Shown one piece after another: positions 1 through 64,000 of a stretch of DNA of 64,000 nt. The stretch comes from Leucobacter soli (lineage in GTDB: Bacteria > Actinomycetota > Actinomycetes > Actinomycetales > Microbacteriaceae). The notes under the pieces are model-generated. The model had not been told where the DNA came from and made no database searches. It was given only the letters and a program-made list of their open reading frames with translations. Numbering within the stretch: the stretch's first letter is position 1; every line of letters begins with the position of its first letter. The position numbers and the translations under genes were made by a program. The DNA lies in NCBI GenBank assembly GCA_040394175.1, contig JBEBSS010000005.1:32909-96908 (forward strand), in the 5' to 3' direction.

Positions 1-36
1 AGCCGCAAGCGCGAGAGGAGGCCGGCAGCGGAGCGC

Positions 37-930
37 TTACTTCAGAGCGATCGCATTCGCCGGAGAACCGCTGCTTCCCGCCAGATGCCAGGGTGCCGAC
101 ACCAGGAGGGAGGTCCACCGTCCGTCCTGCGCCGAATGCGCCGCGAGTTCGTCGAGCCACCACAACTCGCCGAGCGGAATGCCGAGGCGAACCAGCACCC
201 TCCGGTGCAGCGTATGCGGCGCAAGCGGTATCGCTTCGACCGCGATATTGTCACTCGCCACAGCGCTCACTCCCCAGTCCCACAGATATTCGGCGACATC
301 CTCGTCTGCGCCGAGGCCCGGCGAATCCATGCGCGACTTGGCCGCGACACGAGCCTCGGGGCTCGCCGACTGGTACCCGGTCACCCAGCCCGTCCGCACG
401 AGGAGGATGTCGCCCGGCAACGGTTCGACTCCCGCCCAGACGCGGACCTCATCGAGTTCGTTCGCCGTGATCGGTCGATGCGCGTTCCATTCGAGTCGCT
501 CGCCGCGCTCCGCGCACCAGCGCTCGACATCGAGCAGGACCGCCCGTCCGGCGATCCCTCTGCTCGCCCAGGACTCGATGCCGAGCCGCTCATCGGCGAG
601 ATGGTTGTACCTCCCGATCTCAGGATCGGCGATATGCAGAAAACCGTCCCATTGGGAGGAGGACTGCGGGTAGAACGAGTCGACATAGTCGTCGAGGTTC
701 CCCATTGGCGTCCGGTACACCGTGTGCCTGATCGGCTCGCGCGCGAAGAGCGGTGGATCTGGCCAGTCCAATGGCCCGTTCAGGCTGAACATCGCGCCGC
801 TGCGCACCTGCTGCGCCGCGGCGACGATCGCCTCGGGCGTTTGACGGTTCAGCGAGCCCAACACGTCGTCTGCGCCGAACACTCCCTTCGCATCGCCATT
901 CGGCAATTCTTGGAACTTCGGAATCATCAT
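37..930 (-). CDS. Cyclase-family (kynurenine formamidase-like) metal-dependent hydrolase
   Basis: 297 aa; N-terminal 'DDVLGSLN..TPEAI..AA..VRSG..FSL', 'QSSSQWDGFLH' variant of the cyclase metal motif, 'PGDILLVRTG', 'ASDNIAVE', 'GELWWL', 'GSPANAIAL'. Confidence 0.85.
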   Translation of the reverse strand: MMIPKFQELPNGDAKGVFGADDVLGSLNRQTPEAIVAAAQQVRSGAMFSLNGPLDWPDPPLFAREPIRHTVYRTPMGNLDDYVDSFYPQSSSQWDGFLHIADPEIGRYNHLADERLGIESWASRGIAGRAVLLDVERWCAERGERLEWNAHRPITANELDEVRVWAGVEPLPGDILLVRTGWVTGYQSASPEARVAAKSRMDSPGLGADEDVAEYLWDWGVSAVASDNIAVEAIPLAPHTLHRRVLVRLGIPLGELWWLDELAAHSAQDGRWTSLLVSAPWHLAGSSGSPANAIALK

Positions 931-969
931 CGGCCTCCTCGCCTGATGCGACGCGATGGGCCCAAGGCC

Positions 970-1686
970 CTATCCCGTCGGAAAAATATTCTCGTTCTCG
1001 AGCCCGTGAGAGACGATGTAGTCCTTCCAGGCCACGAGGTGGTGGCGCATCGCCTTCTCGGCCCCCGGCGCATCTCCTGCCGCAATGCACTTCGCGATCT
1101 TCACGTGCGCCTGCGCAGTCAGCTCCTCGTCCTCCTGCGAGATCAGATTGTGCCTGAAATGCCCGGAGAGCGGGGAATGCATCGCCTTCATCATGAATTC
1201 GTAGACCCCATTGCCGCAGGCATCGGCGATGGCGCTGTGCAGATCGACCGACTGCCGTGCCGCTCGCTCGTGCTGCGCATCGGCGACGATCTGCTCTCGC
1301 TGCTGATCGTTCGCGTTGAGCGCGGCGAGCCGGGCGACCTCGGGTTCGACGAACAGCCGGAAGTCCGCGAACTCGCCGACCGTGGTCCCGTTGCTGCTGA
1401 ACAGCAGCCCGAGGGCCTCGCTCACCTGGCGAATGTCGATCTGCCGCACGAAGACCCCGCCGCTCGGTCCGCGTCGAATATCGATGAGTCCATCGTTCTC
1501 GAGGATCCGGAGCGCCTCGCGCACGGTCACCCGACCGAGCCCGTGCTCTTCCATCAACTCGTCGACCGAGGGAAGACGGGTGCCGACGGGAAGTCGCTCG
1601 GAGAGAATGCGGCGGCGAAGGGACACGACGACCAGGTCCGATGCCTTGGGCAGCGGAGCGCGGGAAACAATCTTCATGGCGGTCAC
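970..1686 (-). CDS. GntR/FadR-family transcriptional regulator (wHTH + FCD)
   Basis: 'GTRLPSVDELMEEHGLGRVTVREALRILENDGLIDIRRGPSGGVFV'; FCD with 'H..I..AI..GD...AE.AMR.HL'. Confidence 0.93.
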   Translation of the reverse strand: MTAMKIVSRAPLPKASDLVVVSLRRRILSERLPVGTRLPSVDELMEEHGLGRVTVREALRILENDGLIDIRRGPSGGVFVRQIDIRQVSEALGLLFSSNGTTVGEFADFRLFVEPEVARLAALNANDQQREQIVADAQHERAARQSVDLHSAIADACGNGVYEFMMKAMHSPLSGHFRHNLISQEDEELTAQAHVKIAKCIAAGDAPGAEKAMRHHLVAWKDYIVSHGLENENIFPTG

Positions 1687-1758
1687 CCTTTCAAACCTTC
1701 CTCAGCGAGCATCGGTGAGGAAGACCTTGCTTGAGACCCGCGTGAGGGCAATGAGTAC

Positions 1759-1770
1759 ATACATCTGTAT
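1759..1770. promoter_or_regulatory. Candidate GntR operator palindrome ATACA-TC-TGTAT
   Basis: Perfect 5-bp AT-rich inverted repeat in the intergenic gap just upstream of the GntR gene; assignment to GntR is inference. Confidence 0.4.
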
Positions 1771-1798
1771 CTTCACTCACAATACTTCAATTGATCCA

Positions 1799-2548
1799 TC
1801 AGTAACTCGTCCGTCCGCCGCTCGCGTCGACGACCGATCCGGTGGTGAATGAGCACTTGGACGAGACCAGCCAGGCGATCAGTTCGGCCACCTCCTCCGG
1901 CTTCCCCGCACGGTTCATCGGGATCTTCGCGAGCAGCTTCTCGATGTGCGAGGGAGTCGCGCTCGCGATCAACGGCGTCTCGATGACTCCCGGCGTGACC
2001 GCGTTCACAATCACGCCAGAGGTCGCGAGTTCTTTGCCCAGTGACTTCGTCATCGCGATCACCGCGCCCTTCGCGGCCGAGTACGCGCTGCTTCCGGGGT
2101 TTCCCTCTTTGCCTGCCACACTCGCCACGTTGACGATCCGACCATAGCCCGCTTCCCGCATCAGCGGCACCGCCTCTCGACAAGCCAGGTACGGGGCGAA
2201 GTGATGAATGCGCCACATCCGCTCGACGACCTCGGGGCCGGTCTCCCAGAGCGGAGTCGACGGAACCGTCGTCCCGGCGTTGTTGACCAGGATGTCGAGC
2301 CGACCGAACGTTCGATGCGTGAAACCGACGAGCTCGGCGACCTCGGATTCGCTGGTGACATCGCAGCGGCGAAACACCACCGCGGAGTTCGCCCCGCCCA
2401 GTTCCGCAGCGGCCCGTTCCCCCGCTCGCTCGTCGAGGTCGGCGATCACCACCACCGCACCATCCGCAACCAGTTTCCGGGTCAAGGCGAGGCCGATCCC
2501 ACTCGCACCACCGGTGATGATCGCCACCTGGCCGATGAAGTCACTCAT
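1799..2548 (-). CDS. Short-chain dehydrogenase/reductase (SDR)
   Basis: TGGASGIG, NNAG, YSAAK; start moved to ATG 2548, which overlaps the crotonase stop (ATGA). Confidence 0.92.
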   Translation of the reverse strand: MSDFIGQVAIITGGASGIGLALTRKLVADGAVVVIADLDERAGERAAAELGGANSAVVFRRCDVTSESEVAELVGFTHRTFGRLDILVNNAGTTVPSTPLWETGPEVVERMWRIHHFAPYLACREAVPLMREAGYGRIVNVASVAGKEGNPGSSAYSAAKGAVIAMTKSLGKELATSGVIVNAVTPGVIETPLIASATPSHIEKLLAKIPMNRAGKPEEVAELIAWLVSSKCSFTTGSVVDASGGRTSY

Positions 2549-3339
2549 TTCCACGCCCATTCCGCCTTCCGCTTCTCCAAGAACGCATTCATCGCCTCAG
2601 CCGAATCCTCGAACCGTCCGAGCCGGTTCGTGTAGTCCCACTCGGTCCGGTACTGATCTTCCATGAGGTCGGTCTCGATGCGCACGATCGATTCCTTCGC
2701 CAGCCGAATGGCGATCGGACTCTTGCTCGCGATCTCGCGCGCGAGCACCGACGCCGCGGCGAGCGCTTCGCCGGCGGGAACCACTTCTTCGACCGCCCCG
2801 AGACGATACATCTCCTGCGCGCTCTGAGCCCGGCCGGTGAACATCATCATTCTGGCCTTGTGCGAGCCGAGCAGGTGGAGCGCCTTGCTCGCGCCGCCGA
2901 GCAGCCCCACGTTGATCTCGGTGAGCGCGAAGCTCGCGGTTTCCGAGGCGATGATGAGATCGCTCACTCCGATCAGGCCGAATCCGGCCCCGATGGCGGG
3001 GCGTTCAACCGCGGCGATCACTGGCACGGCGCAGTGCCGGATCGCGCTCTGGGCCGCACGCCATTCCCGTCCCGGGTTCAGGCGGGTGGCGAGAGGGACG
3101 TCCTCCCCCGATCCGGTGCCGGGGAGTTCTTTCAAATCGATCCCTCCGCAGAACGCGCGGTCGCCGGCCGCGGCGAGCACCACCGCGCCCACTTCTCGGT
3201 CCTCGGCGAAGCTTTCGAACACCTCGCGCAGCTCGAGTTGCATCGAAAGGCTGACTGCATTCACCGGCGGACGATTCAGCGTGACCACGGCGATGCCGTC
3301 GGCCCGTTCCAGCAGGAGTGTCTCGTATTCGTCTCGCAT
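2545..3339 (-). CDS. Enoyl-CoA hydratase/isomerase (crotonase) family protein
   Basis: 'VTLNRPPVNA', 'AFCGGIDL', 'AIGAG', 'LTEINVGL', C-terminal 'AMNAFLEKR'. Confidence 0.92.
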   Translation of the reverse strand: MRDEYETLLLERADGIAVVTLNRPPVNAVSLSMQLELREVFESFAEDREVGAVVLAAAGDRAFCGGIDLKELPGTGSGEDVPLATRLNPGREWRAAQSAIRHCAVPVIAAVERPAIGAGFGLIGVSDLIIASETASFALTEINVGLLGGASKALHLLGSHKARMMMFTGRAQSAQEMYRLGAVEEVVPAGEALAAASVLAREIASKSPIAIRLAKESIVRIETDLMEDQYRTEWDYTNRLGRFEDSAEAMNAFLEKRKAEWAWK

Positions 3340-3342
3340 GTC

Positions 3343-5283
3343 TCAGTCCTCACTCTTCGTCGTGGTCTCGGCAGGCTCGATGACCTCGTAGTCGTCCGGA
3401 TCGAGCGCTGCTGCTCGCGCGAAGTACTCGACGTTTCTGAAGGACCAGTTGACGTTCTGCCTTCCGAAGCGGTTGACGTAGTAGTTGCGCCCCTTGGGCG
3501 CTTCCTTGTCCCAGATCAGATTGTCGTGCCGCTCGTCGAGTTCGCGGTTGTACTCGCGGAAGACTTCCTCGCGCACATCGATCGCGGCGATCCCCTGCTC
3601 GAGCACGTGCACGATGCCCTGCACTGCGTATCTCGACCAGATCTCGATCCACGAGAGGAACGCCCCGGAGCGTGGCTGGGAGTTCGGGCCGTAGAACATG
3701 TACAGGTTCGGGAAGCCGGGCACGGTCAGCCCGAGATACGCACGCGGGCCGTCTTCCGCCCACGCCGATTCCATCGTGACTCCGTCACGGCCGATGTACT
3801 CGGTCGGCCAGAGGTACTTCGACACGTCGAAGCCCGCCGCGAGCACCACCGCATCCACCTCGTAGTTCGCACCGTCGGCGGTCTCGAGGCCGTGCTCGGT
3901 GAATCGCGCGATGGGTTCGGTCACGAGTTCGACGTTGTCCCGCAGCAGCGCGTCGTACCAGCCGTTGTCCACGACGAGGCGCCTGGCGAGCGGCGCGTAG
4001 TCGGGCAGCACCTTCGCTTCGAGGTCGGGGCGCTGCTCGAGCTTCGAATGGATGTAGCTGGTGAGCGCCTGCCGCAACCCGTCGTTGGCCTGACTGATCT
4101 GCCCGCCCGCTGCCTGCCACTCCGGATCGTACTCCTGCGCATTCTGCATCGCGTCGGTGGTCACCTGGCTGTAATAGCAGTACCAGTTCCAGTAGTAGGG
4201 CACGTGGTCGAAGAGCCAGCGCACCTCGGGCGCGATCGCCTCGCGGTACTGTTCCATCGGCGAGATCCACTGCGGGGTCCGCTGGAACTGGTAGACGAGG
4301 CTGGCGCTTTCCGCAAGCTTCGGCATGAGTTGGACACCGGTCGATCCGTTTCCGAGGATCGCGATGCGCTTTCCGGAGGGATCGAAGCTGTCGTCCCACG
4401 CGGTGGTGTGGAAGATCGGACCGCGGAAGGTCTCGACGCCCTCGATGTCGGGGAGTCTCGGAGTGGCGAACTGGCCTGCGCCGCTGATGATGGCGTTCAC
4501 GCTCCGATGGCTGACGGCACCGTTCGAGTGCCTGAGCTCCAGATCCCAACGACCCGTTCGTTCGTCGAACACCGCCTTGGTGAGCTCCGTGTCGAAGACG
4601 ATGTGCCGGTCGACCCCGTACTCGCTCGCGACGTGGGCGATGTATTTCTTCACCTCCGCCTGGCTGGCGAAGTACTCGGGCCACGGATAGTTCTTGACGA
4701 ACTTGAACTGGTACAGAAAACTGCTCGTGTCCACCCTGGCATCTGGGTAATGATTGAGGTGCCAGGTTCCGCCGATCTCGGCTTGACGCTCGAACACCTC
4801 ATAGGGAATGCCGAGGCGTTCGAGTTGCACTCCGGCAGCGACTCCGCTCGCGCCGGCCCCGATCACGGCGACGACGAAGTCCTCGGGCAGTTCGGGTGCG
4901 CCGTTCGACCAAGCGGCCGCCCGCGGAAACTCCTCGAGTGCGAGTTCTTCGCGACCGAAGCTGAACATTTCGTCGGTGATCTCCTCACCGGTCAGCATCC
5001 CCATCATTCTGCGCTGATCCTCAGCGCTCGGAATCGGAGTCTCCCGCTCCGAGTCCGCACCGAGCAGAAACTCCCGCGCCTTTCGGCGAACGATCTCCGC
5101 ATCCTCCTCGGTGAGCACATAGGCGAAGAAGGCTCCCCCGCGAAGCGGCTCCTTGCGGAGTTCCATCCGCTCGAGATCCGGGTCACGAGTGGATTGGTAC
5201 AGGGCCATCCGGAGGATATTCGGCCGAGCATGCTGAAGGATGCTGTCGATCCGCTCTTCGTCGAGCGGCGAATCTGTGTGCAC
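3343..5283 (-). CDS. Type I Baeyer-Villiger monooxygenase with N-terminal extension (HAPMO-like)
   Basis: GAGASG, 'GGTWHLNHYPDARVD', fingerprint FRGPIFHTTAWD, GNGSTG, 'AAGF'; start moved to GTG 5283 with GGAG RBS. Confidence 0.9.
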   Translation of the reverse strand: MHTDSPLDEERIDSILQHARPNILRMALYQSTRDPDLERMELRKEPLRGGAFFAYVLTEEDAEIVRRKAREFLLGADSERETPIPSAEDQRRMMGMLTGEEITDEMFSFGREELALEEFPRAAAWSNGAPELPEDFVVAVIGAGASGVAAGVQLERLGIPYEVFERQAEIGGTWHLNHYPDARVDTSSFLYQFKFVKNYPWPEYFASQAEVKKYIAHVASEYGVDRHIVFDTELTKAVFDERTGRWDLELRHSNGAVSHRSVNAIISGAGQFATPRLPDIEGVETFRGPIFHTTAWDDSFDPSGKRIAILGNGSTGVQLMPKLAESASLVYQFQRTPQWISPMEQYREAIAPEVRWLFDHVPYYWNWYCYYSQVTTDAMQNAQEYDPEWQAAGGQISQANDGLRQALTSYIHSKLEQRPDLEAKVLPDYAPLARRLVVDNGWYDALLRDNVELVTEPIARFTEHGLETADGANYEVDAVVLAAGFDVSKYLWPTEYIGRDGVTMESAWAEDGPRAYLGLTVPGFPNLYMFYGPNSQPRSGAFLSWIEIWSRYAVQGIVHVLEQGIAAIDVREEVFREYNRELDERHDNLIWDKEAPKGRNYYVNRFGRQNVNWSFRNVEYFARAAALDPDDYEVIEPAETTTKSED

Positions 5284-5289
5284 AGGAAC

Positions 5290-5400
5290 TCCCAATTCGC
5301 GATTATTACTATCTTTACTATAAATAGATACATTTTCGCGAGTCAAGTCGGATTATGTCGAAGAAGATTTACATTGCATTTATAGCAATAATTACTAAGC
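5290..5400. promoter_or_regulatory. AT-rich divergent promoter region between BVMO operon and SDR
   Basis: Very AT-rich tract in a ~70% GC background; contains repeated ATTRCYAT-like units and an ATTGC-N7-GCAAT inverted repeat (5373-5389). Confidence 0.7.
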
Positions 5401-5471
5401 TGAGCGTGCGACGGGACAACCGCTGTCGCCTCACCCCTCCTGGCTGCCGACAACGAAGTGGAGAATGCAGC

Positions 5472-6278
5472 ATGACCGATACTCGAATGATCGACCCCGA
5501 ACTGGTCCCCGACTACGCCGCGCTGCTCCGCCTCGACGGCAGGCTCTTCATCGTCGCAGGCGCCGGACAGGGCATCGGCAGGCAGACCGCGCACGCGCTC
5601 TCGTCCCTCGGCGCACGAGTGCTCTGCGTCGATCGCGACGCGGCGCTCGCGGAAGCGGTCGCGGCAGAGGTCGGAGGAATCGCCCACGTCGCGGACATCA
5701 CGGATCGCCGTGCAGTCGAGGGCGTTCTGGAGCGGGCCGCGCAGGAAGGGAACCTGCGGGGAATCGTCGACATCGTGGGAATCGCTCCCTTCGACGATCT
5801 CGTCGACGTGAGCGACGAGCACTGGGAGCAGGCGATGACCGTCAACGCCAAGCACATGCTGCTGCTGACCAGCCTGGGCGGGAAGGCGCTCGCGGCGAAC
5901 GGCGGCGGCTCGATCACGATGATCGGCTCCGTGAGCGGTATGTTCGCAGCGGAACGACACTCCGTGTACGGAATGGCGAAGGCCGGCGTGATCGCGCTCG
6001 CCAAATCCGCCGCCTCTGAGCTCGGCTCCTCCGGGGTGCGCGTCAATACGGTGTCCCCCGGCATCGTGTGGACCACACGAATCGCAGGACTCATCGGAGA
6101 CGACCGACGCGCGGAATACGACGCGCTCGCTCCGCTCGGGAGCGTTGCGTTCCCGTCTGACATCGCGTCTGCCGTGCTGTTCCTGAGCTCCGACCTCGCA
6201 CGGGACATCACCGGACACAATCTGGTCGTCGACGGCGGCTCATCGATCAAGTCTCCGCTCAACACGGCTGCGATCTGA
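5472..6278 (+). CDS. SDR-family oxidoreductase
   Basis: GAGQGIG, YGMAK, 'RVNTVSPG', 'ITGHNLVVDGG'; start moved to ATG 5472 after GGAG. Confidence 0.9.
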   Translation: MTDTRMIDPELVPDYAALLRLDGRLFIVAGAGQGIGRQTAHALSSLGARVLCVDRDAALAEAVAAEVGGIAHVADITDRRAVEGVLERAAQEGNLRGIVDIVGIAPFDDLVDVSDEHWEQAMTVNAKHMLLLTSLGGKALAANGGGSITMIGSVSGMFAAERHSVYGMAKAGVIALAKSAASELGSSGVRVNTVSPGIVWTTRIAGLIGDDRRAEYDALAPLGSVAFPSDIASAVLFLSSDLARDITGHNLVVDGGSSIKSPLNTAAI

Positions 6279-6284
6279 GTGCGC

Positions 6285-6326
6285 AGGGGCCCGGCCGCCC
6301 ACCTCTCGTGGTCAGGCCGGGCCCCT
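6285..6326. terminator. Hairpin between convergent genes (likely bidirectional terminator)
   Basis: 12-bp perfect inverted repeat AGGGGCCCGGCC (6285-6296) / GGCCGGGCCCCT (6315-6326). Confidence 0.6.
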
Positions 6327-6365
6327 CGTCCGAACCGGAACTTCAGCGCCACCTCGGCGCTCGAA

Positions 6366-8420
6366 TCAGCTCGCCGAAGCGGCCTGTGCGGATTCCTTCT
6401 CGCGCTTGCGCAATTCCTTCTCGTGGATCGGCCACGTCCCCGCCGCGATCTGAGCGTCTACGTAGGCCTGCGCCTCCTGCTGCCGTTCGGCCTCGATGCC
6501 CGTGGCGATCTCGGCGCGCAGCAGCTCAGGGGTCAGTTCGAATGCATCCACGAGATCGAGCGCCTGCTCCCGAATGCGCCCGATCAAGCGATCGATGTAT
6601 GCGGTCACCGCCTCGGCACGGGCGCCGGAGAGCCTTCCGTTGATGAGGTACCACTCGAGATGCTTCTCGATCAGGCGGAATCCGAAGAGATCGCGCAGCC
6701 AGGTCATTACGGTGAGAGTATCGCCGTCGAATCCGGCGAGCGCCTCGGTGAAGGCCTCCCACTGCAGCAGTTCCCCGTGGGCCCGCGCCGCCTCGATCAG
6801 CTTGGCCTGCTGCGTGTTGAACGCGTCCGCGTTCGCGACGGCGCGGTCTTCCCGGGCTACCCCCTTAGTCGCTTCTCGCAGTGCCATCGCCACCTGGGAG
6901 ACCATGGTTTCGACCCGGTCGGTCAGCAGAGTGCGCTGCGATTCGGGATCCCGGATCCCCTCGACGGAGCGCGATCGCTGCCCGAGGTCGGCGATGCTCT
7001 GACCCATCTGGCGCAGGCCGAATCGAGCGGCTCCCTCGCCGATCTGGCCAGCGACGACCTTCGCGATCGCCGCGACGTCGCCATCCTTGAACTTTGCCGC
7101 GTAGTCGGTGAGCAGTCGCTTCCCGACGAGTTGCAGGAGGATGTTGTTGTCCCCCTCGAAGGTGACGTAGATATCGAGATCGGCGCGCCACCCCGTCACG
7201 CGGTTCTTCGCGATGAAGCCGGCACCGCCGGTCGCCTCCCGGACCTCCTGGAGCGTGTCGAGTGCGGCCCAGGTCGAGAGCGGCTTGAGCGCCGCTGCGA
7301 GCGTCTCGAGATCCTCGCGATTCTCGTCGGTATCGTTCGCACCGGAGAAGACCTCGTCGAACGTCTCGAGTAGACGGTGTCCCGCGAACTGCATCGCATA
7401 GGTTTCGGCGAGCAGCGGCAGCAGGCGGCGCTGATAGTGGCCGTAGTCGAGCAAGACGGTGTCCCGGCCGTCCGGCCCCGGGAACTGGCGGCGCTCGCTG
7501 CTATAGCGCACCGCGATCGCGAGCGCTCCCTTCATCGCGTTGACTGCGGCCCCGTCGAGCGAGACGCGTCCCTGCACGAGGGTGCCGATCATGGTGAAGA
7601 AGCGGCGCCCCGGGCTCGCGATGTGCGACGAGTAGGTGCCGTCCGGGTCGACATTGCCGTACCGGTTGAGCAGATTCGTGCGCGGGATGCGCACCTGGGT
7701 GAAGTGGAGCCGGCCGTTGTCGATGCCGTTGAGCCCGCCCTTCACGCCGTCGTCTTCGCTTCCCACCCCGGGCATCATCGTGCCGTCGGGGGTGCGAATC
7801 GGCACGAAGAAGGCGTGCACACCGTGGTTCACTCCGCGGGTGATGAGCTGCGCGAAGACGACGGCGGCCTGGCCGTGCAGTGCGGCGTTGCCGAGGTATT
7901 CCTTCCACGCACCCGTGAAGGGCGTGTGGATCACGAACTCCTCGGCGTCCGGATCGTAGGTCGCCGTGGTGCCGATCGATGCGACGTCGCTGCCGTGGCC
8001 GATCTCCGTCATCGCGAACGCACCGGGCAGTTTCAGCGTCATGACATCGGGCAGCCAGGCTTCGTGGTGCGGCTCGGTGCCGAGGTGCAGGATCGCTGCG
8101 CCGAAGAGCCCCCACTGCACCCCGCTCTTGATCTGCAGCGAGGGGTCGGCGAAGACCAGTTCCTGGAATCCGGCGATATTGCCGCCATGGTTGTCGCTGC
8201 CGCCGAGAGTCTTCGGAAATGCGCGCTGGATCGCTCCCGCTTCGACGAGCAGACCCAGCTGCTCGAGCGCGCGAGCTCGATGATCGTCCATCGACTGTCC
8301 CGGGATGGTCTGGAGACGAGGATCGGAGGCAAGCGCTCGGCCAGCGAGCCGCTCCTCTTTCCACTTTCCATAGAGTGCATCTGCCACGACGGACTTGTCG
8401 ATGCGGGGCGTGGTGCTCAT
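6366..8420 (-). CDS. Acyl-CoA oxidase / acyl-CoA dehydrogenase-family protein
   Basis: 684 aa; 'FAMTEIGHGSDV', 'GLNGIDNGRL', 'FFTMIGTLVQGR', 'VTFEGDN', ACOX-type C-terminus. Confidence 0.92.
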   Translation of the reverse strand: MSTTPRIDKSVVADALYGKWKEERLAGRALASDPRLQTIPGQSMDDHRARALEQLGLLVEAGAIQRAFPKTLGGSDNHGGNIAGFQELVFADPSLQIKSGVQWGLFGAAILHLGTEPHHEAWLPDVMTLKLPGAFAMTEIGHGSDVASIGTTATYDPDAEEFVIHTPFTGAWKEYLGNAALHGQAAVVFAQLITRGVNHGVHAFFVPIRTPDGTMMPGVGSEDDGVKGGLNGIDNGRLHFTQVRIPRTNLLNRYGNVDPDGTYSSHIASPGRRFFTMIGTLVQGRVSLDGAAVNAMKGALAIAVRYSSERRQFPGPDGRDTVLLDYGHYQRRLLPLLAETYAMQFAGHRLLETFDEVFSGANDTDENREDLETLAAALKPLSTWAALDTLQEVREATGGAGFIAKNRVTGWRADLDIYVTFEGDNNILLQLVGKRLLTDYAAKFKDGDVAAIAKVVAGQIGEGAARFGLRQMGQSIADLGQRSRSVEGIRDPESQRTLLTDRVETMVSQVAMALREATKGVAREDRAVANADAFNTQQAKLIEAARAHGELLQWEAFTEALAGFDGDTLTVMTWLRDLFGFRLIEKHLEWYLINGRLSGARAEAVTAYIDRLIGRIREQALDLVDAFELTPELLRAEIATGIEAERQQEAQAYVDAQIAAGTWPIHEKELRKREKESAQAASAS

Positions 8421-8664
8421 TGCAGCTCCTTCACGCGGATGGGAACGGTATGCGTAGTGTCCACGCTAGGGCCGACGTTCACCCCGTTCAACCTGGCGAT
8501 CCTCACTCCACAACGGAACACCGGCGATCCTCCCTCAACATTTGTGGATATGCACCAAATCCCGGCGCCTTGATTTGGAGTCCTCTGCCATAACGACCCC
8601 AAGCCCTGGCGTATTTCCGAGCGGGGGAATAGATTGCTATGATTACCATATAAAAGGAGGTCCG

Positions 8665-9450
8665 ATGGGCGCCGGAATCGAAGTCTCAGTGGTGACGGGA
8701 GCGGGCGGAGGCCTCGGAGGCGGGATCGTCGAAACGCTCCTCGAACGCGGCGACCGTGTCATCGCCGCCGACGTCGACCGATCCGCTCTCGAACGCCTCC
8801 GCGATCGACTCCGCGCACAGCCCATCACGGGCGCCGGCAGCGTCGACGACGCCCTCGAACTCGTCGAACTCGACGTGACGAGCGCAGAGCGCTGGGAATC
8901 GCTGCGGGAAACGGCACGGGAGCGCTTCGGGGACCCGACGGTACTCGTCAACAACGCGGGTATCTCGCCGAAGCACAACGGAGTCAAACTGCCCGGCACT
9001 CAGATTTCACTCGACGAATGGAACGCCGTCATCGCAGTCAATCTCACCGGAGCATTCCTCGGCATGCAGACGCTCATTCCCGCGATGCAGCGGGCCGGAT
9101 ACGGCAGGATCGTGAACATCTCCTCGATGGCTGCCCGCATCGGTGGCAGGATCGCAGGCGTTCACTACTCCGCGACGAAGACGGGACTGCTCGGGTTGAC
9201 CCGTGGCTTCGCGTGGGAACTCGCCCCCTCAGGGATCACGGTGAACGCCGTCGCCCCGGGCCGCATCACGCTGGGGATGGCGCAGCAGACTACGGAAGAG
9301 GTGAATGCCCGAATGCTCGAATCGATCCCCGTCGGTCGCCTCGGCACCCCGGAGGACATCGGCCGGATGGTCGTGTACCTCACCGGAGCCGAGAACGGCT
9401 TCGTCACCGGAGCCACCTTCGACATCAACGGCGGCAACAGCATGCTCTGA
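8665..9450 (+). CDS. SDR (3-oxoacyl-ACP reductase-like)
   Basis: TGAGGGLG, NNAG, YSATK, 'VTGATFDINGG'; AAGGAGG RBS before ATG 8665. Confidence 0.9.
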   Translation: MGAGIEVSVVTGAGGGLGGGIVETLLERGDRVIAADVDRSALERLRDRLRAQPITGAGSVDDALELVELDVTSAERWESLRETARERFGDPTVLVNNAGISPKHNGVKLPGTQISLDEWNAVIAVNLTGAFLGMQTLIPAMQRAGYGRIVNISSMAARIGGRIAGVHYSATKTGLLGLTRGFAWELAPSGITVNAVAPGRITLGMAQQTTEEVNARMLESIPVGRLGTPEDIGRMVVYLTGAENGFVTGATFDINGGNSML

Positions 9451-9503
9451 TCCCGCGGCCCGCTGCGTCCGGCACGAGGGCCGACTTCTCCAGGCCGTGA
9501 CCC

Positions 9504-10625
9504 TCAGAGGTCGATGTCGTAGAGATTGGGTTCGGGCGCCAACAGCACGCCGAACTCCTGCTGCACCCGCTGCATGACGAGACGAGCCAGCTGCGCGACG
9601 TCATCCGCGGAGGCAGCACCGCGGTTCGTGATCGCGAGCGTGTGCTTCGACGAGATCGCGGCACCGGAGCCGGGTAATCGGAAGCCCTTCCCCACTCCGG
9701 CGTGCTCGATCAACCAGGCAGCAGACAGCTTCACCTGTCGCGGCTCCGCCGCCTCCGGCGCGACGGGGACGACGCCTCGCTCGAGATCCTCGAAGGAGAT
9801 CGTGACCGACTCCGGCTGCTCGTCCTCGATCGGGAAACGGGGCGCATCGTCCGGGAGCGTGTGCGCGAAGTGCTCGGAGACGATCGGATTCGTGAAAAAC
9901 GATCCCGAACTCCAGCTGTCATGGTCGTTCGCATCGAGCACCATGCCCTTCGAGGCCCGTAGTCTCAGCACCGCATCCCGCAGCACGCGGAGCGGCACGC
10001 GATCGCCGACGGAGACACCGAGAGCGCCTGCGAGCTGGCCGTAGCGGACCGGCGCAGAGAGCGCTTCGGCATCCGCATGCAGCACGAGATCGATCGAAAG
10101 CACCACTCCGCGGCGGCCGCGCTTGATCGAGGAGTTGCGATAGCTCAGCTCCAGGTCGGCAGCAGTGAGCCGCATCACTTCGCCGCTCATCTCATCGAGA
10201 AACTCGATCGAATGCAGGACATCGCTCAGCTCGGCTCCGTACGCTCCGATGTTCTGAACCGGCGCAGCACCGGCCAGACCGGGGATCCCGGACAGCGCCT
10301 CGATCCCTGCCCATTTCTGCTCGACGCAGAACGCGACGAGCGAATCCCAGTCCTGCCCCGCCTGCACGCGAATGCGAACGCGATCCTCGTGCCGCTCGTC
10401 GACCACCCGGTCGACGCCCTCGCTGCGAACGAGCAGCACGGTTCCTTCGAAGCCCTCATCGCTGACGATCGTGTTGGAGCCGCCTCCGAGCAGAAGCCAA
10501 GGCGACCCGGAACCCCAGAGTTCACGCGTCGAGCGAACGAGCTCTTCTTTCGAGCGCGCGAGGATCACTCGACCCGCGGGGCCGCCGACGCGCATGGTCG
10601 TCAGCTCGGCGAAGCGCGTGTTCAC
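9504..10625 (-). CDS. murB: UDP-N-acetylenolpyruvoylglucosamine reductase
   Basis: 'LLGGGSN', 'LSGIPGLAGAAPVQNIGAYG', 'SGSFFTNP', 'SAAWLIE', 'SSKHTLAITN'. Confidence 0.97.
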   Translation of the reverse strand: MNTRFAELTTMRVGGPAGRVILARSKEELVRSTRELWGSGSPWLLLGGGSNTIVSDEGFEGTVLLVRSEGVDRVVDERHEDRVRIRVQAGQDWDSLVAFCVEQKWAGIEALSGIPGLAGAAPVQNIGAYGAELSDVLHSIEFLDEMSGEVMRLTAADLELSYRNSSIKRGRRGVVLSIDLVLHADAEALSAPVRYGQLAGALGVSVGDRVPLRVLRDAVLRLRASKGMVLDANDHDSWSSGSFFTNPIVSEHFAHTLPDDAPRFPIEDEQPESVTISFEDLERGVVPVAPEAAEPRQVKLSAAWLIEHAGVGKGFRLPGSGAAISSKHTLAITNRGAASADDVAQLARLVMQRVQQEFGVLLAPEPNLYDIDL

Positions 10626-11047
10626 GCGAACGACACCACCAGTTGGCTCTTGCCGAGCACTGTCTGATCGGCGAACACCACCCTCAAGTCGATACGAGCA
10701 GTGCGCGCCTCGTCATCGAGCGCAGCCACCGTCGCAGTGACCGTGACGTGCGCGCCATGCTCGGCGTCGACCGGAACCGGCCTCGTGAAACGCACCTGGT
10801 AGTCGACGATCGCGCCCGCCGATCCGAGCCATTCGGCGACGGGCGAGGCAGCGGCTCCCATGGTGAGCATGCCGTGCGCGAGCACACCAGGCAGCCCGAC
10901 GGACTGCGCGACGTCATCGCGATAGTGAATGGGGTTGAAGTCACCGGATGCTCCGGCGTAGCGCACGAGCGTATCGCGGAAGAAGCGCATGTCGCGGGCG
11001 GCAACGACATCTCCGATGGAGAGCTGCTCAAAAACTGGGGCGCTCAT
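10622..11047 (-). CDS. MaoC-family (R)-hydratase, HadB-like
   Basis: Hydratase motif 'YAGASGDFNPIH...GVLAHGM'. Confidence 0.92.
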   Translation of the reverse strand: MSAPVFEQLSIGDVVAARDMRFFRDTLVRYAGASGDFNPIHYRDDVAQSVGLPGVLAHGMLTMGAAASPVAEWLGSAGAIVDYQVRFTRPVPVDAEHGAHVTVTATVAALDDEARTARIDLRVVFADQTVLGKSQLVVSFA

Positions 11048-11490
11048 GCGTCTGCTCCTCTGACGACGAGGGTCGAGATCGCCGTGACGACGTGCGCACC
11101 GACGGCGTCGGTAATCTCGGTCGAGGAAGTGACCATGCTGTTGCCGCCCAGCTGCTTGACGCTCGTCACGGTCATCACACCGGTCAGCTCGTCCCCCGCC
11201 ACGATCGGCCGCGTGTAGCTGAACCGCTGGTCGCCGTGGACGACCCGAGCGAAGTCGACCGCAGCCGCTTCGTCGGCCAGCAGTTGCTGCAGCGTCGCAT
11301 CCTGCACCACGATCGCGAAGGTCGGAGGCGCCACGACGTCCGCGTAGCCGGCAGCACGTGCGGCGTCGGGGTCGAGATGCAGCGGCGCATCGCTCAGCAC
11401 CGCACGAGCGAACTCACGCACCTTCTCGCGCCCGACCAGGTATGGGGAGGTCGGCGGATAGACCTTGCCCTGAATCTCTACGTTCACCAC
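11044..11490 (-). CDS. MaoC/FAS1-like dehydratase N-terminal partner (HadA-like, UPF0336)
   Basis: 'YLVGREKVREFARAV', 'APPTF', 'HGDQRF'; overlaps the next gene by 4 nt. Confidence 0.9.
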   Translation of the reverse strand: MVNVEIQGKVYPPTSPYLVGREKVREFARAVLSDAPLHLDPDAARAAGYADVVAPPTFAIVVQDATLQQLLADEAAAVDFARVVHGDQRFSYTRPIVAGDELTGVMTVTSVKQLGGNSMVTSSTEITDAVGAHVVTAISTLVVRGADA

Positions 11491-11513
11491 GGCAATAGTC
11501 TACAGAGCGCGGG

Positions 11514-12209
11514 TCAGCCGAATACCGCGAGCGCGGCGGAGAAGGCGATCCCGGACACGAGCAGGCTGACGAGGCCGATCAACAGTGGCACGAGATACGC
11601 TCGACCGGGGAGCGCGAGGCCGCGCTGCACCCGAGTGAGCTTCTCGAAGGCCGGGTCGTCCAGCGCCTGAGCATGCTGCTCGGGCGCGGCCGGAAAATAG
11701 CTCGCGAACGCGGGCAACTGCTGGTTCAGCACCAGCCACGCCCCACTGCCCGGTTTCGGCAGGTCGTATCCCTGCGGAACGGGGACCAGCACCGCTCGCA
11801 CTGCCTCACCGCGAGGATGGGCTGCGTAGAGCAACTGGTGCGCGTCGCTGCCGCGTCGAGCGTACGCGATCCGCACCAGCACGGCAGAGGCAACGGGTTC
11901 CGTCGCAGGCACCTGCGCGAGCACCTCGGCGACGCGACGTCGCGCCTTCTTCTGGAACCCAGCGGTCACCGAGACCCCGACGACGACGCACGCCAGCATG
12001 AGCGCATTTGCGATCATCGCGAGCCAGGCGCTCGAACCGCCCAATCCGAACACCCCGTTGCCGCTGCCGAACGCGGCGACGAGGAGCGCCGCGAGCCAAC
12101 CCAGCATGATTCCCACCGCCAGGAAGAACCAGATGACGGTTCCCTGCAGCGCTTGCTGCTGCCACTCGGAGAGTGTCGGCCTCCAAGTGCGGTCGGCGTG
12201 CGGCGCCAT
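11514..12209 (-). CDS. Hypothetical membrane protein (about 3 TM segments)
   Basis: Hydrophobic segments near N- and C-terminus; plausible composition; no family recognised. Confidence 0.7.
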   Translation of the reverse strand: MAPHADRTWRPTLSEWQQQALQGTVIWFFLAVGIMLGWLAALLVAAFGSGNGVFGLGGSSAWLAMIANALMLACVVVGVSVTAGFQKKARRRVAEVLAQVPATEPVASAVLVRIAYARRGSDAHQLLYAAHPRGEAVRAVLVPVPQGYDLPKPGSGAWLVLNQQLPAFASYFPAAPEQHAQALDDPAFEKLTRVQRGLALPGRAYLVPLLIGLVSLLVSGIAFSAALAVFG

Positions 12210-12214
12210 CGCTG

Positions 12215-12823
12215 CTACTTACCGCCCAGGAGTCCCCCGAGCAGATCGCCGATCCCGCCACCGGCTTTGCCGGAAGAACCGGAGCCGCCGCCAAGCAGAC
12301 CCCCGAGGAGATCACCGATCCCGCCACCGGACGAGTTCGAGCCGGAGCCGCCGCCGAGCAGACCCCCGAGGAGATCACCGATGCCGCCGCCGGAGTTTCC
12401 GGCCTGAGCGGTCTGGGATCCCCCTCCGAGCTGCTTGGCGAGAAACGCCATCACGATGGGAGCGAGGATCGGCAGCAGCTTCTGAATGATGTCGCCGAGG
12501 CCGCCCTCGCCCTGAGACCCGAGCGCCAGCGCGACGTCCTGTTCCTTGTCGCCGAGCACGTGCTTGACGATCTTCTTGCCGTCCTCGGTATCGACGGCGT
12601 CGAGTCCGGTGAATTTCGCACCCTCATGCTTCTTGAGCGCCGAAGTGAGCTGCTGCGCCCCCTCCTCGCCGGACGCGTTCACCGCCATGCCGCCGAGCAG
12701 TCCGGGCAGTGCCTGAGTCACTGCCCGCGTCGCAGTCGCCTCGTCGATACCGAGCTGCGATGCGATCTCGCCGATCGGAATGTCCTTCAGCAGATCGTTG
12801 ATGTTGACGTCGCCAGATGCCAT
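12215..12823 (-). CDS. DUF937 (YidB-like) protein with Gly-rich C-terminal repeats
   Basis: '[21 protein letters not shown]', 'DG.KIV.HVLG', three [13 protein letters not shown] repeats. Confidence 0.85.
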
Positions 12824-13056
12824 GGGGTCCTCGTTTCGTGAGCGAAGTGCGCCGCGACCGCTTCGCCGCGTTTCAGCGCGCTATCGCTCAGCCTAATAGT
12901 CGCGGGCGCGCCCCGCGAGAAAATCCACGCATTGCAGGCCCGAGAAGGCCTCATCTCAGCACTCGATTGCGTTCTGTGCCCATCAGCAACGAACACGGAC
13001 AAGCTTTGTGGGACATATCCAACGATGGGGTGTCCCACTGGAATATGCTGGAACCC

Positions 13057-14832
13057 ATGTCGCGCATCCGTAAAGTGCTCATCGCCAACCGCGGTGAGAT
13101 CGCAGTCCGCATCATCCGAGCAGCCGCTGACAGTGGCATCGCCTCGGTCGCCGTCTACGCAGATCAAGATCGAGACGCGATGCACTCCCGCCTCGCCGAT
13201 GAATCCTACGCACTCAACGGCACGACGAGCGCGGAGACCTACCTCGTCATCGAGAAGTTGCTCGCGGTCGCCCGCCGTTCGGGCGCAGACGCCGTTCATC
13301 CCGGCTACGGCTTCCTCGCAGAGAATGCCGACTTCGCCCGTGCGGTGATCGATGCCGGCCTCATCTGGATCGGTCCGGGCCCCGAGGCCACCGAGCGTCT
13401 CGGAGACAAGGTCAGCGCCCGCCACGTCGCGGAGAAGGTGGGCGCTCCGCTCGCCGCGGGTACGAGCGATCCGGTGAAGAACGCCGACGAGGTACTCGCA
13501 TTCGCCGACGAAGTCGGTCTGCCAATCGCGATCAAGGCAGCCTTCGGCGGTGGCGGACGGGGCCTCAAGGTGGCCTACGAGCGCGAAGACATCGCTCAGC
13601 TCTTCGAGTCGGCAACCCGCGAAGCGGTCGCCGCATTCGGTCGCGGCGAGTGCTTCGTCGAGAAGTATCTCGAGAAGCCCCGCCACGTGGAAACGCAGTG
13701 CCTCGCGGATCAGCATGGCAACGTCGTGGTCGTCTCGACCCGCGACTGCTCGCTGCAGCGACGCCACCAGAAGCTGGTGGAGGAGGCGCCCGCGCCATTC
13801 CTGACCGACGAGCAGAACGCGGAGCTCTACCGTGCGTCGAAGGCGATCCTGAAAGAGGTCGGCTATGTCGGCGCCGGAACGTGCGAGTTCCTGGTCGCGC
13901 GCGACGGCACCGTCTCGTTCCTCGAGGTGAACACTCGTCTGCAGGTCGAGCACCCGGTCAGCGAAGAGGTCACCGGACTCGACCTCGTGCGTGAGCAGTT
14001 CCGGATCGCCGAAGGCGGCGTGATCGACTACGGAGACCCGGTCGCGCACGGGCACTCGTTCGAGTTTCGAATCAACGGCGAGGATCCGGGCAACGGATTC
14101 CTCCCCGCTCCCGGCCCCGTGTCGCTGTTCAAAGCGGCAAGCGGTCCCGGCGTGCGGGTAGATACCGGAGTGGGATCCGGCGACGAGGTCTCGGGCTCGT
14201 TCGACTCGATGCTCGGCAAGGTGATCATCACCGGAGCCACCCGCGAAGAAGCGCTGCAGCGGGCCCGGCGGGCGCTCGACGAGTTCGAGGTGCAGGGCCT
14301 GCCCACCGTGCTTCCCTTCCACCGCAAGATCGTGCGCGATCCCGCCTTCACGGCTGAGGACGGACGTTTCGGTGTCTACACGCTGTGGATCGAGAGCGAG
14401 TTCGTCAACGACATCGAGCCGTGGGAGGGCGAGGTGCTGCCGCTATCGGCAGACCCGAAACGCCAGACCGTGGCGGTCGAAGTGGCCGGACGCCGCATCG
14501 AAGTCACCATGCCCGCAAACCTCATTCCGCTCGGCGACCAAGAAGTGACCCGCGGACCCGCACCGCGACGGTCACGAAGCGGCTCCGTGACCGGAGCGAG
14601 CGGCAACGCGGTGACCGCCCCGATGCAGGCGACCGTGGTGAAGATCGCAGTCGAAGAAGGACAGCGCGTCGAGGTCGGGGAACAGCTCGTCGTCCTCGAA
14701 GCCATGAAGATGGAGCAGGCGATCCACGCGCCGCATGCCGGCGTGGTCACCGGCATCGATGCTCCGGTCGGCAAGACCGTACCGTCGGGCCATGTGCTGC
14801 TGTCGGTCGAATCGGAACCCGCCGAGCGGTAG
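13057..14832 (+). CDS. accA: Acetyl/propionyl-CoA carboxylase alpha subunit (biotin carboxylase + BCCP)
   Basis: '[13 protein letters not shown]', '[10 protein letters not shown]', '[11 protein letters not shown]', '[12 protein letters not shown]', biotinyl 'EAMKM'; start moved to ATG 13057. Confidence 0.97.
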
Positions 14833-14993
14833 CGATCTCGAAGCGCTCGGCGATCCTCGCCGGGCGCTCTGCGAGTTCCCGCACGATCCTCGACCGCAAC
14901 GGCCGAGGAGTGACTCAGGTGCCGGAACCACCCGGCGAGGTACTCAGAGCATCCGGGCGGAATAGACGAGCCGCGGCCCCAGTTGCACTCTGC

Positions 14994-15989
14994 ATGACCT
15001 CCGTGCCGATCTCCCTGCTCGATCTCGCCACCGTCGAATCGAATGGGGGTATTGGCGACGCGCTCGCGCACTCGGTCGACCTTGCGCAGGCGGCCGAAGC
15101 CGGCGGCTATCGGCGTGTCTGGTACGCCGAGCACCACAACATGCCGTCGATCGCATCGAGCGCCACGGCGGTGTTGATCGCACACGTGGCAGCGCGCACA
15201 CAGACCATTCGCCTGGGCGCCGGTGGCATCATGCTGCCGAACCACTCCCCACTCGTGATCGCGGAACAGTTCGGGACCCTGGCCGAGCTGCACCCTGGCC
15301 GGATCGATCTGGGGCTCGGCCGGGCGCCAGGCAGCGACATGGCCACGTTCCGTGCGCTGCGCCGCGAGCTCGCGGCGAGCGACGCATTCCCGGCGGACAT
15401 CCGCGAGCTGCAGCAGCTGCTCGGCGACGACCTTCCTCGCACCGCGGTGAATGCGTACCCCGGCCGAGGGACCCGGGTGCCTCTCTACGTGCTCGGTTCG
15501 AGCATGTTCGGCGCGAGCCTTGCCGCCCAGTTCGGGCTCCCCTACTCCTTCGCCTCGCACTTCGCGCCGCAACTGCTCACTCAGGCGGTCGCGCACTATC
15601 GCGCGAGCTATCAGCCGAGCAGTGCCCATCCGGGGCCCTACGTGATCGCTGCAGTGAACGTCGTGGCGGCGGAGAGCGACGAGGCGGCGGAGTCACTGTT
15701 CGCCCGTGCCGAACTCGACCGCGTTCGCCGCTTCCTCTCGCGGGGGCGACAGCACGAGCTCACCGCGGACGAGGCCGCCGCACTCTACGACACTCCGGCT
15801 GGAGAGCAGATCCGAGAGATGCTGCGCTACACCGCGATCGGCGGTCCGACACGGGTGCGCCAAGAGCTCGAGGCCTTCGCGCAGCACGCCGATGCCGATG
15901 AGTTGATCACGGTGCACCCCGCACCGACACCGCAAGAACGACTCACCTCGGTGAGGCTGACCGCGCCGGGGGCTCCGCCCCTCGGCTAG
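14994..15989 (+). CDS. LLM-class flavin-dependent oxidoreductase (luciferase-like, group 1)
   Basis: 'SLLDLA', 'WYAEHHNMP', '[22 protein letters not shown]', 'GLGRAPGSD'; start moved to ATG 14994. Confidence 0.92.
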
Positions 15990-17236
15990 TCCGAGGACAC
16001 GAGCGTCGCTGCGGCTTCCGACATCGCGTACACTGCGGCGAGACAGTCCCGCTCCTCCGAGAACTCCTCGATGCTGTGGCTCACTCCGGTGACGTTCCTC
16101 GCGAAGAGCATTCCCGTGGGGCAGATCTCGGCCAGCACGGCAGCATCGTGACCGGCGCCGGTGGGCAGGAGAGGCGCCTCGATCCCGGCCGCACGCAGCG
16201 CCCGTTCCAGCGTCCCGCGAAGTTCGATGTCGAAATTCACCTCTTGCGCGATCGAGTCGGTTTCGACGACGAGCCGCACCCCGTGTTCGACGGCGTAGGC
16301 CGATGCCGTGTCCGTCACGTCCGCGACCATCTGCTCGACCGTTTCCGGGTTTCCGGCACGTGCGTCGAGCCAGGCTCGTACCTCTCGAGGAATCGCGTTG
16401 GTCGCGTTGTGTTCGACCTCGACCCGGCCGACAGTGGCGACCGCACCGTGTGCTTCGGCACTCGAACGCGCCCGGAGCACGGTGTGGGCGTAGGGAATCA
16501 TCGGGTCCTTCCGAATCTCCAGCGGAGTCGTGCCCGCATGATTCGCCTCGCCGTTGAAGACCATGCGCGTCCGGCTGTGCGCCAGGACCTGAGTCGCGAT
16601 GCCGACCGCGGCATCCAGGTTCTCGAGCGCGATCCCCTGCTCTACATGGAGTTCGAGGTACTGACCGATCCTCGCGATGGCCACCTCATCGCGCCCCATG
16701 CGCGAGGTGTCGAACCCGGCCGCCTCTGCGGCGGCGCGCATGGTGACACCGTTCGCGTCGGTTCTCGCAAGCACGTCCTCGGGATCGATCGCGCCGACGA
16801 GCAACTGGCTGCCCAGGCACCCCACTCCGAAGCGGCCGCCCTCCTCTTCGAGAAATGCGACCACCGCGATCGGGCGTCGTTCGCTCAGCCCGAGCGCCTC
16901 GAGCGCGTCCACCACGAGGAACGCCGAGGCGACTCCGAGCGCTCCATCGTAGGCACCGCCTCCTGGAACACTGTCGAGATGGCTCCCCATGACCAGCGCC
17001 TGGTCCCCCGGCTGCCCCGCCCACGCCCATTGGTTGCCGTTGCGGTCGACCTCGTAGTGCATCCCTCGAGACGCGGCCTGCGCCTGGAACCACGAACGCA
17101 ACTCGGCGTCCGCCTGCGTCCAAGGCAGACGATCGTACCCGGAGCGATCCTCGCGGAGCCCGATGGGGGTCAAGTCGCCCCACATCTGCACGAACGCGCC
17201 GGCGAGGCGCGCGCGGATCGATTCTTCAAGAAACAA
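15986..17236 (-). CDS. M20-family Zn hydrolase (allantoate amidohydrolase / N-carbamoyl-amino-acid hydrolase)
   Basis: [47 protein letters not shown]; TTG start at 17236 after AAAGGGA, overlapping the RpiR stop. Confidence 0.88.
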
Positions 17237-18077
17237 AGTAATTCCCTTTCTGGGCGATCTCATCGAACTCTTCGATCTGACGCTGATTCTCCATAGGCAG
17301 AGAATCCACGAACTGATTGAGCAGCAGCATGAGCAATACGTGCGGAGCGGCCGACGAATCGAATGCGAAGTCGGTGCTGACCGGTGCGGCCAGCACCTCG
17401 TCGGCCAGTTCTGCGTAGGGTGAGAGCGTGCTGTCGGTGAGCAGCACGATCTTGATTGAGTGTGCGCGCAATTCTTCGAGCACGGTCTGCGTCTCCCTCG
17501 CATAGCGAGGCAGTGAAATGACGAGGGCAGCGCGTGCGCCGGCATTGCGCGCGCGCCAGATGCTCTCCTTCGCAGCGCTTCCGCAGTCCGTGATCTTCAC
17601 CAGATGCGGGTGGGCCTTTCCGGCGTAGAACGCGAAGAGGCTTGCGAGCGGTTCGGACACGCGCTGGCCGATCACGAGCAGCGGCCGCGAATCTGCGAGC
17701 AGTCGCGCCGAGCGTCGAAGTGACTCGAGATCACCAAGACTCTCCTGCAAACGGGACAGATTCGAAATCTCATCCTGAACGAGTCGCTGCACTGCGCTCA
17801 GCGGCTCCGGCCCCACCTCGCCGCCGTCCTGCAACGCTGCCCTCAACTCTCGCCGCATGTCGCTGTAGCGATCGAACCCGATCGCCTGTGCGAATCGGCT
17901 CATGGACGGCTGACTGACTCCGATTTGGATCGCGAGTTCATTCGCTGACAGAAAGCTGGCCTCGTGCGGATTCGCGAGCACGTATCGAGCGATTCGACGG
18001 TGGCCGGGCGACAGATGCGACGAGTGGAGTCGTTCGATCAAGCCGAGATCTTCAGTACGCATCTGTGTGTCCTTCAA
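17226..18077 (-). CDS. MurR/RpiR-family transcriptional regulator (HTH + SIS)
   Basis: 'HRRIARYVL...ELA..IGVSQPSMSRFAQAIGF..Y', SIS 'LPRYARET', 'VLLTDS..SP'. Confidence 0.92.
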   Translation of the reverse strand: MKDTQMRTEDLGLIERLHSSHLSPGHRRIARYVLANPHEASFLSANELAIQIGVSQPSMSRFAQAIGFDRYSDMRRELRAALQDGGEVGPEPLSAVQRLVQDEISNLSRLQESLGDLESLRRSARLLADSRPLLVIGQRVSEPLASLFAFYAGKAHPHLVKITDCGSAAKESIWRARNAGARAALVISLPRYARETQTVLEELRAHSIKIVLLTDSTLSPYAELADEVLAAPVSTDFAFDSSAAPHVLLMLLLNQFVDSLPMENQRQIEEFDEIAQKGNYFVS

Positions 18078-18103
18078 TTCGAGAGCCGCTGCCGATCCAG
18101 CGG

Positions 18104-18136
18104 CTCCGTGAGGCGGGAGATCTCCGCCTCACGGAG
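18104..18136. terminator. Intercistronic hairpin between SBP and RpiR genes
   Basis: 13-bp inverted repeat CTCCGTGAGGCGG / CCGCCTCACGGAG; a second 9-bp hairpin at 18083-18106 overlaps it. Confidence 0.5.
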
Positions 18137-18153
18137 TGGCTTTTGACAGTAAT

Positions 18154-19131
18154 TTAGTACGGCGTCTCCGGGTTGATCTCTGCCTTGTCGACTCCGTACG
18201 CCCCGGCGCCCCACTTGTCCAGGATCGCTGTGTAGGTTCCGTCATCGATCATCTGCTGCAGCGCCCGCTGCACCGGCTCGGCAAGTCCGTTGTCCTTGGT
18301 GAGCATGATGCCGTTCGTGCCGGGGACGAAGAGATCGCGGCCGATCACCTTGATCACTCCCGGATTGCCCTTCTCGATGTAGCTCAGCGCCAGTCCGGCT
18401 GCCCAGATCGCGTCCACGCGAGAGCTCGTGAGCGCGAGCACGGCCTCGACCTGGCTGGGGTAGGTCTGGATCGTCGCGGCGTCCTTTCCTTCTTCTACGC
18501 ACTTCTCCGATTGCGTGGTGGCTCGTTCGGCCTCGATCGTGCCCTTTCCCACACCGACGGTGAGACCGCAGATCAAGTCGAGATCGGCGCTGTCGGCCTC
18601 GAAGTCCGCCCGCACCATGAGCGCGTTCGCGCCGAGAATGTCGCTGACGAAGTCGACGATCTCTTTTCGCTCGTTCGTGACGGCTGCTGAAGACATGCCG
18701 ATGTCATAGCGATCCGCTTGCAGACCGGGGATGATGCCGTCGAAGCTGGTCACGGTGAACTCGAAATCCACTCCGATGATCTCGCCGAGCGCCTTGCCCA
18801 TGTCTGCGTGGATACCGACGACATCGCCGGTGGATGAGACGAACTCGTTGGGGGGATAGTCTGCGCTCGTCGCCACTCGCACCGCACCGGCGTCGAGGAA
18901 TGCCTGGGGCACCAGCGCGTGAATCTCGTCGTTGAGTTCTTGCTCCGGGATCACCTCTGTCGGCAATGGGATGGCTCCCGGGTCGGCCACGACCCCCGCG
19001 CCGTCCACTCCTTCCGGCGGCTCGCCGGAACTCGCGCAGGCGGCGAGCCCGAGCGCCAGCACGGCGATCCCCGTGCCCGCCAGTGCCCTTCTGAATCGCC
19101 GCCAACGCGGCTGTGACTGGATCATTTTCAC
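18154..19131 (-). CDS. Polar amino-acid ABC transporter substrate-binding lipoprotein (system A)
   Basis: Lipobox 'LAAC'; 'VATSADYPPNEF', 'FDGIIPGLQADRYD', 'DDGTY..IL.KWG'. Confidence 0.92.
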   Translation of the reverse strand: MKMIQSQPRWRRFRRALAGTGIAVLALGLAACASSGEPPEGVDGAGVVADPGAIPLPTEVIPEQELNDEIHALVPQAFLDAGAVRVATSADYPPNEFVSSTGDVVGIHADMGKALGEIIGVDFEFTVTSFDGIIPGLQADRYDIGMSSAAVTNERKEIVDFVSDILGANALMVRADFEADSADLDLICGLTVGVGKGTIEAERATTQSEKCVEEGKDAATIQTYPSQVEAVLALTSSRVDAIWAAGLALSYIEKGNPGVIKVIGRDLFVPGTNGIMLTKDNGLAEPVQRALQQMIDDGTYTAILDKWGAGAYGVDKAEINPETPY

Positions 19132-20489
19132 TCCTTCGTATTGCTGATTGCTTGGTCGGGAACTTCGTTGTGCACTCTCGCGATCGTCTCGTTCAGTTGA
19201 GCGACGAAGCTGGACTGATCGACGTGCACGAGGTTGCGCTCTCGAACGATGGGTTTGCCTGCCACCAGTACGTCCCTGATCGCCGTCGGCTGCATCGCGT
19301 ACACGATGTGCTTCTCGATCTTCGAGAGGGGCTGCAAGGAGAGATCGTCGAGGTCGAGCGCCACGCAGTCGGCCCAGAGGCCGGCTCTCAGTTCGCCGAT
19401 ATCGAGTCGGAGAATCTGGCCGTTCGTCTTGGTCCCCAGTTCGAGCGCCACCGATGCATCGATCAGGGCCTCCTGCTCAGGCACTCGGAACCGCTCGAGA
19501 AACGCGCCTGTCCGCATCTCGTCGAAGATCGACTGCCGATTGTTGATGCACCCGCCGTCGCAGCCGAGTCCGACCTTGATGCCCTGGTGCATCATCGAAG
19601 TCGTCTCAGCTCCGCGTCCCATGGTCTTGAAGGTCGGGTTGGGGCAGTGCACCACCGAGGCGCCCGCAGCGGCGATCAGCGATATCTCCTCCTCGTCCAT
19701 CGGCTCGGCGTGCACGAGGATCAAGCGGTCAGTAAGCAGCCCCTCGTCATGCAGGACTCGGACCGCGGTCTTGCCGTATTCTCGTTGGGCTCGCTGCCGT
19801 TCGGGGATGTGGTCGTGAAAGTGCATGTGCACCGGCACGTCGTAGGTCTCTGCGGCTTCGAGTGCGTAGCGGATCGACTCCAGAGAGGCCGCTTCGAACG
19901 AGTGCGGCGCGGGTTGGATCGAGACGAGCGGGTCATCGGCGAACTCCTCCGCGAGGGCTCGGAAGTTCGCGTAGGCCGTTTCCGGAGTTTCCTGGTACCG
20001 CTCAGGCGCCCCCTTGTCGCCGAGCCCTGCGTCGAAGAAGACCCTGGCGAGGACGAGCCGGATTCCCACGGATTTTGCCGCGCGGATCACGGCCCTGGCG
20101 TTGTCGTTTCCCTGGTCGTTGATGTAGAAGAAGTCCACGAACGTGGTAATTCCGCACTTCGCGGCTTCCGCGAACGCGTGCTTCGAGACGGTGTAGATGT
20201 CATCCGCGGTCAGTCGTTCGGCCGCCGGGTACATGATCTGCCAGATCGCGTCCTCCCAGCGAGTGTCGTCCATGTATCCCCGCAGCATGTGTTGGAATGC
20301 GTGACCGTGCGCATTCACCGTGCCCGGAAGCAGTGCGACGCGACCGAGGTCTTCGAGCATTCCGTCGACCGGGACTTCGTGTCGCGGCAGGATTCTGACG
20401 ATCCTGCCGTCGTCATCGATCTCCAGGGCCGCGTCGGGTCGCATCGCTCCCTCGATGTGCATGAGTGAAGCAGTGATGAAGTGTGACAT
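19128..20489 (-). CDS. Amidohydrolase-superfamily deaminase/deiminase (HutF/MTA-SAH-deaminase-like)
   Basis: NAHGHAFQ (HxH), 'APHS', 'HMHFHD', 'LVHA', 'GLGCDG', 'G.LR.G.WAD.V'. Confidence 0.88.
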   Translation of the reverse strand: MSHFITASLMHIEGAMRPDAALEIDDDGRIVRILPRHEVPVDGMLEDLGRVALLPGTVNAHGHAFQHMLRGYMDDTRWEDAIWQIMYPAAERLTADDIYTVSKHAFAEAAKCGITTFVDFFYINDQGNDNARAVIRAAKSVGIRLVLARVFFDAGLGDKGAPERYQETPETAYANFRALAEEFADDPLVSIQPAPHSFEAASLESIRYALEAAETYDVPVHMHFHDHIPERQRAQREYGKTAVRVLHDEGLLTDRLILVHAEPMDEEEISLIAAAGASVVHCPNPTFKTMGRGAETTSMMHQGIKVGLGCDGGCINNRQSIFDEMRTGAFLERFRVPEQEALIDASVALELGTKTNGQILRLDIGELRAGLWADCVALDLDDLSLQPLSKIEKHIVYAMQPTAIRDVLVAGKPIVRERNLVHVDQSSFVAQLNETIARVHNEVPDQAISNTKE

Positions 20490-20512
20490 TGATTTTCCTT
20501 TCGCAGCGTTCG

Positions 20513-21280
20513 CTACTGCACGCGTGTGAGGAACTCGATCGTTCGGGGGTGCCTGGGCGCCCCGAACACTTGCTCGGGCGGTCCCTCTTCGAGGATCATT
20601 CCGTGGTCCATGAAGACGACCTTGTCTGCGAGCTCTGCGGCGAATCCCATCTCATGGGTCACCACGATCATGGTCATTCCGCCTCCGGCGAGATCTTTCA
20701 TCACGCTCAGCACCTCGCCCACGAGTTCCGGGTCGAGCGCGGACGTCGGCTCGTCGAACAGCATGAGCTTGGGCTCCATCGCGAGCGCCCTGGCGATCGC
20801 GACTCTCTGCTGCTGCCCGCCCGAGAGCCTGCTCGGGTAGCTCTGCGCTTTGTCCTCGAGACCGACACGAGCCAGGAGCGCGTGCGCGGCTCGCTTCGCT
20901 TCGCTCCTGCCCGTGGCGCTCACCTGCACGGGTCCCTCCATCACGTTCTGCTCGATCGACAGGTGAGGGAAGAGGTTGAACCGCTGAAAGACCATGCCGA
21001 TGTGCTTTCGGCGCGTGCTGATCTCGCGATTCGGAAGTTCACGCAGTTGGCCGTCGGCGAGTTGTTCGTAGCCGACTCGTTCACCATCGACCAGCAGGTC
21101 GCCCGAGTTGATCTTCTCCAGATGATTGATGCATCGCAGAAGGGTCGATTTCCCTGAGCCGCTCGGCCCGATGATGCAGACGATCTGATTGCGCTCGACG
21201 GTCAGGTTCACGTCCCTGAGCACGATCTGAGTGCCGAACCGTTTCCACACGTGATCGATCTCGACCATCGGCGTAGTCAT
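20513..21280 (-). CDS. Amino-acid ABC transporter ATP-binding protein (system A)
   Basis: [31 protein letters not shown]; start moved to ATG 21280. Confidence 0.96.
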
Positions 21281-22233
21281 GAGTGCTCCTTCACAGCGAG
21301 TTGCTTGGCGTATCGGCGGTCGAGCCATTTGCCCATCGGACTCAGATGGGTGCTCATCGACCCTGCCGAGTACTTCCGTTCGATCAGGTACTGGAACACA
21401 CTCAGAATCGAGGTCACGATGAGGTACCAGAGACATGCCACGACGAGCAACGGAATCGTCAGGTAGTTGCTCGCATAAATGATCTGCACGGAGTACAGCA
21501 GATCGGGCATCGCCAGCACGCTGACGAGCGATGTCGCTTTGAGCATGCCGATGGTCTGGTTGCCGGTCGGCGGCAGGATCGATCGCATCGCTTGCGGCAT
21601 CACCACGCGGATGAATACTCTTCTCGCGGGCATGCCGAGCGAGGCTGCCGCTTCGCGCTGCCCCTGATCGACGGACAGGATCCCGCCTCTCACGATCTCT
21701 GCCATGTAGGCGGCTTCATTGAGCACCAAGCCGAGCGCCGCAGCCATGAAGGGCGTGATGATCGAGTTCGTCGAGGTCTCGATGCCGAAATCGGTGAACG
21801 GGATGTGCAACGAGAACTTCGGGTACAGCGCCGAGAGGTTGTACCAGAAGATCAGCTGCACGAGCAGCGGGGTACCGCGAAAGAACCAGATGTACCCGGA
21901 GGCGATCGCGTTCAACACGTAATTCTCGGAAAGACGCATCACGGCCAAGATCGCGCCGAGCACCAGCCCGAGGGTCATCGAGATGAGCGTGAGCCACAGG
22001 GTCATCAGGAGACCCTTCAGCACGTTCGCCGAGGTGAAGTAGTACCAGACCACGTCCCAGCGCATGTTGTCATTCGTGGCGAGCGACTTCACCAGCAGCG
22101 CGAGAGCGATCAGTGCGATGAGTCCCCAGATGATCCGGCCGAAACTTCGCGCAGGAAGGGGCTCCGGGCCCGGAATCGCTTGCGGCAGCCGCAGCGCACG
22201 TGTGCTCGCCGCGGGGTCACGTTCGTTGTCCAC
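21277..22233 (-). CDS. Amino-acid ABC transporter permease (system A)
   Basis: '[11 protein letters not shown]', EAA loop '[22 protein letters not shown]', 'PQAMR'. Confidence 0.96.
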
Positions 22234-22267
22234 TCAATACTCCTTCGGATGAGGGGCGCCCAAGCGT

Positions 22268-22316
22268 AATGAATAGTTTCATTCGCACTTGATCTGCTTG
22301 GGATAAAAATATACTG
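22268..22316 (-). promoter_or_regulatory. Promoter of system A with downstream palindrome AATGAA-N4-TTCATT (22268-22283)
   Basis: Minus strand reads TTGACT-N17-TATTTT (the -35 element lies just beyond this interval, about 22330-22335); the palindrome lies between -10 and RBS; RpiR binding is inference. Confidence 0.55.
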
Positions 22317-22463
22317 ATACGGCGCGCGAGTCAACACCTGCGAGCGCGGCTCGCTCGCGCCCCCGCTCGGAAGCGTCGACGCGGCGGGCGGCACCGCGCC
22401 TCCGCCTCCGCCTCAGACGCGCACTCGACCGGTCGACTCATCCCACCAGAAATCGCCCGAACG

Positions 22464-23159
22464 TCACGATGCCTCCGCGGCACCGCCGTCCACCGTCAGG
22501 CTCGAAACGAGACGGTTCTGAATCGACTCGACGTGCGCGTGCGCTGCCGAGAAAGCCGCGTCGGCGTCTCGCGCCTTGATCGCCTCGAAGATCGCGATGT
22601 GCTCGCGCAGCGAGGAGGCCTGCCGCGATTCCGACAGGAACAGTTCCTGCCGGCTCACTTCGATCACCTCGGTGATCTTGTCGAGAAGTCGCAGCAACAT
22701 CGGATTGTGGGTGTACTGCGCGATCGATCGATGGAACAGTCGATCAAGATCCGCGAACATCTGGGGGCGCGAGACGAGCTTCATCTCCTCGATCAGTTGA
22801 TGAAGCTGATCGATATCTGCCGGATTCGCACGTTGCGCCGCGAAGGCCGCCACCGGCGGCTCGATGCAGGCCCGCAACTCCATGACCTGCACCAGACTGA
22901 GGACCTCCTCATCCAGGCTCGCCGCCAAGCTCGTCGCGTGCTTCGAATCAGCGACCTTCCGCACGTGAGTTCCCGATCCCTGCTTCCGCTCCAGCAACCC
23001 TCTGAGCTCGAGCACGCGCAGCGCCTCGCGGAGCGTATTTCTCGATACTCCCAACGTCGCGGAGAACTCGCGCTCGGGCGGGAGCCGGTCGCCCTCAACG
23101 AGTTCCCCGGACAGGATCATCCTCTCCAGCCGCTGCGCGAGCGAGTCCGGAACAGTCAT
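22464..23159 (-). CDS. GntR/FadR-family regulator (system B)
   Basis: 'GDRLPPERE....LGVSRNTLREALRVLE..GLLERKQGSGT'; FCD domain; start uncertain (ATG 23159 chosen). Confidence 0.92.
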   Translation of the reverse strand: MTVPDSLAQRLERMILSGELVEGDRLPPEREFSATLGVSRNTLREALRVLELRGLLERKQGSGTHVRKVADSKHATSLAASLDEEVLSLVQVMELRACIEPPVAAFAAQRANPADIDQLHQLIEEMKLVSRPQMFADLDRLFHRSIAQYTHNPMLLRLLDKITEVIEVSRQELFLSESRQASSLREHIAIFEAIKARDADAAFSAAHAHVESIQNRLVSSLTVDGGAAEAS

Positions 23160-23292
23160 ATGCTCGCCAACGAGCCGACCCCAAGTTCTCGGTTCTTTTT
23201 CCAACGGATGGCTCCTCTTCTGCAACGTCTCGAACCCTGCGAGGCGGCGGGTCGCATGGCTCATGCGGCAATCGAGGCTCGGTGCACCGCAG

Positions 23293-23338
23293 TTGACAAC
23301 CCAATACTAGCTAAAGTAGCGTAAATGGTCCAACCATT
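23293..23338 (+). promoter_or_regulatory. Sigma-A promoter with FadR-type operator
   Basis: TTGACA (23293-23298)-N18-TAGCGT (23317-23322), immediately followed by AATGGT-CCA-ACCATT (23324-23338), matching the FadR-family TGGT-N3-ACCA consensus. Confidence 0.75.
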
Positions 23339-23365
23339 GGACTAGCTCGATGAGGAGTTACACAC

Positions 23366-24250
23366 ATGAACGTTTCCAGCAAGAAGATCCGAAGCGCCGC
23401 GCCTGTTGGGGTCCTCCTGGCCGCGGGAAGCCTGGCACTCGCGGGATGCGCGAGCGCCGCGCCTGACAGCGGGCCCGCGCAGTCGACTGGCCAAGCGGCC
23501 CCGAGCATCACGAAACCGGCAATCATCGAGGACGGTGTGCTTTCCGTCTGTGCTGCGCTGGGGATGGGCGCGGTGCCGCTGTTCTACTTCGACGAAAGCC
23601 AAGAGCCGCAGGGCATCGAGGTCGACCTCTCCAGAGAAATCGCTGCGTCACTCGGGCTCGAGTATCGAGAAGTGGCGACTGCCTTCCCTTCCCTCGTGCC
23701 CTCGATCGAGGCCAGCCAGTGCGATACGGTCATGAGCTCGCTCTTCATTACGGAGGAGCGGGAGCAAGTGGTCGATTTCGTTCCATACCTGAAGTCGGGT
23801 TCGTCTCTGCTCGTGAAGTCGGGGGGCGATTCGCGGGTGACCGGTTTCGACTCGACGATCTGCGGAAAGAAGGTCTCGACGCCCGCAGGCTCCTCGGCCG
23901 TGCTCAGCCTCACCGATCTCAGCGCCGACTGCGAAGCAGACGGAAAAGCCGCCATCGTGCTGACCGAAGTCGACGGCGCAGCGACCGGCCGGCAGATGTT
24001 GCTGAACAGTCAGGTCGACGTCTACGCGGGCAGCACGGCGGACACGCTCTACCTTGCTGCAGAATCAGACGGCGAGCTCGAAGTCGTCGGCGAGCCCTTC
24101 GAGGTCCGCACGATCGGAGCCGCGGTCAAGAAGGGGAATACTGAGCTCGCCGACGCAATCGAAGGCGCGCTGCAGGAGTTGCGAGAGAGCGGCAAGTACG
24201 AAGAAATCCTCGACAGTGTCGGTCTGGGCGAACTGGCCTACACCGGCTAA
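23366..24250 (+). CDS. Polar amino-acid ABC transporter substrate-binding lipoprotein (system B)
   Basis: Lipobox 'LAGC'; 'F.SLVPSIEASQCD', 'ITEEREQVVDFVPY', 'ESGKY.EIL'. Confidence 0.92.
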   Translation: MNVSSKKIRSAAPVGVLLAAGSLALAGCASAAPDSGPAQSTGQAAPSITKPAIIEDGVLSVCAALGMGAVPLFYFDESQEPQGIEVDLSREIAASLGLEYREVATAFPSLVPSIEASQCDTVMSSLFITEEREQVVDFVPYLKSGSSLLVKSGGDSRVTGFDSTICGKKVSTPAGSSAVLSLTDLSADCEADGKAAIVLTEVDGAATGRQMLLNSQVDVYAGSTADTLYLAAESDGELEVVGEPFEVRTIGAAVKKGNTELADAIEGALQELRESGKYEEILDSVGLGELAYTG

Positions 24251-24291
24251 CGGAACCACCGAGCTGTTCACCCCTCAGCAAAGGAAAACTT

Positions 24292-25059
24292 GTGAGTTTC
24301 GATTGGGACTTCTTCTGGAAGAGCCTCTTCACCCCGAACACGGCGTATCTCGCAGGCTTCAGCCTGACGATTATCATCTCGATCCTGTCGATGACATTCG
24401 CCGTCGTCCTCGGGCTTCTCGTCGCGCTGGCTGGTCGCTCTCGATGGCTCGTCCCCAGAGTCGCGGCAGGGCTGTACATCTGGGTGATCAGAGGGACACC
24501 CGTGCTCGTGCAACTCGTGATCATATATCTCGGCTTCGCGGCTGCGGGGCTATTCAGATTCGAAGATCAGATCGTCTGGGGAGTGCTCATTCGCGGCGCG
24601 GTGGTGGCTGCGATCGTTGGTCTCACCATCCACGAGAGCGCATACATTTCGGAGATCATCCGTTCGGGTCTGGAATCCGTGGACCCGGGCCAGGCTGAGG
24701 CCTCCGCGGCACTCGGAATGACACCGGCTCAGTCCATGCGGTGGATCATCATCCCCCAATCCCTGAGAACCATGCTGCCTCCCTTCGGCAACGAGTTCGC
24801 CACTCTGATCAAGACGACCTCGATCCTTGCCATCATCGGAGTCAGCGAGGTCTTCCTCGTTTCCCAGTCGATCAGCTCCGTGACGTTCAAGACCTTCGAG
24901 ATCTTCATCGTGGTGGCGATCTACTATCTGATGCTCACTACCGTGTGGACACTCATCCAGAACATGCTCGAGCGTCGCCTCAATGAGAAGGTCGGGATCG
25001 TCACCTCGGAGACGCTGTTTCAACAATTCAAGAAGAACCTTTGGCAGGTGCGAGCATGA
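24292..25059 (+). CDS. Amino-acid ABC transporter permease (system B)
   Basis: GTG start; '[10 protein letters not shown]', '[21 protein letters not shown]'. Confidence 0.96.
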
Positions 25060-25841
25060 GCGTCAATCACGAGCGAGAACAGCGAATCGTCACGATCGAA
25101 GGCGTGCATAAGAGTTTCGGCGGGAATCACATCCTGCGCGACTGCAGCTTTCACGTCAACAGGGGCGAGGTCGTCGTTCTGATCGGCCCATCGGGCGCAG
25201 GCAAGACAACACTGCTCAGGACGATCAACATGCTGGAAACGATCGATTCCGGCGAAATCATCGTCGACGGGGAGAGCGTCGGATTCCGGACCTCGCAAGA
25301 CGGCCGTCAGATCAAGGCGGGGCAACGTCACATCGCCCGCCAGCGACAGCAGATCGGATTCGTGTTCCAGCATTTCAACCTCTTCCCTCATATGACCGTC
25401 CTCGAGAACATCTGCCACACCCCCACGAAGATTCTCAAGCGCGACAAGGCTGAGGTGAGGGAGCACGCCGAATGGTTGCTGGACAAAGTCGGACTTGCCC
25501 ACAAGGCAGACGCACGACCGCGCAGTCTTTCGGGCGGGCAACAGCAACGCGTCGCAATCGCAAGGGCGCTGGCGATGAAACCGAAAGTGATGCTGTTCGA
25601 CGAACCGACCAGCGCACTCGATCCCGAAATGGTCGGGGAGGTGCTGAAGGTGATGAAGGACCTCGCCGCAGCCCATATGACCATGATCGTCGTCACACAC
25701 GAAATGGGCTTCGCTCGCGAGGTGGCCGATCGAATCGTGATGATGGATCAAGGACACATCATCGAGACCGGGGCTCCGGATCGGATATTCAACGCACCCA
25801 CGCAGGAACGAACCAAGTCGTTCTTGAACAAGGTCCTGTAG
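25056..25841 (+). CDS. Amino-acid ABC transporter ATP-binding protein (system B)
   Basis: [26 protein letters not shown]; ATG 25056 overlaps the permease stop. Confidence 0.96.
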
Positions 25842-25849
25842 GGGCTCCT

Positions 25850-26806
25850 GTGCAGACCACCCCTCACCTTTCCGTTCGCACCGGCGCGCTCTTCCGCCTA
25901 CCGAATGCGTCGCTCGCCGAAATGCCCGACGGACTCGACGTCGGTGTCCTCGGCCTCCCGTTCGACATGGGAGTCCACCCGACACGAGTGGGGGCCCGCG
26001 GTGGTCCCCAGCACATCAGGAACAATTCATATCTGGTTGCCGAACAGTCTCAGACCCTCGCCATCGCCCCGTTGGAAGCGCTCAACGCAGCAGATTTCGG
26101 GGACCTGAATCTCGTACCGGGAGATATCGCCCAGGCGTATCCCGAGATCGAGTCAGCTCTGGACCTGTTCTTTCAGCGAGGCATTCGACCGCTCACCCTG
26201 GGCGGGGATGGATCCGTCACCCTCCCCATTCTCCGCTCGGCGAGGAAGGTCTTCCCGAATCTCGCCGTCCTACATTTCGACGCGCATACCGATGCGTACG
26301 AGTTCGAACCCGCGGATTCGTACACGAACGCGAATCCGTTCCTCCATGCCGCACGCGAGCGTCTCATCGATTCCGAGCGCTCGTTCCACATCGGCACGCG
26401 AAGCACCGACTTCTCCGGAGGTCCAGGACAGGTCGAGCGGGCGACGAGTCTCGGCTACCAGCTGATCCCTGCAGAAGAGTTCGACACCGCGACGGTCGCC
26501 TCGATCGGAGAGAGGATCATCGAGGCGATCGGTGATCGACCGGTCTATCTCTCCTGGGACATGGATGTCTTCGACCCGAGCTGCGCACCAGGGGTGACCA
26601 CTCCCTCCTGGGGAGGCCTCGCGGTTCGCGAAGCGCTTGCTCTGATCAGAGCACTCCACGGACTTCGATTCGTGGGTTTCGAGATCAATACCGTTTCACC
26701 CATGCACGACCACAACGGCCAAACCGCGAACCTTGCCGCACAGGTGGCACTGGAATGCCTCAAACTCTCACTCACCGATGTACTGAAGGAACAGGAAGAC
26801 CACTGA
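25850..26806 (+). CDS. Ureohydrolase (agmatinase/arginase fold), non-canonical active site
   Basis: 'GLPFD', 'GARGGP..IR', 'DFGD', GGDGSV, HFDAHTD, WDMDVFDP, 'PGVTTP..GGL'; GTG start at 25850. Confidence 0.88.
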   Translation: MQTTPHLSVRTGALFRLPNASLAEMPDGLDVGVLGLPFDMGVHPTRVGARGGPQHIRNNSYLVAEQSQTLAIAPLEALNAADFGDLNLVPGDIAQAYPEIESALDLFFQRGIRPLTLGGDGSVTLPILRSARKVFPNLAVLHFDAHTDAYEFEPADSYTNANPFLHAARERLIDSERSFHIGTRSTDFSGGPGQVERATSLGYQLIPAEEFDTATVASIGERIIEAIGDRPVYLSWDMDVFDPSCAPGVTTPSWGGLAVREALALIRALHGLRFVGFEINTVSPMHDHNGQTANLAAQVALECLKLSLTDVLKEQEDH

Positions 26807-28329
26807 TGGCCGCGATTGGCTCCATTTCGACGTCTCACCACTTGGCCACCGAAGCGGGTGCCGAGGCCTTGCGTGCCGGGGGCAACGCGCTCGATGCAGC
26901 ACTCGCCGCTGCCGCCACTCTGTGCGTCGTGTACCCCCACAATGTGGCACTCGGAGGAGACCTTGTCGCGCTGGTGCGCGATCCGTCTGGCCAGGTGCAC
27001 TTCTTGAACGCCACTGGCCCCGCACCGGCCGCTGTCGACGCGGAGGCCCTGCGAAGAACCCACGGCGAAGCTCTTCCGCTACGAGGAATCGACACGGTCA
27101 CCGTGCCGGGAGGGGTGCGCGGTTGGGATGCGCTGCACCGACTGGGCGCTCGTCTCGATTGGTCGGCTCATTTCGAGTTCGCCCGAGATCTCGCCGCACA
27201 TGGCACGCCGGTTTCCCGCTCGCTGCGAGCCGGTCTCGTTGCAGAACGTGCGGACCTCCTCGCGGATCCCGGCTCTTCGCAGGTGTTTGCTCCGGATGGT
27301 GCGCTGCTCGAGGAAGGCGATCTGCTGCGGCAACCTGCGCTGGCCGAAACGCTGCGTCGCCTGGCCGCGCAAGGCGCACGCGAGTTCTACTCGGGTGAGA
27401 CCGCGAGGAAATGGGTGAGTACGCTGCGCAAGCTCGGTTCACGCATCACCCTCGACGATACGAGCGCATTCACGCCGCGCTTCGAACCCGCGATCGAGAC
27501 TCGCTTCCGTGGCCATCGCGTCGTGACCAGCCCACCGAACACCTCCGGTTTCATCCTTTCCCGCGTACTGGATCGCATCGAAGGCGCGCCGGCCGATCCA
27601 CTCGGGAGAGGCATCGCGGAGATGGTCGAAGCAATCCACGTCGGCAATGTCATCCGAAGTGCCTTTCTCGCGGACCCCGAGCACGGGGGTATGACGGCCG
27701 ACGAGTTGGTCTCGCTCGACTACGCGGGCGAAGCGGGCGGCGTCTTCCACCCGACGGGAGATACGGTCGGACTCAGCGCGGTGAGCTCGGATGGATGGGC
27801 CGTCTCGTTCATCAACTCATTGTTCTATCGGTTCGGCTCGTGCATCCTCGACCCCGAAACCGGTGTGCTCTTTCAGAATCGGGGCACCTCGTTCTCGTTG
27901 CGCCGGGACTCTCCGAACGTCATCTCAGGCGGAAAGCGGCCCAGCCATACGCTGATGCCGGTACTCGTGTTCCGAGAGGACCAACTCGTCTACGTCCCCT
28001 CGACGATGGGCGGTGCGGGACAACCCCAGATCCATGCGCAGTTGCTGCTCAGGCTGCTCTCCGGGGAGAGCCCCGAGCAAGCAATCGACGCACCTCGATT
28101 TCTCGTCAAGGAGCCGGATACCGATCGCATCGGAGTGATCGTGGAGTCGGACCTCGATCCTCTCGCGGTCAGCGCGCTCCAAGAACGCGGGTTCTCGGTC
28201 GAGTTCGTTCCTCGGCACACCGAGCTCCTCGGGCACTCGAATGTGATCGAGATCACGAAAGACGGTTATCGAGCATCGAGTGATCCTCGCTCCGACGGGT
28301 CGGCGATCACTGTGCAGGAAACGATCTGA
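26806..28329 (+). CDS. Gamma-glutamyltransferase-family Ntn hydrolase
   Basis: 'GGNALDAALA', 'PH...LGGD', 'PPNTSG', autocatalytic Thr in 'GDTVGLSAV', 'NRG..F', 'PSHTL', 'MGG'; ATG overlaps the upstream stop. Confidence 0.9.
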   Translation: MAAIGSISTSHHLATEAGAEALRAGGNALDAALAAAATLCVVYPHNVALGGDLVALVRDPSGQVHFLNATGPAPAAVDAEALRRTHGEALPLRGIDTVTVPGGVRGWDALHRLGARLDWSAHFEFARDLAAHGTPVSRSLRAGLVAERADLLADPGSSQVFAPDGALLEEGDLLRQPALAETLRRLAAQGAREFYSGETARKWVSTLRKLGSRITLDDTSAFTPRFEPAIETRFRGHRVVTSPPNTSGFILSRVLDRIEGAPADPLGRGIAEMVEAIHVGNVIRSAFLADPEHGGMTADELVSLDYAGEAGGVFHPTGDTVGLSAVSSDGWAVSFINSLFYRFGSCILDPETGVLFQNRGTSFSLRRDSPNVISGGKRPSHTLMPVLVFREDQLVYVPSTMGGAGQPQIHAQLLLRLLSGESPEQAIDAPRFLVKEPDTDRIGVIVESDLDPLAVSALQERGFSVEFVPRHTELLGHSNVIEITKDGYRASSDPRSDGSAITVQETI

Positions 28330-28331
28330 GC

Positions 28332-29147
28332 ATGCAGCAGGAACACTCGCCGGCCGCTTCGAGAGCGGCATTCGCTCCGCTCATCGTGATAGGCATCGTC
28401 GCCGGACTGCTGTCAGGCCTGTTCGGGATCGGCGGCGGCACGCTCATCGTTCCGGCCCTCGTGCTCTGGGTCGGATTCCCTCAACGACTCGCCGCAGGGA
28501 CCTCGCTCACGGCAATCCTGCCAATGGCGATCGTTGCGGCGACGAGCTATGCCATCCAGGGAAACGTCGACTGGATGACGGCAGCGCTTCTGGCGGTGGG
28601 CATGGTAGTCGGAACCCAGCTCGGTGCCCGTTTGCTCGCCAACGCGCCGGTTGCATTTCTGCAGTGGGCCTTCATCGTATTTCTCGCAGTGGTGGTCGTC
28701 AGCCTCTGGATCGTCGTGCCGCAGCGCGACGACGTCATCGAGATGACGCCCGGAATCGGCATGCTTCTTCTCGCGAGCGGCCTCATCGTCGGGATCCTCT
28801 CCACCTTCCTCGGAGTGGGCGGAGGGGTGATCCTCGTCCCCATCCTGATGTTCTTCTTCGGTGCAAGCGACCTGATCGCGAAGGGGTCCTCCCTCGTGAT
28901 GATGATCCCCGGGTCGATATCCGGAACTCTGGCGAACGCGCGCAGAAAAAACGTCGACCTGCGTGCAGCGGCAGCCATCGGCATCGCCGGATGCGCCACC
29001 GCCCCCGTGGGCGCATTGATCGCGGGGTGGATTGACCCCCTCGCCGGCAACATCCTCTTCTCGATCTTCCTGACGTTCATCGGAGCGCAGTTGCTCCTCC
29101 GAAAGCTCAAGCGCACCAAGAAGGAGCACCGCCCGAACCGGGACTAG
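28332..29147 (+). CDS. TauE/SafE-family (sulfite exporter-like) membrane protein
   Basis: Duplicated 'G..SGLFGIGGG...VP.L' / 'STFLGVGGG...VP.L' motifs; about 8 TM. Confidence 0.9.
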   Translation: MQQEHSPAASRAAFAPLIVIGIVAGLLSGLFGIGGGTLIVPALVLWVGFPQRLAAGTSLTAILPMAIVAATSYAIQGNVDWMTAALLAVGMVVGTQLGARLLANAPVAFLQWAFIVFLAVVVVSLWIVVPQRDDVIEMTPGIGMLLLASGLIVGILSTFLGVGGGVILVPILMFFFGASDLIAKGSSLVMMIPGSISGTLANARRKNVDLRAAAAIGIAGCATAPVGALIAGWIDPLAGNILFSIFLTFIGAQLLLRKLKRTKKEHRPNRD

Positions 29148-29518
29148 CGAACGCTCACCACGCCCGTCATCTCGGGATGCACCGAGCAATCGTAGAGGAA
29201 CTCGCCTGCCCGCTCGAAGACGTGCACGTACTCGCCGCTCGTCTGCAGTTCACTCACGAAGCTGCCGTCGGCCGAGACCACGTCGTGCTCCATCACACCG
29301 GAGAAGACCCACCGCACCGCCTGGCCGGGCTTGACCTCGACTGCGGCCGGTTCGAACTTGTTATCGATCACGGCCACCGTGACCGCGGCGGCGACCCCCT
29401 CCGCGGAGGGCACGACCGAAGGCTTCTTCTGCGCGCATCCGGCAAGCACACCCACGAGTGCGGCGACCGCGATCCCGCCGAACGCACGGCGTCCGAGCGG
29501 CTGCGAGGCAAGGCTCAC
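29144..29518 (-). CDS. Type-1 (blue) copper cupredoxin lipoprotein, probable Tat substrate
   Basis: 'GRRAF' twin arginine + 'LAGC' lipobox; 'HDV' His and C-x2-H-x2-M (CSVHPEM) copper ligands. Confidence 0.85.
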   Translation of the reverse strand: MSLASQPLGRRAFGGIAVAALVGVLAGCAQKKPSVVPSAEGVAAAVTVAVIDNKFEPAAVEVKPGQAVRWVFSGVMEHDVVSADGSFVSELQTSGEYVHVFERAGEFLYDCSVHPEMTGVVSVR

Positions 29519-30960
29519 TGCGCGCCCCGGTGCATGGCACGAGCCGCATCGGTGATCGCACCGGTCATCGACGGATAGACCGTGAACGCCGAAGCCACCT
29601 GATCGACGGTGAGACGATGTTCGACGGCGAGCGCCAGCGGGAAGATGAGTTCGCTCGCACGATGAGCGACGATGACGGCACCGATCACGGTTCCGGAGGC
29701 CTGCCAGGCGAAGAGTTTCACGAAGCCCTCGGCGAGCCCGATCATCTTGGCGCGCGGGTTCGTGTTGAGCGGAATGGTGTGCGAAACGGCCTTGGCGAGA
29801 TCGCTGTTGTCGGCCAGGGAACGCTCATTCCAGCCGACGGTCGCGATCTCGGGGTAGGTGAAGACGTTCGCCGCGACATTGCGCAGGTCGATCGGGCGCA
29901 CGAAGTCACCGAGCGCGTGCATGATCGCGGTGCGCCCCTGCATCGAGGCGACCGAGGCGAGCGGGAAGAAATCGGTGCAGTCTCCGGCTGCGTAGATCGA
30001 GGGGACCCGGGTGCGGGCTACCTTGTTGACGCGAATGTGCCCGCTCTCCGTCAGTTCGACGCCTGCGGCGCGGAGACCGAGTCCCGCGGTGTTCGGGACT
30101 GAACCGACTGCCATGAGGCAGTGCGAGCCTTCGATCTTGCGCCCGTCTTCGAGCTCGACGACGACACCGTCGTCCGTTCGCGTGACCGAGCTGGCCCGGG
30201 ACTTCGACATCACGTGCATGCCGAGCTTGGTGAACTCACGCTCGATGACCGCAGCCGCATCGGGATCCTCGCCGGGCAGCACCTGCTCTCGGCTGGACAC
30301 GAGGGTGACCTCAGAACCCAGGGTGCGGTAGGCGTTCGCGAACTCGGCCCCCGTGACTCCGGAGCCGACGACGACCAGATGCTCGGGGATCGCCTGCAGA
30401 TCGTAGAGCTGCTTCCAGGTGAGGATGCGCTCGCCGTCCGGCTTGGCGCTGTCCAGTTCGCGGGGGCTCGCGCCCACGGCCACGACGATGGTGTCTGCCT
30501 CGATCCGGTCGAAGTCGGTGCCCTCGCCGGTATGCCCCGTCGAGACGACGACCGCGTTCGTTCCGTCCAGTCGCCCTTGCCCCTGGACGACGCGAACTCC
30601 TGCCTCTTCCAGGCTGTGCAGCATGTCGGTCGACTGCGCGCCTGCCATCGCGAGCAGGCGCTTGTTCACCGCGGCGAGGTTCACCGTGGTTTCCGGACGC
30701 ACGGGCTTGCCGTCGCCGCCGGGGACGAACGTCTGCACGCCGAGCCGGCCGGCGTCGCGCACGGCCTGCACGCCACCTGCCGTGGCGATCAGGCTCTTCG
30801 AGGGGACGACGTCGGTGAGCACCGCGGCTCCCCCGACGCCGACTCGCTCGATGAGCGTCACGTCGGCTCCGAGTTGAGCTCCTGCGAGTGCGGCTTCGTA
30901 CCCGCCCGGGCCCCCGCCGAGCACCACGATCCGGTGCTTGCGATCTTGCGCTTTTGCCAT
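29515..30960 (-). CDS. lpdA: NAD(P)H:quinone reductase, flavoprotein disulfide reductase family
   Basis: GGGPGG, 'LTDVVPSK' (no CxxxxC), GSGVTGAE, 'AAGDCT...LASVA', C-terminal 'VYPS'; start at ATG 30960. Confidence 0.93.
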   Translation of the reverse strand: MAKAQDRKHRIVVLGGGPGGYEAALAGAQLGADVTLIERVGVGGAAVLTDVVPSKSLIATAGGVQAVRDAGRLGVQTFVPGGDGKPVRPETTVNLAAVNKRLLAMAGAQSTDMLHSLEEAGVRVVQGQGRLDGTNAVVVSTGHTGEGTDFDRIEADTIVVAVGASPRELDSAKPDGERILTWKQLYDLQAIPEHLVVVGSGVTGAEFANAYRTLGSEVTLVSSREQVLPGEDPDAAAVIEREFTKLGMHVMSKSRASSVTRTDDGVVVELEDGRKIEGSHCLMAVGSVPNTAGLGLRAAGVELTESGHIRVNKVARTRVPSIYAAGDCTDFFPLASVASMQGRTAIMHALGDFVRPIDLRNVAANVFTYPEIATVGWNERSLADNSDLAKAVSHTIPLNTNPRAKMIGLAEGFVKLFAWQASGTVIGAVIVAHRASELIFPLALAVEHRLTVDQVASAFTVYPSMTGAITDAARAMHRGAQ

Positions 30961-31125
30961 GGCTCCCAGTCTACGGTGTGGCTCGGTCCTTCCGGTCCCG
31001 AAGACCAGTTTGCGCACTGTTGCAGGCGCGGTCATACCGGTGGGGCATCTAGCAGCACGTAAGATCGAGGGAAATTGGCTTATCTGCGGACGACGCACCG
31101 ATGCGGTCCGCGAAAGGATTGTGCA

Positions 31126-33900
31126 ATGACGCCCCTCGACGACGCTCTCCCGGAGCACCCAGGCAGTGCGGCTCACAGTGGCGCGCACTCGGAGGACCAC
31201 GAGTCCTCTGCGCCGCAGTCCACGGCGGAACTGGAGCGCGACCCCGGGATGCCGTCGAGCACGTGGCGCATGCGCAGCGATGCGTGGGAGTATCTGCGGT
31301 TCGGGGTGAAGCGCATCGCGCTGGGCAGCGACGACGAGAGCGCACTCACTCGCGACGGCGAGATCGCCCGCAATCTTCGCGCACTCGAGACCATCGAGAT
31401 GTACTGGGCAGGGTTCGGGCAGCGGTATGTCCGCAATATCGCGGAACTGCTCGAGGCCGGCGAATACCAGGTCGCGCTGGATCGCATCGGCCGCGTCGTG
31501 CAGCGCCTGCGGGGCTCCACCGTTCCTGACGATCCACGTGACGAGGCGATCGAGGAGATCGAGCGGCTCGAGGCGCACGACGACGGCGATCCCCGCCCCC
31601 GCTTCGAAGTGCTGGTGATCGATGAGACCACCGCCGGTGATCGGGATTCGATGCGGGCCGAGAATATGCGGTTGCGCTCCGCTGCGGACCTGTTCGTCTA
31701 CGACTACGTGGTGGTGCCGTCCGCCGACGATGCGATCGCCGCGCTGCTGACGAACCCGAACATCCTCGCCTGCATCGTGCGCCCGGGATTCAGCGGGCGC
31801 AGCACGCAGGCCCTGAGCCGGGACCTGCGAGAGACGATTGCGCTTGCCTGGGAGTCGGCCGACGTGCCGACGGCCCCGGCATCGAGCGCCCTCTCCTCGG
31901 TGCAGCGGGTGGTTCGCCTCGCCGATGTGCTGCACAGCATTCGCCCCGAGATCGATCTGTATCTGATGGCCGGAGCGAACATCGAGGAGCTTGCGGGGGC
32001 GCTTTCTCGACGGTTCCGTCGCGTCTTCAGGCGCGAGGATCAGCTCGAGCTCCATCTCTCGCTCCTCCGACGAATCTCGCACCTCTACGACACCCCCTTC
32101 TTCGCGGCGATCCAAGATCACGCGAGGCGTCCTGTCGGCGTGTTCCACGCGCTCCCCGTGGCGCGCGGGGGCTCGGTCGTGGGGTCGAAGTGGATCACGG
32201 ATCTTGCCGACTTCTACGGTTTGAACCTGCTGCTCGCCGAGACGAGCGCCACCTCGGGCGGTCTCGACTCGCTGCTCGCTCCGGTGCACACGCTCAAGAA
32301 GGCGCAGGAACTCGCCGCACGTGCGTTCGGTGCGAAGCAGACCTTCTTCGTCACGAACGGCACCTCGACCGCGAACAAGATCGTGCATCAGGCGATGGTC
32401 TCCCCTGGCGATGTGGTGCTCGTCGATCGGAACTGCCACAAGTCCCACCACCATGCGATCATGCTGACCGGTGCGAGGCCCGCCTATCTCGAGGCATACC
32501 CGCTGAACGACTACGCGTTCTACGGTGCGGTGCCGCTCTCCAGCATCAAGCAACTGCTGCTGGACTACCGCGCGGCAGGACGCCTCGACGAGGTCCGCAT
32601 GGTCACCCTGACCAACTGCACGTTCGACGGAATCGTCTACGACACCGAGCGCGTGATGGCCGAGTGCTTGGCGATCAAGCCCGATCTGGTCTTCCTCTGG
32701 GACGAGGCCTGGTTCGCGTTCGCCGCCTTCCACCCGGTCACTCGCCGCCGTACGGCCATGGCTTCGGCGAAGCATCTCGAAGAGCGGCTGAGGACTTCTG
32801 CGCATGCCGCCGCCTATGCCGAGCAGCAGAAGCGCCTCTTCGACGCCAATGGCACTCCCGCGCCCGATGAGGTCTGGCTGAGCGAGCGGCTGCTCCCCTC
32901 GCCGGATGCGCGTCTGCGAGTGTACGCATCCCAGTCGACCCACAAGACGCTCACGTCGCTCCGGCAGGGTTCGATGATCCACGTCTACGATCAAGACTGG
33001 ATTCGCGATGCGCGTGAGCCATTCCACGAGGCGTATATGACGCACACCTCGACGTCGCCCAATTATCAGATCCTCACGTCGCTGGATCTCGGTCGCCGGC
33101 AGGTCGAGCTCGAGGGCTTCGAGCTGGTGCAGCGCCAGCTCGACCTCGCCACGAGCCTGTCGCAGGCGATCGCGCGGCACTCGCTGCTCCGCAGGTTCTT
33201 CCGTGTGCTGACCGCGCACGATCTGATCCCCGAGCATCTGCGAGGCGAGGGGGCGCCCATGCCGCTGCGCCGTGGGCTTTCGGACATGTGGCGAGCGTGG
33301 GAGCACGACGAATTCGTTGTGGATCCGAGCCGCATCACGGTCGAGATCTCGCGCACCGGAGTCGACGGTGACACCTTCAAACACGACTACCTGATGGATC
33401 GCTTCGGCATCCAGGTCAACAAGACCAGCCGCAACACGGTGCTGTTCATGACGAACATCGGCACGTCGCGCAGCGGTGTGGCGTATCTGATCGAGGTGCT
33501 GGTCAAGCTCGCCGAGCGGTTCGAGGAGGTGCAGGAGCAGCGCGATCCCGAGCTGCCGCTGCCGGGCGAGGTGCCCATGCCCCCGCTTCCCGATTTCAGT
33601 TCGTTCTCCCGGGAGTACGCTTCGGACCTCGATCTGCCCGATGGCGACCTGCGAACGGCGTTCTTCAAGGGGCAGCGTCGAGGATCCGTCGAGTACGTAC
33701 GACCGGAGGAGTTGCGCGTGCGCGTCTCCGACGGGGAGACGATGGTGAGCGCGGGATTCGTGACGCCGTACCCGCCTGGGTTCCCGGTGCTGGTGCCTGG
33801 GCAGGTCATCACGCACGAGATCATCGACTTCATGTCGGTTCTCGACACTCGCGAGATTCACGGCTATGACGCCGGCCGCGGGTACCGGGTGCTGAAGTAA
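31126..33900 (+). CDS. PLP-dependent Orn/Lys/Arg decarboxylase (fold type I) with receiver-like wing domain
   Basis: 'FVTNGTSTANKIV', 'DRNCHKSHH', 'TNCTFDG', 'DEAWF', PLP Lys in 'QSTHKT', 'TSTSPNY', 'PYPPGFP'. Confidence 0.93.
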   Translation: MTPLDDALPEHPGSAAHSGAHSEDHESSAPQSTAELERDPGMPSSTWRMRSDAWEYLRFGVKRIALGSDDESALTRDGEIARNLRALETIEMYWAGFGQRYVRNIAELLEAGEYQVALDRIGRVVQRLRGSTVPDDPRDEAIEEIERLEAHDDGDPRPRFEVLVIDETTAGDRDSMRAENMRLRSAADLFVYDYVVVPSADDAIAALLTNPNILACIVRPGFSGRSTQALSRDLRETIALAWESADVPTAPASSALSSVQRVVRLADVLHSIRPEIDLYLMAGANIEELAGALSRRFRRVFRREDQLELHLSLLRRISHLYDTPFFAAIQDHARRPVGVFHALPVARGGSVVGSKWITDLADFYGLNLLLAETSATSGGLDSLLAPVHTLKKAQELAARAFGAKQTFFVTNGTSTANKIVHQAMVSPGDVVLVDRNCHKSHHHAIMLTGARPAYLEAYPLNDYAFYGAVPLSSIKQLLLDYRAAGRLDEVRMVTLTNCTFDGIVYDTERVMAECLAIKPDLVFLWDEAWFAFAAFHPVTRRRTAMASAKHLEERLRTSAHAAAYAEQQKRLFDANGTPAPDEVWLSERLLPSPDARLRVYASQSTHKTLTSLRQGSMIHVYDQDWIRDAREPFHEAYMTHTSTSPNYQILTSLDLGRRQVELEGFELVQRQLDLATSLSQAIARHSLLRRFFRVLTAHDLIPEHLRGEGAPMPLRRGLSDMWRAWEHDEFVVDPSRITVEISRTGVDGDTFKHDYLMDRFGIQVNKTSRNTVLFMTNIGTSRSGVAYLIEVLVKLAERFEEVQEQRDPELPLPGEVPMPPLPDFSSFSREYASDLDLPDGDLRTAFFKGQRRGSVEYVRPEELRVRVSDGETMVSAGFVTPYPPGFPVLVPGQVITHEIIDFMSVLDTREIHGYDAGRGYRVLK

Positions 33901-33982
33901 CGGGAGTGCAGTGGCGTTGTCGCGGTCGCCCCGCCTCCGGACGGGCACCTGACCATTCCCTGCGAATATCACCCGACGAAGC

Positions 33983-34001
33983 TTAGGTAACCCTAAACTA
34001 G
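33983..34001. promoter_or_regulatory. DtxR/IdeR iron box
   Basis: TTAGGTAACCCTAAACTAG; 14/19 identical to TTAGGTTAGGCTAACCTAA; ends 4 nt before the GTG of the SIP-domain gene. Confidence 0.8.
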
Positions 34002-34005
34002 AGAC

Positions 34006-34503
34006 GTGGATTACGATGCCTCACTTTTCGACGAATCGATCTTTGACGATTCGAGTCTGAGCGAACTCCCGAGTACCTCGCTCGACGGTTTCGTCGACGG
34101 CAACGACCGAATCGACTGCCTGCTCGCTGCCGGCAACATCAGCGATGTGCCCGACCTGCGCGTATGGTGCCAGTCGCTTCCGGCGGACAGCTATGGCCAA
34201 GTCTTCATCGAAGTGTTCTCCCCCATCCAGATCGAACCGCTGCAGACTCCCCCGGGCGTCGGCGTCACTTGGATCTGCCGCGAGCAACTGGGCGATCCCA
34301 CGCTTCCTGGAATCGGGCTTCCGCAGGGTCAGGCGCTCAAGACCGCGGTCGACGCCTGGCTGTGCGAGTGGTATCGGACCGAATACGGTGCCGAGCGCCA
34401 CTTCACCCTCTGGATGGGAGCGCGCAGCAACGAAGTCATGCACACCTACTGGAAGAGCCTCGAACGCCAGGTCACCAGCGCATCGGGCGACCCTCGCCGC
34501 TGA
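34006..34503 (+). CDS. Stand-alone siderophore-interacting protein (SIP) C-terminal-like domain protein
   Basis: 'LLAAG..SD.P', 'G.VFIEV', 'PPGVGVTWI.R', 'G..L..AV.AW'; lacks an FAD-binding N-domain; iron box upstream. Confidence 0.7.
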   Translation: MDYDASLFDESIFDDSSLSELPSTSLDGFVDGNDRIDCLLAAGNISDVPDLRVWCQSLPADSYGQVFIEVFSPIQIEPLQTPPGVGVTWICREQLGDPTLPGIGLPQGQALKTAVDAWLCEWYRTEYGAERHFTLWMGARSNEVMHTYWKSLERQVTSASGDPRR

Positions 34504-34558
34504 GCCTCGGCACGCGATCCTCCGACGCGCCGAGCTCACCCTCGGTGCTCGGCGGCCC

Positions 34559-36169
34559 TCAGCACTCGAAGACGATCCGCCCGTCGACGACCGTCAGCAC
34601 GATCGGCAGATCGACGAGGTCATCGCTCGACGTCTCGACGGGGTCGCCGGCCCACACCGTCAGGTCGGCAACGCAACCGACTGCGAGCTTGCCCCGATCA
34701 TCATGGCCTCTCGCCTCGGCCGGCCACAGCGTGTAGGCGAGCAGCGCTTCCTCGCCGCTCAGCCGCTGCTCCGGCTCGAACACGTGCGAGGCGGCCTCAC
34801 CGGGAGCATGCCGGCCGCGCGCCCAGGCCATGCCGATCCTCGGATCGTATTGCGCGACAGGCCAGTCGGAGCCGAGCGTCACCCGCACACCGGCATCCAG
34901 CACGCTCCGCACCCGGTAGCCGGTCGCCGCACGAGCTTCACCGAGACGCACGGCCCAGTTGTCGCTGAGATCCGCACTCCGCCACTGCATGTGCAGCGGC
35001 TGCATGGATGCGGTCACCCCCGACCCGCGAAGGGCATCGAGGTCCGCGTCGGAGAGCACTTCGAGGTGCTCGATGGAATGCGCGGGCAGACCGTCCCGCT
35101 CGGGCAGCTCCGCGTAGACTTCGAGCACTCGACTGACCGCGTAGTCGCCGACCGCGTGCGTCGCGATCAGCATGCCCGCATCGTGATAGGCGCGAACCAC
35201 CTCGGTATACCGCCCGAAGTCCGGCCAGAATGCCGCGCGACCGTCACCGCAGCTGTCGACCGTATGCAGCCAGGCGGTGCCCGTATCGATGACACCGTCG
35301 CTGAAGAGCTTGATCGCGCCGCCCTGCCAGAGGCGGCCCCGACGCTCCCGCTCGTCGATGCGCTGCCGCACCGCGCGGTCATCGTCGCCCACCGCGTGCC
35401 AGTGATGCACGGTGAGGCGGTGATCGAGCTCGCCGCGTGACTCTAGCTCCTCCAGCAGCTCGATCGTGTACGGCTTGCCGTCCATGATCGCACCGCCGGT
35501 CAGGCCGACCGCCGTCAGGCGCCGGAACATATCGCGCAGCGCATCGCGCTCCGCCTCGCGTCCCGGCTTCGGAGCCGCGTCGAACAGCAGCTGGTATGCG
35601 GTCGGCTCGCGCAACTCGCCCGTCGGCACGCCGTCGGAGTCGACGACGATCTCGCTCGCATCGGCGAATTCGCGTACTCCCGTGATGCCGGCCTCGGCGA
35701 GGGCCGGCGCGGTGCCGAGCCCCGTGTGCAGGTCATAGCAGATCAAGGCGACCGGTCGTCCCGGTGCAGCGTCGGCGAGGAGATCTCCACGCAACCCGGT
35801 GTGCTCGAAGGGCTCGTATTCGAGGTTCCAGCCGCGCAGCCATTCGCCCTCGGGAAGCCTGGCATGCTCTGCGGCGAGCGCCTCCCGCAGCTCATCGAGG
35901 GTGCCGAGCCCGCCGAGGTCGATTCCCGAGGTGACCTCAGCGGCCCAGTGCGGGTGCGTGTGCGAGTCGAAGAGGCCGGGGGTGACCGTCGCGCCGCCGA
36001 GGTCTCGCACCTCGATTCCCGCCTCGACGGCCGCTGCCGTCACCTCGTCGTCCGTGCCGAGCTGAGCGATCATGCCGTCGCGCACCAGGAGCGCCGTGTA
36101 CGAATGCTCCCCGGGCAGGTTGGTTCGGAGTTTCGCTCCGATGATGGCGAGCGATCCTGTTGCAGACAT
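34559..36169 (-). CDS. Amidohydrolase_3 (YtcJ/NfdA-like) metallo-hydrolase
   Basis: 'PGLFDSHTH', 'PTGELRE', 'KLFSDG', 'HAVGD', 'HSIEH', 'LGSDWP', 'GKL.VG..AD'; start at ATG 36169. Confidence 0.92.
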   Translation of the reverse strand: MSATGSLAIIGAKLRTNLPGEHSYTALLVRDGMIAQLGTDDEVTAAAVEAGIEVRDLGGATVTPGLFDSHTHPHWAAEVTSGIDLGGLGTLDELREALAAEHARLPEGEWLRGWNLEYEPFEHTGLRGDLLADAAPGRPVALICYDLHTGLGTAPALAEAGITGVREFADASEIVVDSDGVPTGELREPTAYQLLFDAAPKPGREAERDALRDMFRRLTAVGLTGGAIMDGKPYTIELLEELESRGELDHRLTVHHWHAVGDDDRAVRQRIDERERRGRLWQGGAIKLFSDGVIDTGTAWLHTVDSCGDGRAAFWPDFGRYTEVVRAYHDAGMLIATHAVGDYAVSRVLEVYAELPERDGLPAHSIEHLEVLSDADLDALRGSGVTASMQPLHMQWRSADLSDNWAVRLGEARAATGYRVRSVLDAGVRVTLGSDWPVAQYDPRIGMAWARGRHAPGEAASHVFEPEQRLSGEEALLAYTLWPAEARGHDDRGKLAVGCVADLTVWAGDPVETSSDDLVDLPIVLTVVDGRIVFEC

Positions 36170-36350
36170 CGACTTTCTCCTTTGATCCTGCCCGGCAGCC
36201 CGTACCGGCGTCGGTGCGCAAACGCTGCTGTTCACGCTATCGGCCTCGCCCGGTGGCCCGCAATTCAGCAACCATACTGCCCGTTCACAGTCAGCTCATT
36301 GGTGAGCTAGGCATGCTTGGGGAATCACCAACTGCAGCACGGAGGTCACC

Positions 36351-37085
36351 ATGGGCAAGCGCGCGAAAGCGCTGATCATCGCGGCTGCGGGCGTCATCCT
36401 GCTCGGCGGCACCGCCGCAATCGCGGTGCCGATCATCTATCGCGATTACCTCGTCGAGCCGGCTGCGGAGGCACCGGCGCTCAGCGCCGATGATTCGGCG
36501 CTGTCCAAGGCATCCGGAGAGCCGCTCGACCCGGCGGCGTTCACGGGCCATTGGACGATCGGTGACGGTTCTTTCGCCGGCTATCGGGTCGATGAGGTGC
36601 TCAACGGCACTCCCGTGACCGTCACCGGGCGCACCGAGGACGTCTCGGGCACCCTGACCCTGGACGCGCAGACACTCTCCGCAGCCGAGTTCACCGTCGA
36701 TGTGGCCTCGATCGCCACCGACAACGCCCAGCGCGACGACTACTTCCGCACGCAGGTCATTGACACCGGGACGCACCCGACGGCCACCTTCGCGTTGACC
36801 TCGCCCGTGACGATCGCCGAGGCTCCCCTGTCCGGAGAGGTGACCGAGCAGACGCTCACAGGAGATCTCACTCTCGCGGGAATCACCAGACCCGTGACGT
36901 TCACCGTGCAGGTTCGCGCCTTCGGTCCCTCTACCGATGAGCCCAAGGGAACCCTCGAGATCGCGGGGCAGATTCCGATCACCTTCGGCGATTTCGGGAT
37001 GACCGCGCCCAACCTGGGATTCGTCTCGGTGGAATCCTCCGGACTCGTGGAGTTCTCCCTCGCACTGCACGGACCCACCGGGTAG
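36351..37085 (+). CDS. YceI-family (polyisoprenoid-binding) protein with N-terminal anchor
   Basis: 'GYRVDEVL', 'V.SI.TD..QRD..FR', 'L.GDLTL.G.T.PV'. Confidence 0.9.
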   Translation: MGKRAKALIIAAAGVILLGGTAAIAVPIIYRDYLVEPAAEAPALSADDSALSKASGEPLDPAAFTGHWTIGDGSFAGYRVDEVLNGTPVTVTGRTEDVSGTLTLDAQTLSAAEFTVDVASIATDNAQRDDYFRTQVIDTGTHPTATFALTSPVTIAEAPLSGEVTEQTLTGDLTLAGITRPVTFTVQVRAFGPSTDEPKGTLEIAGQIPITFGDFGMTAPNLGFVSVESSGLVEFSLALHGPTG

Positions 37086-37144
37086 CTCCGACCACCGGCT
37101 CGCCCCGTCACCCGCGAGTCGCATCGGATCGCCGCACTCGCGAC

Positions 37145-37184
37145 GATCCGACCGCGCAGACGCGTTCGTGCGCGCGGTCGGATC
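37145..37184. terminator. Hairpin between convergent yceI-like and rimK genes
   Basis: 13-bp perfect inverted repeat GATCCGACCGCGC / GCGCGGTCGGATC. Confidence 0.6.
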
Positions 37185-37190
37185 CGCGCG

Positions 37191-38390
37191 CTAGCTCTCG
37201 GCCGCCAGATCCCGCGCTTCCTGGGGCAGCTTGCGCACGCGGGCCCGCCGTCGAGGGCGGTCGGGGATCATCGAGCGCATCTCCTCCAGCTTGCCGAAGC
37301 AGAGCAGGCGATCCTCGGGCTCGAGCACCACATGCTTTCGAGGATTCGGGATCACCTGGACGCCTCGGTGCAGGGTCAGCACCGTGATGTCGCGATCCCA
37401 CAGTCCGAGATCACCGAGTTTCTTACCGACGTGCTCGGCGCCGGCATGCATCACGAGCTCGGCCACGCCGTATCCCGTCGACACGCTCAGCCGCTGGCGC
37501 ACGTCGATCTCGGGGAAGGCCACCTGATTGGCGATGTAGTCGATGATCGCGCCGGCGACGTCCAGGCCGGTGGCCTGCTCGATGCCCTGCAGCCCAGGCG
37601 AGGAATTGACCTCCATGACGAGGGGGCCCTCGTCGCCCTCCAGCATGTCGACACCGGCGACGCGCAGCCCCATGATCTGCGCCGCGCGAACCGCCGTCTG
37701 TTCATATGCCGAATCGAGCTGCACCGCTTCGACGCTGCCGCCGCGATGGACGTTGGACCGGAACTCATCTCCGCTCGCCTGCCGCCGCATGGCAGCGACG
37801 ACACGATCGCCCACGACGAGGGCGCGGATGTCTTTGCCACGGCTCTCGGAGACGAAGCGCTGGATCAGCACGTTCTGCCGCGTCGAATGCAGTGTCTCGA
37901 TGATCGCCTCTGCCACCTTGATCTGCGGGGCGAGGATCACGCCGATCCCCTGAGTGCCCTCGAGCAGTTTGATCACGACCGGTGCTCCGCCGACGCTCTC
38001 GATCGCGGGGCGCACATCGGCACGGTTGCGCACGAAGGCGGTCGCGGGCATCTCGATGTTGTGGCGGGAGAGAATCTGAATCGCTCGCAACTTGTCGCGA
38101 GCATTCGAGATGCCGTTCGCAGTGTTCGGAGTGTAGACATCCATCTGCTCGAACTGACGGACGACCGCAGTGCCGAAATAGGTGATCGAGTTGCCGATCC
38201 TCGGCAGAATCGCATCGTAGTCGCTGAGCTGCTTGCCGCGATAGCGCAGATCAGGAACGTCGTCCGCGAGGTCGATCGCGAAACGCAGAGTATTCAGCAC
38301 GAGGGCGCGATGACCCCGATCTTCGGCCGCAGCTTTGAGTCGTTGCGTCGAATACGCTTGCGGAGCGCGCGAGAGAATCGCCAATTTCAT
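37191..38390 (-). CDS. rimK: RimK-family alpha-L-glutamate ligase with C-terminal RCK_C (TrkA-C) domain
   Basis: 'MKLAILSR...YST.RL', 'RDKLRAIQ', 'KLLEGTQG.GV', 'FRSNVHRGG', 'EVNSSPGL'; tail 'ITVLTLHRG...IPNPR...LEPEDRL'. Confidence 0.93.
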   Translation of the reverse strand: MKLAILSRAPQAYSTQRLKAAAEDRGHRALVLNTLRFAIDLADDVPDLRYRGKQLSDYDAILPRIGNSITYFGTAVVRQFEQMDVYTPNTANGISNARDKLRAIQILSRHNIEMPATAFVRNRADVRPAIESVGGAPVVIKLLEGTQGIGVILAPQIKVAEAIIETLHSTRQNVLIQRFVSESRGKDIRALVVGDRVVAAMRRQASGDEFRSNVHRGGSVEAVQLDSAYEQTAVRAAQIMGLRVAGVDMLEGDEGPLVMEVNSSPGLQGIEQATGLDVAGAIIDYIANQVAFPEIDVRQRLSVSTGYGVAELVMHAGAEHVGKKLGDLGLWDRDITVLTLHRGVQVIPNPRKHVVLEPEDRLLCFGKLEEMRSMIPDRPRRRARVRKLPQEARDLAAES

Positions 38391-38414
38391 GGTGATACCT
38401 GCCAAGATAGATGC

Positions 38415-38894
38415 GTGAGTGAACCCCACCATTCAAGCACCTTCACGGGCTGGCGTGAATGGGTCAGCCTGCCTGAAATCGGCGTGTCGTGGCTCAAGGC
38501 CAAAATTGACACCGGCGCGCAGACATCCGCGCTGCACACCACCAGACTCGAAGAGTTCACCAGAGACGGCCAGGACTGGGTGCGCTTCGCCGTGCATCCG
38601 TGGCAGGACAGCGAACTCGACGAGGTCGTGGTCGAGCGCCCGGTGCACGACCGTCGCACGATTCGCAGTTCCTCGGGCCATTCGCAGGATCGGCTGGTGG
38701 TGCTCCTGGAGGTGGGGCTGTGCGGGCGTGTCATCCCCGCGGAGGTGACGCTCACGAGCCGAGACGAGATGGTCTTCCGCATGCTCATCGGTCGACAAGC
38801 GCTGCGCCAGGGATACCTGGTCGACTCGGAGGCATCTTATCTCGGCGGCAAGCCCGACCGTGCGGTGCGCAAGCGCAACCGCGGCCGAGCGTAA
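38415..38894 (+). CDS. RimK-associated retropepsin-like ('ATP-dependent zinc protease') protein
   Basis: 'GWREWVSLP', 'AKIDTGA.TSALH', 'SSSGH', 'M.FRMLIGR.AL'; GTG 38415. Confidence 0.9.
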   Translation: MSEPHHSSTFTGWREWVSLPEIGVSWLKAKIDTGAQTSALHTTRLEEFTRDGQDWVRFAVHPWQDSELDEVVVERPVHDRRTIRSSSGHSQDRLVVLLEVGLCGRVIPAEVTLTSRDEMVFRMLIGRQALRQGYLVDSEASYLGGKPDRAVRKRNRGRA

Positions 38895-38961
38895 CGAACC
38901 GAACCCGAGACGCCAGCCAGATGAAGGGCTGAGGTCCCGGGTTCGGCGACCAGACGGAGAC

Positions 38962-40635
38962 TCAGCGCCTCGTACGCCTGGTCAGCACCGGTTCGAGCAT
39001 CAGACCCGCCGCCACGATCATGGCGAGCACTGCCGCCCAGATCAGCGGCTGAGCTTCGCTCGAACCAGTACTCGGGAGCGCCGGTCCGCCGCTCGGTACG
39101 ACGACCGTTGGGGTGCAGGTCTTGACCGCGGCAAATTCGACTGTCGGCGCGCCCTCGAGTGAGGCCGCATAGGTGCCATCGGGTCCGAGGATCACGGTGG
39201 CTTCCGCGGTTCCCGCCTCGGAGCCCATCACTGAACCGTCCCAGGCGAAGCCGTCTGGGCCCGTCACCATGAGCGAGTAGGTCTCGCCCGGTTCGAGATC
39301 AGCAGCCGTGACGAGCACCTGCAGCGCCTGCGCCGGATCACCTGCCACACAGGTGGCCACTGCTACGGCCACGTGCGGAACGACGACCGGCGGGCACTCG
39401 GCAACCTCGAACTCTGCCGAAGCGGAGCGCGGTTTGTGGCCGAGGCTCGTGATCGTGGCGACATAGCTCCCGGCCTCGGTGAGTCCTGGCCAGGCGACGA
39501 TCATTCCCTCACCATCCGCTGTGAACGTGTCGGAGTAGACCTCGGAACCATCGAACCACACGACCACTTTGTAGTGCCCGCCCGGCTTCAGGTTCGATCC
39601 GATGATCTGCGCCACCGATTCGCCTGCCGATTCGCTGTACTCGCCTTCCCAGTCGCCATCGACGACCAGGCAGTCACCGGGAATCACTTCGATCTCTGGC
39701 TCCTTCGGGCATTCCCACTTCTTCCCGCCGGCGTTCCAGCTCGGACCCTCATCGCTCGCAAGCGTCGCACCGCTCTGCTCGGAGACGATCGGGCACTCAG
39801 GCGGCTTCGGGCACTCAGGCGGATACCCGTGACCCCCGAAGGCCGCGGCGGCCATGACATCCGTCGGGCACTCAGGCGGCTTCGGCGGCTGCTTGCAGTC
39901 ATGACCGAGCATGTAGGTGCCGGTCGCGTCGAGACCCTTGCCGGGATAGTAGTTCCCGTTCCCCGGATAGCTGTACTGATGCTTGTTCCCGTTCTTCACG
40001 TACCAGAACGCGGGAATCACGTCCGATCGCGTACCGTTCGCCTTCGTATGCTGGGAGTGACCGTTCTGCCCGAAGATCGAATCGACATCGACGGTCTGCA
40101 TCACGTACGGATTCGAGTCCGAACTCGTTGCATGGCAGATCGTGATTCCCTGATGACCGCGATCCCCGAGCGTTGCGGCCTCGGGAGTCGCGAGTGCGCT
40201 CGCGTCGTCCTCCGGAGCGGTGGCTTCGGGGTCGACTTCCGCTTCCGTGGCTTCTCCCGCTTCCTCTTCGGAGGCGTCACCATCGGTCGACGCCTCCTCC
40301 GTCGCCTCAGTCCCTTCGGTCCCGGCGTCCTCCGCCGGCGGGGCGGCCTCCGCGGCGGGCTCCGGCGGTGCCGACTCCGTCGTTTCCTCCGGCGGCGCAG
40401 GTGCGTCTTCGCTGGCACCGCTCACCGTATCTGAGACGGCCGGCTGATCTGCGGCAGCGGCAGACACCGCGGCTTCCGTTGCAACCTCTGCCGCTGGCGC
40501 GTCGTCGGCCGAAGCCGCAACCGCCGGCCCGAGACAGAGCGCCGCTGTCGCGAGGAGCGCGACTGCGATCCTCGCTCCTCTCGACCGGCTGGCGACGTCG
40601 GTGTCGCCAGTCCGGTGATGCGCATGTAGTTTCAT
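38962..40635 (-). CDS. Secreted, sortase-anchored (LPxTG) surface protein
   Basis: Signal peptide ending 'AVAASA', acidic Ala/Glu/Pro linker, Cys/His module, two beta-rich Ig-like segments, LPSTG + hydrophobic helix + RRTRR. Confidence 0.85.
   Translation of the reverse strand: MKLHAHHRTGDTDVASRSRGARIAVALLATAALCLGPAVAASADDAPAAEVATEAAVSAAAADQPAVSDTVSGASEDAPAPPEETTESAPPEPAAEAAPPAEDAGTEGTEATEEASTDGDASEEEAGEATEAEVDPEATAPEDDASALATPEAATLGDRGHQGITICHATSSDSNPYVMQTVDVDSIFGQNGHSQHTKANGTRSDVIPAFWYVKNGNKHQYSYPGNGNYYPGKGLDATGTYMLGHDCKQPPKPPECPTDVMAAAAFGGHGYPPECPKPPECPIVSEQSGATLASDEGPSWNAGGKKWECPKEPEIEVIPGDCLVVDGDWEGEYSESAGESVAQIIGSNLKPGGHYKVVVWFDGSEVYSDTFTADGEGMIVAWPGLTEAGSYVATITSLGHKPRSASAEFEVAECPPVVVPHVAVAVATCVAGDPAQALQVLVTAADLEPGETYSLMVTGPDGFAWDGSVMGSEAGTAEATVILGPDGTYAASLEGAPTVEFAAVKTCTPTVVVPSGGPALPSTGSSEAQPLIWAAVLAMIVAAGLMLEPVLTRRTRR
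39791..39879 (-). repeat. Three copies of GGGCACTCAGGCGG (PPECP peptide repeat)
   Basis: Copies at 39791-39804, 39809-39822 and 39866-39879 inside the LPxTG gene. Confidence 0.8.
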
Positions 40636-40885
40636 GAGCTGTTCCGTTCGCAAGACCCACTCGACCTCTTCGCCGGCGCGGGTGTGGATATAGAGAAATC
40701 GATTCCCGCCCGCTCACCGAAATGGTGCGGATCCGCGTCTCGCGAACTCCCTTCAGACTTCGAAGACCCGAGATCCGGGCCGGTAGATCGAACCACCGCC
40801 AGAGTAAGAAACAGGTGTCCAACTGCACATCGGGGAAAACTACGTATTCTCGGGGTCGGCTTCGCCGCGGCGGTACGCTAGAGGC

Positions 40886-41560
40886 ATGTCGGTTTCGGAG
40901 CTTTCCACAAGCACGCAGAACTATCTCAAGGCGGTGTGGACCATCTCGGAGTGGTCAGACACGCCCGTGACACCGACCCTCATCGCCGAGCGAACCGAGC
41001 TCAAACTGTCCTCGGTTTCCGATGCGGTGCGGAGACTGACCGCTCAGGGGCTGCTGAGCCACACGCCATACGGGGCCGTCGAGCTGACGGAGACCGGACG
41101 TGCCTACGCCGTGGCGATGGTGCGGCGGCACCGATTGATCGAGACGTTCCTCGTGAAGATGCTCGGCTACGGCTGGGACGAGGTGCATGACGAGGCGGAG
41201 CATCTCGAACATGCCGTCAGCGATTTCATGATCGAGCGAATCGACGAGTTGCTGGGGCGGCCCACCCGCGACCCGCACGGTGACCCCATCCCACTCGCCG
41301 ACGGCACGATCGTGGTGCCGACTGCGGTGCAGCTCAGCCAGCTCGCGCCCGGAACCGAAGTCATCGTCGAACGCATCAGCGACGACGATCCGGCTCTGCT
41401 GCAGTATTTCAAAGACTGCGGCGTGGTGCTGGGTGCGCGGCTCTTCGTGCGCGAGGGCGCACCGTTCTCAGAATCGCTCGACGTCCGGGTCGGCGACGCA
41501 GCGCAGTCGATCGCGCTCGGCCGGCGGGCGGCCGAAGCGCTCTACGTCTCTCGAAGCTAG
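40886..41560 (+). CDS. DtxR/MntR-family metal-dependent repressor (with FeoA domain)
   Basis: 'QNYLKAV', 'RRHRLIETFL', 'HDEAEHLEH', 'DPHGDPIP'; TACGCT -10 six nt upstream suggests a leaderless mRNA. Confidence 0.93.
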   Translation: MSVSELSTSTQNYLKAVWTISEWSDTPVTPTLIAERTELKLSSVSDAVRRLTAQGLLSHTPYGAVELTETGRAYAVAMVRRHRLIETFLVKMLGYGWDEVHDEAEHLEHAVSDFMIERIDELLGRPTRDPHGDPIPLADGTIVVPTAVQLSQLAPGTEVIVERISDDDPALLQYFKDCGVVLGARLFVREGAPFSESLDVRVGDAAQSIALGRRAAEALYVSRS

Positions 41561-42921
41561 CGCACCGCTCCGTCTGCGGGTTGGTCCACTTGCGTTTCAG
41601 GGGTGCTGTCGGAGGCAGGTCGGCGCAGCAATTCGGACAGGAGCAGGACGGCGAACACTCCGAGCGTCACAGTGGCCACACCGCTCGGGGTGATCGGTCG
41701 CATCGAGAATAGTGCGAGCACGCCGAGCAGCACGGCTGCGACGAGGATCGCCGAGTGCCAACGGTCGATGGCTCGGCCGAACGCACCGGTGTGGAGGCCG
41801 CGGTGGTCGGCTGCGGCGCGAATGGTCGCGAAGCCCCCGCGGAACGCCCCGCGGACGGATACGGCGAGCCTCGACGAGCTCGCGAGCCAGGCGCCGACGG
41901 CGACCACCAGAAACAGGGCGATCAGGGCGATCAGGGTAGCGGCGATGAGCTCCGTCAGCTGCACGAAGAGCACCTCGGCTGTCGCGGCAGGCATGATCGA
42001 AGGGCTGACCGCGCCGATGAAGAACACTCGGCCCACACCCACACCTCCTGAGAGCAGCAGCAGCGATGCCGCGACGCTGCTCCCCGCCCAGGCGAGCGTT
42101 CGCATGCGATTGCGCGCGACCAGCACGCCTCCGACGACGGCGGCGAGCGCGACCCACGGCAGCCAGAAACCGAGGCCGACCGCGAGCTGATAGAGCGTGC
42201 GCACGAGTGCGAGGGAGTCGGAGGCGAGGATCGGCACCGCCTGATCCACGACCGGAATGGTTTCGGCGAACCCCAGTCCCTGCGCGATGAGGCGTTCCCG
42301 CACCTGTGCGGTGATGGTGCGCAGGTCGAGTGAGAGGGTGCCGTCGTCAGCCAGCTGCAGCGCCGAATCGGGGTTCCCCTGGATCAACGAGATCGCCCGG
42401 CTGTGGCTCTCGCGGAGTGCGATCTCCCATGCCCCAGCGAACTGCGGCGACTCGACCATCTGTTCCACGCCCGTGTCGATCAAGGATCGTACGCCGCTCG
42501 CCGCGGTGCCCTCCAGCAGCGGCAGCACCGCTGCCGCGCGAGGGGGAAGGTCCATTTCGGCGAGGCCCGTGAACAGCTCGCCCACCATGCCGTCGATGTC
42601 GACGTTCTGCGTGATGCCCGCGGACACCTCCGCCGCGACGAACTGCTGCACTTCGGGCTTCTGCGCAAGCGGGGCGAAGGTCTGCACGAAGCGATCGGTG
42701 TCGACGAGTTCGGCGCGGGCCCAACTTCCGAGCACGGCGATCGGTGCGAGCAGCGCACCGATCAGGATCAGCATCACTGCCGCGGCTCCTCGCAGTCTCC
42801 CCTTCGCGCGGGGGCCGTTCGCTTCGTGCGCGGCGTCGCCCGCGCGCTGGAGTTCGAGATGTTGTGCCTCGAGCTCTGCGATTCTCACCCGAAGCGCCTT
42901 GACCTCTTGCGTCTCCCCCAT
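41557..42921 (-). CDS. Integral membrane protein of unknown function
   Basis: N-terminal coiled coil, TM, large soluble domain 'DTDRFVQT.APL..P.VQ', several C-terminal TMs. Confidence 0.75.
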   Translation of the reverse strand: MGETQEVKALRVRIAELEAQHLELQRAGDAAHEANGPRAKGRLRGAAAVMLILIGALLAPIAVLGSWARAELVDTDRFVQTFAPLAQKPEVQQFVAAEVSAGITQNVDIDGMVGELFTGLAEMDLPPRAAAVLPLLEGTAASGVRSLIDTGVEQMVESPQFAGAWEIALRESHSRAISLIQGNPDSALQLADDGTLSLDLRTITAQVRERLIAQGLGFAETIPVVDQAVPILASDSLALVRTLYQLAVGLGFWLPWVALAAVVGGVLVARNRMRTLAWAGSSVAASLLLLSGGVGVGRVFFIGAVSPSIMPAATAEVLFVQLTELIAATLIALIALFLVVAVGAWLASSSRLAVSVRGAFRGGFATIRAAADHRGLHTGAFGRAIDRWHSAILVAAVLLGVLALFSMRPITPSGVATVTLGVFAVLLLSELLRRPASDSTPETQVDQPADGAVR

Positions 42922-43049
42922 CGGACTCCCCGTTTCGGCTTGGTGTGGTTGTCACCCGAGGTCTGGAGAGACCGATGACATATGCATTCCCGCTCAGCGT
43001 AGCGATTCCCTGGCCGAGACCGCGATCAGGGTCTCAAAAATGCGAAAGA

Positions 43050-43078
43050 GGCCGACCGGGCGAAATGCCTGGCCGACC
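43050..43078 (-). terminator. Intrinsic terminator of cspA
   Basis: Minus strand GGTCGGCCAGGC-ATTTC-GCCCGGTCGGCC followed by TCTTT. Confidence 0.65.
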
Positions 43079-43096
43079 TCTTTCGGTGAGTGCTCG

Positions 43097-43300
43097 TTAG
43101 AGCGCGCGAATGGTCGCAGCCTGGGGACCCTTGGGGCCCTCCTCGACCTCGAACTCGACCTTCTGGTTCTCTTCGAGATTGCGGTGGCCGAAGCCAACGA
43201 TCGCGCTGTAGTGCGCGAAGACATCGCGTGAGCCGTCATCGGGAGCGATGAATCCGAAGCCCTTGCCGGAGTCGAACCATTTGACAGTGCCGGTGGCCAT
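43097..43300 (-). CDS. cspA: Cold-shock protein
   Basis: 67 aa; RNP1 'KGFGFI', RNP2 'VFAHYS'. Confidence 0.97.
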
Positions 43301-43655
43301 ATTGTCATTCCTTCATAGTGTTGAGGACCGCGTGAACAATCCCATCTGTACCCATCGGAGACGCCGATGGGAGGTCTATCTGCGGAAGCGGCGCCTGCTG
43401 CGCCGGTCCTGGGGCGGAGCCGATATCGGCTATAGGTCTCGCGCAAAGCCTCAAAAAGCGCGAACTTCAAACAAAATTACAACGGCACAATCAATAAGTG
43501 CGTACGAACAAGCTTACACCGACTCGTTGTTCTGGGGAAGTGAGAACTCGACCCCGTGGAAGATTCGGTCGATGCGTCGGCACGATGCTCCGAGTACGCG
43601 GTGGGGAGTATCGGCTGGCTCGCCAGGAGATCGGTTCGCCTCACGCTGCCGGCGC

Positions 43656-43790
43656 CTACAGTTCGACCGGAGGAGCAGGCTCGTGCCCGTCCTCCTCCGG
43701 ATGCCTTGCCAGGTTCACGATACCCGCGATGAGACCACCCCAGACGGTAAGCATCGAGATCGCCATCATGATGACTGCCGTGGTACTCAT
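43656..43790 (-). CDS. Small subunit of methionine/alanine NSS importer (MetS-like), 44 aa; absent from the ORF track
   Basis: Hand translation MSTTAVIMMAISMLTVWGGLIAGIVNLARHPEEDGHEPAPPVEL*; ATGA overlap with the transporter stop. Confidence 0.88.
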   Translation of the reverse strand: MSTTAVIMMAISMLTVWGGLIAGIVNLARHPEEDGHEPAPPVEL

Positions 43791-45400
43791 CTGCTCGCCC
43801 CCTCTTCTCGAACGCCCTGCAGTCCGGTCTCCACATCTGGTTCGTAGCCCTCGTCAGCGAGGTAGGCGTCGTACTCCGGATCGTCCTTCGCGTGGGACCG
43901 TTTGCTCCACGGGAGCAGGGAGAGCACGACTCCGCCTGCGATGAGCACGATGACCATCCCCCACCCGAAGATCGCGATGAACCAATCGGGATAGCCGCCG
44001 TAGGGCTCATTGAGCTTGCCCAGGATCTCGCTGAGCAAGAGGTACCCGAGCACGATCGGTGAGAGGACTCCGACCAGCAGCTTCCAGATCGTGCCGACCG
44101 CGAAGCTGGATCGTCGATTCAGGTGCTCCTGCAGCGCGGGGAGCTTGTGCAGGACCCAGGACACCACGATCACCGACACGAATGCGACCGCCATGATGCC
44201 GAACGCGTTCACAAAGGCATCGGCGGTGTCGAGCACCGCGAGCGCGGTGGTGGTCGAGAAGAGCGCAAGCGAAATGATCGTGAGCGGAACCGATACGACC
44301 AGTGTGGTCGCGATGCGGCTCCATCCGAGTTTGTCCTGCAGTGCGGCCACGATGACTTCGAGGATCGAGATGAGCGACGTGATTCCGGCGAAGACCAGCG
44401 CCCCGAAGAAGAGCACGCCGATGATCGAGCCTCCGGCTGCATTCGAGACGATCGTGGGGAAGGCGATGAAGGCGAGTCCGATTCCGGAAGTGGCGACGCC
44501 GGCGACATCCGAGCCCTGGGCCGCCGCCATGAACCCGAGCGCCGCGAACACGCCGATGCCGGCGAGGATCTCGAACGACGAGTTGGCAAATGCCACGACG
44601 AGACCAGATCCGGTCAGGTCGGTCTTTCGCTTGAGGTACGACGAATACGTCACCATGATGCCGAACGCCACCGACAGCGAGAAGAAGATGTGTCCGTACG
44701 CTGCAGCCCACACCGCGGGATCGGCCAGCGCTTCCCAGTCGGGTGTGAAGAAGGCGTTGAGCCCGTCGATCGCCCCGGGCAGGAACAGCGACTGCACGAC
44801 CAGTACGACGAACATCACGGTCAGCAGGGGCATCAGCACCATGTTGGAGGCACCGATTCCACGCTGCACCCCCAGGCACATGATGACGATGACGATCAGC
44901 CACACAGCGATGAGCGGGATGCCCACCTGCGGAACGAACTGGGTGGAGACCCCGTCCGCTCCGACGTCGCCCATCTGCAGGAAGTCGCCGAAGAAGAAGT
45001 CGTTCTCGTTGCCCTTGCCCCAGGTCAGCTGCGCGGAGAACCACGTGTACATCGCCGACCACGCGATGATCACGGCGTAGTACACGGCGATCACGACGCA
45101 GATCAGCACCTGCCACCATCCGAGAGGTTCGGCGGCTCGGTGCATGCGACGGAAGGCCAGCGGAGCGGAGCCGCGGTAGCGGTGCCCGATGGCGTAGTCG
45201 AAGAACAGCAGCGGGATTCCGGCGGTCAGCAGCGCGCAGAGATACGGGATCAGGAATGCACCGCCACCGCCTTCATAGGCGACATACGGAAACCTCCAGA
45301 TGTTTCCCAGGCCGACCGCCGATCCGATGGCCGAGAGAATGAAGACGTTTCGTGAGCCGAATCCCTCGCGACGGGCAGTGTGATTCGTGGCGGACGACAT
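43787..45400 (-). CDS. Sodium-dependent NSS/SNF-family transporter
   Basis: 'GSAVGLGNIWRFPY', 'GGGAFLIPY', 'FFSLSV..G.M.TYSSY', 'GLAFIAFP'. Confidence 0.96.
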   Translation of the reverse strand: MSSATNHTARREGFGSRNVFILSAIGSAVGLGNIWRFPYVAYEGGGGAFLIPYLCALLTAGIPLLFFDYAIGHRYRGSAPLAFRRMHRAAEPLGWWQVLICVVIAVYYAVIIAWSAMYTWFSAQLTWGKGNENDFFFGDFLQMGDVGADGVSTQFVPQVGIPLIAVWLIVIVIMCLGVQRGIGASNMVLMPLLTVMFVVLVVQSLFLPGAIDGLNAFFTPDWEALADPAVWAAAYGHIFFSLSVAFGIMVTYSSYLKRKTDLTGSGLVVAFANSSFEILAGIGVFAALGFMAAAQGSDVAGVATSGIGLAFIAFPTIVSNAAGGSIIGVLFFGALVFAGITSLISILEVIVAALQDKLGWSRIATTLVVSVPLTIISLALFSTTTALAVLDTADAFVNAFGIMAVAFVSVIVVSWVLHKLPALQEHLNRRSSFAVGTIWKLLVGVLSPIVLGYLLLSEILGKLNEPYGGYPDWFIAIFGWGMVIVLIAGGVVLSLLPWSKRSHAKDDPEYDAYLADEGYEPDVETGLQGVREEGASR

Positions 45401-45463
45401 GCTGGTACCCTATCGAAATTCAGCAGCCCTCGATATCGCCGATGGCGCAGCCCGATCCGGCCG

Positions 45464-45775
45464 CTACTCGAACAGGTCGCCGAGGAACTCGAACGGACTC
45501 TTCTTCTTGCGATACTTCGGATCGTCGTATCGGGGATCTCTCCGCTCCTCGTACCGGCCGTCTCGGCGATCCTCGGAGCGTGGCTTCTGGCTGCGCGTGT
45601 CCGGCAGCGGCTGAGGCGCGGCGGTCACGGCTGGGGCGTCCGCCTGCACCCGTTCGAGGATCTTGTCGAGTTCTCCGCGGTCGAGCCAAATGCCACGGCA
45701 CTGCGGGCAGTAGTCGATTTCGATGCCGTGGCGCTCGCTCATCAGCAGCGTGGTTCCGTCTGTGGGGCAGTTCAT
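45464..45775 (-). CDS. TFIIB-type zinc-ribbon protein
   Basis: 'CPTD...L...ER.GIEIDYCPQCRGIWLDRGELDKI'. Confidence 0.9.
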   Translation of the reverse strand: MNCPTDGTTLLMSERHGIEIDYCPQCRGIWLDRGELDKILERVQADAPAVTAAPQPLPDTRSQKPRSEDRRDGRYEERRDPRYDDPKYRKKKSPFEFLGDLFE

Positions 45776-45882
45776 GTGGCCAGCCTATGGGTCGTTCCGA
45801 GCGCTCTCGGCGTTCTCCGAGCATGCTCCCGGTGGATTCTCGGCAGTCCTCGACGCGATGGACCGGGCGTATCCTGGTGAGC

Positions 45883-46056
45883 ATGAAGGAAACGACGCGT
45901 ACGGCGGTCTGGGCAGTGAGCGGCGGGATCATCGGCGGGATCGCAGGCGCACTGCTCGGCTCACTCACGCATCTGCCAGGAGCCGGACCGATCGGAATCG
46001 GACTCGCAATCGGAGCGCTCGTGGGGTTTCTCGCGGGCCTCCCCCGCACACGCTGA
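45883..46056 (+). CDS. Small Gly-rich 2-TM membrane protein (57 aa)
   Basis: MKETTRTAVWAVSGGIIGGIAGALLG...GLAIGALVGFLAG; glycine-zipper pattern. Confidence 0.6.
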   Translation: MKETTRTAVWAVSGGIIGGIAGALLGSLTHLPGAGPIGIGLAIGALVGFLAGLPRTR

Positions 46057-46075
46057 TCGATCGCGTTCGCCCGAG

Positions 46076-46462
46076 CTACGCGATGACGCGTCGCACCCCG
46101 GCTCTGGCGAGCATGAGTGTGACGACGAGCACCGTGACAGCGAGGTAGCCGCCAAGGGAGACGGCGTCACCCAGAACGAGATCGGTGAGCCACAGGATGA
46201 GGGCCTTGCTGCCGGCGGCTACGAGGATCAGGCTCGCGCCTGAGACGGCGCGAACTCGTGCGGAGTCGGCTCCCTTGAGCCGGGCGACGATCCTTGTTTT
46301 CACTCGCACCACGATCTCCAGCACGAGCTTCAACAGGATCGCGGTCACCAGCGAAGCGAGAAACGACTCGCTGATCACCTGCGGGAACAGCTGGGTGAAC
46401 GTGCACAGCACCACTGTGTAGACGAACACATCGACAAGATCCTTCGCACCGATCCGAGGCAT
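46076..46462 (-). CDS. Hypothetical membrane protein
   Basis: 128 aa, four hydrophobic segments; 'DVFVY.VVL..F.Q..P.VISESF..S..TAILLK'. Confidence 0.75.
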   Translation of the reverse strand: MPRIGAKDLVDVFVYTVVLCTFTQLFPQVISESFLASLVTAILLKLVLEIVVRVKTRIVARLKGADSARVRAVSGASLILVAAGSKALILWLTDLVLGDAVSLGGYLAVTVLVVTLMLARAGVRRVIA

Positions 46463-46601
46463 GCTGCAATCGTACGGCCCGCTACCGCACGCGAGAAGGC
46501 CCGCCGCAACCGGTCGGCTCCCGATCCCGCCGGATTCTTCCTTCGGACGGCCGCTGCGCTAGCGTCTTAGGGTGGGATACGAACAGCGAAGCAAGGATGA
46601 T

Positions 46602-46739
46602 GTGACGGCCAGCCGCGAAAGGGACACTCCGATCTTCGACGAACTCGTCCAGGGGTACCGGGAGACGCACCCCGGATTCTTGGAGCCGTTCCAGGTTCGC
46701 TCACAGCGGCAGAAGATGACTCTGTCACGGCACTCCTGA
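46602..46739 (+). CDS. Candidate 45-aa small protein; absent from the ORF track
   Basis: GTG...TGA = MTASRERDTPIFDELVQGYRETHPGFLEPFQVRSQRQKMTLSRHS; AAGGA upstream; TAGGGT -10-like hexamer near 46568. Confidence 0.45.
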   Translation: MTASRERDTPIFDELVQGYRETHPGFLEPFQVRSQRQKMTLSRHS

Positions 46740-46835
46740 GTCGCGCGTTCCTCCCGATCGCCGGAACCGAGCGCGCGCACCCCTTGTCCTCCTCTGTGAG
46801 CGCGCGTCGTCCGAGGGATTGAGGGCAGCTCGCGA

Positions 46836-46859
46836 AGTAGGTAGACTGAACTACCTACT
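46836..46859. promoter_or_regulatory. TetR operator
   Basis: Perfect 9-bp inverted repeat AGTAGGTAG-N6-CTACCTACT, 8 nt before the TetR start. Confidence 0.8.
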
Positions 46860-46867
46860 CTAGGGAA

Positions 46868-47440
46868 ATGAGGCGGCTCGTGGGATCAGCTCGAGAGCGT
46901 TTGCTCACCGCCGCGGCGAGGCGCTTCTACGACGACGGTGTGCATGCGACGGGAATCGACGCCATCACCGCCGAGGCCGGAGTGGCGAAGAAGAGCCTCT
47001 ACAACAATTTCTCGTCCAAAGCCGATCTGGTCCGCACCTACATCGACGAACGCCACCGCGAATGGCTCGGCCTGCATCACGCACGTCGCGAACGTGCGGC
47101 GACGACCACGGAACGAGTGCTGGCGGTCTTCGATGCCTACGTCGACCATGCGGGCGACGCCTACGGCACAGGGTTTCGCGGATGCGGACTCCTCAACGCT
47201 GCCGCAGAGTTCCCAGCGGGCGATCCGTCGCGCCTCGCCGTTCGCGCGCACAAGGAGGAGGTCGAGCGCATCCTTGCCGACGACCTGGCCGAGCTGACCG
47301 ATGCGCCTCGCGCAGCAGAGATCGCCGAGCACTTCAGTTTCCTTCTCGAGGGAGCCGTCGCCCGAGCGGGGCTGGAAGGCACCCCGGCACGCCTGGAGCA
47401 TGCCCGCGACATCGCCGCTCGAATGCTGGCCTCCTGGTGA
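46868..47440 (+). CDS. TetR/AcrR-family regulator
   Basis: 'ARERLL.AA.R.FY..G..ATGIDAI.AEAGVAK.SLYNNFSSK..L', 'RGCGLLNAAAE'. Confidence 0.95.
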   Translation: MRRLVGSARERLLTAAARRFYDDGVHATGIDAITAEAGVAKKSLYNNFSSKADLVRTYIDERHREWLGLHHARRERAATTTERVLAVFDAYVDHAGDAYGTGFRGCGLLNAAAEFPAGDPSRLAVRAHKEEVERILADDLAELTDAPRAAEIAEHFSFLLEGAVARAGLEGTPARLEHARDIAARMLASW

Positions 47441-48411
47441 ACCGGGAATCGCTCGGCGGCGCGCTCGCCGTGCTCGCTGCCGCATTCCTCTGGGGCACCA
47501 CAGGGACCGCCGCGACCTTCGCTCCCGATGTCGGACCCTTGGCCATGGGCGCCGCAGCGCTGGGCATCGGCGGCATGCTGCAGGCGGTCGTCGCGATACC
47601 CGCCCTCCGGCGGGATCGCGCCGGCCTCTGGCAACATCGCGCCACGGTCATCTCCGGCGCGGTAGCCGTAGCGATCTATCCACTCGCCTTCTACAGCTCG
47701 ATGCACCTTGCGGGGGTCGCCGTCGGTACCGTCGTCTCGCTCGGCTCCGCACCGATCGCATCGGGCGTCCTGGAACGCGTGATCGAAGGGCGCAGACTCA
47801 GCCGTCGATGGATCCTCGCCGCCGCACTGGGAATTTCAGGGAGCGCAGTGCTCTGCGCAGGAAAGATGCAGGAGGCGCCGAGCGACGCGCTCCCCGTCGT
47901 CGGGGGCGTCGTCCTCGGCCTCGTCGCCGGAGCGACGTACGCCCTCTACTCCTGGAGCGCGCATCGCCTCATGGGCAACGGCGTACCCCGCGCAGCGGCG
48001 ATGGGGGCAGTCTTCGGAATGGGCGGCCTCGCCCTGATGCCCGTGCTCCTGCTGACCGGCGGGCCACTCATCGCCTCCGCCCAAGCATTCGCGGTGGGAG
48101 CGTACATGGCGCTCATCCCCATGTTCCTCGGTTATCTGCTCTTCGGGTTCGGGCTCACCCGCGTTCCGGCGAGCACCGCGACGACGCTCACGCTCGCCGA
48201 ACCCGCGATCGCCGCCGTCCTTGCGGTAGTCATCGTCGGCGAGCGGCTGCCCCCGATCGGATGGGGTGGGCTCGCGGGGATCTGCGCCTCACTCCTGGTT
48301 CTCTCGATCCGCCCGGCATCGCAGCACGACGCCTCGCCCTCCCAATTCGCAGGCGTATCGACGCAAGAACTCCCCCTCACGGCGGAAGCGACGCGGACTC
48401 CCGGCGCATAA
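47437..48411 (+). CDS. EamA/DMT-family transporter
   Basis: 'LWGTTGT', about 10 TM, 'LTLAEP.IAAVLA....GE.L'; GTG overlaps the TetR stop. Confidence 0.92.
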   Translation: MNRESLGGALAVLAAAFLWGTTGTAATFAPDVGPLAMGAAALGIGGMLQAVVAIPALRRDRAGLWQHRATVISGAVAVAIYPLAFYSSMHLAGVAVGTVVSLGSAPIASGVLERVIEGRRLSRRWILAAALGISGSAVLCAGKMQEAPSDALPVVGGVVLGLVAGATYALYSWSAHRLMGNGVPRAAAMGAVFGMGGLALMPVLLLTGGPLIASAQAFAVGAYMALIPMFLGYLLFGFGLTRVPASTATTLTLAEPAIAAVLAVVIVGERLPPIGWGGLAGICASLLVLSIRPASQHDASPSQFAGVSTQELPLTAEATRTPGA

Positions 48412-48421
48412 GCTCGAAGGC

Positions 48422-48589
48422 ATGAGCGACACCCCGAAGACACGCCCGAACTGGTGGGCCGGAATGCTCGCCTTCCTCTTCTTGCTGCCGATCGGCACTC
48501 TCTCATTCGAGAGCTTCACCTCCGCGGTCATTCTCGCGATCGTCGGCGGGGCCGTTGGGGCGTTCCTCTTCCCCGCAAGGGCGACGTGA
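48422..48589 (+). CDS. Small 2-TM membrane protein (55 aa)
   Basis: MSDTPKTRPNWWAGMLAFLFLLPIG...; GAAGG RBS. Confidence 0.6.
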   Translation: MSDTPKTRPNWWAGMLAFLFLLPIGTLSFESFTSAVILAIVGGAVGAFLFPARAT

Positions 48590-48641
48590 CCGAGCACACG
48601 TCCGCGCGGGTGCAGCGAGCAGCGCGAACAGGCTCGGTCTC

Positions 48642-48866
48642 TCAGCACCCTGGGAACTCGTCGTCCTCGTAGCGTCGCTTCCGCTGCGGCTTCGTCGTGG
48701 CCTTCAGATACAGCCGGACGAGCGCCTGCTTCTTGATGAGGTAGGCGCGTGGTTCGATCTCGCCGCGTTCCTGTTGCGCCTCGAGCTCGGCGATCGATGC
48801 GGCGGTGTACTCGGCGTCAAAGACCCCGGTACCCCGGTCGAGGTTGTCGTTCTCCCGGACGTTCAT
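48642..48866 (-). CDS. Small hypothetical protein (74 aa), SHOCT-like helix
   Basis: GGAGG RBS before ATG 48866; 'IAELEAQQERGEI....Y..KK..L' resembles SHOCT. Confidence 0.65.
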   Translation of the reverse strand: MNVRENDNLDRGTGVFDAEYTAASIAELEAQQERGEIEPRAYLIKKQALVRLYLKATTKPQRKRRYEDDEFPGC

Positions 48867-49032
48867 TCCCACCTCCAGCGCAAGGTGGGCTGATCACGCG
48901 CACTCACCCGCCGTGTCACTGCTCTCGGCCGCTCCCGAGGTGCAGGGATCACGCGGCGCGGTTCGGCAGCGATCCGCAGGCACGGGAATGCGGCATCCTG
49001 CTCCATCTCCCACCACCCATCTCACCTTGAAT

Positions 49033-49048
49033 TCGAATCCATGTTCGA
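49033..49048. promoter_or_regulatory. LexA (SOS) box
   Basis: Minus strand TCGAAC-ATGG-ATTCGA; one mismatch from the actinobacterial TCGAAC-N4-GTTCGA. Confidence 0.65.
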
Positions 49049-49054
49049 ATCAGA

Positions 49055-49076
49055 ATGATACGCCGCCTGGCTGACA
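49055..49076 (-). promoter_or_regulatory. PafBC-activated (RecA-NDp-type) DNA-damage promoter
   Basis: Minus strand TGTCAG-N10(CCAGGCGGCG)-TATCAT, matching TGTCRG-N10-TA-N3-T with exact spacing. Confidence 0.7.
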
Positions 49077-49190
49077 ATGCTGGACGGCCACCCGAGTGCG
49101 TTCGACGCAGGAGCTGCGGCGGGTCTGTGCCCTCCTGTCGCTCTCGCGGCTGCTGCGCGTGCCGAGCCACAAGCAATAGGAGTGGCGAGC

Positions 49191-49502
49191 TCAGCCCATG
49201 CCGAGTCCATACCCGAACCAGACGAGCATGGCGAGAAGAAACAGGAGGAGGGGACCCGCGAGCAGGAGGACCAGAGTAGTGATCGCGAGTTTCCGGGGCT
49301 CTCTGCGAACCAACGAAATGATCGCGAGGGTCACACCGGCAACATACGATCCGATAACAACGATGTTCGCGATGATGCCATCGAAACCTCCCGGGACGAG
49401 TCCGCCTCCGAGCTTGAGAAACAGGAACACGGCCCAGCACGCGAGGACGGTGATGAGTGCTGCGCGTCCTCTGGGGGCGAGAGTCGTGTGGGTGTGAGCC
49501 AT
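49191..49502 (-). CDS. Small 3-TM membrane protein (103 aa)
   Basis: Three hydrophobic segments; plausible composition. Confidence 0.7.
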   Translation of the reverse strand: MAHTHTTLAPRGRAALITVLACWAVFLFLKLGGGLVPGGFDGIIANIVVIGSYVAGVTLAIISLVRREPRKLAITTLVLLLAGPLLLFLLAMLVWFGYGLGMG

Positions 49503-49691
49503 GAAGCAAGCCTAGCCATGTGGATTCCGCGCCGGTATCGCCTGGACGCCTCGAGCGGCGCTCGTACGCGCGGCGCTCGCGCCGGGAACCCGCCTCGGAA
49601 CCGGGGAGGGGCATCGGCGGTGAGGCGCATCTCGCCGCCATCGCCTGAGGGGGAGGCAGCGGGTGGGCGAACTCGAATCACGAGGCAAGAC

Positions 49692-49735
49692 GAAAGCCCC
49701 TACTTCCCATTGTTCTTCAGGAAGTAGGGGCTTTC
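49692..49735 (-). terminator. Hairpin immediately downstream of tRNA-Ser
   Basis: 16-bp perfect inverted repeat GAAAGCCCCTACTTCC / GGAAGTAGGGGCTTTC with a 12-nt loop. Confidence 0.75.
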
Positions 49736-49739
49736 TCAC

Positions 49740-49828
49740 TGGCGGTGACGGCGGGATTTGAACCCGCGGTAGGGGTTGCCTACACAACATTTCGAGTGTT
49801 GCACCTTCGGCCGCTCGGACACGTCACC
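49740..49828 (-). tRNA. tRNA-Ser (anticodon CGA), 89 nt, CCA encoded
   Basis: GGTGACG acceptor, D-loop GAGCGGCCGAAG, anticodon arm CAACA-CTCGAAA-TGTTG, long variable arm, GGTTCAAATCC T-loop, ends GCCA. Confidence 0.97.
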
Positions 49829-49838
49829 GCGGACAAGC

Positions 49839-50807
49839 TTACGCGATTCCAGTTTCGAACGCGAATCGAGGCGCGGGGCGCAGCGCCCCCTGTGTTCCCA
49901 TGACCTTCATCATGAGACGCGCGATCGTCTTCGCAGTGATTCCGCGCACATCGAGCGCCGGTTGGAACTCGGTGAACACGAGTCCCGCGACCGAACCTCG
50001 TTCAGCGAGACCGCCGAGGATCGTACCAATCTGCATGAAATCGACCCCGCCAGGCTCGGGCCAGCCGACTGCCGGAGCAATGGCCGGGTCAAGGCCGTCG
50101 CAGTCGATCGTGATCAGCCACGGCAGGTCGTTCGGCAACGACTCGAGCAGTGCCGTCGCGCCCTGCTCGTGCAGCTCCCATGCCGTGACGATGCGATTGC
50201 CAGCTGCGCGAGCCTCCTCCACATCGCTGACGCGCGCGCTGCCCATGGAGCGCAGCCCGATCTGCACGACCTCGTTCACGCATTCGAGCTCCCGAATCCG
50301 ACGGATCGGGCTGGAGAACCCGCGGGAGACTCCGTAGCGCTCCTCACGGAAGTCGAGGTGCGCATCGACATGCAGCACGTTGAAGCGCGTGCCCAGCCCC
50401 TCGAATGCGCCGACCACGATCGGAGGGATCGAGTCGAGGCCGCCCACCACGAGCGGGACTACGCCGGCTTGTGCGAGCGGACGGATCTTCTCGATCCCCG
50501 TCTCCCAGATGGCGTCGGGGTTGCGGACATCGGAGGGCACGTCTCCGCAGTCGGTGACGGTCGGGGTCCCGTCCGCGAACACTGCATGCCCCGTGTCGAA
50601 ATTCATGTGGTCCCAGTTGAACGCGACGCCCATGTCGTAGGTCATCTGACGCACCGCGTCGGCGGCTCCGGCGCAAGCGACCAGATCGACTGCGTGATAC
50701 GGCGGACCGTAGGGAATACCGAGGAAGGCGAAGGGCGTACGCACCTTCGAGGTGTCCTCTTCCCTGCTCGATCCCATAAATCGAAGATCCTTCTGCTCGA
50801 ATTCCAT
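49839..50807 (-). CDS. Ureohydrolase (agmatinase/arginase fold), non-canonical active site
   Basis: 'LGIPY', 'DCGD', GGLDSIP, HVDAHLD, 'SSPIRR', IDCDGLDP, 'PEPGG', 'EFQP'; AAGGAG RBS before ATG 50807. Confidence 0.88.
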   Translation of the reverse strand: MEFEQKDLRFMGSSREEDTSKVRTPFAFLGIPYGPPYHAVDLVACAGAADAVRQMTYDMGVAFNWDHMNFDTGHAVFADGTPTVTDCGDVPSDVRNPDAIWETGIEKIRPLAQAGVVPLVVGGLDSIPPIVVGAFEGLGTRFNVLHVDAHLDFREERYGVSRGFSSPIRRIRELECVNEVVQIGLRSMGSARVSDVEEARAAGNRIVTAWELHEQGATALLESLPNDLPWLITIDCDGLDPAIAPAVGWPEPGGVDFMQIGTILGGLAERGSVAGLVFTEFQPALDVRGITAKTIARLMMKVMGTQGALRPAPRFAFETGIA

Positions 50808-50901
50808 CGTCTTCAGCTCCTTGCTTTCTACTTCACTGATTCGTGTTCGGTGGCGGCCGGTCACCGGTTCTTCGCCGCCGGATGGCGACTCGGGCCGTTT
50901 T

Positions 50902-50950
50902 TGAGCGCACCGGACCGGGGCTCGGTGCCGAGCCCCGTCTCGGGTGCTCA
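50902..50950. other. Long intercistronic hairpin between ATPase and ureohydrolase genes
   Basis: CGGGGCTCGG / CCGAGCCCCG core (50916-50937) extended by GCACC/GGTGC and TGA/TCA. Confidence 0.5.
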
Positions 50951-50970
50951 CTGAGCGCGGGAGGCGCGCT

Positions 50971-51741
50971 TCAGAGGATGCGCGAGAGAAACGCTCTGGT
51001 TCGCTCGTGGGACGGCGCAGCCAGTACCTGTTCGCTCGGCCCTTGTTCGACGATCTGCCCGTCGTCCATGAAGATGACCCGACTGCCGACTTCTCGGGCG
51101 AAGCCGATTTCGTGCGTGACCACCACCATGGACATGCCGCTCTCAGAGGCGAGGTCTCGCATCACGGCGAGCACCTCCCCCACCAGCTCTGGGTCGAGTG
51201 CGGAAGTCGGTTCGTCGAACAGCATGACTTCTGGGCGCAGGGCCAGCGCGCGGGCGATCGCCACCCGCTGCTGCTGCCCTCCGGAGAGCTGCGCCGGGTA
51301 GGCGTTCTTCCGGTCGAAGAGCCCCACTCTGGCCAGGAGTTCGTCGCACCGTGCTCGCGCCTCGTCCTTGGAGACTCCGGAGACGCGGATCGGCGCTTCG
51401 ATGATGTTCTCTTCGACGGTCATGTGACCGAAGAGATGGAAGCGCTGAAAGACCATGCCGATCTTCGTGCGTTGACGGGCGACGTCCCGTTCGGGAATCG
51501 TTCGCAGTTCGGTTCCCTTTCGGGCGTAGCCCATGACCTCGTCTCCGACCCGCACGAGGCCCCGGGTGGGTTGTTCGAGGTGATTCAAGCAGCGCAGAAA
51601 GGTGCTCTTTCCCGATCCAGACGGACCGATGATGCAGACGACCTCTCCCGGCTGCAGCTCGAAGTCGATGCCCTTGAGCACCTCGTGCGTACCGAAGGTC
51701 TTGCGGATCCCGTGGGCTTCGATGATCGGTGTGACGCTCAT
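50971..51741 (-). CDS. Amino-acid ABC transporter ATP-binding protein (system C)
   Basis: [26 protein letters not shown]. Confidence 0.96.
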
Positions 51742-52652
51742 GCCGTCCTCGCTCTCGTCGGTTTCGCTTGTGCGGCGGTCCGAGCGACGCCGCGGCCGAA
51801 GCGGATCTCGATGCGGCGCTGCAGAATGCTCAACACGCTGGTCGTTGCGAGATACCAGATCGTCGCGACGAGCAGCATCGGGATGATCTGGAAGTTCTTC
51901 GAGGCGATCAGCTGTGCCGAGTAGAGCAGTTCGGGCAGGGCGATCACCGAGACGAGCGAGGTGTACTTCAGCATGGAGATGGTCTCATTGCCCGTCGGCG
52001 GTACGATGACGCGCATCGCCTGCGGCAGTACGACTCGACGGAAGGAGAGCGTTCCGCGCATTCCGAGCGCCTGTGCCGCCTCTCGCTGACCCGCGTCGAC
52101 GGAGTTGAGTCCCGACCTGATGATCTCGGCCATGTAGGCCGACTCGTTCAGGGTGAGACCGATGATCGCGGCGCTGAGCGGACTGATAAGCGCATTGGCC
52201 GACCAGGCAAACACCGTTCCGGGGATCCCGATGACGGGAAAGAGCGCACCGAGGTTGAACCAGAGCAGCAGTTGCACGAGCACCGGGGTGCCGCGGAACA
52301 CCCAGAGGTAGGTCTGCGCCATGCCCCTGATGAAGGGGTTGTGCGAGGAATCCATCACCGCGAGCACGGTCCCGAGCAGGAATGAGCCGATCATGCAGCA
52401 GAGCGTCAAGAAGAGCGTGAGACCCAGCCCTGCCAGAATCCTGGGATCGAACAGGAACTCGAAGACGACCGGCCATCGAAAGCGATCGTTCGTCACCAGG
52501 ATGTAGACGACGAGGATCAGCGCCGCCAGGCACACACCGCCGGCGAGCCAGAAGCCTGGGCGGCGTGTGGGACGCACGGTCAGCGCGGCGAGGTCCAGCG
52601 GTGGAGCGAGTCCCGCTTCGGTCCCGCTCGACGCGCTGCGCGAAGAGGTCAC
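51738..52652 (-). CDS. Amino-acid ABC transporter permease (system C)
   Basis: '[11 protein letters not shown]', '[22 protein letters not shown]'; GTG 52652 overlaps the SBP stop. Confidence 0.95.
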
Positions 52653-53527
52653 GCCTGTCCCTTGTTGATCGTGGCTTCGTTCAGATGCGTCGATTCGAGC
52701 ATTCCGTAGCCGTCGAGAATCTCGGCGTAGGTGCCGTTCTCGATCAACGCGTTCAGGGTCTCGACGAGCACGTCGGCGAGCGGGGAGCCCTTCGGCACGC
52801 CGATGCCGAGCGGGCCGGTGTTGAACGCCTCGCCGACGGCCCGGTATTGATCTGGGTGCTGCAGGGTCATGTATCCCCAGGTCGAGGGATCTCCCGAGGC
52901 GACTTCGATGCGTCCGCTGTCGAGAGCGGTGACCAAGGCGTTCACGTCTGGGAATACCTGCACCTCGATGGCGTCGCCCCCGTCGCAGGTCACCTCTTCG
53001 ATGGTGATGTGGGCCGCCGCGCCTCGCAGCACTCCGACGGTGTATCCGCACAGATCGTCGGGAGACGAGGGGTTCGCCTTGGAATCGGCGAGCACCATCA
53101 GGCCGTCGCCGCCGAGCACGTAGTCGACGAAGTCGATGGCGCCCTGTCGCTCCTTCGTGTCGAGCATGTCGGACATGATCACGTCGATCCGGTCGGCTTC
53201 GAGGCTGGGGATGAGGCTGTCGAAGCTCAGGTTGACGAACTCGACTTCGAGTCCGAGTTCCTCGCCGATGGCGCGGGCGAGGTCGGGATCGATGCCCATG
53301 TTCTCGTTGGTGCTGTCCTCCAACGCGGTCCACGGCATTCCCACCAAGGGCTCGGTACCGACTCGGAGCACGCCGGAGTCGACGATCTTCTGCGGCAGCG
53401 CCGCTTCTCCGTCTGCGGCCTGCCCTCCGACGGGTTCACCGGTGCACGCGCTCAGCGCCAATGCGGCTACGGCGACCAGGGTCGCTCCAAGTATGTTTCT
53501 CCGACGCTTCCGGGGTGAGCCGAGCAT
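52649..53527 (-). CDS. Polar amino-acid ABC transporter substrate-binding lipoprotein (system C)
   Basis: 'LSAC' lipobox; 'FDSLIPSLEADRID', 'DTKERQ..IDFVDY', 'ENGTY.EIL..YG'; start moved to ATG 53527. Confidence 0.92.
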   Translation of the reverse strand: MLGSPRKRRRNILGATLVAVAALALSACTGEPVGGQAADGEAALPQKIVDSGVLRVGTEPLVGMPWTALEDSTNENMGIDPDLARAIGEELGLEVEFVNLSFDSLIPSLEADRIDVIMSDMLDTKERQGAIDFVDYVLGGDGLMVLADSKANPSSPDDLCGYTVGVLRGAAAHITIEEVTCDGGDAIEVQVFPDVNALVTALDSGRIEVASGDPSTWGYMTLQHPDQYRAVGEAFNTGPLGIGVPKGSPLADVLVETLNALIENGTYAEILDGYGMLESTHLNEATINKGQA

Positions 53528-53674
53528 GACGTCCCTACCTTTCAATGACTACGCTGACGATTTGCAGGATGTGCGCCATTCTGTCTGAAATATTGCACCT
53601 CTTGCCACTTTGTTCTGAGCAAGCTGGAGATAATTCAATTAAGGATCTAGTTTTTGGGGAGCATTGGTGGAAAC

Positions 53675-54187
53675 ATGAACAATGTGAGTGATTTTCGAAA
53701 GTATCTTCTCGAGTCGAACTCGGTCACCGGCGCGGAGCTGGAGTTGCTCGAGTTGCTTGCCGACAAGGCGAGGATCAGCAATGCGCAACTTGCCGCGGCC
53801 ACGCGCACCGCCCCCTCGACCACGCTCAATCGAGTGAACACGATGCTCCGTTCGGGAACGATCCTCGGGTTTCACACTCGAATCGACCGGCGCTCGCTCG
53901 GGCTGCAATTGCAGGCGCTCGTGTCCATCTGCCTGCAGGACCAGGGGCCGAAGGTGATCCGGGACACGATGGACGAGATCATGCGCATTCCGTACGTGAC
54001 GTCGGTCATGAAGGTGACCGGGGCCTTTCACCTGATCGTGCAGGCCTACGCGCAGGACTCGGAGATGCTGCAGGACAACGTGCTGGATCCGATCAGTTCC
54101 ATCCCAGCGGTCGAGCGTACCGAGACAGCGCTCCTGCTTGCGCACCACAGGCGATCCAGCCTCCTCGGCGATTTCTACAGCGAGTGA
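53675..54187 (+). CDS. Lrp/AsnC-family regulator (divergent from system C)
   Basis: 'LLELL...ARISNAQLA.....APSTTLNRV..M...G.I.GF...IDR..LG', RAM domain. Confidence 0.92.
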   Translation: MNNVSDFRKYLLESNSVTGAELELLELLADKARISNAQLAAATRTAPSTTLNRVNTMLRSGTILGFHTRIDRRSLGLQLQALVSICLQDQGPKVIRDTMDEIMRIPYVTSVMKVTGAFHLIVQAYAQDSEMLQDNVLDPISSIPAVERTETALLLAHHRRSSLLGDFYSE

Positions 54188-54219
54188 CGCTCGCCCCAGG
54201 GCGGCGCAGCGCTCGTCGG

Positions 54220-54852
54220 TCAGGCGCTCTCGAAAACGCCCTGCACCGACGCGCTCACCGTGATCTCGGCGACCGTGACTTCCGCTCCGTGTGCGGAGTA
54301 GTCGGCCGATGCGGCGCGGGCCATCCCGCCGACGTAGCCGAAGTTCTGCGGACCGTCCGCGATGCTGACCACTCGAACGATCTGCTCTCCGAGCGCGTCT
54401 GCATAGTCGTCGGCGATCTCGCGCGCCGCGCCGACTGCGGCCTTGCGGGCGGTGCGCTCGCAGGCTCGTCTCGAGGCGTCGGTGAGCGCCCACTGCACCT
54501 CGGTCTCCGCGCCTGCGCTCGAGAGTTCTTCGACGAGCGCACCGACGATGTCGAGTTGCGAGAGCGTGATGCGCACCCGACTGCTGGTGACATGTTCGAC
54601 GATGACCTTCGAGCTCTCGCCCTCTTGATAGCTCTTGCGCGCCCATGTGCTCGGAGCATCGGCCGCATGCCAGGTCGCGTCTCCGCTGCTCCTCAGCTGC
54701 TGGGCTCGCGCGGCGATCCGGTTGTGCAGGGCCGTCGCGTCTGCCATGCTCTGCCCGCGGTCCGTCGACGCCACCGAGACTCGCGCCGTGATCGTGGCGC
54801 GTTCGGCTCGGTAGTGGGACTCGTGGGTACCGGTGGCATGGATCTGGGACAT
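54220..54852 (-). CDS. SIMPL (DUF541) domain protein
   Basis: 'G......AERATI...V', 'W.LT.......E..AR..AV..AR..A..YA.ALG', 'I.VSA.V...F'; start at ATG 54852. Confidence 0.85.
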   Translation of the reverse strand: MSQIHATGTHESHYRAERATITARVSVASTDRGQSMADATALHNRIAARAQQLRSSGDATWHAADAPSTWARKSYQEGESSKVIVEHVTSSRVRITLSQLDIVGALVEELSSAGAETEVQWALTDASRRACERTARKAAVGAAREIADDYADALGEQIVRVVSIADGPQNFGYVGGMARAASADYSAHGAEVTVAEITVSASVQGVFESA

Positions 54853-54856
54853 AGCC

Positions 54857-55426
54857 TCACGGTAACAGTTCGGGCAGGTACTCCGCTGCGAAGTCGAGCA
54901 GTTGTCGGCTCTTGGAGATGACCACACCGTCCCATTCGTCCTGCGTGGTGGAGCTGTCGGCGAAGTCCGACGGAACCTTGAACAGTTGCAGGGGTACGCC
55001 GAATCGTTCGCACACGACCGCGAAGGCGTAGCTCTCCATGTCGACGAGCGTGGCACCGAGCTCCGCGATATGCGCGCGTTGGCTGTCGTCCTGAACGAAG
55101 ACGTCGCCGGTTGCGATCATCGCGGTGTTCGGGGCGAGGATCTGCCCTGCGGGTACGACCTTCGGGGACGGAAGGGAGAAGTCGTGCTGCACCACGCCGT
55201 CGATTTGATAGACGGTGTCGAGTCGCGCCTCGTCGTCGATCGCACCAGCCGTGCCGAGCACGACGACCCGAGAGACCGCGCCGCGACCGGCGCTGAGGAG
55301 CGCTTCGGTCAGCGAGAGCGTCGCATTGATCTTTCCGACTCCGGTCACGAGATGGGGCACTCGGGCCTTGGCGAAGTGCTCGGCCTCGTCGGCATGCGCG
55401 AACACCAGCAACGTCGATCTCGTCAC
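54857..55426 (-). CDS. Nucleoside phosphorylase/nucleosidase, MTA/SAH nucleosidase (Pfs)-like
   Basis: 'VFAH.DEA', 'TGVGKINA', 'GTAG', 'IATGD.FV', 'VDMESYA.A', 'K.PSDFAD'; GTG start at 55426. Confidence 0.85.
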   Translation of the reverse strand: MTRSTLLVFAHADEAEHFAKARVPHLVTGVGKINATLSLTEALLSAGRGAVSRVVVLGTAGAIDDEARLDTVYQIDGVVQHDFSLPSPKVVPAGQILAPNTAMIATGDVFVQDDSQRAHIAELGATLVDMESYAFAVVCERFGVPLQLFKVPSDFADSSTTQDEWDGVVISKSRQLLDFAAEYLPELLP

Positions 55427-55499
55427 CCGGGCACCTCCTGAAGAATGGGAAAACCAGTTCATCCTAGCAATCTCACGGATTGTGGTGTAGAGTAAAAGG

Positions 55500-55719
55500 C
55501 TGAGCGTGCGATTCAGGATGCACCGCCCATCGAAGGGCCGGCCTCCGCTACTCCAATCGACACAGGCTCAGTGACAAAAGTCACCAGGCTCTCCCGAAGT
55601 TTGATCGGGAAGGGCCGGATCGCTACCCGGCATTCATTCGCCCGTTGCTTTCGCGATCCAGAATCGACCTTGCACAGGGTCGTGCAATTGCGCGCGTGTC
55701 GCGCCACGAAAGGACCATC
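55500..55719 (+). ncRNA. Unclassified structured 5' leader RNA (candidate cis-regulatory element)
   Basis: TAGAGT -10 at 55488-55493; CTGAGC/GCTCAG closing stem plus several hairpins and a mutually exclusive hairpin pair near the RBS; no known riboswitch consensus recognised. Confidence 0.45.
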
Positions 55720-55977
55720 ATGACCAACAACATCACGACTATTCACACCCCGTATCACGAGCTGGGCGACGGTTCGCCGCGCGTTCCGGGCTGGGCTCAG
55801 CACCGCAGTGTGTACCGCTCCGCCGGCCGTACTCTCTACCTCGTAGAGACCGACTCGCTCGCAACCGCCCACCGCGACCTCGACACCCTGTCGAATCGCG
55901 GGTGGGAGGTACACATCGAGCGCGCCGGCGACAGCGGTGCAAGCGCGAACATCTCCCTGTCTCGCAAGGCGGCGTAA
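55720..55977 (+). CDS. Small hypothetical protein (85 aa)
   Basis: GAAAGGA RBS before ATG 55720; MTNNITTIHTPY...RTLYLVETD...GWEVHIE; downstream terminator. Confidence 0.75.
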   Translation: MTNNITTIHTPYHELGDGSPRVPGWAQHRSVYRSAGRTLYLVETDSLATAHRDLDTLSNRGWEVHIERAGDSGASANISLSRKAA

Positions 55978-55979
55978 AG

Positions 55980-56001
55980 TTCGCGGCCGTTCGGCCGCGA
56001 A
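55980..56001 (+). terminator. Hairpin after the 85-aa gene
   Basis: 9-bp inverted repeat TTCGCGGCC-GTTC-GGCCGCGAA. Confidence 0.55.
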
Positions 56002-56092
56002 TCGCGTAGCGTGGGGGCGAGAGCAACTTGCTTGAGCGAGGGGGCGTCAGCGCCCCGATCCTCGCCCCGACACCAGCCCGGAGGGTATGCAC

Positions 56093-56584
56093 ATGAGCGA
56101 CGTCGAACTTGCTGAAGTCGAGAGCTTCCAACTCGATCACACGAAGGTGCGCGCACCGTACGTGCGCAGGATCGCGGTCGAGCACGGGCCGAAGGGCGAC
56201 GCGATCACCAACTACGACATACGTCTCGTGCAGCCCAACGAGGGAGAGATCCCGACCGCTGGACTCCACACGATTGAGCACACGATCGCAGGCCTGCTGC
56301 GCACGCGTCTCGGAGGGGTCATCGACATCTCGCCCTTCGGGTGCCGCACCGGCTTCCACCTGATCGTCTGGGGCGAGCCCTCGCCTGCGGAGGTGGCTTC
56401 GGCGATCAAGGCGTCGCTCGAGGACATCGCCGAGCGCATCACCTGGGATGACGTACCCGGCACCGATGCCGTGAGCTGCGGCAACTACCGCGACCACTCA
56501 TTGCACTCAGCACGGGAATGGTGCAGGCTCGTGCTCGAACAGGGCATCAGCGTCGACGCGTTCGATCGTTCCGTGCTGGCATAG
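56093..56584 (+). CDS. luxS: S-ribosylhomocysteine lyase
   Basis: '[15 protein letters not shown]', HTIEH, 'SPFGCRTGF', 'CGNY.DHSL'. Confidence 0.97.
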
Positions 56585-56632
56585 GCCCCCTGCGGTCGTC
56601 CGCGGCTCGCGCGACGGCCGGACTCCGGCGGC

Positions 56633-57709
56633 TCACCGCGGCGACGCGGTGAGGGCCGGCGGCCGCATCTTCGGTGGGGCAAGCTCGGGCTCGCGCCTGA
56701 ACTGTCTCGCGAGCACCAGTATCAGCGCCGTCGCTCCGAGTACGATCCAGCCCGCAACACCGAGCGGGCTGACGAGGGCGGGATCCAGCGGCGCACCGGC
56801 TGCCCCGACGATCAGGAACAGACCGGCGGAGGCGTTGAGCGCGCCATGTCCGACGACTGCCGGCCAGACCGAACCGGTACGCAGTCGAGTCCATCCGAGC
56901 AGAACGCCCCAGGCGACGCAGCCGCCGACCATCAAAGCGACTCCGGTCCAATCGGTACGGTTGAAGTTGTACCCGAGCAGGATCAGTGGCGAATGCCACA
57001 GCCCCCAGATCACACCGCTCAGCACCAGCGCGGGCCACACTCCGAGCGGACGCAGTGCAGGAAGCAGCCACCCCCGCCAGCCGATCTCCTCGCCGAACGC
57101 GAAGACGGAGTTGATCAGCGCGCCGAAGGGGATCGCGAGCATCTGCAGTGCAACGAGCAGGCCTAGCGCAGGCATCGTCGCCCTCGCGAGCTCGGCGCTC
57201 TCCGCGGGCAACCCCTCGAGTTGCGCGTCGATCACCTGCTGAAAGCCCGAAAAATGCACGAGATCCGGCGTGAGCCATCCGAATGCGGCGGCGACGCCGA
57301 GGCAGGCGATCGTGAGCAGAAGTGGCGCGAAGACCGCGGCAACGGTGAACCACACCACCCGCTTTGCGGGACGGAGCGGCCACATGCCGAGGAACCGAGT
57401 GCGTTCGGTGCGCGGCACCCGCATCAGGAACACCACCACGAGCATTGCCGCCGCCGGCGTGAACATCATGACGCTGGCGAGCGAGGAGAACAGTGCAGCA
57501 TATCCCGGGCGATCCGGATCGATCAGCCACGCAGGCAGCGAGACCGCCCATGCGAGCGCACAGGAGACCCCCACGAAGACTGCGACGGCGGCCCACGGAA
57601 CCCTGGCAGGCTTCCCGCGTTCGGCCACGGTCGATCCTTGCGGCGCCAAGGCTGCGCCCACCCCCTCGTGCGACTGCGAAATCGGCCCGTCGTTCATCTC
57701 GCTGCTCAT
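56633..57709 (-). CDS. CPBP-family (CAAX/Abi) intramembrane metalloprotease
   Basis: 'GEEIGWRG', 'WGLWH', 'H...N'; ATG 57709 overlaps the upstream stop. Confidence 0.93.
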   Translation of the reverse strand: MSSEMNDGPISQSHEGVGAALAPQGSTVAERGKPARVPWAAVAVFVGVSCALAWAVSLPAWLIDPDRPGYAALFSSLASVMMFTPAAAMLVVVFLMRVPRTERTRFLGMWPLRPAKRVVWFTVAAVFAPLLLTIACLGVAAAFGWLTPDLVHFSGFQQVIDAQLEGLPAESAELARATMPALGLLVALQMLAIPFGALINSVFAFGEEIGWRGWLLPALRPLGVWPALVLSGVIWGLWHSPLILLGYNFNRTDWTGVALMVGGCVAWGVLLGWTRLRTGSVWPAVVGHGALNASAGLFLIVGAAGAPLDPALVSPLGVAGWIVLGATALILVLARQFRREPELAPPKMRPPALTASPR

Positions 57710-58782
57710 TCCTGCACTCTCCTTGCCGCGGAGGACAGCATCGCCGCTGCCCGCACTGAGTCGTCTACCGTCACCGCGAACAGCCGGCCGTCCGTCCGCG
57801 TCGCCAGTATCCCTTCGCCGGTTCGCATGACCAGGCCGAACCGTCCCGGTGTCCAGCGCAACCCCCATCCACCGAACTCGGCGAACGGATTGATCTGCGC
57901 TGCCTCGACATGCTGCACATCCGAGGCGGGCAGCCGGAAGGTCGGCCAGCCGATGACCGACCTCGCTTCGAGCCCGCTCGCGTCGATGCGCACCTTGAAC
58001 CATGCGCCCGCGACGCAGAGCACGACGATGAGCACCATCACGGCAACCATCAGCACCCGCGTGATGGCCATGGTCCACAGCTCTTCCGGGGCCACCGGCA
58101 CGAGAAACACCATGACGGTGGCTGCGGTCACGACGACCACTCCCCCGCCGACCACCCAGAGGTACACCTTCGAGGGGCGCACCTCGCCGAACCAGACGGC
58201 CCGTTCGCTGCCCGCAAGCGGAAGCGGATCGGCGGGGTTCTCGGGATCGAGGCGAAGATCGAGTCGGGGTTGCGCGAACCAGGCGGCGATGCTCACGATC
58301 GCCCAGACGCCGAAGCTGATCAGCATCAGCCCGCCGATCGCCGGAGCGAGATGTGCATCCTCCAGATCAAGCTGTACCGCTGCGGAGGCGACGTTGTTGA
58401 TGCTCGTGAACACCGCGAAACCGGCAGTCACGGCTACGAGGAATCGCTGATGCGGCGACCAGAGCCCGGCCGACCGTTTCGGGCTGCTCAGTGAGGCCAT
58501 CGCCCACATCATCAGGGTCAGTCCGTATCCCAGGCCGACGTTGAGCCAGACGTAGGTCGCCGGCGCCCCGAAGCCGTCCGGTCCGCCGACAGCGCCCCAA
58601 TGGGTTGCCGCCGGATCGGGCATGCGCGGCAGCCAGACCGCGAGCACGATCGTCGAAGCCGTGATCACGGCGAGCGGAAGGATGAGCCCGATCCACAGCG
58701 CGATGCGCTTGGCTCGCGCGAGTGCCTCCCGCTGCTCGGCGGTCAGCCGGCGCGGTTCGGGACTCGAGGGGGCTGGGATCAT
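57706..58782 (-). CDS. DUF1648-domain membrane protein (SdpI-like N-terminus)
   Basis: 'LP.MPDP.ATHWG..G.PDGF', C-terminal PH-like 'EFGGWG.R'. Confidence 0.85.
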   Translation of the reverse strand: MIPAPSSPEPRRLTAEQREALARAKRIALWIGLILPLAVITASTIVLAVWLPRMPDPAATHWGAVGGPDGFGAPATYVWLNVGLGYGLTLMMWAMASLSSPKRSAGLWSPHQRFLVAVTAGFAVFTSINNVASAAVQLDLEDAHLAPAIGGLMLISFGVWAIVSIAAWFAQPRLDLRLDPENPADPLPLAGSERAVWFGEVRPSKVYLWVVGGGVVVVTAATVMVFLVPVAPEELWTMAITRVLMVAVMVLIVVLCVAGAWFKVRIDASGLEARSVIGWPTFRLPASDVQHVEAAQINPFAEFGGWGLRWTPGRFGLVMRTGEGILATRTDGRLFAVTVDDSVRAAAMLSSAARRVQE

Positions 58783-59189
58783 CGTGCGTGCTCCTTCGGC
58801 AGTGGGTTTCGGCGGGGAGGGGTCGATCCGATTCCGGATTGCACGCTCGCGCTCGCGACGAGGGACGCGAGCGCCCGGCTGCCGATACCGAGCGAGGCCG
58901 AACGTGCCACCAGCGCCTCGACCTCCCGGTGGAGGGCGGCGATCTCGGGCGCGAGCTTCGTCACTGCCGCGCCGCGTCCTCGCCTGAGGTCGATGAGGCC
59001 TTCGTCTCGGAGCACCTGGTAGGCGTGCAGCACCGTGTGCTTGTTGACGTCCAGGCCATGTGCGACTTCGCTCGCGGGCGGGAGCCGGTCTCCGGCGAGG
59101 ATCTCGCCTCGGGCGACTCCACGCCGAACGGCATCCGCGATCTGTGCGTAGATCGGCCGCTCGCTGGCGGCGTCCACCGAGAGCAGCAT
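58779..59189 (-). CDS. GntR-family regulator, YtrA subfamily
   Basis: 'PIYAQIADAVR', 'GDRLP...EVA..L.VN.HTV..AY..L..EG.I...RGRG'; short C-terminus. Confidence 0.93.
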   Translation of the reverse strand: MLLSVDAASERPIYAQIADAVRRGVARGEILAGDRLPPASEVAHGLDVNKHTVLHAYQVLRDEGLIDLRRGRGAAVTKLAPEIAALHREVEALVARSASLGIGSRALASLVASASVQSGIGSTPPRRNPLPKEHAR

Positions 59190-59210
59190 GCGTCGCCTCC
59201 CTGATGAATA

Positions 59211-59232
59211 ATTCTACTATAACTATAACTTA
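59211..59232. promoter_or_regulatory. AT-rich YtrA-type operator/promoter
   Basis: TACTAT-AACT-ATAACT imperfect palindrome about 25 nt upstream of the GntR start. Confidence 0.45.
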
Positions 59233-59376
59233 TTGAGACTGCGGCCCTTCTTCCTCCAGCCCCGAAGCACACAAGCGACCTGCATCCCGCACTTCGAATT
59301 CGCGGAGAACTCGGGTGCGGAACGCAGATCGCTTGCAGACCGGCGGCGCGCTGCCGCTCGAAGGCCGACCGGGTGC

Positions 59377-60537
59377 TTAGAACGCGGCGATCCCCGTCAG
59401 CTCTCGTCCGATGACCAGCTGGTGCACCTCATCGGTGCCCTCGTAAGTGCGGACCGATTCGAGGTTCGCCATGTGCCGCATGACCGGGAACTCTGATGTG
59501 ATGCCATCTCCGCCGAGCATCGCACGGCACTTCGAGGCGATCTTGATGGCCTCGCGCACATTGTTGAGCTTGCCGACCGAGATCTGACCGTAGGACAGCT
59601 TGCCCGCATCCTTCAGCCGTCCGAGATGCAGCGCGAGCAGCAGACCCTTTTCGTACTCGACGAACATATCGGCCAGCTGGCCCTGGATGAGCTGCTTCCC
59701 GCCGATGAGCTCCCCGTACACCTGACGGGTCTGCGCACGACCCACTGCCGCTTCGAGGCACGAGCGCGCGGCGCCCATGGCGCCCCAGGCGATTCCGTAG
59801 CGGGCTTCATTCAGGCACTTGAAGGGGGCCGAGAGGCCGCGCGCCTCCGGCAGCATGGCATCGAGCGGCAGACGCATCTCGGTCAGCTCGATCTCGGTCT
59901 GCAGCGAAGCGCGCATCGACAGCTTGTTCTCGATAGCGGTCGCCGTGAATCCCGGAGTGTCGGTCGGCACGACGAATCCGCGCACCACGCCTTCCTCGTC
60001 CTTCGCCCAGATCACGCCGACGGAGGCGATGGTGGCGAGGCCGATCCAGCGCTTCTTGCCGTTGAGCACCCATTCGTCGCCTTCGCGACGCGCGTTCGTG
60101 AGCATGGTGTTGGGGTCGGAGCCGCCCTGGGGCTCGGTGAGACCGAAGAATCCGATCGCCTCGCCGCGGCCCATCGCGGGCAACCAGCGCTGCTTCTGCT
60201 CTTCGCTGCCGAACTTGTAGATCGCGCCCATCGCGAGCGAACCCTGCACGGAGAGCGCGGTGCGGAAGCCCGAGTCAGCGGCTTCGAACTCCATCGCGAC
60301 GAGTCCGTAGGCCACAGACGACGCACCGCGCAGTCCGTAGCCATTCATGTACATGCCGAATGCGCCGAACTCGCCCACCTTGGGCAGCAGTTCCACAGGC
60401 AGACGGCGATCCTCGAATGCCTGATCGATGATGGGGTTGATGTGGGTCTGCGCGAACTCGCGCGCCTTCATCTGCCACTCGCGCTCTTCTTCGGTGACGA
60501 AGTCGGAGATGTCGAACAGTTGGTCGATCGTAGTCAT
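59377..60537 (-). CDS. Acyl-CoA dehydrogenase, glutaryl-CoA dehydrogenase-like
   Basis: 'SVQGSLAM.AI..FGSEEQK', 'FGLTEP..GSDP', 'LNEARYGIAWG', 'GGDGI', 'TYEGT.EVH.L'; start at ATG 60537. Confidence 0.92.
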   Translation of the reverse strand: MTTIDQLFDISDFVTEEEREWQMKAREFAQTHINPIIDQAFEDRRLPVELLPKVGEFGAFGMYMNGYGLRGASSVAYGLVAMEFEAADSGFRTALSVQGSLAMGAIYKFGSEEQKQRWLPAMGRGEAIGFFGLTEPQGGSDPNTMLTNARREGDEWVLNGKKRWIGLATIASVGVIWAKDEEGVVRGFVVPTDTPGFTATAIENKLSMRASLQTEIELTEMRLPLDAMLPEARGLSAPFKCLNEARYGIAWGAMGAARSCLEAAVGRAQTRQVYGELIGGKQLIQGQLADMFVEYEKGLLLALHLGRLKDAGKLSYGQISVGKLNNVREAIKIASKCRAMLGGDGITSEFPVMRHMANLESVRTYEGTDEVHQLVIGRELTGIAAF

Positions 60538-60644
60538 GAGATTCCTTTGCTGTGGGGGAAGGAGGATCCGCAGCCGAGCAGGCGGCGGATCCGGCGGTGC
60601 GGTCGGCCTCGGAGCTGCAAGCTCTCGGGTGCCACCGCTCGGGC

Positions 60645-61895
60645 TTAGTCGTTCGGGAGCCAGTCGGCTCCGTTGTGTGCCCCGAGCTCTGGTGGCGGTG
60701 CACCGTAGCGTGCCGGGGTGGCCGAGAACGAGATGGGTGTGGCGATGGATCGCAGCACCCTCGGGCTTCCGTCCGCGGCGGTGGCCGGGGTTTCGGCGAC
60801 CATGCCGAGATCGAGGGACTCGGCGAGCTCGATTGCCTGGGCGATGCTGTTCACGCGGCCCGCCGGAATCGTCTCGGCGGTGAGCGCGTCGATCCACTCG
60901 GAGGCGGAGCGGGTGCGGAGGCGATCCTCGATCTGCGACCGCAGGTCCACACGGTTCGCGACGCGCGACGGGTTGTCCGCGAAGCGTGGATCGTCGGCGA
61001 TCTCAGGCGCACCGATCACGGCGCAGAGCCTCCGGAATTGTCCGTCGGTGCCGACCGCGAGTGCAATCGGCTGGTCGGCCGCCGCGAAGGTCTCGTAGGG
61101 GGCGATTGACGGATGTGCGTTCCCCATGCGGCCGGGGGATGTGCCCGTTTCGAGCGTCGACGACGCCTGATTTGCGAGTGCGGAGAGGAGTGAGCCCAAC
61201 AGCGTCACCTTGACGTGCTGACCGTGTCCCGCGAATCCGTTCGACGCAGCAGGACCGCCGCCGGAGACCCCGTGCGGCGATGCGATCCGGCTCGAGTCTC
61301 TCGCGCGCAGCGCGGCTTGGATACCGATCACCGAGTTGAGGCCGGTCAGAATGTCGACGAGCGCCACACCGACCTTTGTCGGCTCTCCCCCGTCTGCGTC
61401 GCTCTGGCCGGTGATGCTCATCAGGCCGCCGACGGCCTGCACCAGCAGGTCGTAGCCGGGCAGTTCCGCGCCCGCGGTGTCGCCGAAGCCGGAGATCGAG
61501 CAGTAGACCACACCGGGGTTCTCCGCTGCGATGCGTTCGTATTCGAGGCCGAACTTCGCCATCGTGCCCGGTTTGAAATTCTCGATCACCACGTCGGCGG
61601 TGGTCGCGAGTTCGCGAGCCCGCTCGATGCCTTCTCGAGTGCGCAGGTCGAGCACGATGGAGCGTTTGCCGCGGTTCACTCCGGCAAAGTAGGTGCTCTG
61701 CCCGACCGCGTTGGTCGGCGGCGACCACTGGCGGGTCCCATCGCCCTCTGGGCTTTCGATCTTGATCACATCGGCACCCAGGTCCGCAAGGATCATCGTG
61801 GCGTGGGGGCCTGCGAGCACTCGCGAGAAGTCGGCGACTCGAACGCCCGCCAAGGGCCCCTTGGCCGGTGCCGCTGCTGATTCGCTCACTCGCAT
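60645..61895 (-). CDS. Family III (CaiB/BaiF) CoA-transferase
   Basis: 'PLAGVRV.DFSRVLAGP', 'NRGKRS', 'ENFKPG', 'PGYD', 'APY'; the start may be GTG 61889. Confidence 0.95.
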   Translation of the reverse strand: MRVSESAAAPAKGPLAGVRVADFSRVLAGPHATMILADLGADVIKIESPEGDGTRQWSPPTNAVGQSTYFAGVNRGKRSIVLDLRTREGIERARELATTADVVIENFKPGTMAKFGLEYERIAAENPGVVYCSISGFGDTAGAELPGYDLLVQAVGGLMSITGQSDADGGEPTKVGVALVDILTGLNSVIGIQAALRARDSSRIASPHGVSGGGPAASNGFAGHGQHVKVTLLGSLLSALANQASSTLETGTSPGRMGNAHPSIAPYETFAAADQPIALAVGTDGQFRRLCAVIGAPEIADDPRFADNPSRVANRVDLRSQIEDRLRTRSASEWIDALTAETIPAGRVNSIAQAIELAESLDLGMVAETPATAADGSPRVLRSIATPISFSATPARYGAPPPELGAHNGADWLPND

Positions 61896-61958
61896 CTCCT
61901 TCGTTCGCCTGCTCTTGCCGCCAGTCTAGGAGGGCTCCCGCGGAAACGATCGAGAATA

Positions 61959-61991
61959 ATTGCACACTGTCTCGTGCTTTCTCTGTGCAAT
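61959..61991. promoter_or_regulatory. Inverted repeat in the divergent CoA-transferase/PucR promoter
   Basis: ATTGCACA-N17-TGTGCAAT (8-bp perfect arms); PucR binding is inference. Confidence 0.5.
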
Positions 61992-62000
61992 GATGTACTT

Positions 62001-63524
62001 ATGGCCACCCTGTCGCAGCTGCTCGCGGTTCGCGAGCTCGGCCTTCGGCTTGTGCAGTCCGCTCCCGAGGATCCGCAGCTCACCTGGGTGTCCACCACGG
62101 AACTGCTGCATCTCGCGGACTACCTCGAGGGAGGCGAACTGGTGCTCACCACCGGCGTCTCTCTGGGCGCGGAGGACCCGCGCTGGCGCGACTTCGTCGC
62201 GGGCCTCAGTCGCGCGCGCATCGCCGCGATCGGCTTCGGCGTCGGGGTGGTGCACGAGCGGATCCCCGCACCGCTCGTTGCAGCAGCGAGCGACTATCGC
62301 GTCGCCCTCGTCGAGGTCCCGCCTCCCACCCCGTTCATCGCGGTGAGCAAGGCAGCATCGAACCTGCTCCGGGCGGATGAGATGCGCGCTGCCAGGCAGG
62401 CGCTCCAGGCGCATCAACGTCTGATCGAAGGAGCGCGCAGCAGCGCCGATTCCGCGTCGGTGCTCGCGAGCATCGCCCAGGCGACCGGTCGGCAGCTCGC
62501 GCTCCAGATCGGCGGTGGCGCGCTCGGCGAAGGCGCGATCATCGCGAGCACTGCGGGCTTTTCCGCCGCTGCGCACGCGGACGCCGCCGGCGTCGAAGCG
62601 ATGCCGCTCGACAGCGAGGACGCTGCCCGGGTGCTCGTCGCTTCCGGTCCGCAGCTCGGGCCGGAAGCACAGGCGGTCGTCGCCGCGGGCGTCATGGTGC
62701 TCGGCATGAACTATCGTGGCGACCTTGCCGAGCATGCGCGCGAACGAGAGCGCTGGTCGCGTCTGACGCTCGCGTTGCTCATCGACGCCGCCGGAGTCGA
62801 AGCCGCCCGGGTGCTCGACCCCGAGATCGAGATGCCCGGCGAGCTGCGCGCGATCGCCGTGCAGGGCGCGTCCGAGCACGTTGCCGAATGGCGAAGGGCG
62901 CCGCGGCAATCGCTCGAACGCCTCGTCACCGCGGGCACACCGCGCGCGGACGGCGTCTCGCTCGCCTGGCAGCTGTGCCCCGCGGACGAGGGGTCCGTCG
63001 CGGCCGCGCTCCGTGTCGCCGCGGCACACGACCTCGATGTCGTGGTCGGACGCGCCTCGCCCCTCAACCAGCTGTCGCTCAGCAGGAACTCCGCATCCGC
63101 CCTTGCCAGCTCACTCTCGCGCGTGGCACCGCTCTACGACTCGCCCAGGGTGCCCCAGGTGCTTCGGGCGGAGCGCGCAGCACCGCTGCTCGAGGCGCTG
63201 CTCGGCGCCGAGGTCGACTCGTCCGGACGAGCCGCACCGAGCGATGCAGTGCTCGGCCCGCTCGCGCTGTCGGCGAGCGGCGCCCCTCCGGCCGACCGGA
63301 TCGGCGCCGACGAGCTGTCGAGCCTCCGAGCGACCCTGAGAGCGCTTCTCGAACACCACGGCCAGCGGACCCCCACTGCCGCACGGCTGGGCGTGCATCG
63401 CAACACGCTGCGAGACCGTGTGCATCGCATCGAGGAACTCACCGGCCGGTCCCTCGATGACCCGGATGCCCGGGCCGAACTCTGGCTCGCGCTTCGCATC
63501 GAAGAGCAGCGCGCGAGAATCTGA
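62001..63524 (+). CDS. PucR/CdaR-family transcriptional regulator
   Basis: N-terminal 'WV.TTEL...ADYL.GGELVLTTG'; C-terminal HTH 'TAARLGVHRNTLR.R..RIEELTG'; start at ATG 62001. Confidence 0.93.
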   Translation: MATLSQLLAVRELGLRLVQSAPEDPQLTWVSTTELLHLADYLEGGELVLTTGVSLGAEDPRWRDFVAGLSRARIAAIGFGVGVVHERIPAPLVAAASDYRVALVEVPPPTPFIAVSKAASNLLRADEMRAARQALQAHQRLIEGARSSADSASVLASIAQATGRQLALQIGGGALGEGAIIASTAGFSAAAHADAAGVEAMPLDSEDAARVLVASGPQLGPEAQAVVAAGVMVLGMNYRGDLAEHARERERWSRLTLALLIDAAGVEAARVLDPEIEMPGELRAIAVQGASEHVAEWRRAPRQSLERLVTAGTPRADGVSLAWQLCPADEGSVAAALRVAAAHDLDVVVGRASPLNQLSLSRNSASALASSLSRVAPLYDSPRVPQVLRAERAAPLLEALLGAEVDSSGRAAPSDAVLGPLALSASGAPPADRIGADELSSLRATLRALLEHHGQRTPTAARLGVHRNTLRDRVHRIEELTGRSLDDPDARAELWLALRIEEQRARI

Positions 63525-63552
63525 CACGCTGACGGCGCTCGCGCCATGGACG

Positions 63553-63735
63553 TCAGTCGGTCGTGTGACCGACCTCATCGTGCTGAGCGCTGTGCGGCTC
63601 GTGCAGATCGTGCAGCACTCCGCTGAGGTTTCCATGGACGAGATCGTCGATGAGCGCGTCCACCGCGACGGCCTGGTTCTCGCCCTCGATGATTTCCATC
63701 CGAATGCCGGTCTCTGAGGCTCGTTTCTTTTCCAT
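63553..63735 (-). CDS. Small acidic, His-rich hypothetical protein (60 aa)
   Basis: TATCGT -10-like hexamer 5 nt before ATG, with GAGG; helix 'VDALIDDLV.G.L..VL.DL'. Confidence 0.5.
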   Translation of the reverse strand: MEKKRASETGIRMEIIEGENQAVAVDALIDDLVHGNLSGVLHDLHEPHSAQHDEVGHTTD

Positions 63736-63830
63736 ACCTCACGATACCGCGGTTCTCGCCCAATGCTCAGTAACGATTCTGCACAGGCGATCCGGGCTCA
63801 CAGGCAGGTCACGGGCAACTCGCCGAGGCG

Positions 63831-63998
63831 TCAGTAGAGCAGGAACGGCGACGTGCCGTTGCCCGGAACGCCCGCTGCAGCCACCTGCAGATGGTAGGTC
63901 GCGCCGTCCGCGTCCACCGGGTCTCGACCGATGTCGCAGGTCTCAGGGCTGCTTCGCGTGCGGTCCCAGACGATGGGTTCGGTCTGCAGCGGCGTACC
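63831..63998 (-). CDS. 3' end of a hypothetical protein, truncated by the window edge
   Basis: Open frame GTPLQTEPIVWDRTRSSPETCDIGRDPVDADGATYHLQVAAAGVPGNGTSPFLLY*. Confidence 0.7.
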   Translation of the reverse strand, partial: GTPLQTEPIVWDRTRSSPETCDIGRDPVDADGATYHLQVAAAGVPGNGTSPFLLY

Positions 63999-64000
63999 GG

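Follow-up and report, generated by a model that had tools for sequence, protein, structure and literature searches.

The locus at 22464–29147 of the window (the whole 64-kb stretch of DNA that was analyzed) is probably a GntR-controlled catabolic operon that combines an importer with two hydrolases for an amino-acid-like nitrogen compound, the C–N group of which would be neutral or less basic than a guanidine. The gene content is observed directly. A GntR/FCD regulator on the minus strand diverges from a seven-part unit consisting of the promoter/operator region and the genes for a substrate-binding protein (SBP), a permease, an ATPase, an arginase-family enzyme, a GGT-like protein, and a TauE-family protein, as follows.

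22464–23264, minus strand: GntR-family regulator of the FadR subfamily with GntR HTH and FCD domains (Pfam GntR, 75.6 bits; FCD, 96.2 bits)
23293–23322, plus strand: importer-operon promoter, TTGACA (23293–23298), 18 nt, and TAGCGT (23317–23322), by sequence reading
23324–23338, no strand assigned: predicted operator, perfect palindrome AATGGTccaACCATT of the FadR/GntR type TGGTnnnACCA, by sequence reading
23366–24250, plus strand: SBP_bac_3 lipoprotein with an LAGC lipobox, a substrate-binding protein of the polar amino-acid type (Pfam, 99.1 bits)
24292–25059, plus strand: ABC permease, BPD_transp_1, HEQRo 3-TM type (Pfam, 78.7 bits; TIGR01726, 62 against a cut-off of 42.2)
25041–25841, likely start ATG at 25056, plus strand: ABC ATPase (Pfam ABC_tran, 136.9 bits)
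25850–26806, plus strand: arginase-fold enzyme of the "GGDG" clade, 318 aa (PF00491, 241.5 bits; cut-off 22)
26806–28329, plus strand: GGT-like Ntn amidohydrolase, cytoplasmic, YwrD/TaGGT type, 507 aa (PF01019, 363 bits against 27)
28332–29147, plus strand: TauE/SafE-family membrane protein, putative anion exporter (PF01925, Pfam 179.7 bits against 32.6)

Profile searches of the window genes bear out the content and order given in the initial annotation for 22464–28329. The genes within that range were right, whereas the TauE gene was left out. It starts 2 nt past the stop codon of the GGT-like gene, just outside the range, and belongs to the unit, with which it is predicted to be co-transcribed. 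The arginase-like gene has a GTG start codon with a ribosome-binding site, AGGGG, 5 nt upstream, and its TGA has one base in common with the ATG of the GGT-like gene (TGATG). The ATPase ATG at 25056 overlaps the permease stop codon as ATGA. These junctions of 1, 2, and 4 nt indicate translational coupling within the operon.

The regulator is assigned to the GntR/FadR subfamily by its winged HTH, its FCD domain, and the TGGTnnnACCA-type palindrome nearby. It reaches no NCBIfam equivalog cut-off, the best being LldR (125 against 311), and its translation may in fact begin at an internal Met (23159). The consensus TTGACA promoter and FadR operator described in the initial annotation are found at the positions listed above and are conserved in syntenic loci. 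The −10 element TAGCGT has the form TAnnnT, and a TTGAC(A/G)-17/18-TAnnnT promoter is kept at the equivalent place in 10 syntenic loci. A strict sigma-70 scan did not report the importer-operon promoter because the −10 element matches at only three of six positions. The palindrome directly follows the −10 element, and TGGTnnnACCA occurs twice in the 64 kb. Of 11 syntenic loci with a polar-amino-acid importer, 10 have the TTGGTCnnACCAA operator between the GntR and SBP genes, as the sole such site in ~20 kb. Given this conservation of operator and promoter and the residue alignments described below, the features are therefore far beyond chance. The repressor would bind the palindrome just past the −10 element and presumably be released by the substrate or the product.

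The importer has the components of a PAAT ABC system, namely an SBP_bac_3 protein, an HEQRo-type permease, and an ATPase. The best PDB relatives of the SBP are Gln/Arg-type binding proteins (AncQR, 4zv1; GlnH), and its identity to the SBPs of the syntenic loci is only 35–42%. The nearest equivalogs of the ATPase remain below cut-off (EhuA, 326.8 against 345.4; TcyN, 317.7 against 406). The ectoine importer EhuABCD was rejected as a candidate, all components being under cut-off (EhuA as above; EhuB, 59.1 against 190.9; EhuC, 111.8 against 196.95; EhuD, 121.5 against 205.2). A system of this polar-amino-acid type would import an amino-acid-like nitrogen compound.

The residues of the arginase-fold enzyme were compared with those of solved enzymes by HMMER and by MAFFT. 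The canonical six metal ligands are His101, Asp124, His126, Asp128, Asp232, and Asp234 in rat arginase numbering. The GGDG motif aligns with GGDH of GbuA, PAH, and SpeB, so that G121 occupies the position of His101, the first metal-binding His. The NANPF motif aligns with HGT(P/T)F, with N160 at the catalytic His141, and EINTVSP aligns with D-x-x-E-V-S-P, with E278 at the Asp and T281 at the guanidinium-binding Glu277. The five other ligands (D144/H146/D148 and D237/D239) are kept. All the deviations listed in the initial annotation (GGDG for GGDH, NANPF for HGTPF, and EINTVSP without the Glu) and the retained DxHxD and DxD motifs are thus confirmed by alignment, and the label of non-canonical ureohydrolase holds, since Gly and not His is found at the ligand position. 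Structure prediction and alignment to SpeB, proposed there as a check, gave an arginase fold with Gly at the GGDG position. The AF2 model is confident (pLDDT 89.5, pTM 0.91), its fold is that of PAH or agmatinase, and its top Foldseek matches are PAH, SpeB, and GpuA (TM 0.8–0.9). Agmatinase (TIGR01230, 165 against 174.3; NF002564, 222.1 against 302) and formimidoylglutamase HutG (TIGR01227, 101.4 against 229.15) were both rejected as family assignments. A fully canonical paralogue is located on another contig (C18) of the same genome, so the window gene does not encode the housekeeping agmatinase or GbuA. Urease and urea carboxylase were not found in the genome, which bears neither for nor against urea release.

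The changes are shared by a whole clade. Among the 120 closest homologues, G121 is present in all, D144/H146/D148/D237/D239 and N280 are invariant, and the Glu277 position is T or A in every sequence, while members of the clade have N, T, A, S, or P in place of His141. The changes are not a sign of decay, because all 120 homologues share them. In 150 representatives at 50% identity, G121 co-varies almost perfectly with T281, N280, W254, H180, and H43, and the H121 state co-varies with H160 and E281, without intermediates. In a tree with canonical GbuA, PAH, and SpeB, the clade forms a monophyletic group (support 100). It comprises 549 loci in species-representative genomes of Actinomycetota, Alphaproteobacteria, and Betaproteobacteria. 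The best 150 representatives fall into ~27 clusters at 50% identity, and the bacteria that carry the gene, Bordetella, Burkholderia, and Ruegeria among them, live in soil, in marine settings, or in association with hosts. Databases annotate the clade as agmatinase or arginase. No solved structure of or paper on the GGDG clade was found, and the earlier view that the pathway is uncharacterized is supported. The window copy is on a long branch (0.68) with at most 57% identity to any relative, so its specificity may differ from that of the remaining clade.

That the metal and substrate sites have been rewired in concert and without exception argues for a different substrate class. Activity of the enzyme is very likely, given the invariance of five metal ligands and of a set of clade-specific residues. 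An amidino compound, suggested as the substrate in the initial annotation, is doubtful, since the guanidinium-binding Glu and His141 are both replaced by neutral residues clade-wide. Having lost the Glu277 acid, the His141 base, and one metal A ligand, the pocket would most likely accept a ureido, oxy-/hydroxy-guanidino, amidine, or amide group for attack and not a classical guanidine. We tentatively suggest, as a bolder proposal with the chances rather against it, that the GGDG reaction may be new to the arginase fold, with hydrolysis of a neutral head group on an amino-acid-like skeleton, a five-ligand or deacetylase-like single-metal center, His43/His180 assuming functions of His101/His141, and, in Leucobacter, transfer of the substrate or product to a YwrD-type GGT-like partner. 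The invariant His43 is located in a flexible loop after strand 1.

The GGT-like protein has no signal peptide, and its predicted nucleophile is Thr320 in a GDT motif. The domain score, the Thr at the predicted autoprocessing site, and the Gly-Gly oxyanion motif suggest an Ntn enzyme of the GGT family, and GDT and MGG are found in 117 and 120 of 120 homologues, respectively. The profile of classical gamma-glutamyltransferase (TIGR00066) was rejected at 258.2 against 357.85. The best PDB matches, 2i3o and 2nlz, are TaGGT from Thermoplasma and the B. halodurans "cephalosporin acylase", which form a branch with B. subtilis YwrD into which the window protein falls (E ~1e-60). Like this branch, it lacks a lid loop as well as the signal peptide and has QNRG, GKRxxHT, and the Thr nucleophile. 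YwrD has no assigned physiological role (PMC8062742), whereas the window gene belongs to a GntR-GGT-TauE trio that is conserved and supplied by an importer. T320 also aligns with residue 1 (the N-terminal Thr) of the small subunit of the oxamate amidohydrolase HpxW (5HFT), a GGT-fold Ntn amidase whose substrate is a non-glutamyl amide; however, the similarity is far weaker (E ~1e-28 to 1e-29) than to YwrD/TaGGT, and a purine/oxamate pathway context is absent.

In the alignment to B. licheniformis GGT, GKRPSHTLMP corresponds to NKRPLSSMTP. The replacement of SSM by PSHTL, noted in the initial annotation, is real but is a trait of the whole cytoplasmic YwrD/TaGGT/BhGGT branch and not of this gene. 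In E. coli GGT, Asp433, Ser462, and Ser463 (E. coli numbering) bind the gamma-glutamyl moiety at its alpha-amino and alpha-carboxyl groups (PMC8062742). Because the B. licheniformis GGT alignment places Ser at Asp433 and His-Thr at Ser462/Ser463, residues for this binding are absent and the gamma-glutamylated substrate proposed earlier is uncertain. The imported compound would be processed in the cytoplasm by the metal-dependent arginase-fold enzyme and the Thr-nucleophile GGT-like amidase, and the TauE-family protein would probably export an anionic product; which hydrolysis comes first and what kind of compound is cleaved are matters of inference.

Comparison of gene neighborhoods, as called for in the initial annotation, identifies GntR-GGT-TauE as the conserved core in Leucobacter and the importer and the accessory arginase-like gene as exchangeable add-ons. 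A GGT gene is present in 59 of 81 Leucobacter species and the arginase-like gene in 7; in five of these seven, it is within ~5 kb of the GGT gene with a shared divergent control region and a gene order unlike that in the window. TauE is always 3′ of the GGT-like gene in Leucobacter and Glaciibacter, and in Ruegeria the TauE gene follows the arginase-like gene by 17 nt. Across 80 clade loci, the arginase-like gene nearly always has an importer of small polar acids as its neighbor, a PAAT ABC system at about half of the loci and TRAP, TTT, or MFS at the others, and it often adjoins another amidase (M20 or Amidohydro_1) or, elsewhere, TPP decarboxylases. Among the actinobacterial members, orphans in unrelated surroundings are numerous. 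The ureohydrolase–GGT coupling stated in the initial annotation thus stands as adjacency and as a recurring Leucobacter locus, but not as an obligatory link, since a GGT-like gene is nearby in 9 of the 80 loci and absent nearby in 71, and 7 species compare with 59.

These distributions leave some room for a mosaic, which we regard as unlikely, in which the arginase-like and GGT-like enzymes act on different substrates and the former is an accessory gene inserted into a pre-existing importer/GntR/GGT/TauE locus. Most Leucobacter GntR-GGT-TauE loci are without the arginase-like gene and hold no remnants of it, the trio without it stands behind three importer types (PAAT, Liv-type HAAT, and peptide-type), and the clade is mostly without a GGT-like neighbor. 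Against different substrates, insertion of the gene in Leucobacter and Agromyces is nearly always at the locus seen in the window, in two gene orders, and the two genes in the window are translationally coupled. Furthermore, an unrelated, second co-occurrence is found in Caballeronia, where the arginase-like gene accompanies genes for GntR, a 33%-identical GGT-like protein, a RidA-like protein, and a class-III aminotransferase.

It is improbable that the substitutions are tolerated by what is otherwise an ordinary guanidino ureohydrolase (agmatinase, guanidinobutyrase, or guanidinopropionase type), with the operon feeding on a guanidino acid and urea being released. The closest solved relatives, GbuA (3NIO), PAH (1GQ6), GpuA (3NIP), and SpeB (7LOL), share the fold (Foldseek TM 0.80–0.90, 33–37% identity), the DAHxD and DxD motifs, the GG cis-peptide motif, and the size, are also catabolic and importer-linked, and five of the six ligands are present. 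They differ from the GGDG clade, which has His101→Gly, His141→Asn, and Glu277→Thr, its own invariant H43, H180, W254, and N280, and a separate, monophyletic position. In Betaproteobacteria and at one Micrococcaceae locus, the neighbors of the clade gene encode TPP-dependent decarboxylase-like proteins, aldehyde dehydrogenases, and aminotransferases, a set resembling the arginine transaminase route, which ends in GbuA. The first His of GGDHS is also replaced in zmARG of Zymomonas mobilis (GGDCL; 6KSY), which is still an ordinary Mn-dependent arginase, so a changed first ligand alone is no proof of new chemistry (PMC6988801). However, Cys in zmARG still ligates the metal and Gly cannot, and in the GGDG clade Glu277 and His141 are lost in concert, clade-wide. 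The scores under the agmatinase equivalog cut-offs and the canonical paralogue in the genome also argue against an ordinary ureohydrolase.

A non-catalytic pseudoenzyme, either a scaffold like MfmB or a ligand-binding or regulatory protein, is very improbable: one metal ligand and two catalytic/substrate residues are missing and MfmB is a metal-free arginase-fold precedent (PMC10927577), but several ligands are gone from MfmB, the gene of which invariably adjoins that of its catalytic partner, whereas all 120 clade sequences retain the five other ligands unchanged, a further family gene is close to just 1 of 73 loci, and the strict conservation around the active site is the pattern of an enzyme. 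The MfmB-like subunit was rejected for the window protein itself, with one ligand lost and no second family gene beside it. MfmAB/MetCaCb (8SNF, 8RYI; PMC10927577, PMC11271267) is alike in that the arginase fold was recruited to a non-classical nitrogen compound; it is a distant relative only (E 9e-12), and unlike MfmB, which needs adjacent MfmA, the window protein is solitary and has no Ni-delivery genes alongside.

The preferred reading, an operon for a compound that resembles an amino acid and bears a C–N group neutral or less basic than a guanidine, bears on the family as a whole. The Ni-dependent guanidine hydrolase and the metformin hydrolase were both discovered recently, in branches annotated as agmatinase. 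Identification of the substrate of the GGDG clade would correct thousands of annotations and could reveal an unrecognized route of organic-nitrogen turnover, and it would show the limits of altering the binuclear site of the arginase fold. GntR-GGT-TauE with its importer provides a defined, regulated context for finding the function of YwrD-type GGT-like proteins, and, if the GGDG reaction is indeed new to the fold, these amidases would gain their first physiological role.

With moderate confidence, we regard the unit at 22464-28329, an importer operon with arginase-family and GGT-like enzymes, as a GntR-repressed operon for the uptake and two-hydrolase catabolism of an amino-acid-like nitrogen compound, with an arginase-fold enzyme whose clade probably has substrates other than classical guanidines. 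The genes and residues described in the initial annotation are borne out by gene calls, alignments, and a reading of the control region. The unit, together with a TauE/SafE-family gene which that annotation omitted, consists of the following features.

22464-23264, minus strand, GntR+FCD regulator of the FadR subfamily, divergent from the importer operon
23293-23298, TTGACA of the promoter, followed by an 18 nt spacer and TAGCGT
23324-23338, putative operator, the perfect palindrome AATGGTccaACCATT, directly after TAGCGT
23366-24250, plus strand, SBP_bac_3 lipoprotein with an LAGC lipobox
24292-25059, plus strand, permease
25041-25841, plus strand, ABC ATPase, with a likely ATG at 25056 overlapping the permease stop
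25850-26806, plus strand, arginase-family protein, with a GTG start and AGGGG 5 nt upstream
26806-28329, plus strand, GGT-like protein, whose ATG shares one base with the preceding TGA
28332-29147, plus strand, TauE/SafE-family protein, 2 bases past the GGT-like gene

These genes form a single divergent unit in the region, bounded at the far end by a convergent cupredoxin gene. None of the components reaches an equivalog cut-off in the NCBIfam search, and identities as an ectoine, cystine, or glutamine importer were rejected, as every such equivalog scored below its cut-off. Comparison with relatives places the SBP among Gln/Arg-like amino-acid binders, with no finer class. The neighboring importer, System A (window 15986-22233), is accompanied by a formimidoylglutamate-deiminase-like amidohydrolase (221 bits versus a cut-off of 362); no matches to System A are found in six loci syntenic with the unit, indicating that it is not syntenic with the unit in relatives.

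The control region was compared among 11 syntenic Leucobacter/Agromyces loci carrying the polar-amino-acid importer. TGGTnnnACCA, which occurs twice in the whole 64-kb window, appears only once in about 20 kb in 10 of these loci, within the GntR/SBP intergenic region, and is preceded by a conserved TTGAC(A/G)-17/18-TAnnnT promoter. Both elements are thus supported by phylogenetic footprinting. The promoter is not listed by a strict sigma-70 scan because its −10 element is TAGCGT, and is accepted nonetheless since it is conserved in relatives. The position of the putative operator is consistent with repression. Extra copies of the operator sequence TTGGTCnnACCAA outside the main intergenic region (L025:11092; L124:16965 and 17089; L-numbers denote loci of relatives) hint that the GntR regulon may have further members in those two genomes.

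The association of the two hydrolase genes should be noted, since the initial annotation treated them as coupled. Among 81 Leucobacter species genomes, 59 have the GGT-like gene and only seven the arginase-like gene. GntR-GGT-TauE is found in 18 of 20 GGT loci fetched with their flanks. Five of these have a polar-amino-acid ABC importer upstream and no arginase-like gene, while about 11 have a Liv-type (HAAT) importer (Peripla_BP_6, BPD_transp_2, and two ATPases; L128:2238-7193, similar in L124-L126, L130-L133, and L136-L138), which replaces the polar-amino-acid importer ahead of the trio in most Leucobacter species. In Glaciibacter (L082), GGT-TauE is preceded by a peptide-type importer and an M24 peptidase; thus, one amidase core is served by three importer families. 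Since the trio is common without the arginase-like gene, its importers vary, and no pseudogene remnants of that gene are found in the loci without it, GntR-GGT-TauE forms the core, to which the arginase-like gene is an accessory.

Viewed from the other side, a GGT-like gene is a neighbor of the arginase-like clade at only nine of its best 80 loci. Six are from Leucobacter/Agromyces (TauE<-GGT<-GntR / SBP->permease->ATPase->arginase-like), two are from Caballeronia (GGT-GntR-RidA-aminotransferase / arginase-like-ABC), and one is weak. The arginase-like gene sits at the GntR-GGT-TauE locus in five of the seven Leucobacter species that have it, and a further species has a possibly truncated GGT. 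Because the arrangement recurs in two gene orders under a shared control region, and again independently in Caballeronia, a functional link is moderately supported, though clearly not obligatory. That the unit is a mosaic of functionally unlinked genes, as the rarity of the pairing would allow, is unlikely in light of this recurrence.

The GGT-like protein falls within the cytoplasmic YwrD/TaGGT/BhGGT branch (2I3O, 2NLZ; E ~1e-60), and its Thr320 corresponds in the alignment to the first residue of the HpxW small subunit. An identity as an HpxW-type oxamate amidase was rejected, the similarity being far below that to the YwrD/TaGGT branch. Across 120 homologues, the GDT, QNRGTSF, GKRPxHTLMP, and MGG motifs are conserved; PSHTL, noted initially in place of the SSM of classical GGTs, is indeed present but is therefore a trait of the branch. 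The residues that hold the gamma-glutamyl alpha-amino and alpha-carboxyl groups in classical GGTs are replaced by Ser and His-Thr, and the accepted acyl group need not be gamma-glutamyl. In Escherichia coli GGT, the D433N substitution is known to extend the substrate range to glutaryl amides; no role has been assigned to YwrD (PMC8062742). An apparent in-frame TGA in several Leucobacter homologues was discounted, as the tblastn match is unbroken and ends at residue 503; most likely, this TGA is the natural stop codon, overrun by one residue. In the Leucobacter sp. HNU chromosome (L029, ~5649-6449), the GGT-like gene matches only part of the query at an otherwise syntenic locus, and no full-length GGT match at E<=1e-100 is found in that genome (G079), so that the gene is possibly truncated.

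The arginase-family enzyme was aligned using HMMER with the canonical ureohydrolases GbuA (3NIO), PAH (1GQ6), GpuA, and SpeB, and using MAFFT with 120 homologues. The position of the first metal-binding His is occupied by Gly121 (GGDH to GGDG), that of His141 by Asn160 (HGTxF to NANPF), and the Asp and Glu positions of DxxEVSP by Glu278 and Thr281, respectively, whereas the metal ligands D144/H146/D148 and D237/D239 are retained. No His is placed at the ligand position, so the original observation stands. Gly121 is found in all 120 closest homologues (45-57% identity), in which Asn280 and the five remaining ligands are also invariant and residue 281 is Thr in 106 and Ala in 14. These changes do not represent decay. 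The 150 best representatives from a library of 1.8 billion proteins fall into two states: G121, coupled almost perfectly with T281, N280, W254, H180, and H43, and the canonical H121, which goes with H160, V280, and E281. No intermediates occur.

This GGDG clade is monophyletic with respect to GbuA, PAH, and SpeB (support 100) and, in species-representative genomes, numbers 549 loci across Actinomycetota, Alphaproteobacteria, and Betaproteobacteria. The window copy has a long branch (0.68) within a subclade holding six GGT-linked Microbacteriaceae copies. No solved structure comes from the clade, and no paper on it or on the gene pairing was found in a search weak on subscription-journal literature. 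The initial interpretation is supported in part, the non-canonical nature of the enzyme being upheld. The Leucobacter assembly (2.8 Mb) encodes six arginase-family paralogues, at C18:2662-3477, C2:106703-107524, C25:32046-32861, C44:7348-8187 (C-numbers denote contigs), window 25850-26806, and window 49899-50672 (C5:82807-83580; System C). One is fully canonical (GGDH/HGTPF/EVSP), two keep GGDH with unusual His141 loops (NHCCP and SSCTP), and three lack the first His, namely GGDG in the unit, GGDN on C44, and GGLDS in System C. Neither a urease alpha subunit nor urea carboxylase was found in this genome.

In rat arginase, His101 is a ligand of metal A only, Glu277 forms a salt bridge to the guanidinium, and His141 is a proton shuttle. 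Replacement of all three by Gly, Thr, and Asn, with the rest of the site frozen, points to an active metalloenzyme whose predicted pocket would be ill-suited to a cationic guanidinium, favoring instead a head group that is neutral or weakly basic. The AF2 model is of high confidence (pLDDT 89.5, pTM 0.91) and most closely resembles PAH, agmatinase, and GpuA in structure. His43, specific to the clade, falls in a loop modelled with low confidence after strand 1; it and His180 are candidate residues for compensation. An ordinary guanidino-acid hydrolase, to which this structural resemblance would be congenial, is quite unlikely. The arginase zmARG, with a Cys-for-His swap, is still an ordinary Mn arginase (PMC6988801), but its Cys still ligates the metal and its other motifs are kept, whereas the Gly of the window enzyme cannot ligate. 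A pseudoenzyme, the route taken by MfmB, which has lost several ligands and always adjoins a catalytic partner (PMC10927577), is very improbable, as the window enzyme shows neither feature.

Polar-amino-acid ABC genes are found in about half of the best 80 clade loci. Other contexts include TTT receptors in Alcaligenaceae, IclR-arginase-like-ABC-TPP enzyme in Bordetella and Achromobacter, GntR-Amidohydro_1-TPP-MFS-arginase-like in a Micrococcaceae locus, and an adjacent M20 peptidase in ten loci, mostly alphaproteobacterial; several actinobacterial copies are orphans. In Ruegeria (L068:7019-11660 and L073), the order is LysR / TRAP (DctP/Q/M)-arginase-like-TauE, with TauE starting 17 nt past the arginase-like gene. 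This is a second case of the clade alongside a TauE protein, here with no GGT-like gene; of the best 80 loci, only 10 have TauE nearby. A taurocyamine/sulfonate route, with TauE and the TPP enzymes as Xsc, was rejected: clade-adjacent TPP proteins fall far short of the Xsc model (237 versus 676), matching instead models for uncharacterised TPP proteins or "acetolactate synthase" (NF006052 and NF005760). What these contexts share is the import of a small polar acid, together with a second amidase or with decarboxylation of a keto acid, resembling guanidino-acid catabolism in outline but with the hydrolase rewired.

In the reading we favor, the GntR regulator would repress the uptake and catabolic operon, the operon would take up an amino-acid-like nitrogen compound, and the two hydrolases would break it down, the arginase-fold enzyme, from a large and conserved clade, probably acting on something other than classical guanidines. 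The substrate of the GGDG clade would be of interest to specialists.

What the first reader, a model, noticed from the sequence alone, without database searches (positions are those of the whole stretch)
48642..49076. Dual PafBC + LexA DNA-damage promoter driving only micro-ORFs
Seen on the minus strand: TGTCAG-N10-TATCAT (49076-49055), then a one-mismatch SOS box (49048-49033) containing an ATG (49042) that reads MDSNSR* and stops. The same frame continues after that single TGA to an ATG at 49006, giving a 47-aa Arg/Pro-rich ORF (MEQDAAFPCLRIAAEPRR...LRWRWE*). Its TGA overlaps the ATG (ATGA) of the 74-aa SHOCT-like gene. Known: this promoter plus a LexA box marks doubly controlled actinobacterial DNA-damage genes, and similar layouts precede DUF222/HNH genes. 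Inference: either an undescribed damage-inducible small-protein operon (possibly a division-inhibitor or checkpoint type) or the regulatory relic of a deleted DUF222/HNH gene that has captured the 74-aa gene.
Basis: partly seen in the sequence, partly recalled or inferred. Interest (0 to 1): 0.7.

Follow-up and report, generated by a model that had tools for sequence, protein, structure and literature searches.

The report
DNA-damage promoter driving small protein gene
A promoter in a Leucobacter genome that carries both actinobacterial DNA-damage control sites is real and conserved, but it serves a genuine, uncharacterised 74-residue protein gene rather than the tiny reading frames in front of it, which look like leftovers of lost upstream genes.

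Summary
On the minus strand, TGTCAG-N10-TATCAT (49076-49055) is followed 6 nt later by TCGAACATGGATTCGA (49048-49033).

The same tight layout occurs 12 times in 10 of 86 Leucobacter genomes and never in a reversed-pattern control. It sits in front of umuDC operons and of operons that hold this gene family.

The promoter does not drive "only micro-ORFs". The 74-aa gene (48866-48642) is real:
- It has a coding-type GC pattern and a good ribosome-binding site.
- It has homologues in 61 of 86 Leucobacter genomes.
- At least half of 28 relatives carry a PafBC-type promoter or an SOS box just upstream.
- Other copies sit inside umuD-umuC or SRAP operons.

The 6-aa and 47-aa ORFs are not conserved and show no coding signature. 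In relatives, the homologous promoter is followed by a 53-aa paralogue, a variable middle gene, and then the orthologue. In the window, only the promoter, a degenerate ribosome-binding site and the first ATG (49020) of that arrangement survive. The 166-nt leader is therefore best read as a deletion scar, and not of a DUF222/HNH gene.

The protein is predicted to be a SHOCT-like helical hairpin with disordered ends. Its function is unknown and no expression data could be obtained.

The parts
49071..49076 (-). PafBC-type -26 element, TGTCAG
   Evidence: Matches the published PafBC motif tGTCgg(N10)tA(N3)T (PMC8635444). It is conserved in 12 other dual promoters from the genus and from metagenome contigs. 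The genome has a tandem pair of WYL-domain genes, consistent with pafBC.
49055..49060 (-). -10 hexamer, TATCAT
   Evidence: It lies 10 nt downstream of TGTCAG. The same TANNNT position is seen in all 13 aligned promoters.
49033..49048 (-). LexA SOS box, TCGAACATGGATTCGA. It starts 6 nt after the -10 hexamer, so it should cover the predicted transcription start.
   Evidence: One mismatch to TCGAAC-N4-GTTCGA. Boxes of the same type precede recA, lexA, rarA, a radical-SAM SplB-like gene and an imuA'-like gene in this genome. The -10-to-box spacer is 5-7 nt (mostly 6) in 13 promoters.
49022..49042 (-). 6-codon ORF MDSNSR*, a chance ORF
   Evidence: Its ATG is in the N4 spacer of the SOS box. The spacer reads ATAG, ATAC, ATAT, ACAC, AAAC, AAAT, ACAG or ATTG in the other 12 promoters, so the ATG is unique to this genome.
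49018..49029 (-). Degenerate ribosome-binding site plus ATG (49020-49018). They are homologous in position to the start of the 53-aa short paralogue in relatives. Here the ATG opens only a 23-codon ORF.
   Evidence: blastn and MAFFT alignments run from the promoter through ...GGTGAGATG, against GGGCGAGATG / GGGTGTGATG in L043 / L040, and then lose similarity.
48867..49032 (-). 166-nt 5' leader between the SOS box and the 74-aa gene. Probably a deletion scar of an ancestral short-paralogue + middle-gene segment.
   Evidence: Relatives have about 500 nt with two genes here. There is no Rfam match, and the fold is no better than shuffles, z = -0.73. There is no TA dinucleotide, hence no TANNNT -10, anywhere in the 188 nt after the -10 hexamer. 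No terminator-like site was found.
48863..49006 (-). 47-codon ORF, probably not a gene. It may be the decayed frame of a lost 'M-family' middle gene.
   Evidence: GC by codon position is flat at 0.71/0.65/0.69, against 0.67/0.40/0.85 for the 74-aa gene. Only scattered low-complexity hits appear in 86 genomes, none next to a family member or a damage motif. An M-family HMM scores this frame 7.4 bits, rank 18 of 49,086 six-frame fragments of the genome. A DNA local alignment to the L034 M gene has p of about 0.005, but it aligns to a different part of M, so the relic assignment is only suggestive.
48642..48866 (-). 74-aa gene, the real cargo of the promoter. It belongs to a Leucobacter-centred small-protein family with a SHOCT-like helical hairpin, a conserved M-x-I-R N-terminus and a basic-then-acidic C-terminal tail.
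   Evidence: It has a coding GC pattern and the sequence GGAGGTGGGA directly upstream of the ATG. Homologues occur in 61 of 86 genus genomes but in only 4 of 101 genera sampled in the family. A search of 1.84 billion representative proteins found 24 clusters. The AF2 model has helices 18-34 and 39-57 at pLDDT above 90. There is no Pfam, NCBIfam or PHROG family above threshold.

Best explanation
This is a single DNA-damage promoter under two controls, and it transcribes a real 74-aa gene through a 166-nt untranslated leader.

How the promoter most likely works (inferred): RNA polymerase uses the TATCAT -10 hexamer only when PafBC, activated by single-stranded DNA, binds the TGTCAG element at -26. 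The LexA box begins 6 nt after the -10 hexamer, so it covers the predicted start site. Bound LexA should therefore block the same promoter. Full expression would need both LexA cleavage and PafBC activation, which makes it an AND gate. This differs from the two separate promoters described for mycobacterial recA.

What the product is: a member of a small-protein family almost confined to Leucobacter. It comes in a short form of about 53 aa and a long form of about 70 aa. The family is repeatedly wired to the damage response. Its genes sit behind PafBC promoters or SOS boxes, inside umuD-umuC operons, beside SRAP genes, or paired with a second uncharacterised family that I call M.

History of this locus: the ancestral operon was promoter, short paralogue, middle gene, long paralogue. 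This genome lost the first two genes. What remains is the promoter, a weakened ribosome-binding site, the first ATG and a scar that happens to hold open frames of 6, 23, 43 and 47 codons.

Function of the 74-aa protein (my best guess, about 40%): a cytosolic accessory or regulatory factor of damage tolerance at stalled forks (translesion synthesis or abasic-site handling). It would act through an oligomerising helical hairpin and a basic tail. It cannot be an obligate UmuC partner.
For: Motifs and coordinates. The PafBC consensus comes from PMC8635444. Tandem WYL genes are present.

The same motifs precede recA, lexA, rarA, a radical-SAM SplB-like gene and DUF2469 (all confirmed by Pfam), and an imuA'-like gene identified by eye, in this genome.

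The tight dual layout occurs 12 times in 10 of 86 genomes, against 0 in the reversed control. The spacer is conserved at 5-7 nt, and the downstream genes are umuDC, the small family or the M family.

The window's promoter is most like the short-X-long operon class: 39-42 of 53 positions match, against 31-38 of 53 for the umuDC class.

Homology to relatives runs through the ribosome-binding site and ATG 49020, then stops.

Relatives with the three-gene operon: L022-L027, L040, L043.

The closest homologue by identity (P0004, 74%) lies in a dual promoter-umuD-umuC-small operon. P0018 lies in umuC-small-SRAP. In another genus the order is SOS box-umuD-short small gene-umuC.

Of 28 long-type loci, 14 have a PafBC promoter or an SOS box within 400 nt upstream. 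Equal-sized downstream controls have none.

The leader has no -10-like hexamer, no Rfam match and no unusual fold.

The 47-aa ORF lacks a coding signature and conservation.
Against: - There are no expression or binding data.
- Half of the long-type loci show no strict motif, including the orthologue in the closest genome held, which sits after an SRAP gene.
- The interior of the leader shows no clear similarity to any relative's short gene, middle gene or umuC 3' end. The deletion history therefore rests on the two homologous ends and on parsimony.
- The two weak hints that the 47-aa frame derives from an M gene disagree about which part of M it matches.
- umuC presence does not correlate with the small gene (19 of 61 genomes against 8 of 25), and this genome lacks umuDC. 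That weakens the translesion-partner reading.
- The structure is a generic hairpin with no informative PDB match.
Confidence: 0.7

Rival explanations
1. The 47-aa Arg/Pro-rich ORF is a real protein. It would be translationally coupled (ATGA) to the 74-aa gene, making a two-gene damage-inducible micro-operon.
For: The frame is open. Its stop overlaps the next start. A GGTGG lies a few bases before its ATG. Its frame gives a weak M-family HMM hit, so it could be a truncated survivor of a real gene.
Against: GC is flat across codon positions. There is no homologue in context in 86 genomes. Many family members have K, R, N or S at residue 2, whose codons often start with A, so ATGA/GTGA can arise without any upstream gene. 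The conserved W..MRE core of the M family is absent. The 74-aa gene has its own strong ribosome-binding site.
Confidence: 0.1
2. The leader is a functional regulatory RNA, such as an attenuator, a small RNA or a uORF-dependent switch, rather than a scar.
For: It is long for an actinobacterial 5' UTR (166 nt), GC-rich, and holds several short ORFs, including one at the conserved ATG 49020.
Against: There is no Rfam match at E<=1. Folding energy is ordinary, z = -0.73. No terminator-like element was found. The sequence is not conserved in any relative apart from a 99.6% identical strain.
Confidence: 0.07
3. Rival on function: the small protein is the lineage-specific SOS checkpoint effector, a cell-division or replication inhibitor in the manner of SulA, YneA, ChiZ, DivS or SidA. 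On this view it rides in umuDC and SRAP operons only to borrow their damage-inducible transcription.
For: It is small, lineage-restricted and damage-regulated. Its presence is uncorrelated with umuC. It is found behind several different damage promoters.
Against: It has no transmembrane segment or LysM domain, unlike YneA, ChiZ and SidA. The model is a soluble hairpin. It is absent from 25 of 86 genomes and present in 2-3 copies in others, which is odd for a core checkpoint. By eye only, a membrane-anchored gene lies divergent from lexA on C34 and could fill that role (not verified).
Confidence: 0.18
4. Rival on function: the small protein and the M protein form a mobile, damage-triggered two-gene module (toxin-antitoxin-like or prophage/ICE-associated) rather than a repair factor.
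For: 13 of 61 M copies lie within 1 kb of a small gene: operonic, or divergent with an SOS box between them. Both families are patchy and multi-copy. One operon abuts an integrase and a tRNA-Ser fragment. The window locus lies about 660 nt from tRNA-Ser.
Against: No PHROG hit for either family. No toxin or antitoxin domain was found in Pfam or NCBIfam; PADLOC was not searched. This genome keeps the small gene without any M gene. Most copies sit in ordinary chromosomal contexts.
Confidence: 0.12
5. The two motifs are a non-functional coincidence or a dead relic, and the 74-aa gene is expressed from elsewhere or not at all.
For: There are no expression data. The SOS box has one mismatch. 69 boxes with at most one mismatch exist genome-wide, most of them inside genes.
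Against: The composite has 0 hits in the reversed control across 86 genomes. Spacing is conserved and homology to working-looking operon promoters is clear. There is no alternative -10 hexamer in the leader. The gene is intact with a coding signature, and the locus is 99.6% identical in a second strain.
Confidence: 0.05

Closest known systems
Dual LexA + PafBC control of mycobacterial recA and imuA'-imuB (PMC8682763); PafBC -26/-10 'sigma adaptation' promoters (PMC8635444, PMC11804915)
   Same: The two regulators' motifs are the same: tGTCgg-N10-tA-N3-T and TCGAAC-N4-GTTCGA. Both serve DNA-damage genes, and in Leucobacter this includes mutagenic polymerase operons.
   Different: In mycobacterial recA the two sites belong to two separate promoters, P1 and P2, each answering to one regulator. 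Here, and in 12 related promoters, the LexA box sits 5-7 nt after the PafBC-dependent -10 hexamer. One promoter should therefore need both signals. That logic is inferred, not tested.
SHOCT domain (Pfam PF09851; PMC3581485)
   Same: A short two-helix hairpin with an E-L-x(3)-L/Q-x(3)-G-x-I-x(4)-Y-x(2)-K-K-x(2)-L pattern. 4 of 20 family members give weak SHOCT hits.
   Different: All hits are below Pfam's threshold, and the window protein has none at E<=1. GvpG and DMAP_binding give equally weak hits. This is a stand-alone protein with its own conserved M-x-I-R N-terminus and a basic/acidic tail, not a C-terminal appendage.
Small accessory proteins of translesion operons: stand-alone ImuB-C (DUF4113) and YolD (PMC3765255)
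   Same: Small proteins encoded in LexA-controlled operons with Y-family polymerases and SRAP.
   Different: No Pfam hit to DUF4113 (YolD was not checked separately). The conserved C-terminal tryptophan that defines ImuB-C is absent. Presence is uncorrelated with umuC.
Lineage-specific SOS-induced small effectors (SulA, YneA, ChiZ/Rv2719c, DivS, SidA, DinI). This comparison is from general knowledge.
   Same: Small, poorly conserved, LexA-controlled.
   Different: No sequence or fold relationship was found. No membrane anchor is present. No phenotype is known.

Membership tests
PafBC-dependent (-26/-10) promoter | Sequence tGTCgg-N10-tA-N3-T | tested here: met
   TGTCAG-N10-TATCAT at 49076-49055. 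Consensus quoted from PMC8635444.
PafBC-dependent (-26/-10) promoter | The organism encodes PafB/PafC (a tandem HTH-WYL pair) and uses the motif at canonical damage genes | tested here: met
   Two adjacent WYL-domain genes lie on C32. The motif also precedes recA and rarA and lies between the DUF2469 and imuA'-like genes. Identity of the WYL pair as pafBC is inferred from the tandem layout only.
PafBC-dependent (-26/-10) promoter | PafBC-dependent induction after DNA damage | not testable with these tools
Actinobacterial LexA operator (SOS box) | Palindrome TCGAAC-N4-GTTCGA, allowing the degeneracy seen at genuine SOS genes of the same genome | tested here: met
   One mismatch, at position 11. 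The boxes before the SplB-like and imuA'-like genes vary at the same position; the recA, lexA and rarA boxes also have one mismatch each, at other positions.
Actinobacterial LexA operator (SOS box) | Conservation of box and position in homologous promoters | tested here: met
   13 promoters have the box 5-7 nt after the -10 hexamer.
Actinobacterial LexA operator (SOS box) | LexA binding and RecA-dependent derepression | not testable with these tools
   Needs EMSA, ChIP or mutants.
SHOCT domain (PF09851) | Match to the Pfam model at its gathering score | tested here: not met
   The window protein has no SHOCT hit at E<=1. 4 of 20 family members hit, best E 0.0018, below cut-off.
SHOCT domain (PF09851) | Two-helix hairpin | tested here: met
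   AF2 helices 18-34 and 39-57, pLDDT above 90. This is a resemblance only.
ImuB-C / DUF4113 accessory proteins | DUF4113 profile match and a conserved C-terminal Trp | tested here: not met
   No Pfam hit. No conserved Trp in alignments A1/A2. Definition taken from PMC3765255.
   Relatives carry a 53-aa paralogue plus a 106-134-aa gene with no Pfam family, or umuD-umuC.
Protein-coding status of the 47-aa ORF | Conservation in relatives and codon-position compositional bias | tested here: not met
   There is only a marginal M-family HMM score.

The most novel reading that the evidence does not exclude
The hairpin protein (short and long forms) and the beta-rich M protein may form a previously unrecognised, Leucobacter-restricted module under joint LexA/PafBC control. 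The module travels with umuDC and SRAP and would modulate translesion synthesis or the damage checkpoint. The tight 'PafBC promoter with a LexA box on its start site' would be a dedicated AND-gate promoter class for mutagenic or risky functions.
Probability: 0.3. Interest if true: 0.6.

Novelty: new variant of a known kind. Interest (0 to 1): 0.4.

Why it matters
Dual LexA/PafBC control is known from mycobacteria, so the promoter is not new in principle. Three things are new here.

First, there is a conserved overlapping architecture that should require both signals at a single promoter. In this genus it is used for umuDC-type mutagenic polymerases and for two uncharacterised small-protein families.

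Second, those two families (the hairpin protein and M) have no Pfam, NCBIfam or PHROG home, and neither predicted fold matches a solved structure.

Third, the locus is a clear case where a tempting set of micro-ORFs turns out to be the debris of operon decay.

For specialists, this gives a cheap entry point for asking what else the actinobacterial damage response switches on beyond the known repair genes. The families are narrow in taxonomic range and no function is shown, so interest is moderate.

Tried and rejected
- Pfam, NCBIfam and PHROGs on the 74-aa, 47-aa, 103-aa and middle-gene products gave nothing above threshold.
- Rfam and folding of the leader gave nothing.
- Foldseek of both predicted structures against the PDB found nothing significant.
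- tblastn and blastn of the leader against relatives' short genes, middle genes and all fetched loci found no clear match.
- The idea that the leader is the 3' end of a deleted umuC was tested and rejected.
- The idea that it is a decayed M-family gene gave two weak and mutually inconsistent hints, so I keep it only as a possibility.
- Comparison with the near-identical strain contig L021 showed 15 differences in 4186 nt, too few to test constraint.
- I looked for an att repeat of tRNA-Ser in the window to test island status and found none.
- Phyletic co-occurrence with umuC showed no correlation, so I dropped 'obligate UmuC subunit'.
- The profile alignment A1 was too diverse for the search for related loci, so I used the single protein instead.
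- Earlier-findings look-ups by place and by sequence returned nothing.

Full report
**Observation**

TGTCAG lies at 49076-49071, followed by ten bases and TATCAT at 49060-49055. After six more bases comes TCGAAC-ATGG-ATTCGA at 49048-49033.

The ATG in the box spacer (49042) reads MDSNSR and stops at TGA 49024-49022. ATG 49006 is in the same frame and opens 47 codons. Their TGA overlaps the ATG at 48866 of a 74-codon gene.

TGTCAG-N10-TANNNT occurs once in the 64-kb window, against 0.07 expected. The published PafBC consensus is tGTCgg(N10)tA(N3)T (PMC8635444).

**Genome setting**

The window lies in a 2.8-Mb, 65.7% G+C draft genome. Record titles of the nearest relatives place it in Leucobacter.

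The genome has 25 TGTCRG-N10-TANNNT sites and 69 SOS boxes with at most one mismatch, most of them inside genes.

Boxes of this type precede recA, lexA, rarA (MgsA) and a radical-SAM SplB-like gene. One also lies between a DUF2469 gene and an imuA'-like gene. All but the imuA'-like gene were confirmed by Pfam.

Only four places combine a PafBC-type promoter with a nearby SOS box: recA, rarA, the DUF2469/imuA'-like pair, and the site under study.

Two adjacent WYL-domain genes, as expected for pafBC, are present.

The box's single mismatch (position 11) is also variable in the boxes before the SplB-like and imuA'-like genes.

**Conservation of the composite**

I searched the pattern TGTCRG-N10-TANNNT-N4-8-TCGAA-N6-TTCGA in 86 genomes of the genus. 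It gave 12 hits in 10 genomes, and none for the pattern read backwards.

A thirteenth example came from a metagenome contig. The gap between the -10 hexamer and the box is 5-7 nt, mostly 6, as in the window.

Downstream of these promoters lie umuD-umuC operons (six cases including L054), operons of the small-protein family treated here (five including the window), and two others. One of those two is an M-family gene.

The window's promoter is closest to the small-protein operon class: 39-42 of 53 compared positions match, against 31-38 for the umuDC class.

**The real cargo**

The 74-aa ORF has the GC pattern of a coding region, 0.67/0.40/0.85 by codon position. GGAGGTGGGA lies directly upstream of its ATG.

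A profile of the family finds it in 61 of 86 Leucobacter genomes, about 78 copies. It is found in only 4 of 101 genera sampled across the family and in none of 16 other families of the order. A search of 1.84 billion representative proteins found 24 clusters.

The N-terminus M-x-I-R is conserved, which fixes ATG 48866 as the start.

There are two forms: a long form of about 70 aa like the window's, and a short form of 53 aa ending in RML.

No Pfam, NCBIfam or PHROG model reaches threshold. GvpG, DMAP_binding and SHOCT give weak hits to some members.

AlphaFold2 predicts a two-helix hairpin (18-34 and 39-57, pLDDT above 90) with disordered ends. Foldseek finds nothing significant in the PDB.

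**Link of the family to the damage response**

- Of 28 long-type loci from different genomes, 14 have a PafBC-type promoter (often 29-49 nt before the start, implying leaderless or short-leader mRNAs) or an SOS box within 400 nt upstream. Equal-length downstream controls have none.
- The homologue most similar to the window's protein (P0004, 74%) is the third gene of a dual promoter-umuD-umuC-small operon.
- P0018 lies in umuC-small-SRAP, and other copies abut SRAP.
- In another genus of the family the order is SOS box-umuD-short small gene-umuC.

Even so, umuC presence does not correlate with the small gene (19 of 61 genomes against 8 of 25). This genome has no umuDC, only a DinB-like gene and one SRAP elsewhere. 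The protein is therefore a damage-regulon member but not an obligate UmuC partner.

**What lies between promoter and gene**

In L022-L027, L040 and L043, the homologous promoter is followed by a ribosome-binding site and the ATG of a 53-aa short paralogue. A middle gene of 106-134 aa comes next, and then the long orthologue. The starts and stops overlap or nearly touch.

Alignments show that the window shares the promoter, the SOS box and the stretch GGTGAGATG with these loci. Its ATG at 49020-49018 corresponds to the short gene's start. Similarity then ends. It resumes about 15 nt before ATG 48866.

The intervening sequence:
- matches no Rfam family;
- folds no better than shuffles;
- has no terminator-like site;
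- contains no TA dinucleotide, so it offers no alternative -10 hexamer.

The dual promoter is thus the only recognisable promoter for the 74-aa gene.

**The micro-ORFs**

The ATG of the 6-codon ORF sits in the box's N4 spacer, which differs in all other promoters.

The 47-codon ORF has flat GC across codon positions. It finds only scattered low-complexity matches in 86 genomes, none near a family member or a damage motif.

Many family members have K, R, N or S as residue 2, whose codons often begin with A, so ATGA or GTGA at the start can arise without an upstream gene.

I tested whether the leader is a remnant of umuC's 3' end and found no similarity.

I also tested whether it is a remnant of the common middle-gene family, M. 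An M-family HMM scores the 47-aa frame 7.4 bits, rank 18 of 49,086 six-frame fragments of the genome. A DNA local alignment to the M gene of L034 has an empirical p of about 0.005. The two alignments place the leader on different parts of M, so I treat the M-relic idea as possible, not shown.

The only near relative with the same leader is a 99.6% identical strain, which gives no test of constraint.

**Mechanism**

Shown by sequence and comparison:
- the motifs, their spacing and their conservation;
- the reality of the 74-aa gene;
- the operon structures in relatives.

Inferred:
- transcription starts about 7 nt after TATCAT, at the first bases of the LexA box;
- LexA occupancy therefore blocks the PafBC-dependent promoter;
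- expression needs both LexA cleavage and PafBC activation by single-stranded DNA (PMC11804915, PMC8635444).

Mycobacterial recA, by contrast, has separate LexA- and PafBC-controlled promoters (PMC8682763).

The protein's role is unknown. I favour an accessory or regulatory role in damage tolerance at stalled forks (about 40%). The alternatives are a checkpoint effector (about 18%) or a mobile, toxin-antitoxin-like pair with M (about 12%).

**Second family**

The M family has the consensus PYIQIDTDTWIVMRE..PKAVI.RVTDT.GEARYLL.TW.P.PA.RRMVGIY.SL.EA.AAVPW. It occurs in 38 of 86 genomes, often in several copies.

- 19 of 30 loci have PafBC or SOS motifs directly upstream.
- 13 of 61 copies lie within 1 kb of a small-family gene, either operonic or divergent with an SOS box between them.
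- All database names are 'hypothetical protein [Leucobacter]'.
- Its predicted beta-rich fold has no PDB match.
- This genome has no M gene.

**Verdict**

It is partly wrong: the promoter does not serve only micro-ORFs, and there is no HNH relic.

Noticed in passing
L040:1717-2037 (+), L034, L041, L094-L123; absent from the window's genome: A second uncharacterised Leucobacter family, which I call 'M' (about 90-135 aa, a conserved core of about 75 aa with W..MRE and AVPW motifs). It is found in 38 of 86 genomes and is often multi-copy. 19 of 30 loci have PafBC or SOS motifs upstream, and 13 of 61 copies are adjacent to the small hairpin gene. The AF2 model is beta-rich with 55 residues at pLDDT of 90 or more, and has no PDB fold match.
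   Followed up: partly
L090 (another genus of the same family): A short-form member of the small family sits between umuD and umuC in an SOS-boxed operon (box TCGAAAGTATGTTCGA upstream of umuD).
   Followed up: partly
window 49740-49828 (-) and L022:2244-2320: tRNA-Ser(cga) lies about 660 nt upstream of the promoter. In L022 a 3' fragment of the same tRNA plus its hairpin sits between a phage-type integrase and the homologous operon. The operon family therefore neighbours a tRNA-Ser integration site. No att repeat was found in the window.
   Followed up: partly
window 49191-49502 (-) and 48422-48589 (+): Two small predicted membrane ORFs (103 aa and 55 aa) flank the locus. Neither has a Pfam, NCBIfam or PHROG family. 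Both were also called as genes on the near-identical contig L021.
   Followed up: no
G000 C4:98303-98374: A divergent pair, an imuA'-like gene and a DUF2469 gene, shares an SOS box (TCGAACAAACTTTCGA) and a PafBC-type promoter (TGTCAGCCGGAGCGTCTAAGAT). This resembles the dual control reported for mycobacterial imuA'B.
   Followed up: partly
G000 whole genome: This genome (94% complete) has no umuDC operon. It has only a DinB-like Y-family gene on C27 and one SRAP gene at C19:7364-8041, while 27 of 86 congeners have umuC.
   Followed up: partly
window 48867-49054 (-): The 188 nt after the -10 hexamer contain no TA dinucleotide at all.
   Followed up: no
L022:2660-3004: The middle gene of the L022/L043 operon (114 aa) is unrelated to the M family and also has no known domain. 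The middle slot of the operon is therefore exchangeable.
   Followed up: no

Follow-up and report, generated by a model that had tools for sequence, protein, structure and literature searches.

We have analyzed a locus of Leucobacter soli at which the gene for a small protein of 85 amino acids lies between luxS and a divergently oriented pfs-like gene. The locus belongs to a stretch of 64,000 nucleotides, here called the window, and a gene for an Rce1-like protease lies beyond luxS on the opposite strand. Upstream of the small gene the original prediction had placed a structured leader of about 220 nt containing a switch-like pair of hairpins, and a direct check found all of the sequence elements listed for it at their expected places. 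A summary of the genes and of the predicted features of the leader is presented in Table 1.

Table 1. Genes, promoter elements and predicted RNA features of the locus, in window coordinates.
Feature	Position	Strand	Sequence or elements	Remarks
pfs-like gene (PNP_UDP_1 / MTA-SAH-nucleosidase-like)	ORF 54857-55462	minus		Divergent from small gene
Putative -10-like element of divergent pfs	55466-55461	minus	TAGGAT	Other reading of the CTAG core; from sequence
Promoter of small gene	55465-55493	+	-35-like TAGCAA 55465-55470; 17-nt spacer; -10 TAGAGT 55488-55493	
D1, long irregular hairpin at 5' end	55497-55574	+		Covariance models, covariation, independent MFE folds
D1 P1	55499-55505 / 55566-55572	+	GCUGAGC / GCUCAGU	
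D1 P2	55506-55513 / 55555-55563	+	GUGCGAUU / AAUCGACAC	
D1 P2b	55516-55518 / 55544-55546	+	GGA / UCC	
D1 P3	55525-55528 / 55535-55538	+	GCCC, loop AUCGAA, GGGC	
D1 conserved 3'-side bulge	55547-55554	+	GCUACUCC	Contains CUACUCC
Small hairpin of variable linker	55571-55584	+	GUGAC-AAAA-GUCAC	
P4a hairpin	55587-55616	+	GGCUCUCCCGA / UCGGGAAGGGCC	RNAalifold, 8 closest relatives; several pairs changed on both sides
P4 stem	55617-55623 / 55653-55659	+	GGAUCGC / GCGAUCC	Encloses a hairpin
Hairpin inside P4	55627-55631 / 55640-55644	+	CCGGC, loop AUUCAUUC, GCCCG	
P5 hairpin	55665-55682	+	CGACC / GGUCG	Loop with invariant CACA
Alternative hairpin	55670-55687	+	UUGCAC / GUGCAA	Formable in window, not conserved
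P6 hairpin	55690-55704	+	GCGCG-CGUGU-CGCGC	Directly 5' of SD
SD and start codon	55708-55714; 55720-55722	+	GAAAGGA; ATG	Score 5/6; in essentially all loci
Small protein gene, 85 aa	55720-55977	+	Motifs TPYHxLG, WAxHRSVYR, GRTLYLVET, GW.V	Conserved family
Terminator-like hairpin	55980-56001	+	UUCGCGGCC-GUUC-GGCCGCGAA	Directly after small-gene stop; MFE fold and direct reading
luxS	56087-56584	+		3' of 85-aa ORF
Rce1-like protease gene	56633-58078	minus		

The small gene had been described as an orphan, a description that is not borne out. Searching a large protein collection returned 119 homologues, many of them named as Leucobacter hypothetical proteins, and a profile search detected the gene in 82 of 86 Leucobacter species genomes, almost always as a single copy, and in all 65 genomes of high quality. 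It is thus a core gene of Leucobacter. The protein family is seldom met beyond Leucobacter: in a sample of 201 genomes of the bacterial family it occurs in four other genera, and the protein profile found no members outside Leucobacter in a 400-genome sample of the order. Sixteen diverse members share 32 invariant columns, falling in TPYHxLG, P.WA.HRSVYR, GRTLY.VET, DL..L and GW.V. Profile searches of Pfam, NCBIfam, PHROGs and PDB gave no significant relative. An AlphaFold model of the protein has a beta-beta-alpha-beta-beta fold (pLDDT 72) for which Foldseek returned no significant structural match, and neither the profile nor the structure searches recognised an RNA-binding fold. Judged from its sequence, the protein is not hydrophobic and lacks a membrane segment. 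A GIY-YIG-like reading of the segment SVYR...LYLVET was considered and is supported by none of the searches. A longer ORF starting from TTG 55645 was rejected because both the homology and the SD begin at the ATG, and relatives have in-frame stops upstream of it.

The search for related loci gave 55 loci, the source names of the homologues being Leucobacter. The small gene has pfs on one side and luxS on the other in 49 of the 55, and luxS alone beside it in L035 and L052; the same arrangement of pfs, small gene and luxS is seen in loci L002-L004 and L006, which came from the genome search. In all of the 49 related Leucobacter loci that hold the three genes, the small gene lies between the other two. 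The pfs match is separated from the ATG of the small gene by 255-480 nt in most loci, and by about 1.6-1.8 kb in L030, L033 and L036, while the gap from the small gene to luxS reaches about 1.6-1.7 kb in L025 and L027. In the window this gap opens with the hairpin that follows the small gene and has no U tract. Ahead of luxS, 17 of 56 loci carry the motif ATCGCRTASCGT, which includes a -10-like TAGCGT (56007-56012 in the window). Given the strong hairpin, the conserved -10-like motif and the extra DNA in L025 and L027, luxS probably has a promoter of its own.

Upstream of the small gene, the pattern CTAGCR followed after 17-21 nt by TAnnnT was found in 49 of the 59 loci scanned; a looser pattern placed six of the other ten, and the rest were left out. 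The sequence GAGC stands exactly 8 nt after the -10 in the relatives (55502-55505 in the window), and in 56 distinct loci of the genus the ATG follows the -10 at 193 to 408 nt. The transcription start near 55500 that had been proposed from the TAGAGT element agrees with these data: because the promoter is conserved and its spacing to GAGC is fixed, we infer a start at about 55498-55500, which would place the 5' end of the RNA at the outer stem of the hairpin D1. The start site, and hence the existence of a long leader, depends on the conservation of this promoter. A PafBC-type -26 element was also looked for at the promoter by eye, and the match was poor.

In 28 of the 56 distinct Leucobacter loci the spacer of this promoter reads TCGAAnnnnTGTTCTA, the final TA of which is the start of the -10. 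The 16-bp SOS box, here TCGAAnnnnTGTTCGA, was scored on 12 positions at a fixed offset, and relatives were counted when at least 10 of the 12 matched. The sequence TCGAAnnnnTGTTCTA nearly matches TCGAAGATGTGTTCGA, the LexA box upstream of recA in the genome of the window, and the box of the relatives fits the actinobacterial LexA consensus tCGAAC-N4-GNNCGa (PMC9380542). Perfect copies of TCGAAnnnnTGTTCGA occur at three other intergenic-looking sites, one of them at window position 49033. Since the LexA box overlaps the -10 in half of the loci, the small gene is very probably under SOS control in half of the genus, as judged from the promoter sequences. The promoter in the window has no LexA box, with 5 of 12 positions matching; going by the sequences compared, the clade of the window has lost the box and kept the leader.

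The 5' end of the leader is occupied by D1, in which the helices P1 and P2, a 3'-side internal loop with (C)UACUCC, P2b and the apical P3 follow one another. Most single-sequence MFE folds of 44 species give this same architecture, with ACUCC unpaired in the 3'-side loop. The outer stem CTGAGC (55500-55505)/GCTCAG (55566-55571) of the original prediction is present and covaries as P1. Two smaller hairpins had been drawn within it: GCCC/GGGC (55525-55538) stands and also covaries, and GTGC/GCAC gives way to the pairing of GUGCGAUU with AAUCGACAC that is seen in relatives. The helix equivalent to P2 reads GCGAU/AUCGC, GUGAU/AUCAC, GCGAA/UUCGC or GUUCA/UGAAC in the relatives. In the clade of the window the loop of P3 reads ACCGAA or AUCGAA; in others it takes up insertions, some of them longer than 30 nt. 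ATG codons inside D1, considered as starts of an upstream peptide, are not conserved among the window, L002, L013 and L014.

Alignment of D1 from 14 species with MAFFT and RNAalifold recovered only P1, as the inner helices shift register, and for this reason hand-seeded covariance models were used instead. The model was seeded from six sequences with a hand-written structure and was then iterated twice (R1-R3); the three versions give the window 64-76 bits. The first found 10 members outside its seed and the third found 26 loci at E<0.05, always directly after the -10; the models missed D1 in the Leucobacter clades further away, where it could be recognised by eye only. In a 23-sequence alignment 14 of the 20 pairs of D1 show compensatory change and 81% of cells are paired (13-14 of 20 pairs across both alignments), counts biased in favour of the structure since the alignments were fitted to the model. 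This level of covariation was reached by none of 500 shuffles, and sliding the structure by 1-3 columns lowered the score from 0.27 to 0.03-0.11, with similar values for 16 sequences. The structure of D1 is also backed by the independent single-sequence folds and by the confinement of insertions to loops.

Between D1 and P4 lies a variable linker. Its small hairpin GUGAC-AAAA-GUCAC occurs in the window, L002 and L014, is duplicated or replaced in L013, L016 and L003, and is absent from L004. The next hairpin of the original prediction, GGCTCTCCCGA/TCGGGAAGGGCC (55587-55616), was recovered by RNAalifold from the eight closest relatives, together with GGAUCGC/GCGAUCC, CGACC/GGUCG and the hairpin before the SD. 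Over 15 species 95% of the P4 cells are paired, and three of its pairs show compensatory change (e.g. GACCGG/CCGGUC in L027). The hairpin it encloses covaries as well (CCGGC/GCCGG, GGGCA/UGCCC, GACAG/CUGUC and CCGGCG/CGCCGG) and keeps a loop UUYAYU. A hairpin GCCGG/CCGGC that had been predicted here competes with the enclosed one, and the covariation favours pairing of CCGGC downstream, with a loop AUUCAYUC.

The switch-like pair of hairpins that had been predicted just before the ribosome-binding site stands in one of its two parts. CGACC/GGTCG covaries as P5, with GACUC/GAGUC, GGCC/GGCC, UGCC/GGCA and CGAUCCA/UGGGUCG in relatives and an insertion of 10 nt in the loop in L012 and L014. Of TTGCAC/GTGCAA only the CAC/GUG part is invariant; the extension to UUGCAC/GUGCAA can pair in about half of 10 close relatives and has no equivalent in the clade of L022, L023, L028 and L029. 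Nearly all relatives have a hairpin in the position of P6, which covaries in turn (GGCGC/GCGCC, GCACGC/GCGUGC and CCGCACC/GGUGCGG). The 3' half of the leader has diverged less than the coding sequence among the eight closest relatives. In L004, for example, the protein is only 61% identical, yet long blocks of the leader are identical. Overall, most of the predicted hairpins prove to be conserved RNA structure when set against about 55 Leucobacter species.

Folding energy alone makes a weak case for the leader as a whole. The MFE of the 231-nt leader is -85.3 kcal/mol (z = -1.65), 16 of 200 shuffled sequences were as stable, and the opposite strand gives z = -1.0. For D1 by itself z is -2.4 in the window and averages -2.0 over 44 species, values that are biased because the ends of D1 were chosen to pair. 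Comparisons to Rfam identified no known family. At the gathering thresholds only tRNA was found in the 64-kb window, and the same holds for 20 related loci; at E<=10 the region 55300-56200 gave no family match, the best E-values being 3-8 to unrelated sRNA models. The earlier failure to match the SAM-I/IV, SAH, c-di-AMP, TPP, cobalamin, yybP and guanidine consensus sequences is confirmed by the Rfam models, and the SAM-VI, SAM-SAH, T-box and 6C families did not reach their gathering thresholds either. The motif is thus absent from Rfam 15, and a literature search found nothing on leaders or riboswitches of Leucobacter and no paper on the motif.

The leader has some traits of an aptamer, namely covarying helices in D1, in P4 with its enclosed hairpin and in P5, together with the conserved CUACUCC bulge and P3 loop of D1. 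A conserved exclusive pairing that would hide the SD or make a terminator, as expected of an expression platform, was not found, nor was a U-tract terminator on the plus strand of the leader. In partition-function folds of 54 leaders the SD has a mean unpaired probability of 0.57 vs 0.38 for the rest of the leader, and 0.66 in the window. Since the SD is predicted to be open, the leader would not be a trap that holds the SD off by default. Pairing of CUACUCC or CUUUCG with the SD was considered and discarded: it amounts to 3-6 bp at most, is not conserved, and involves an SD that is predicted to be open. With the alternative hairpin not conserved and the SD predicted open, the switch-like pair is not supported as a riboswitch mechanism.

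The covariance model finds one copy of D1 in the genome of the window. The second model detected D1 in 20 of 86 Leucobacter genomes, with a single match in 19 of these; the fragmented genome G003 has two weak matches, i.e. one extra. Against a 300-genome sample of the family the RNA model gave one marginal chance match inside a coding region and nothing else, and recurrence of D1 before several related genes was seen neither in the genome of the window, nor in the Leucobacter genomes, nor in the family sample. In the four other genera the small gene is likewise preceded by a long region that has a stem at its 5' end, and neither luxS nor pfs was present in the 1.5 kb fetched on each side of it. 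By eye, the upstream region in L010 has GAUCGCGAACUACUCC (CUACUCC) and that in L011 a hairpin loop ACCGAAG. The wider context in three of these genera differs: one has an acyl-CoA dehydrogenase and an ammonium transporter nearby, another an Rce1-like protease together with a racemase and an AI-2E transporter, and the third TauE with a GntR regulator. Since the long leader is kept in genera without neighbouring luxS or pfs, it appears to travel with the small gene. The original prediction had named SAM, SAH and SRH as ligands to be considered first, on account of the pfs and luxS context. With the leader tied to the small gene, luxS set apart by a hairpin and a promoter-like motif, and D1 present in single copy, that suggestion loses its basis.

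The best-supported reading of the approximately 220-nt stretch is that it is a real folded leader of a conserved small-protein gene, lineage-specific and probably acting in cis. The proposal of a new cis-regulatory or structured RNA is thus upheld by the absence of a match in Rfam, by conservation and by covariation. With a confidence slightly better than even we favour a gene-specific, cis-acting 5' UTR that combines docking of a factor with stabilisation. Transcription would start at about 55498-55500, so that the RNA opens directly with the outer stem of D1, and D1 would display the conserved pyrimidine-rich bulge CUACUCC. After the variable linker would come P4 with its internal hairpin (loop UUCAYUC), P5, P6 and a single-stranded ribosome-binding site. 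The leader would act post-transcriptionally, in cis, and on the small gene only. Its 5'-terminal stem may shield the mRNA against decay that depends on the 5' end, a role that we favour because a stem formed from the first transcribed bases resembles known 5'-end stabilisers. The two conserved pyrimidine-rich loops may be where a trans-acting factor docks to govern translation or the lifetime of the mRNA; this part is favoured by the chain of hairpins, the similarity of the two loops, the single copy and the single gene served. A protein would be likelier than a metabolite as the docking factor, and it could, hypothetically, be the small protein itself. Our confidence in any particular factor is much lower than in the scheme as a whole.

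The long leader, its covarying helices and conserved unpaired nucleotides, and the lack of a match to known families would also suit a new metabolite riboswitch controlling both the small gene and luxS, with SAM, SAH, S-ribosylhomocysteine, AI-2/DPD or adenine as ligand. The constant position of the small gene between pfs and luxS in the three-gene loci points the same way, as does the AI-2E-family transporter found 3' of the small gene in one other genus. We nevertheless consider such a riboswitch unlikely. D1 occurs once per genome and only before the small gene, the leader strings hairpins together with neither a multi-helix junction nor a conserved pseudoknot, no alternative pairing is conserved (TTGCAC/GTGCAA included), and the SD is predicted to be accessible by default. 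Joint control of luxS is further opposed by the hairpin after the small gene, the -10-like motif before luxS in 17 of 56 loci and the enlarged gap in L025 and L027, and the other genera have the long leader with luxS and pfs missing from the 1.5 kb on each side. A broader reading would make the leader a new class of regulatory RNA that gates a DNA-damage-linked small protein throughout the genus, either as a riboswitch for some signal or as an operator bound by a small protein that regulates its own synthesis; LexA and RNA would form two layers of control, of which the clade of the window would have only the RNA layer. We regard this as doubtful.

The LexA box at the -10 of 28 of 56 relatives, with its near match to the recA box and its fit to the published consensus, raises the question of whether the leader guards an SOS-type gene whose product does harm when it leaks, as a safety catch like the long folded 5' UTRs of tisB and dinQ. 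The mRNA would be poorly translated or short-lived until processed, and the clade of the window would have lost LexA and kept the catch. The small size of the protein, to which no function is assigned, and a long structured leader with a 5'-terminal stem would fit, but the alpha/beta model and the absence of a hydrophobic or membrane segment are not those of a type I toxin, the sequence showed neither an antisense RNA nor a conserved internal promoter, and the SD is predicted to be accessible. Presence in 65 of 65 genomes is also atypical for toxin modules, and the window itself scores 5 of 12 for the box, so that we hold the safety catch to be quite improbable. D1, alone or with the hairpins of the linker, might instead be a separate trans-acting sRNA that works through C/U-rich loops, the small gene being read from its own promoter or by read-through. 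Gram-positive sRNAs use pyrimidine-rich loops to pair with SD regions, and D1 is a compact, self-contained and stable 5' module, followed by hairpins, with conserved loops of this kind. We give this idea very little credence, because no U-tract terminator follows D1, no conserved promoter-like motif was seen by eye between D1 and the SD, and the 3' module, which always reaches the SD, shows no less conservation than D1. Just as little weight is placed on the view that the region has no RNA function and consists of DNA-level signals (divergent promoters and operators) with chance hairpins of a GC-rich spacer. The whole-leader z of only -1.65 would agree with it, as would the constraint on the promoter as DNA, with the LexA box in relatives and the shared CTAG core. 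It is contradicted by compensatory changes in four helices of D1 and three downstream, far above the shuffled and slid controls, by insertions that fall exactly in the loops of P3 (6 to more than 30 nt) and P5 (10 nt), and by conservation that runs 200 nt past the promoter.

The locus offers two handles on the small gene. The probable regulation of the gene, by DNA damage and by whatever signal the leader may respond to, gives a clue to its role. The leader is also a small, convenient system in which to study gene-specific RNA control in the high-GC actinobacteria, in which neither Hfq nor CsrA is known. Its wider importance is limited, as it concerns one genus and a single gene target, with a mechanism that is only proposed.

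Among known systems, the SAM-I, SAM-IV, SAM-VI, SAH and SAM-SAH riboswitches have in common with this leader a structured 5' UTR near genes of the activated methyl cycle in an actinobacterium. In contrast to them, the Leucobacter leader matches none of the models at E<=10, has no expression platform, and is tied to the small gene rather than to luxS or pfs. The mRNAs of SOS-induced type I toxins, such as tisB/istR-1 and dinQ/agrB, likewise combine a small ORF with a long structured leader and a LexA box, the last of these being present in half of the relatives here. Unlike theirs, the Leucobacter protein looks soluble, has 85 residues and is the product of a core gene, with no antisense RNA seen, an SD predicted to be open and, in the window, no LexA box. 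The stabilising stem-loops of the ompA 5' UTR and of the aprE (B. subtilis) and ermC leaders form a stem from the first transcribed bases of a long UTR, as the Leucobacter leader would, but they need only the terminal hairpin, whereas the Leucobacter leader maintains more than 200 nt with several conserved loops. Protein-binding leaders, such as those of ribosomal-protein genes and the thrS operator, are similar in occurring once per genome and always before the same gene, and in consisting of irregular covarying hairpins with fixed bases in internal or apical loops and without a junction of the metabolite-binding type. They differ in that the Leucobacter small protein has no known RNA-binding fold, its binding here being hypothetical, and in that the SD lies outside the conserved structure. 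In form, by this analogy, the leader resembles the protein-binding leaders more than it does metabolite aptamers, and the comparative sequence data make it a well-supported candidate for a structured RNA motif that is familiar in kind and had not been catalogued before.

A LexA-type box, TCGAAnnnnTGTTCTA, with its 3' end in the -10 element, was found at 28 of 56 Leucobacter small-gene promoters. The recA gene of the window's own genome carries a box of this type as TCGAAGATGTGTTCGA, and the box has been lost from the small-gene promoter of the window itself. SOS control of the small gene is probable for half of Leucobacter. The conserved CTAG core appears to be common to two back-to-back promoters, those of the small gene and of pfs.

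Positions of features (window coordinates unless a locus or genome is named)
Feature	Position	Strand	Detail
LexA-type box, small-gene promoters	L030-L043, L047-L050, L052-L053, L056-L063 (related loci)
LexA-type box, other sites	49033; C34:36 (recA, own genome)
LexA-type box, lost	55471-55487
CTAG core	55461-55470	+	-35 (TAGCAA) of small gene
CTAG core		-	-10-like TAGGAT for pfs; TAGTGT or TAGACT in relatives
pfs start, probable	55426-55424	-	GTG; not the ATG at 55462
pfs Shine-Dalgarno	55434-55439 (plus-strand coordinates)	-	AGGAGG
CAGGCUC copies	55564-55570; 55585-55591	+	one forms the 3' arm of P1, the other the 5' arm of the conserved hairpin that follows
Strong hairpin	55980-56001		3' of small gene
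-10-like element	56007-56012	+	TAGCGT
GGAGGG upstream of luxS start	56080-56085	+	GGAGGG
luxS start, likely	56093	+	second ATG, within 56087-56095
Rce1-like protease	56633-58078	-	3' of luxS, convergent
Rce1-like protease, another genus	L070 6083-7309

Within the small-gene leader the sequence CAGGCUC occurs twice, and this duplication lets the 5' GAGC of P1, the outer stem of the 5'-terminal hairpin, pair in an alternative but weaker way; only the closest relatives retain this second pairing.

The gap between the small gene and luxS (55980-56086) holds, beyond the strong hairpin, the motif ATCGCGTAGCGT, which is conserved upstream of luxS in 17 of 56 loci and contains the -10-like TAGCGT. The luxS leader, of about 70 nt, is highly structured, with GGGGGCGAG...CUCGCCCC and an inner GGGGCG-UCAG-CGCCCC; its sole match in Rfam, to DUF3800-IV, was a weak one (E=3.2) to the opposite strand. 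Translation of luxS likely begins at the second ATG, 7 nt 3' of GGAGGG, and homologue alignments begin from residue 3. For pfs the GTG, served by AGGAGG, is probably used, and alignments of the long ORF to relatives start around residue 14.

A gene for an Rce1-like (CPBP) intramembrane protease lies near the small gene in the window and again in another genus (locus L070), in which the small gene is followed first by an AI-2E-family transporter and then by the Rce1-like protease. The small gene and this protease may share a weak conserved linkage.
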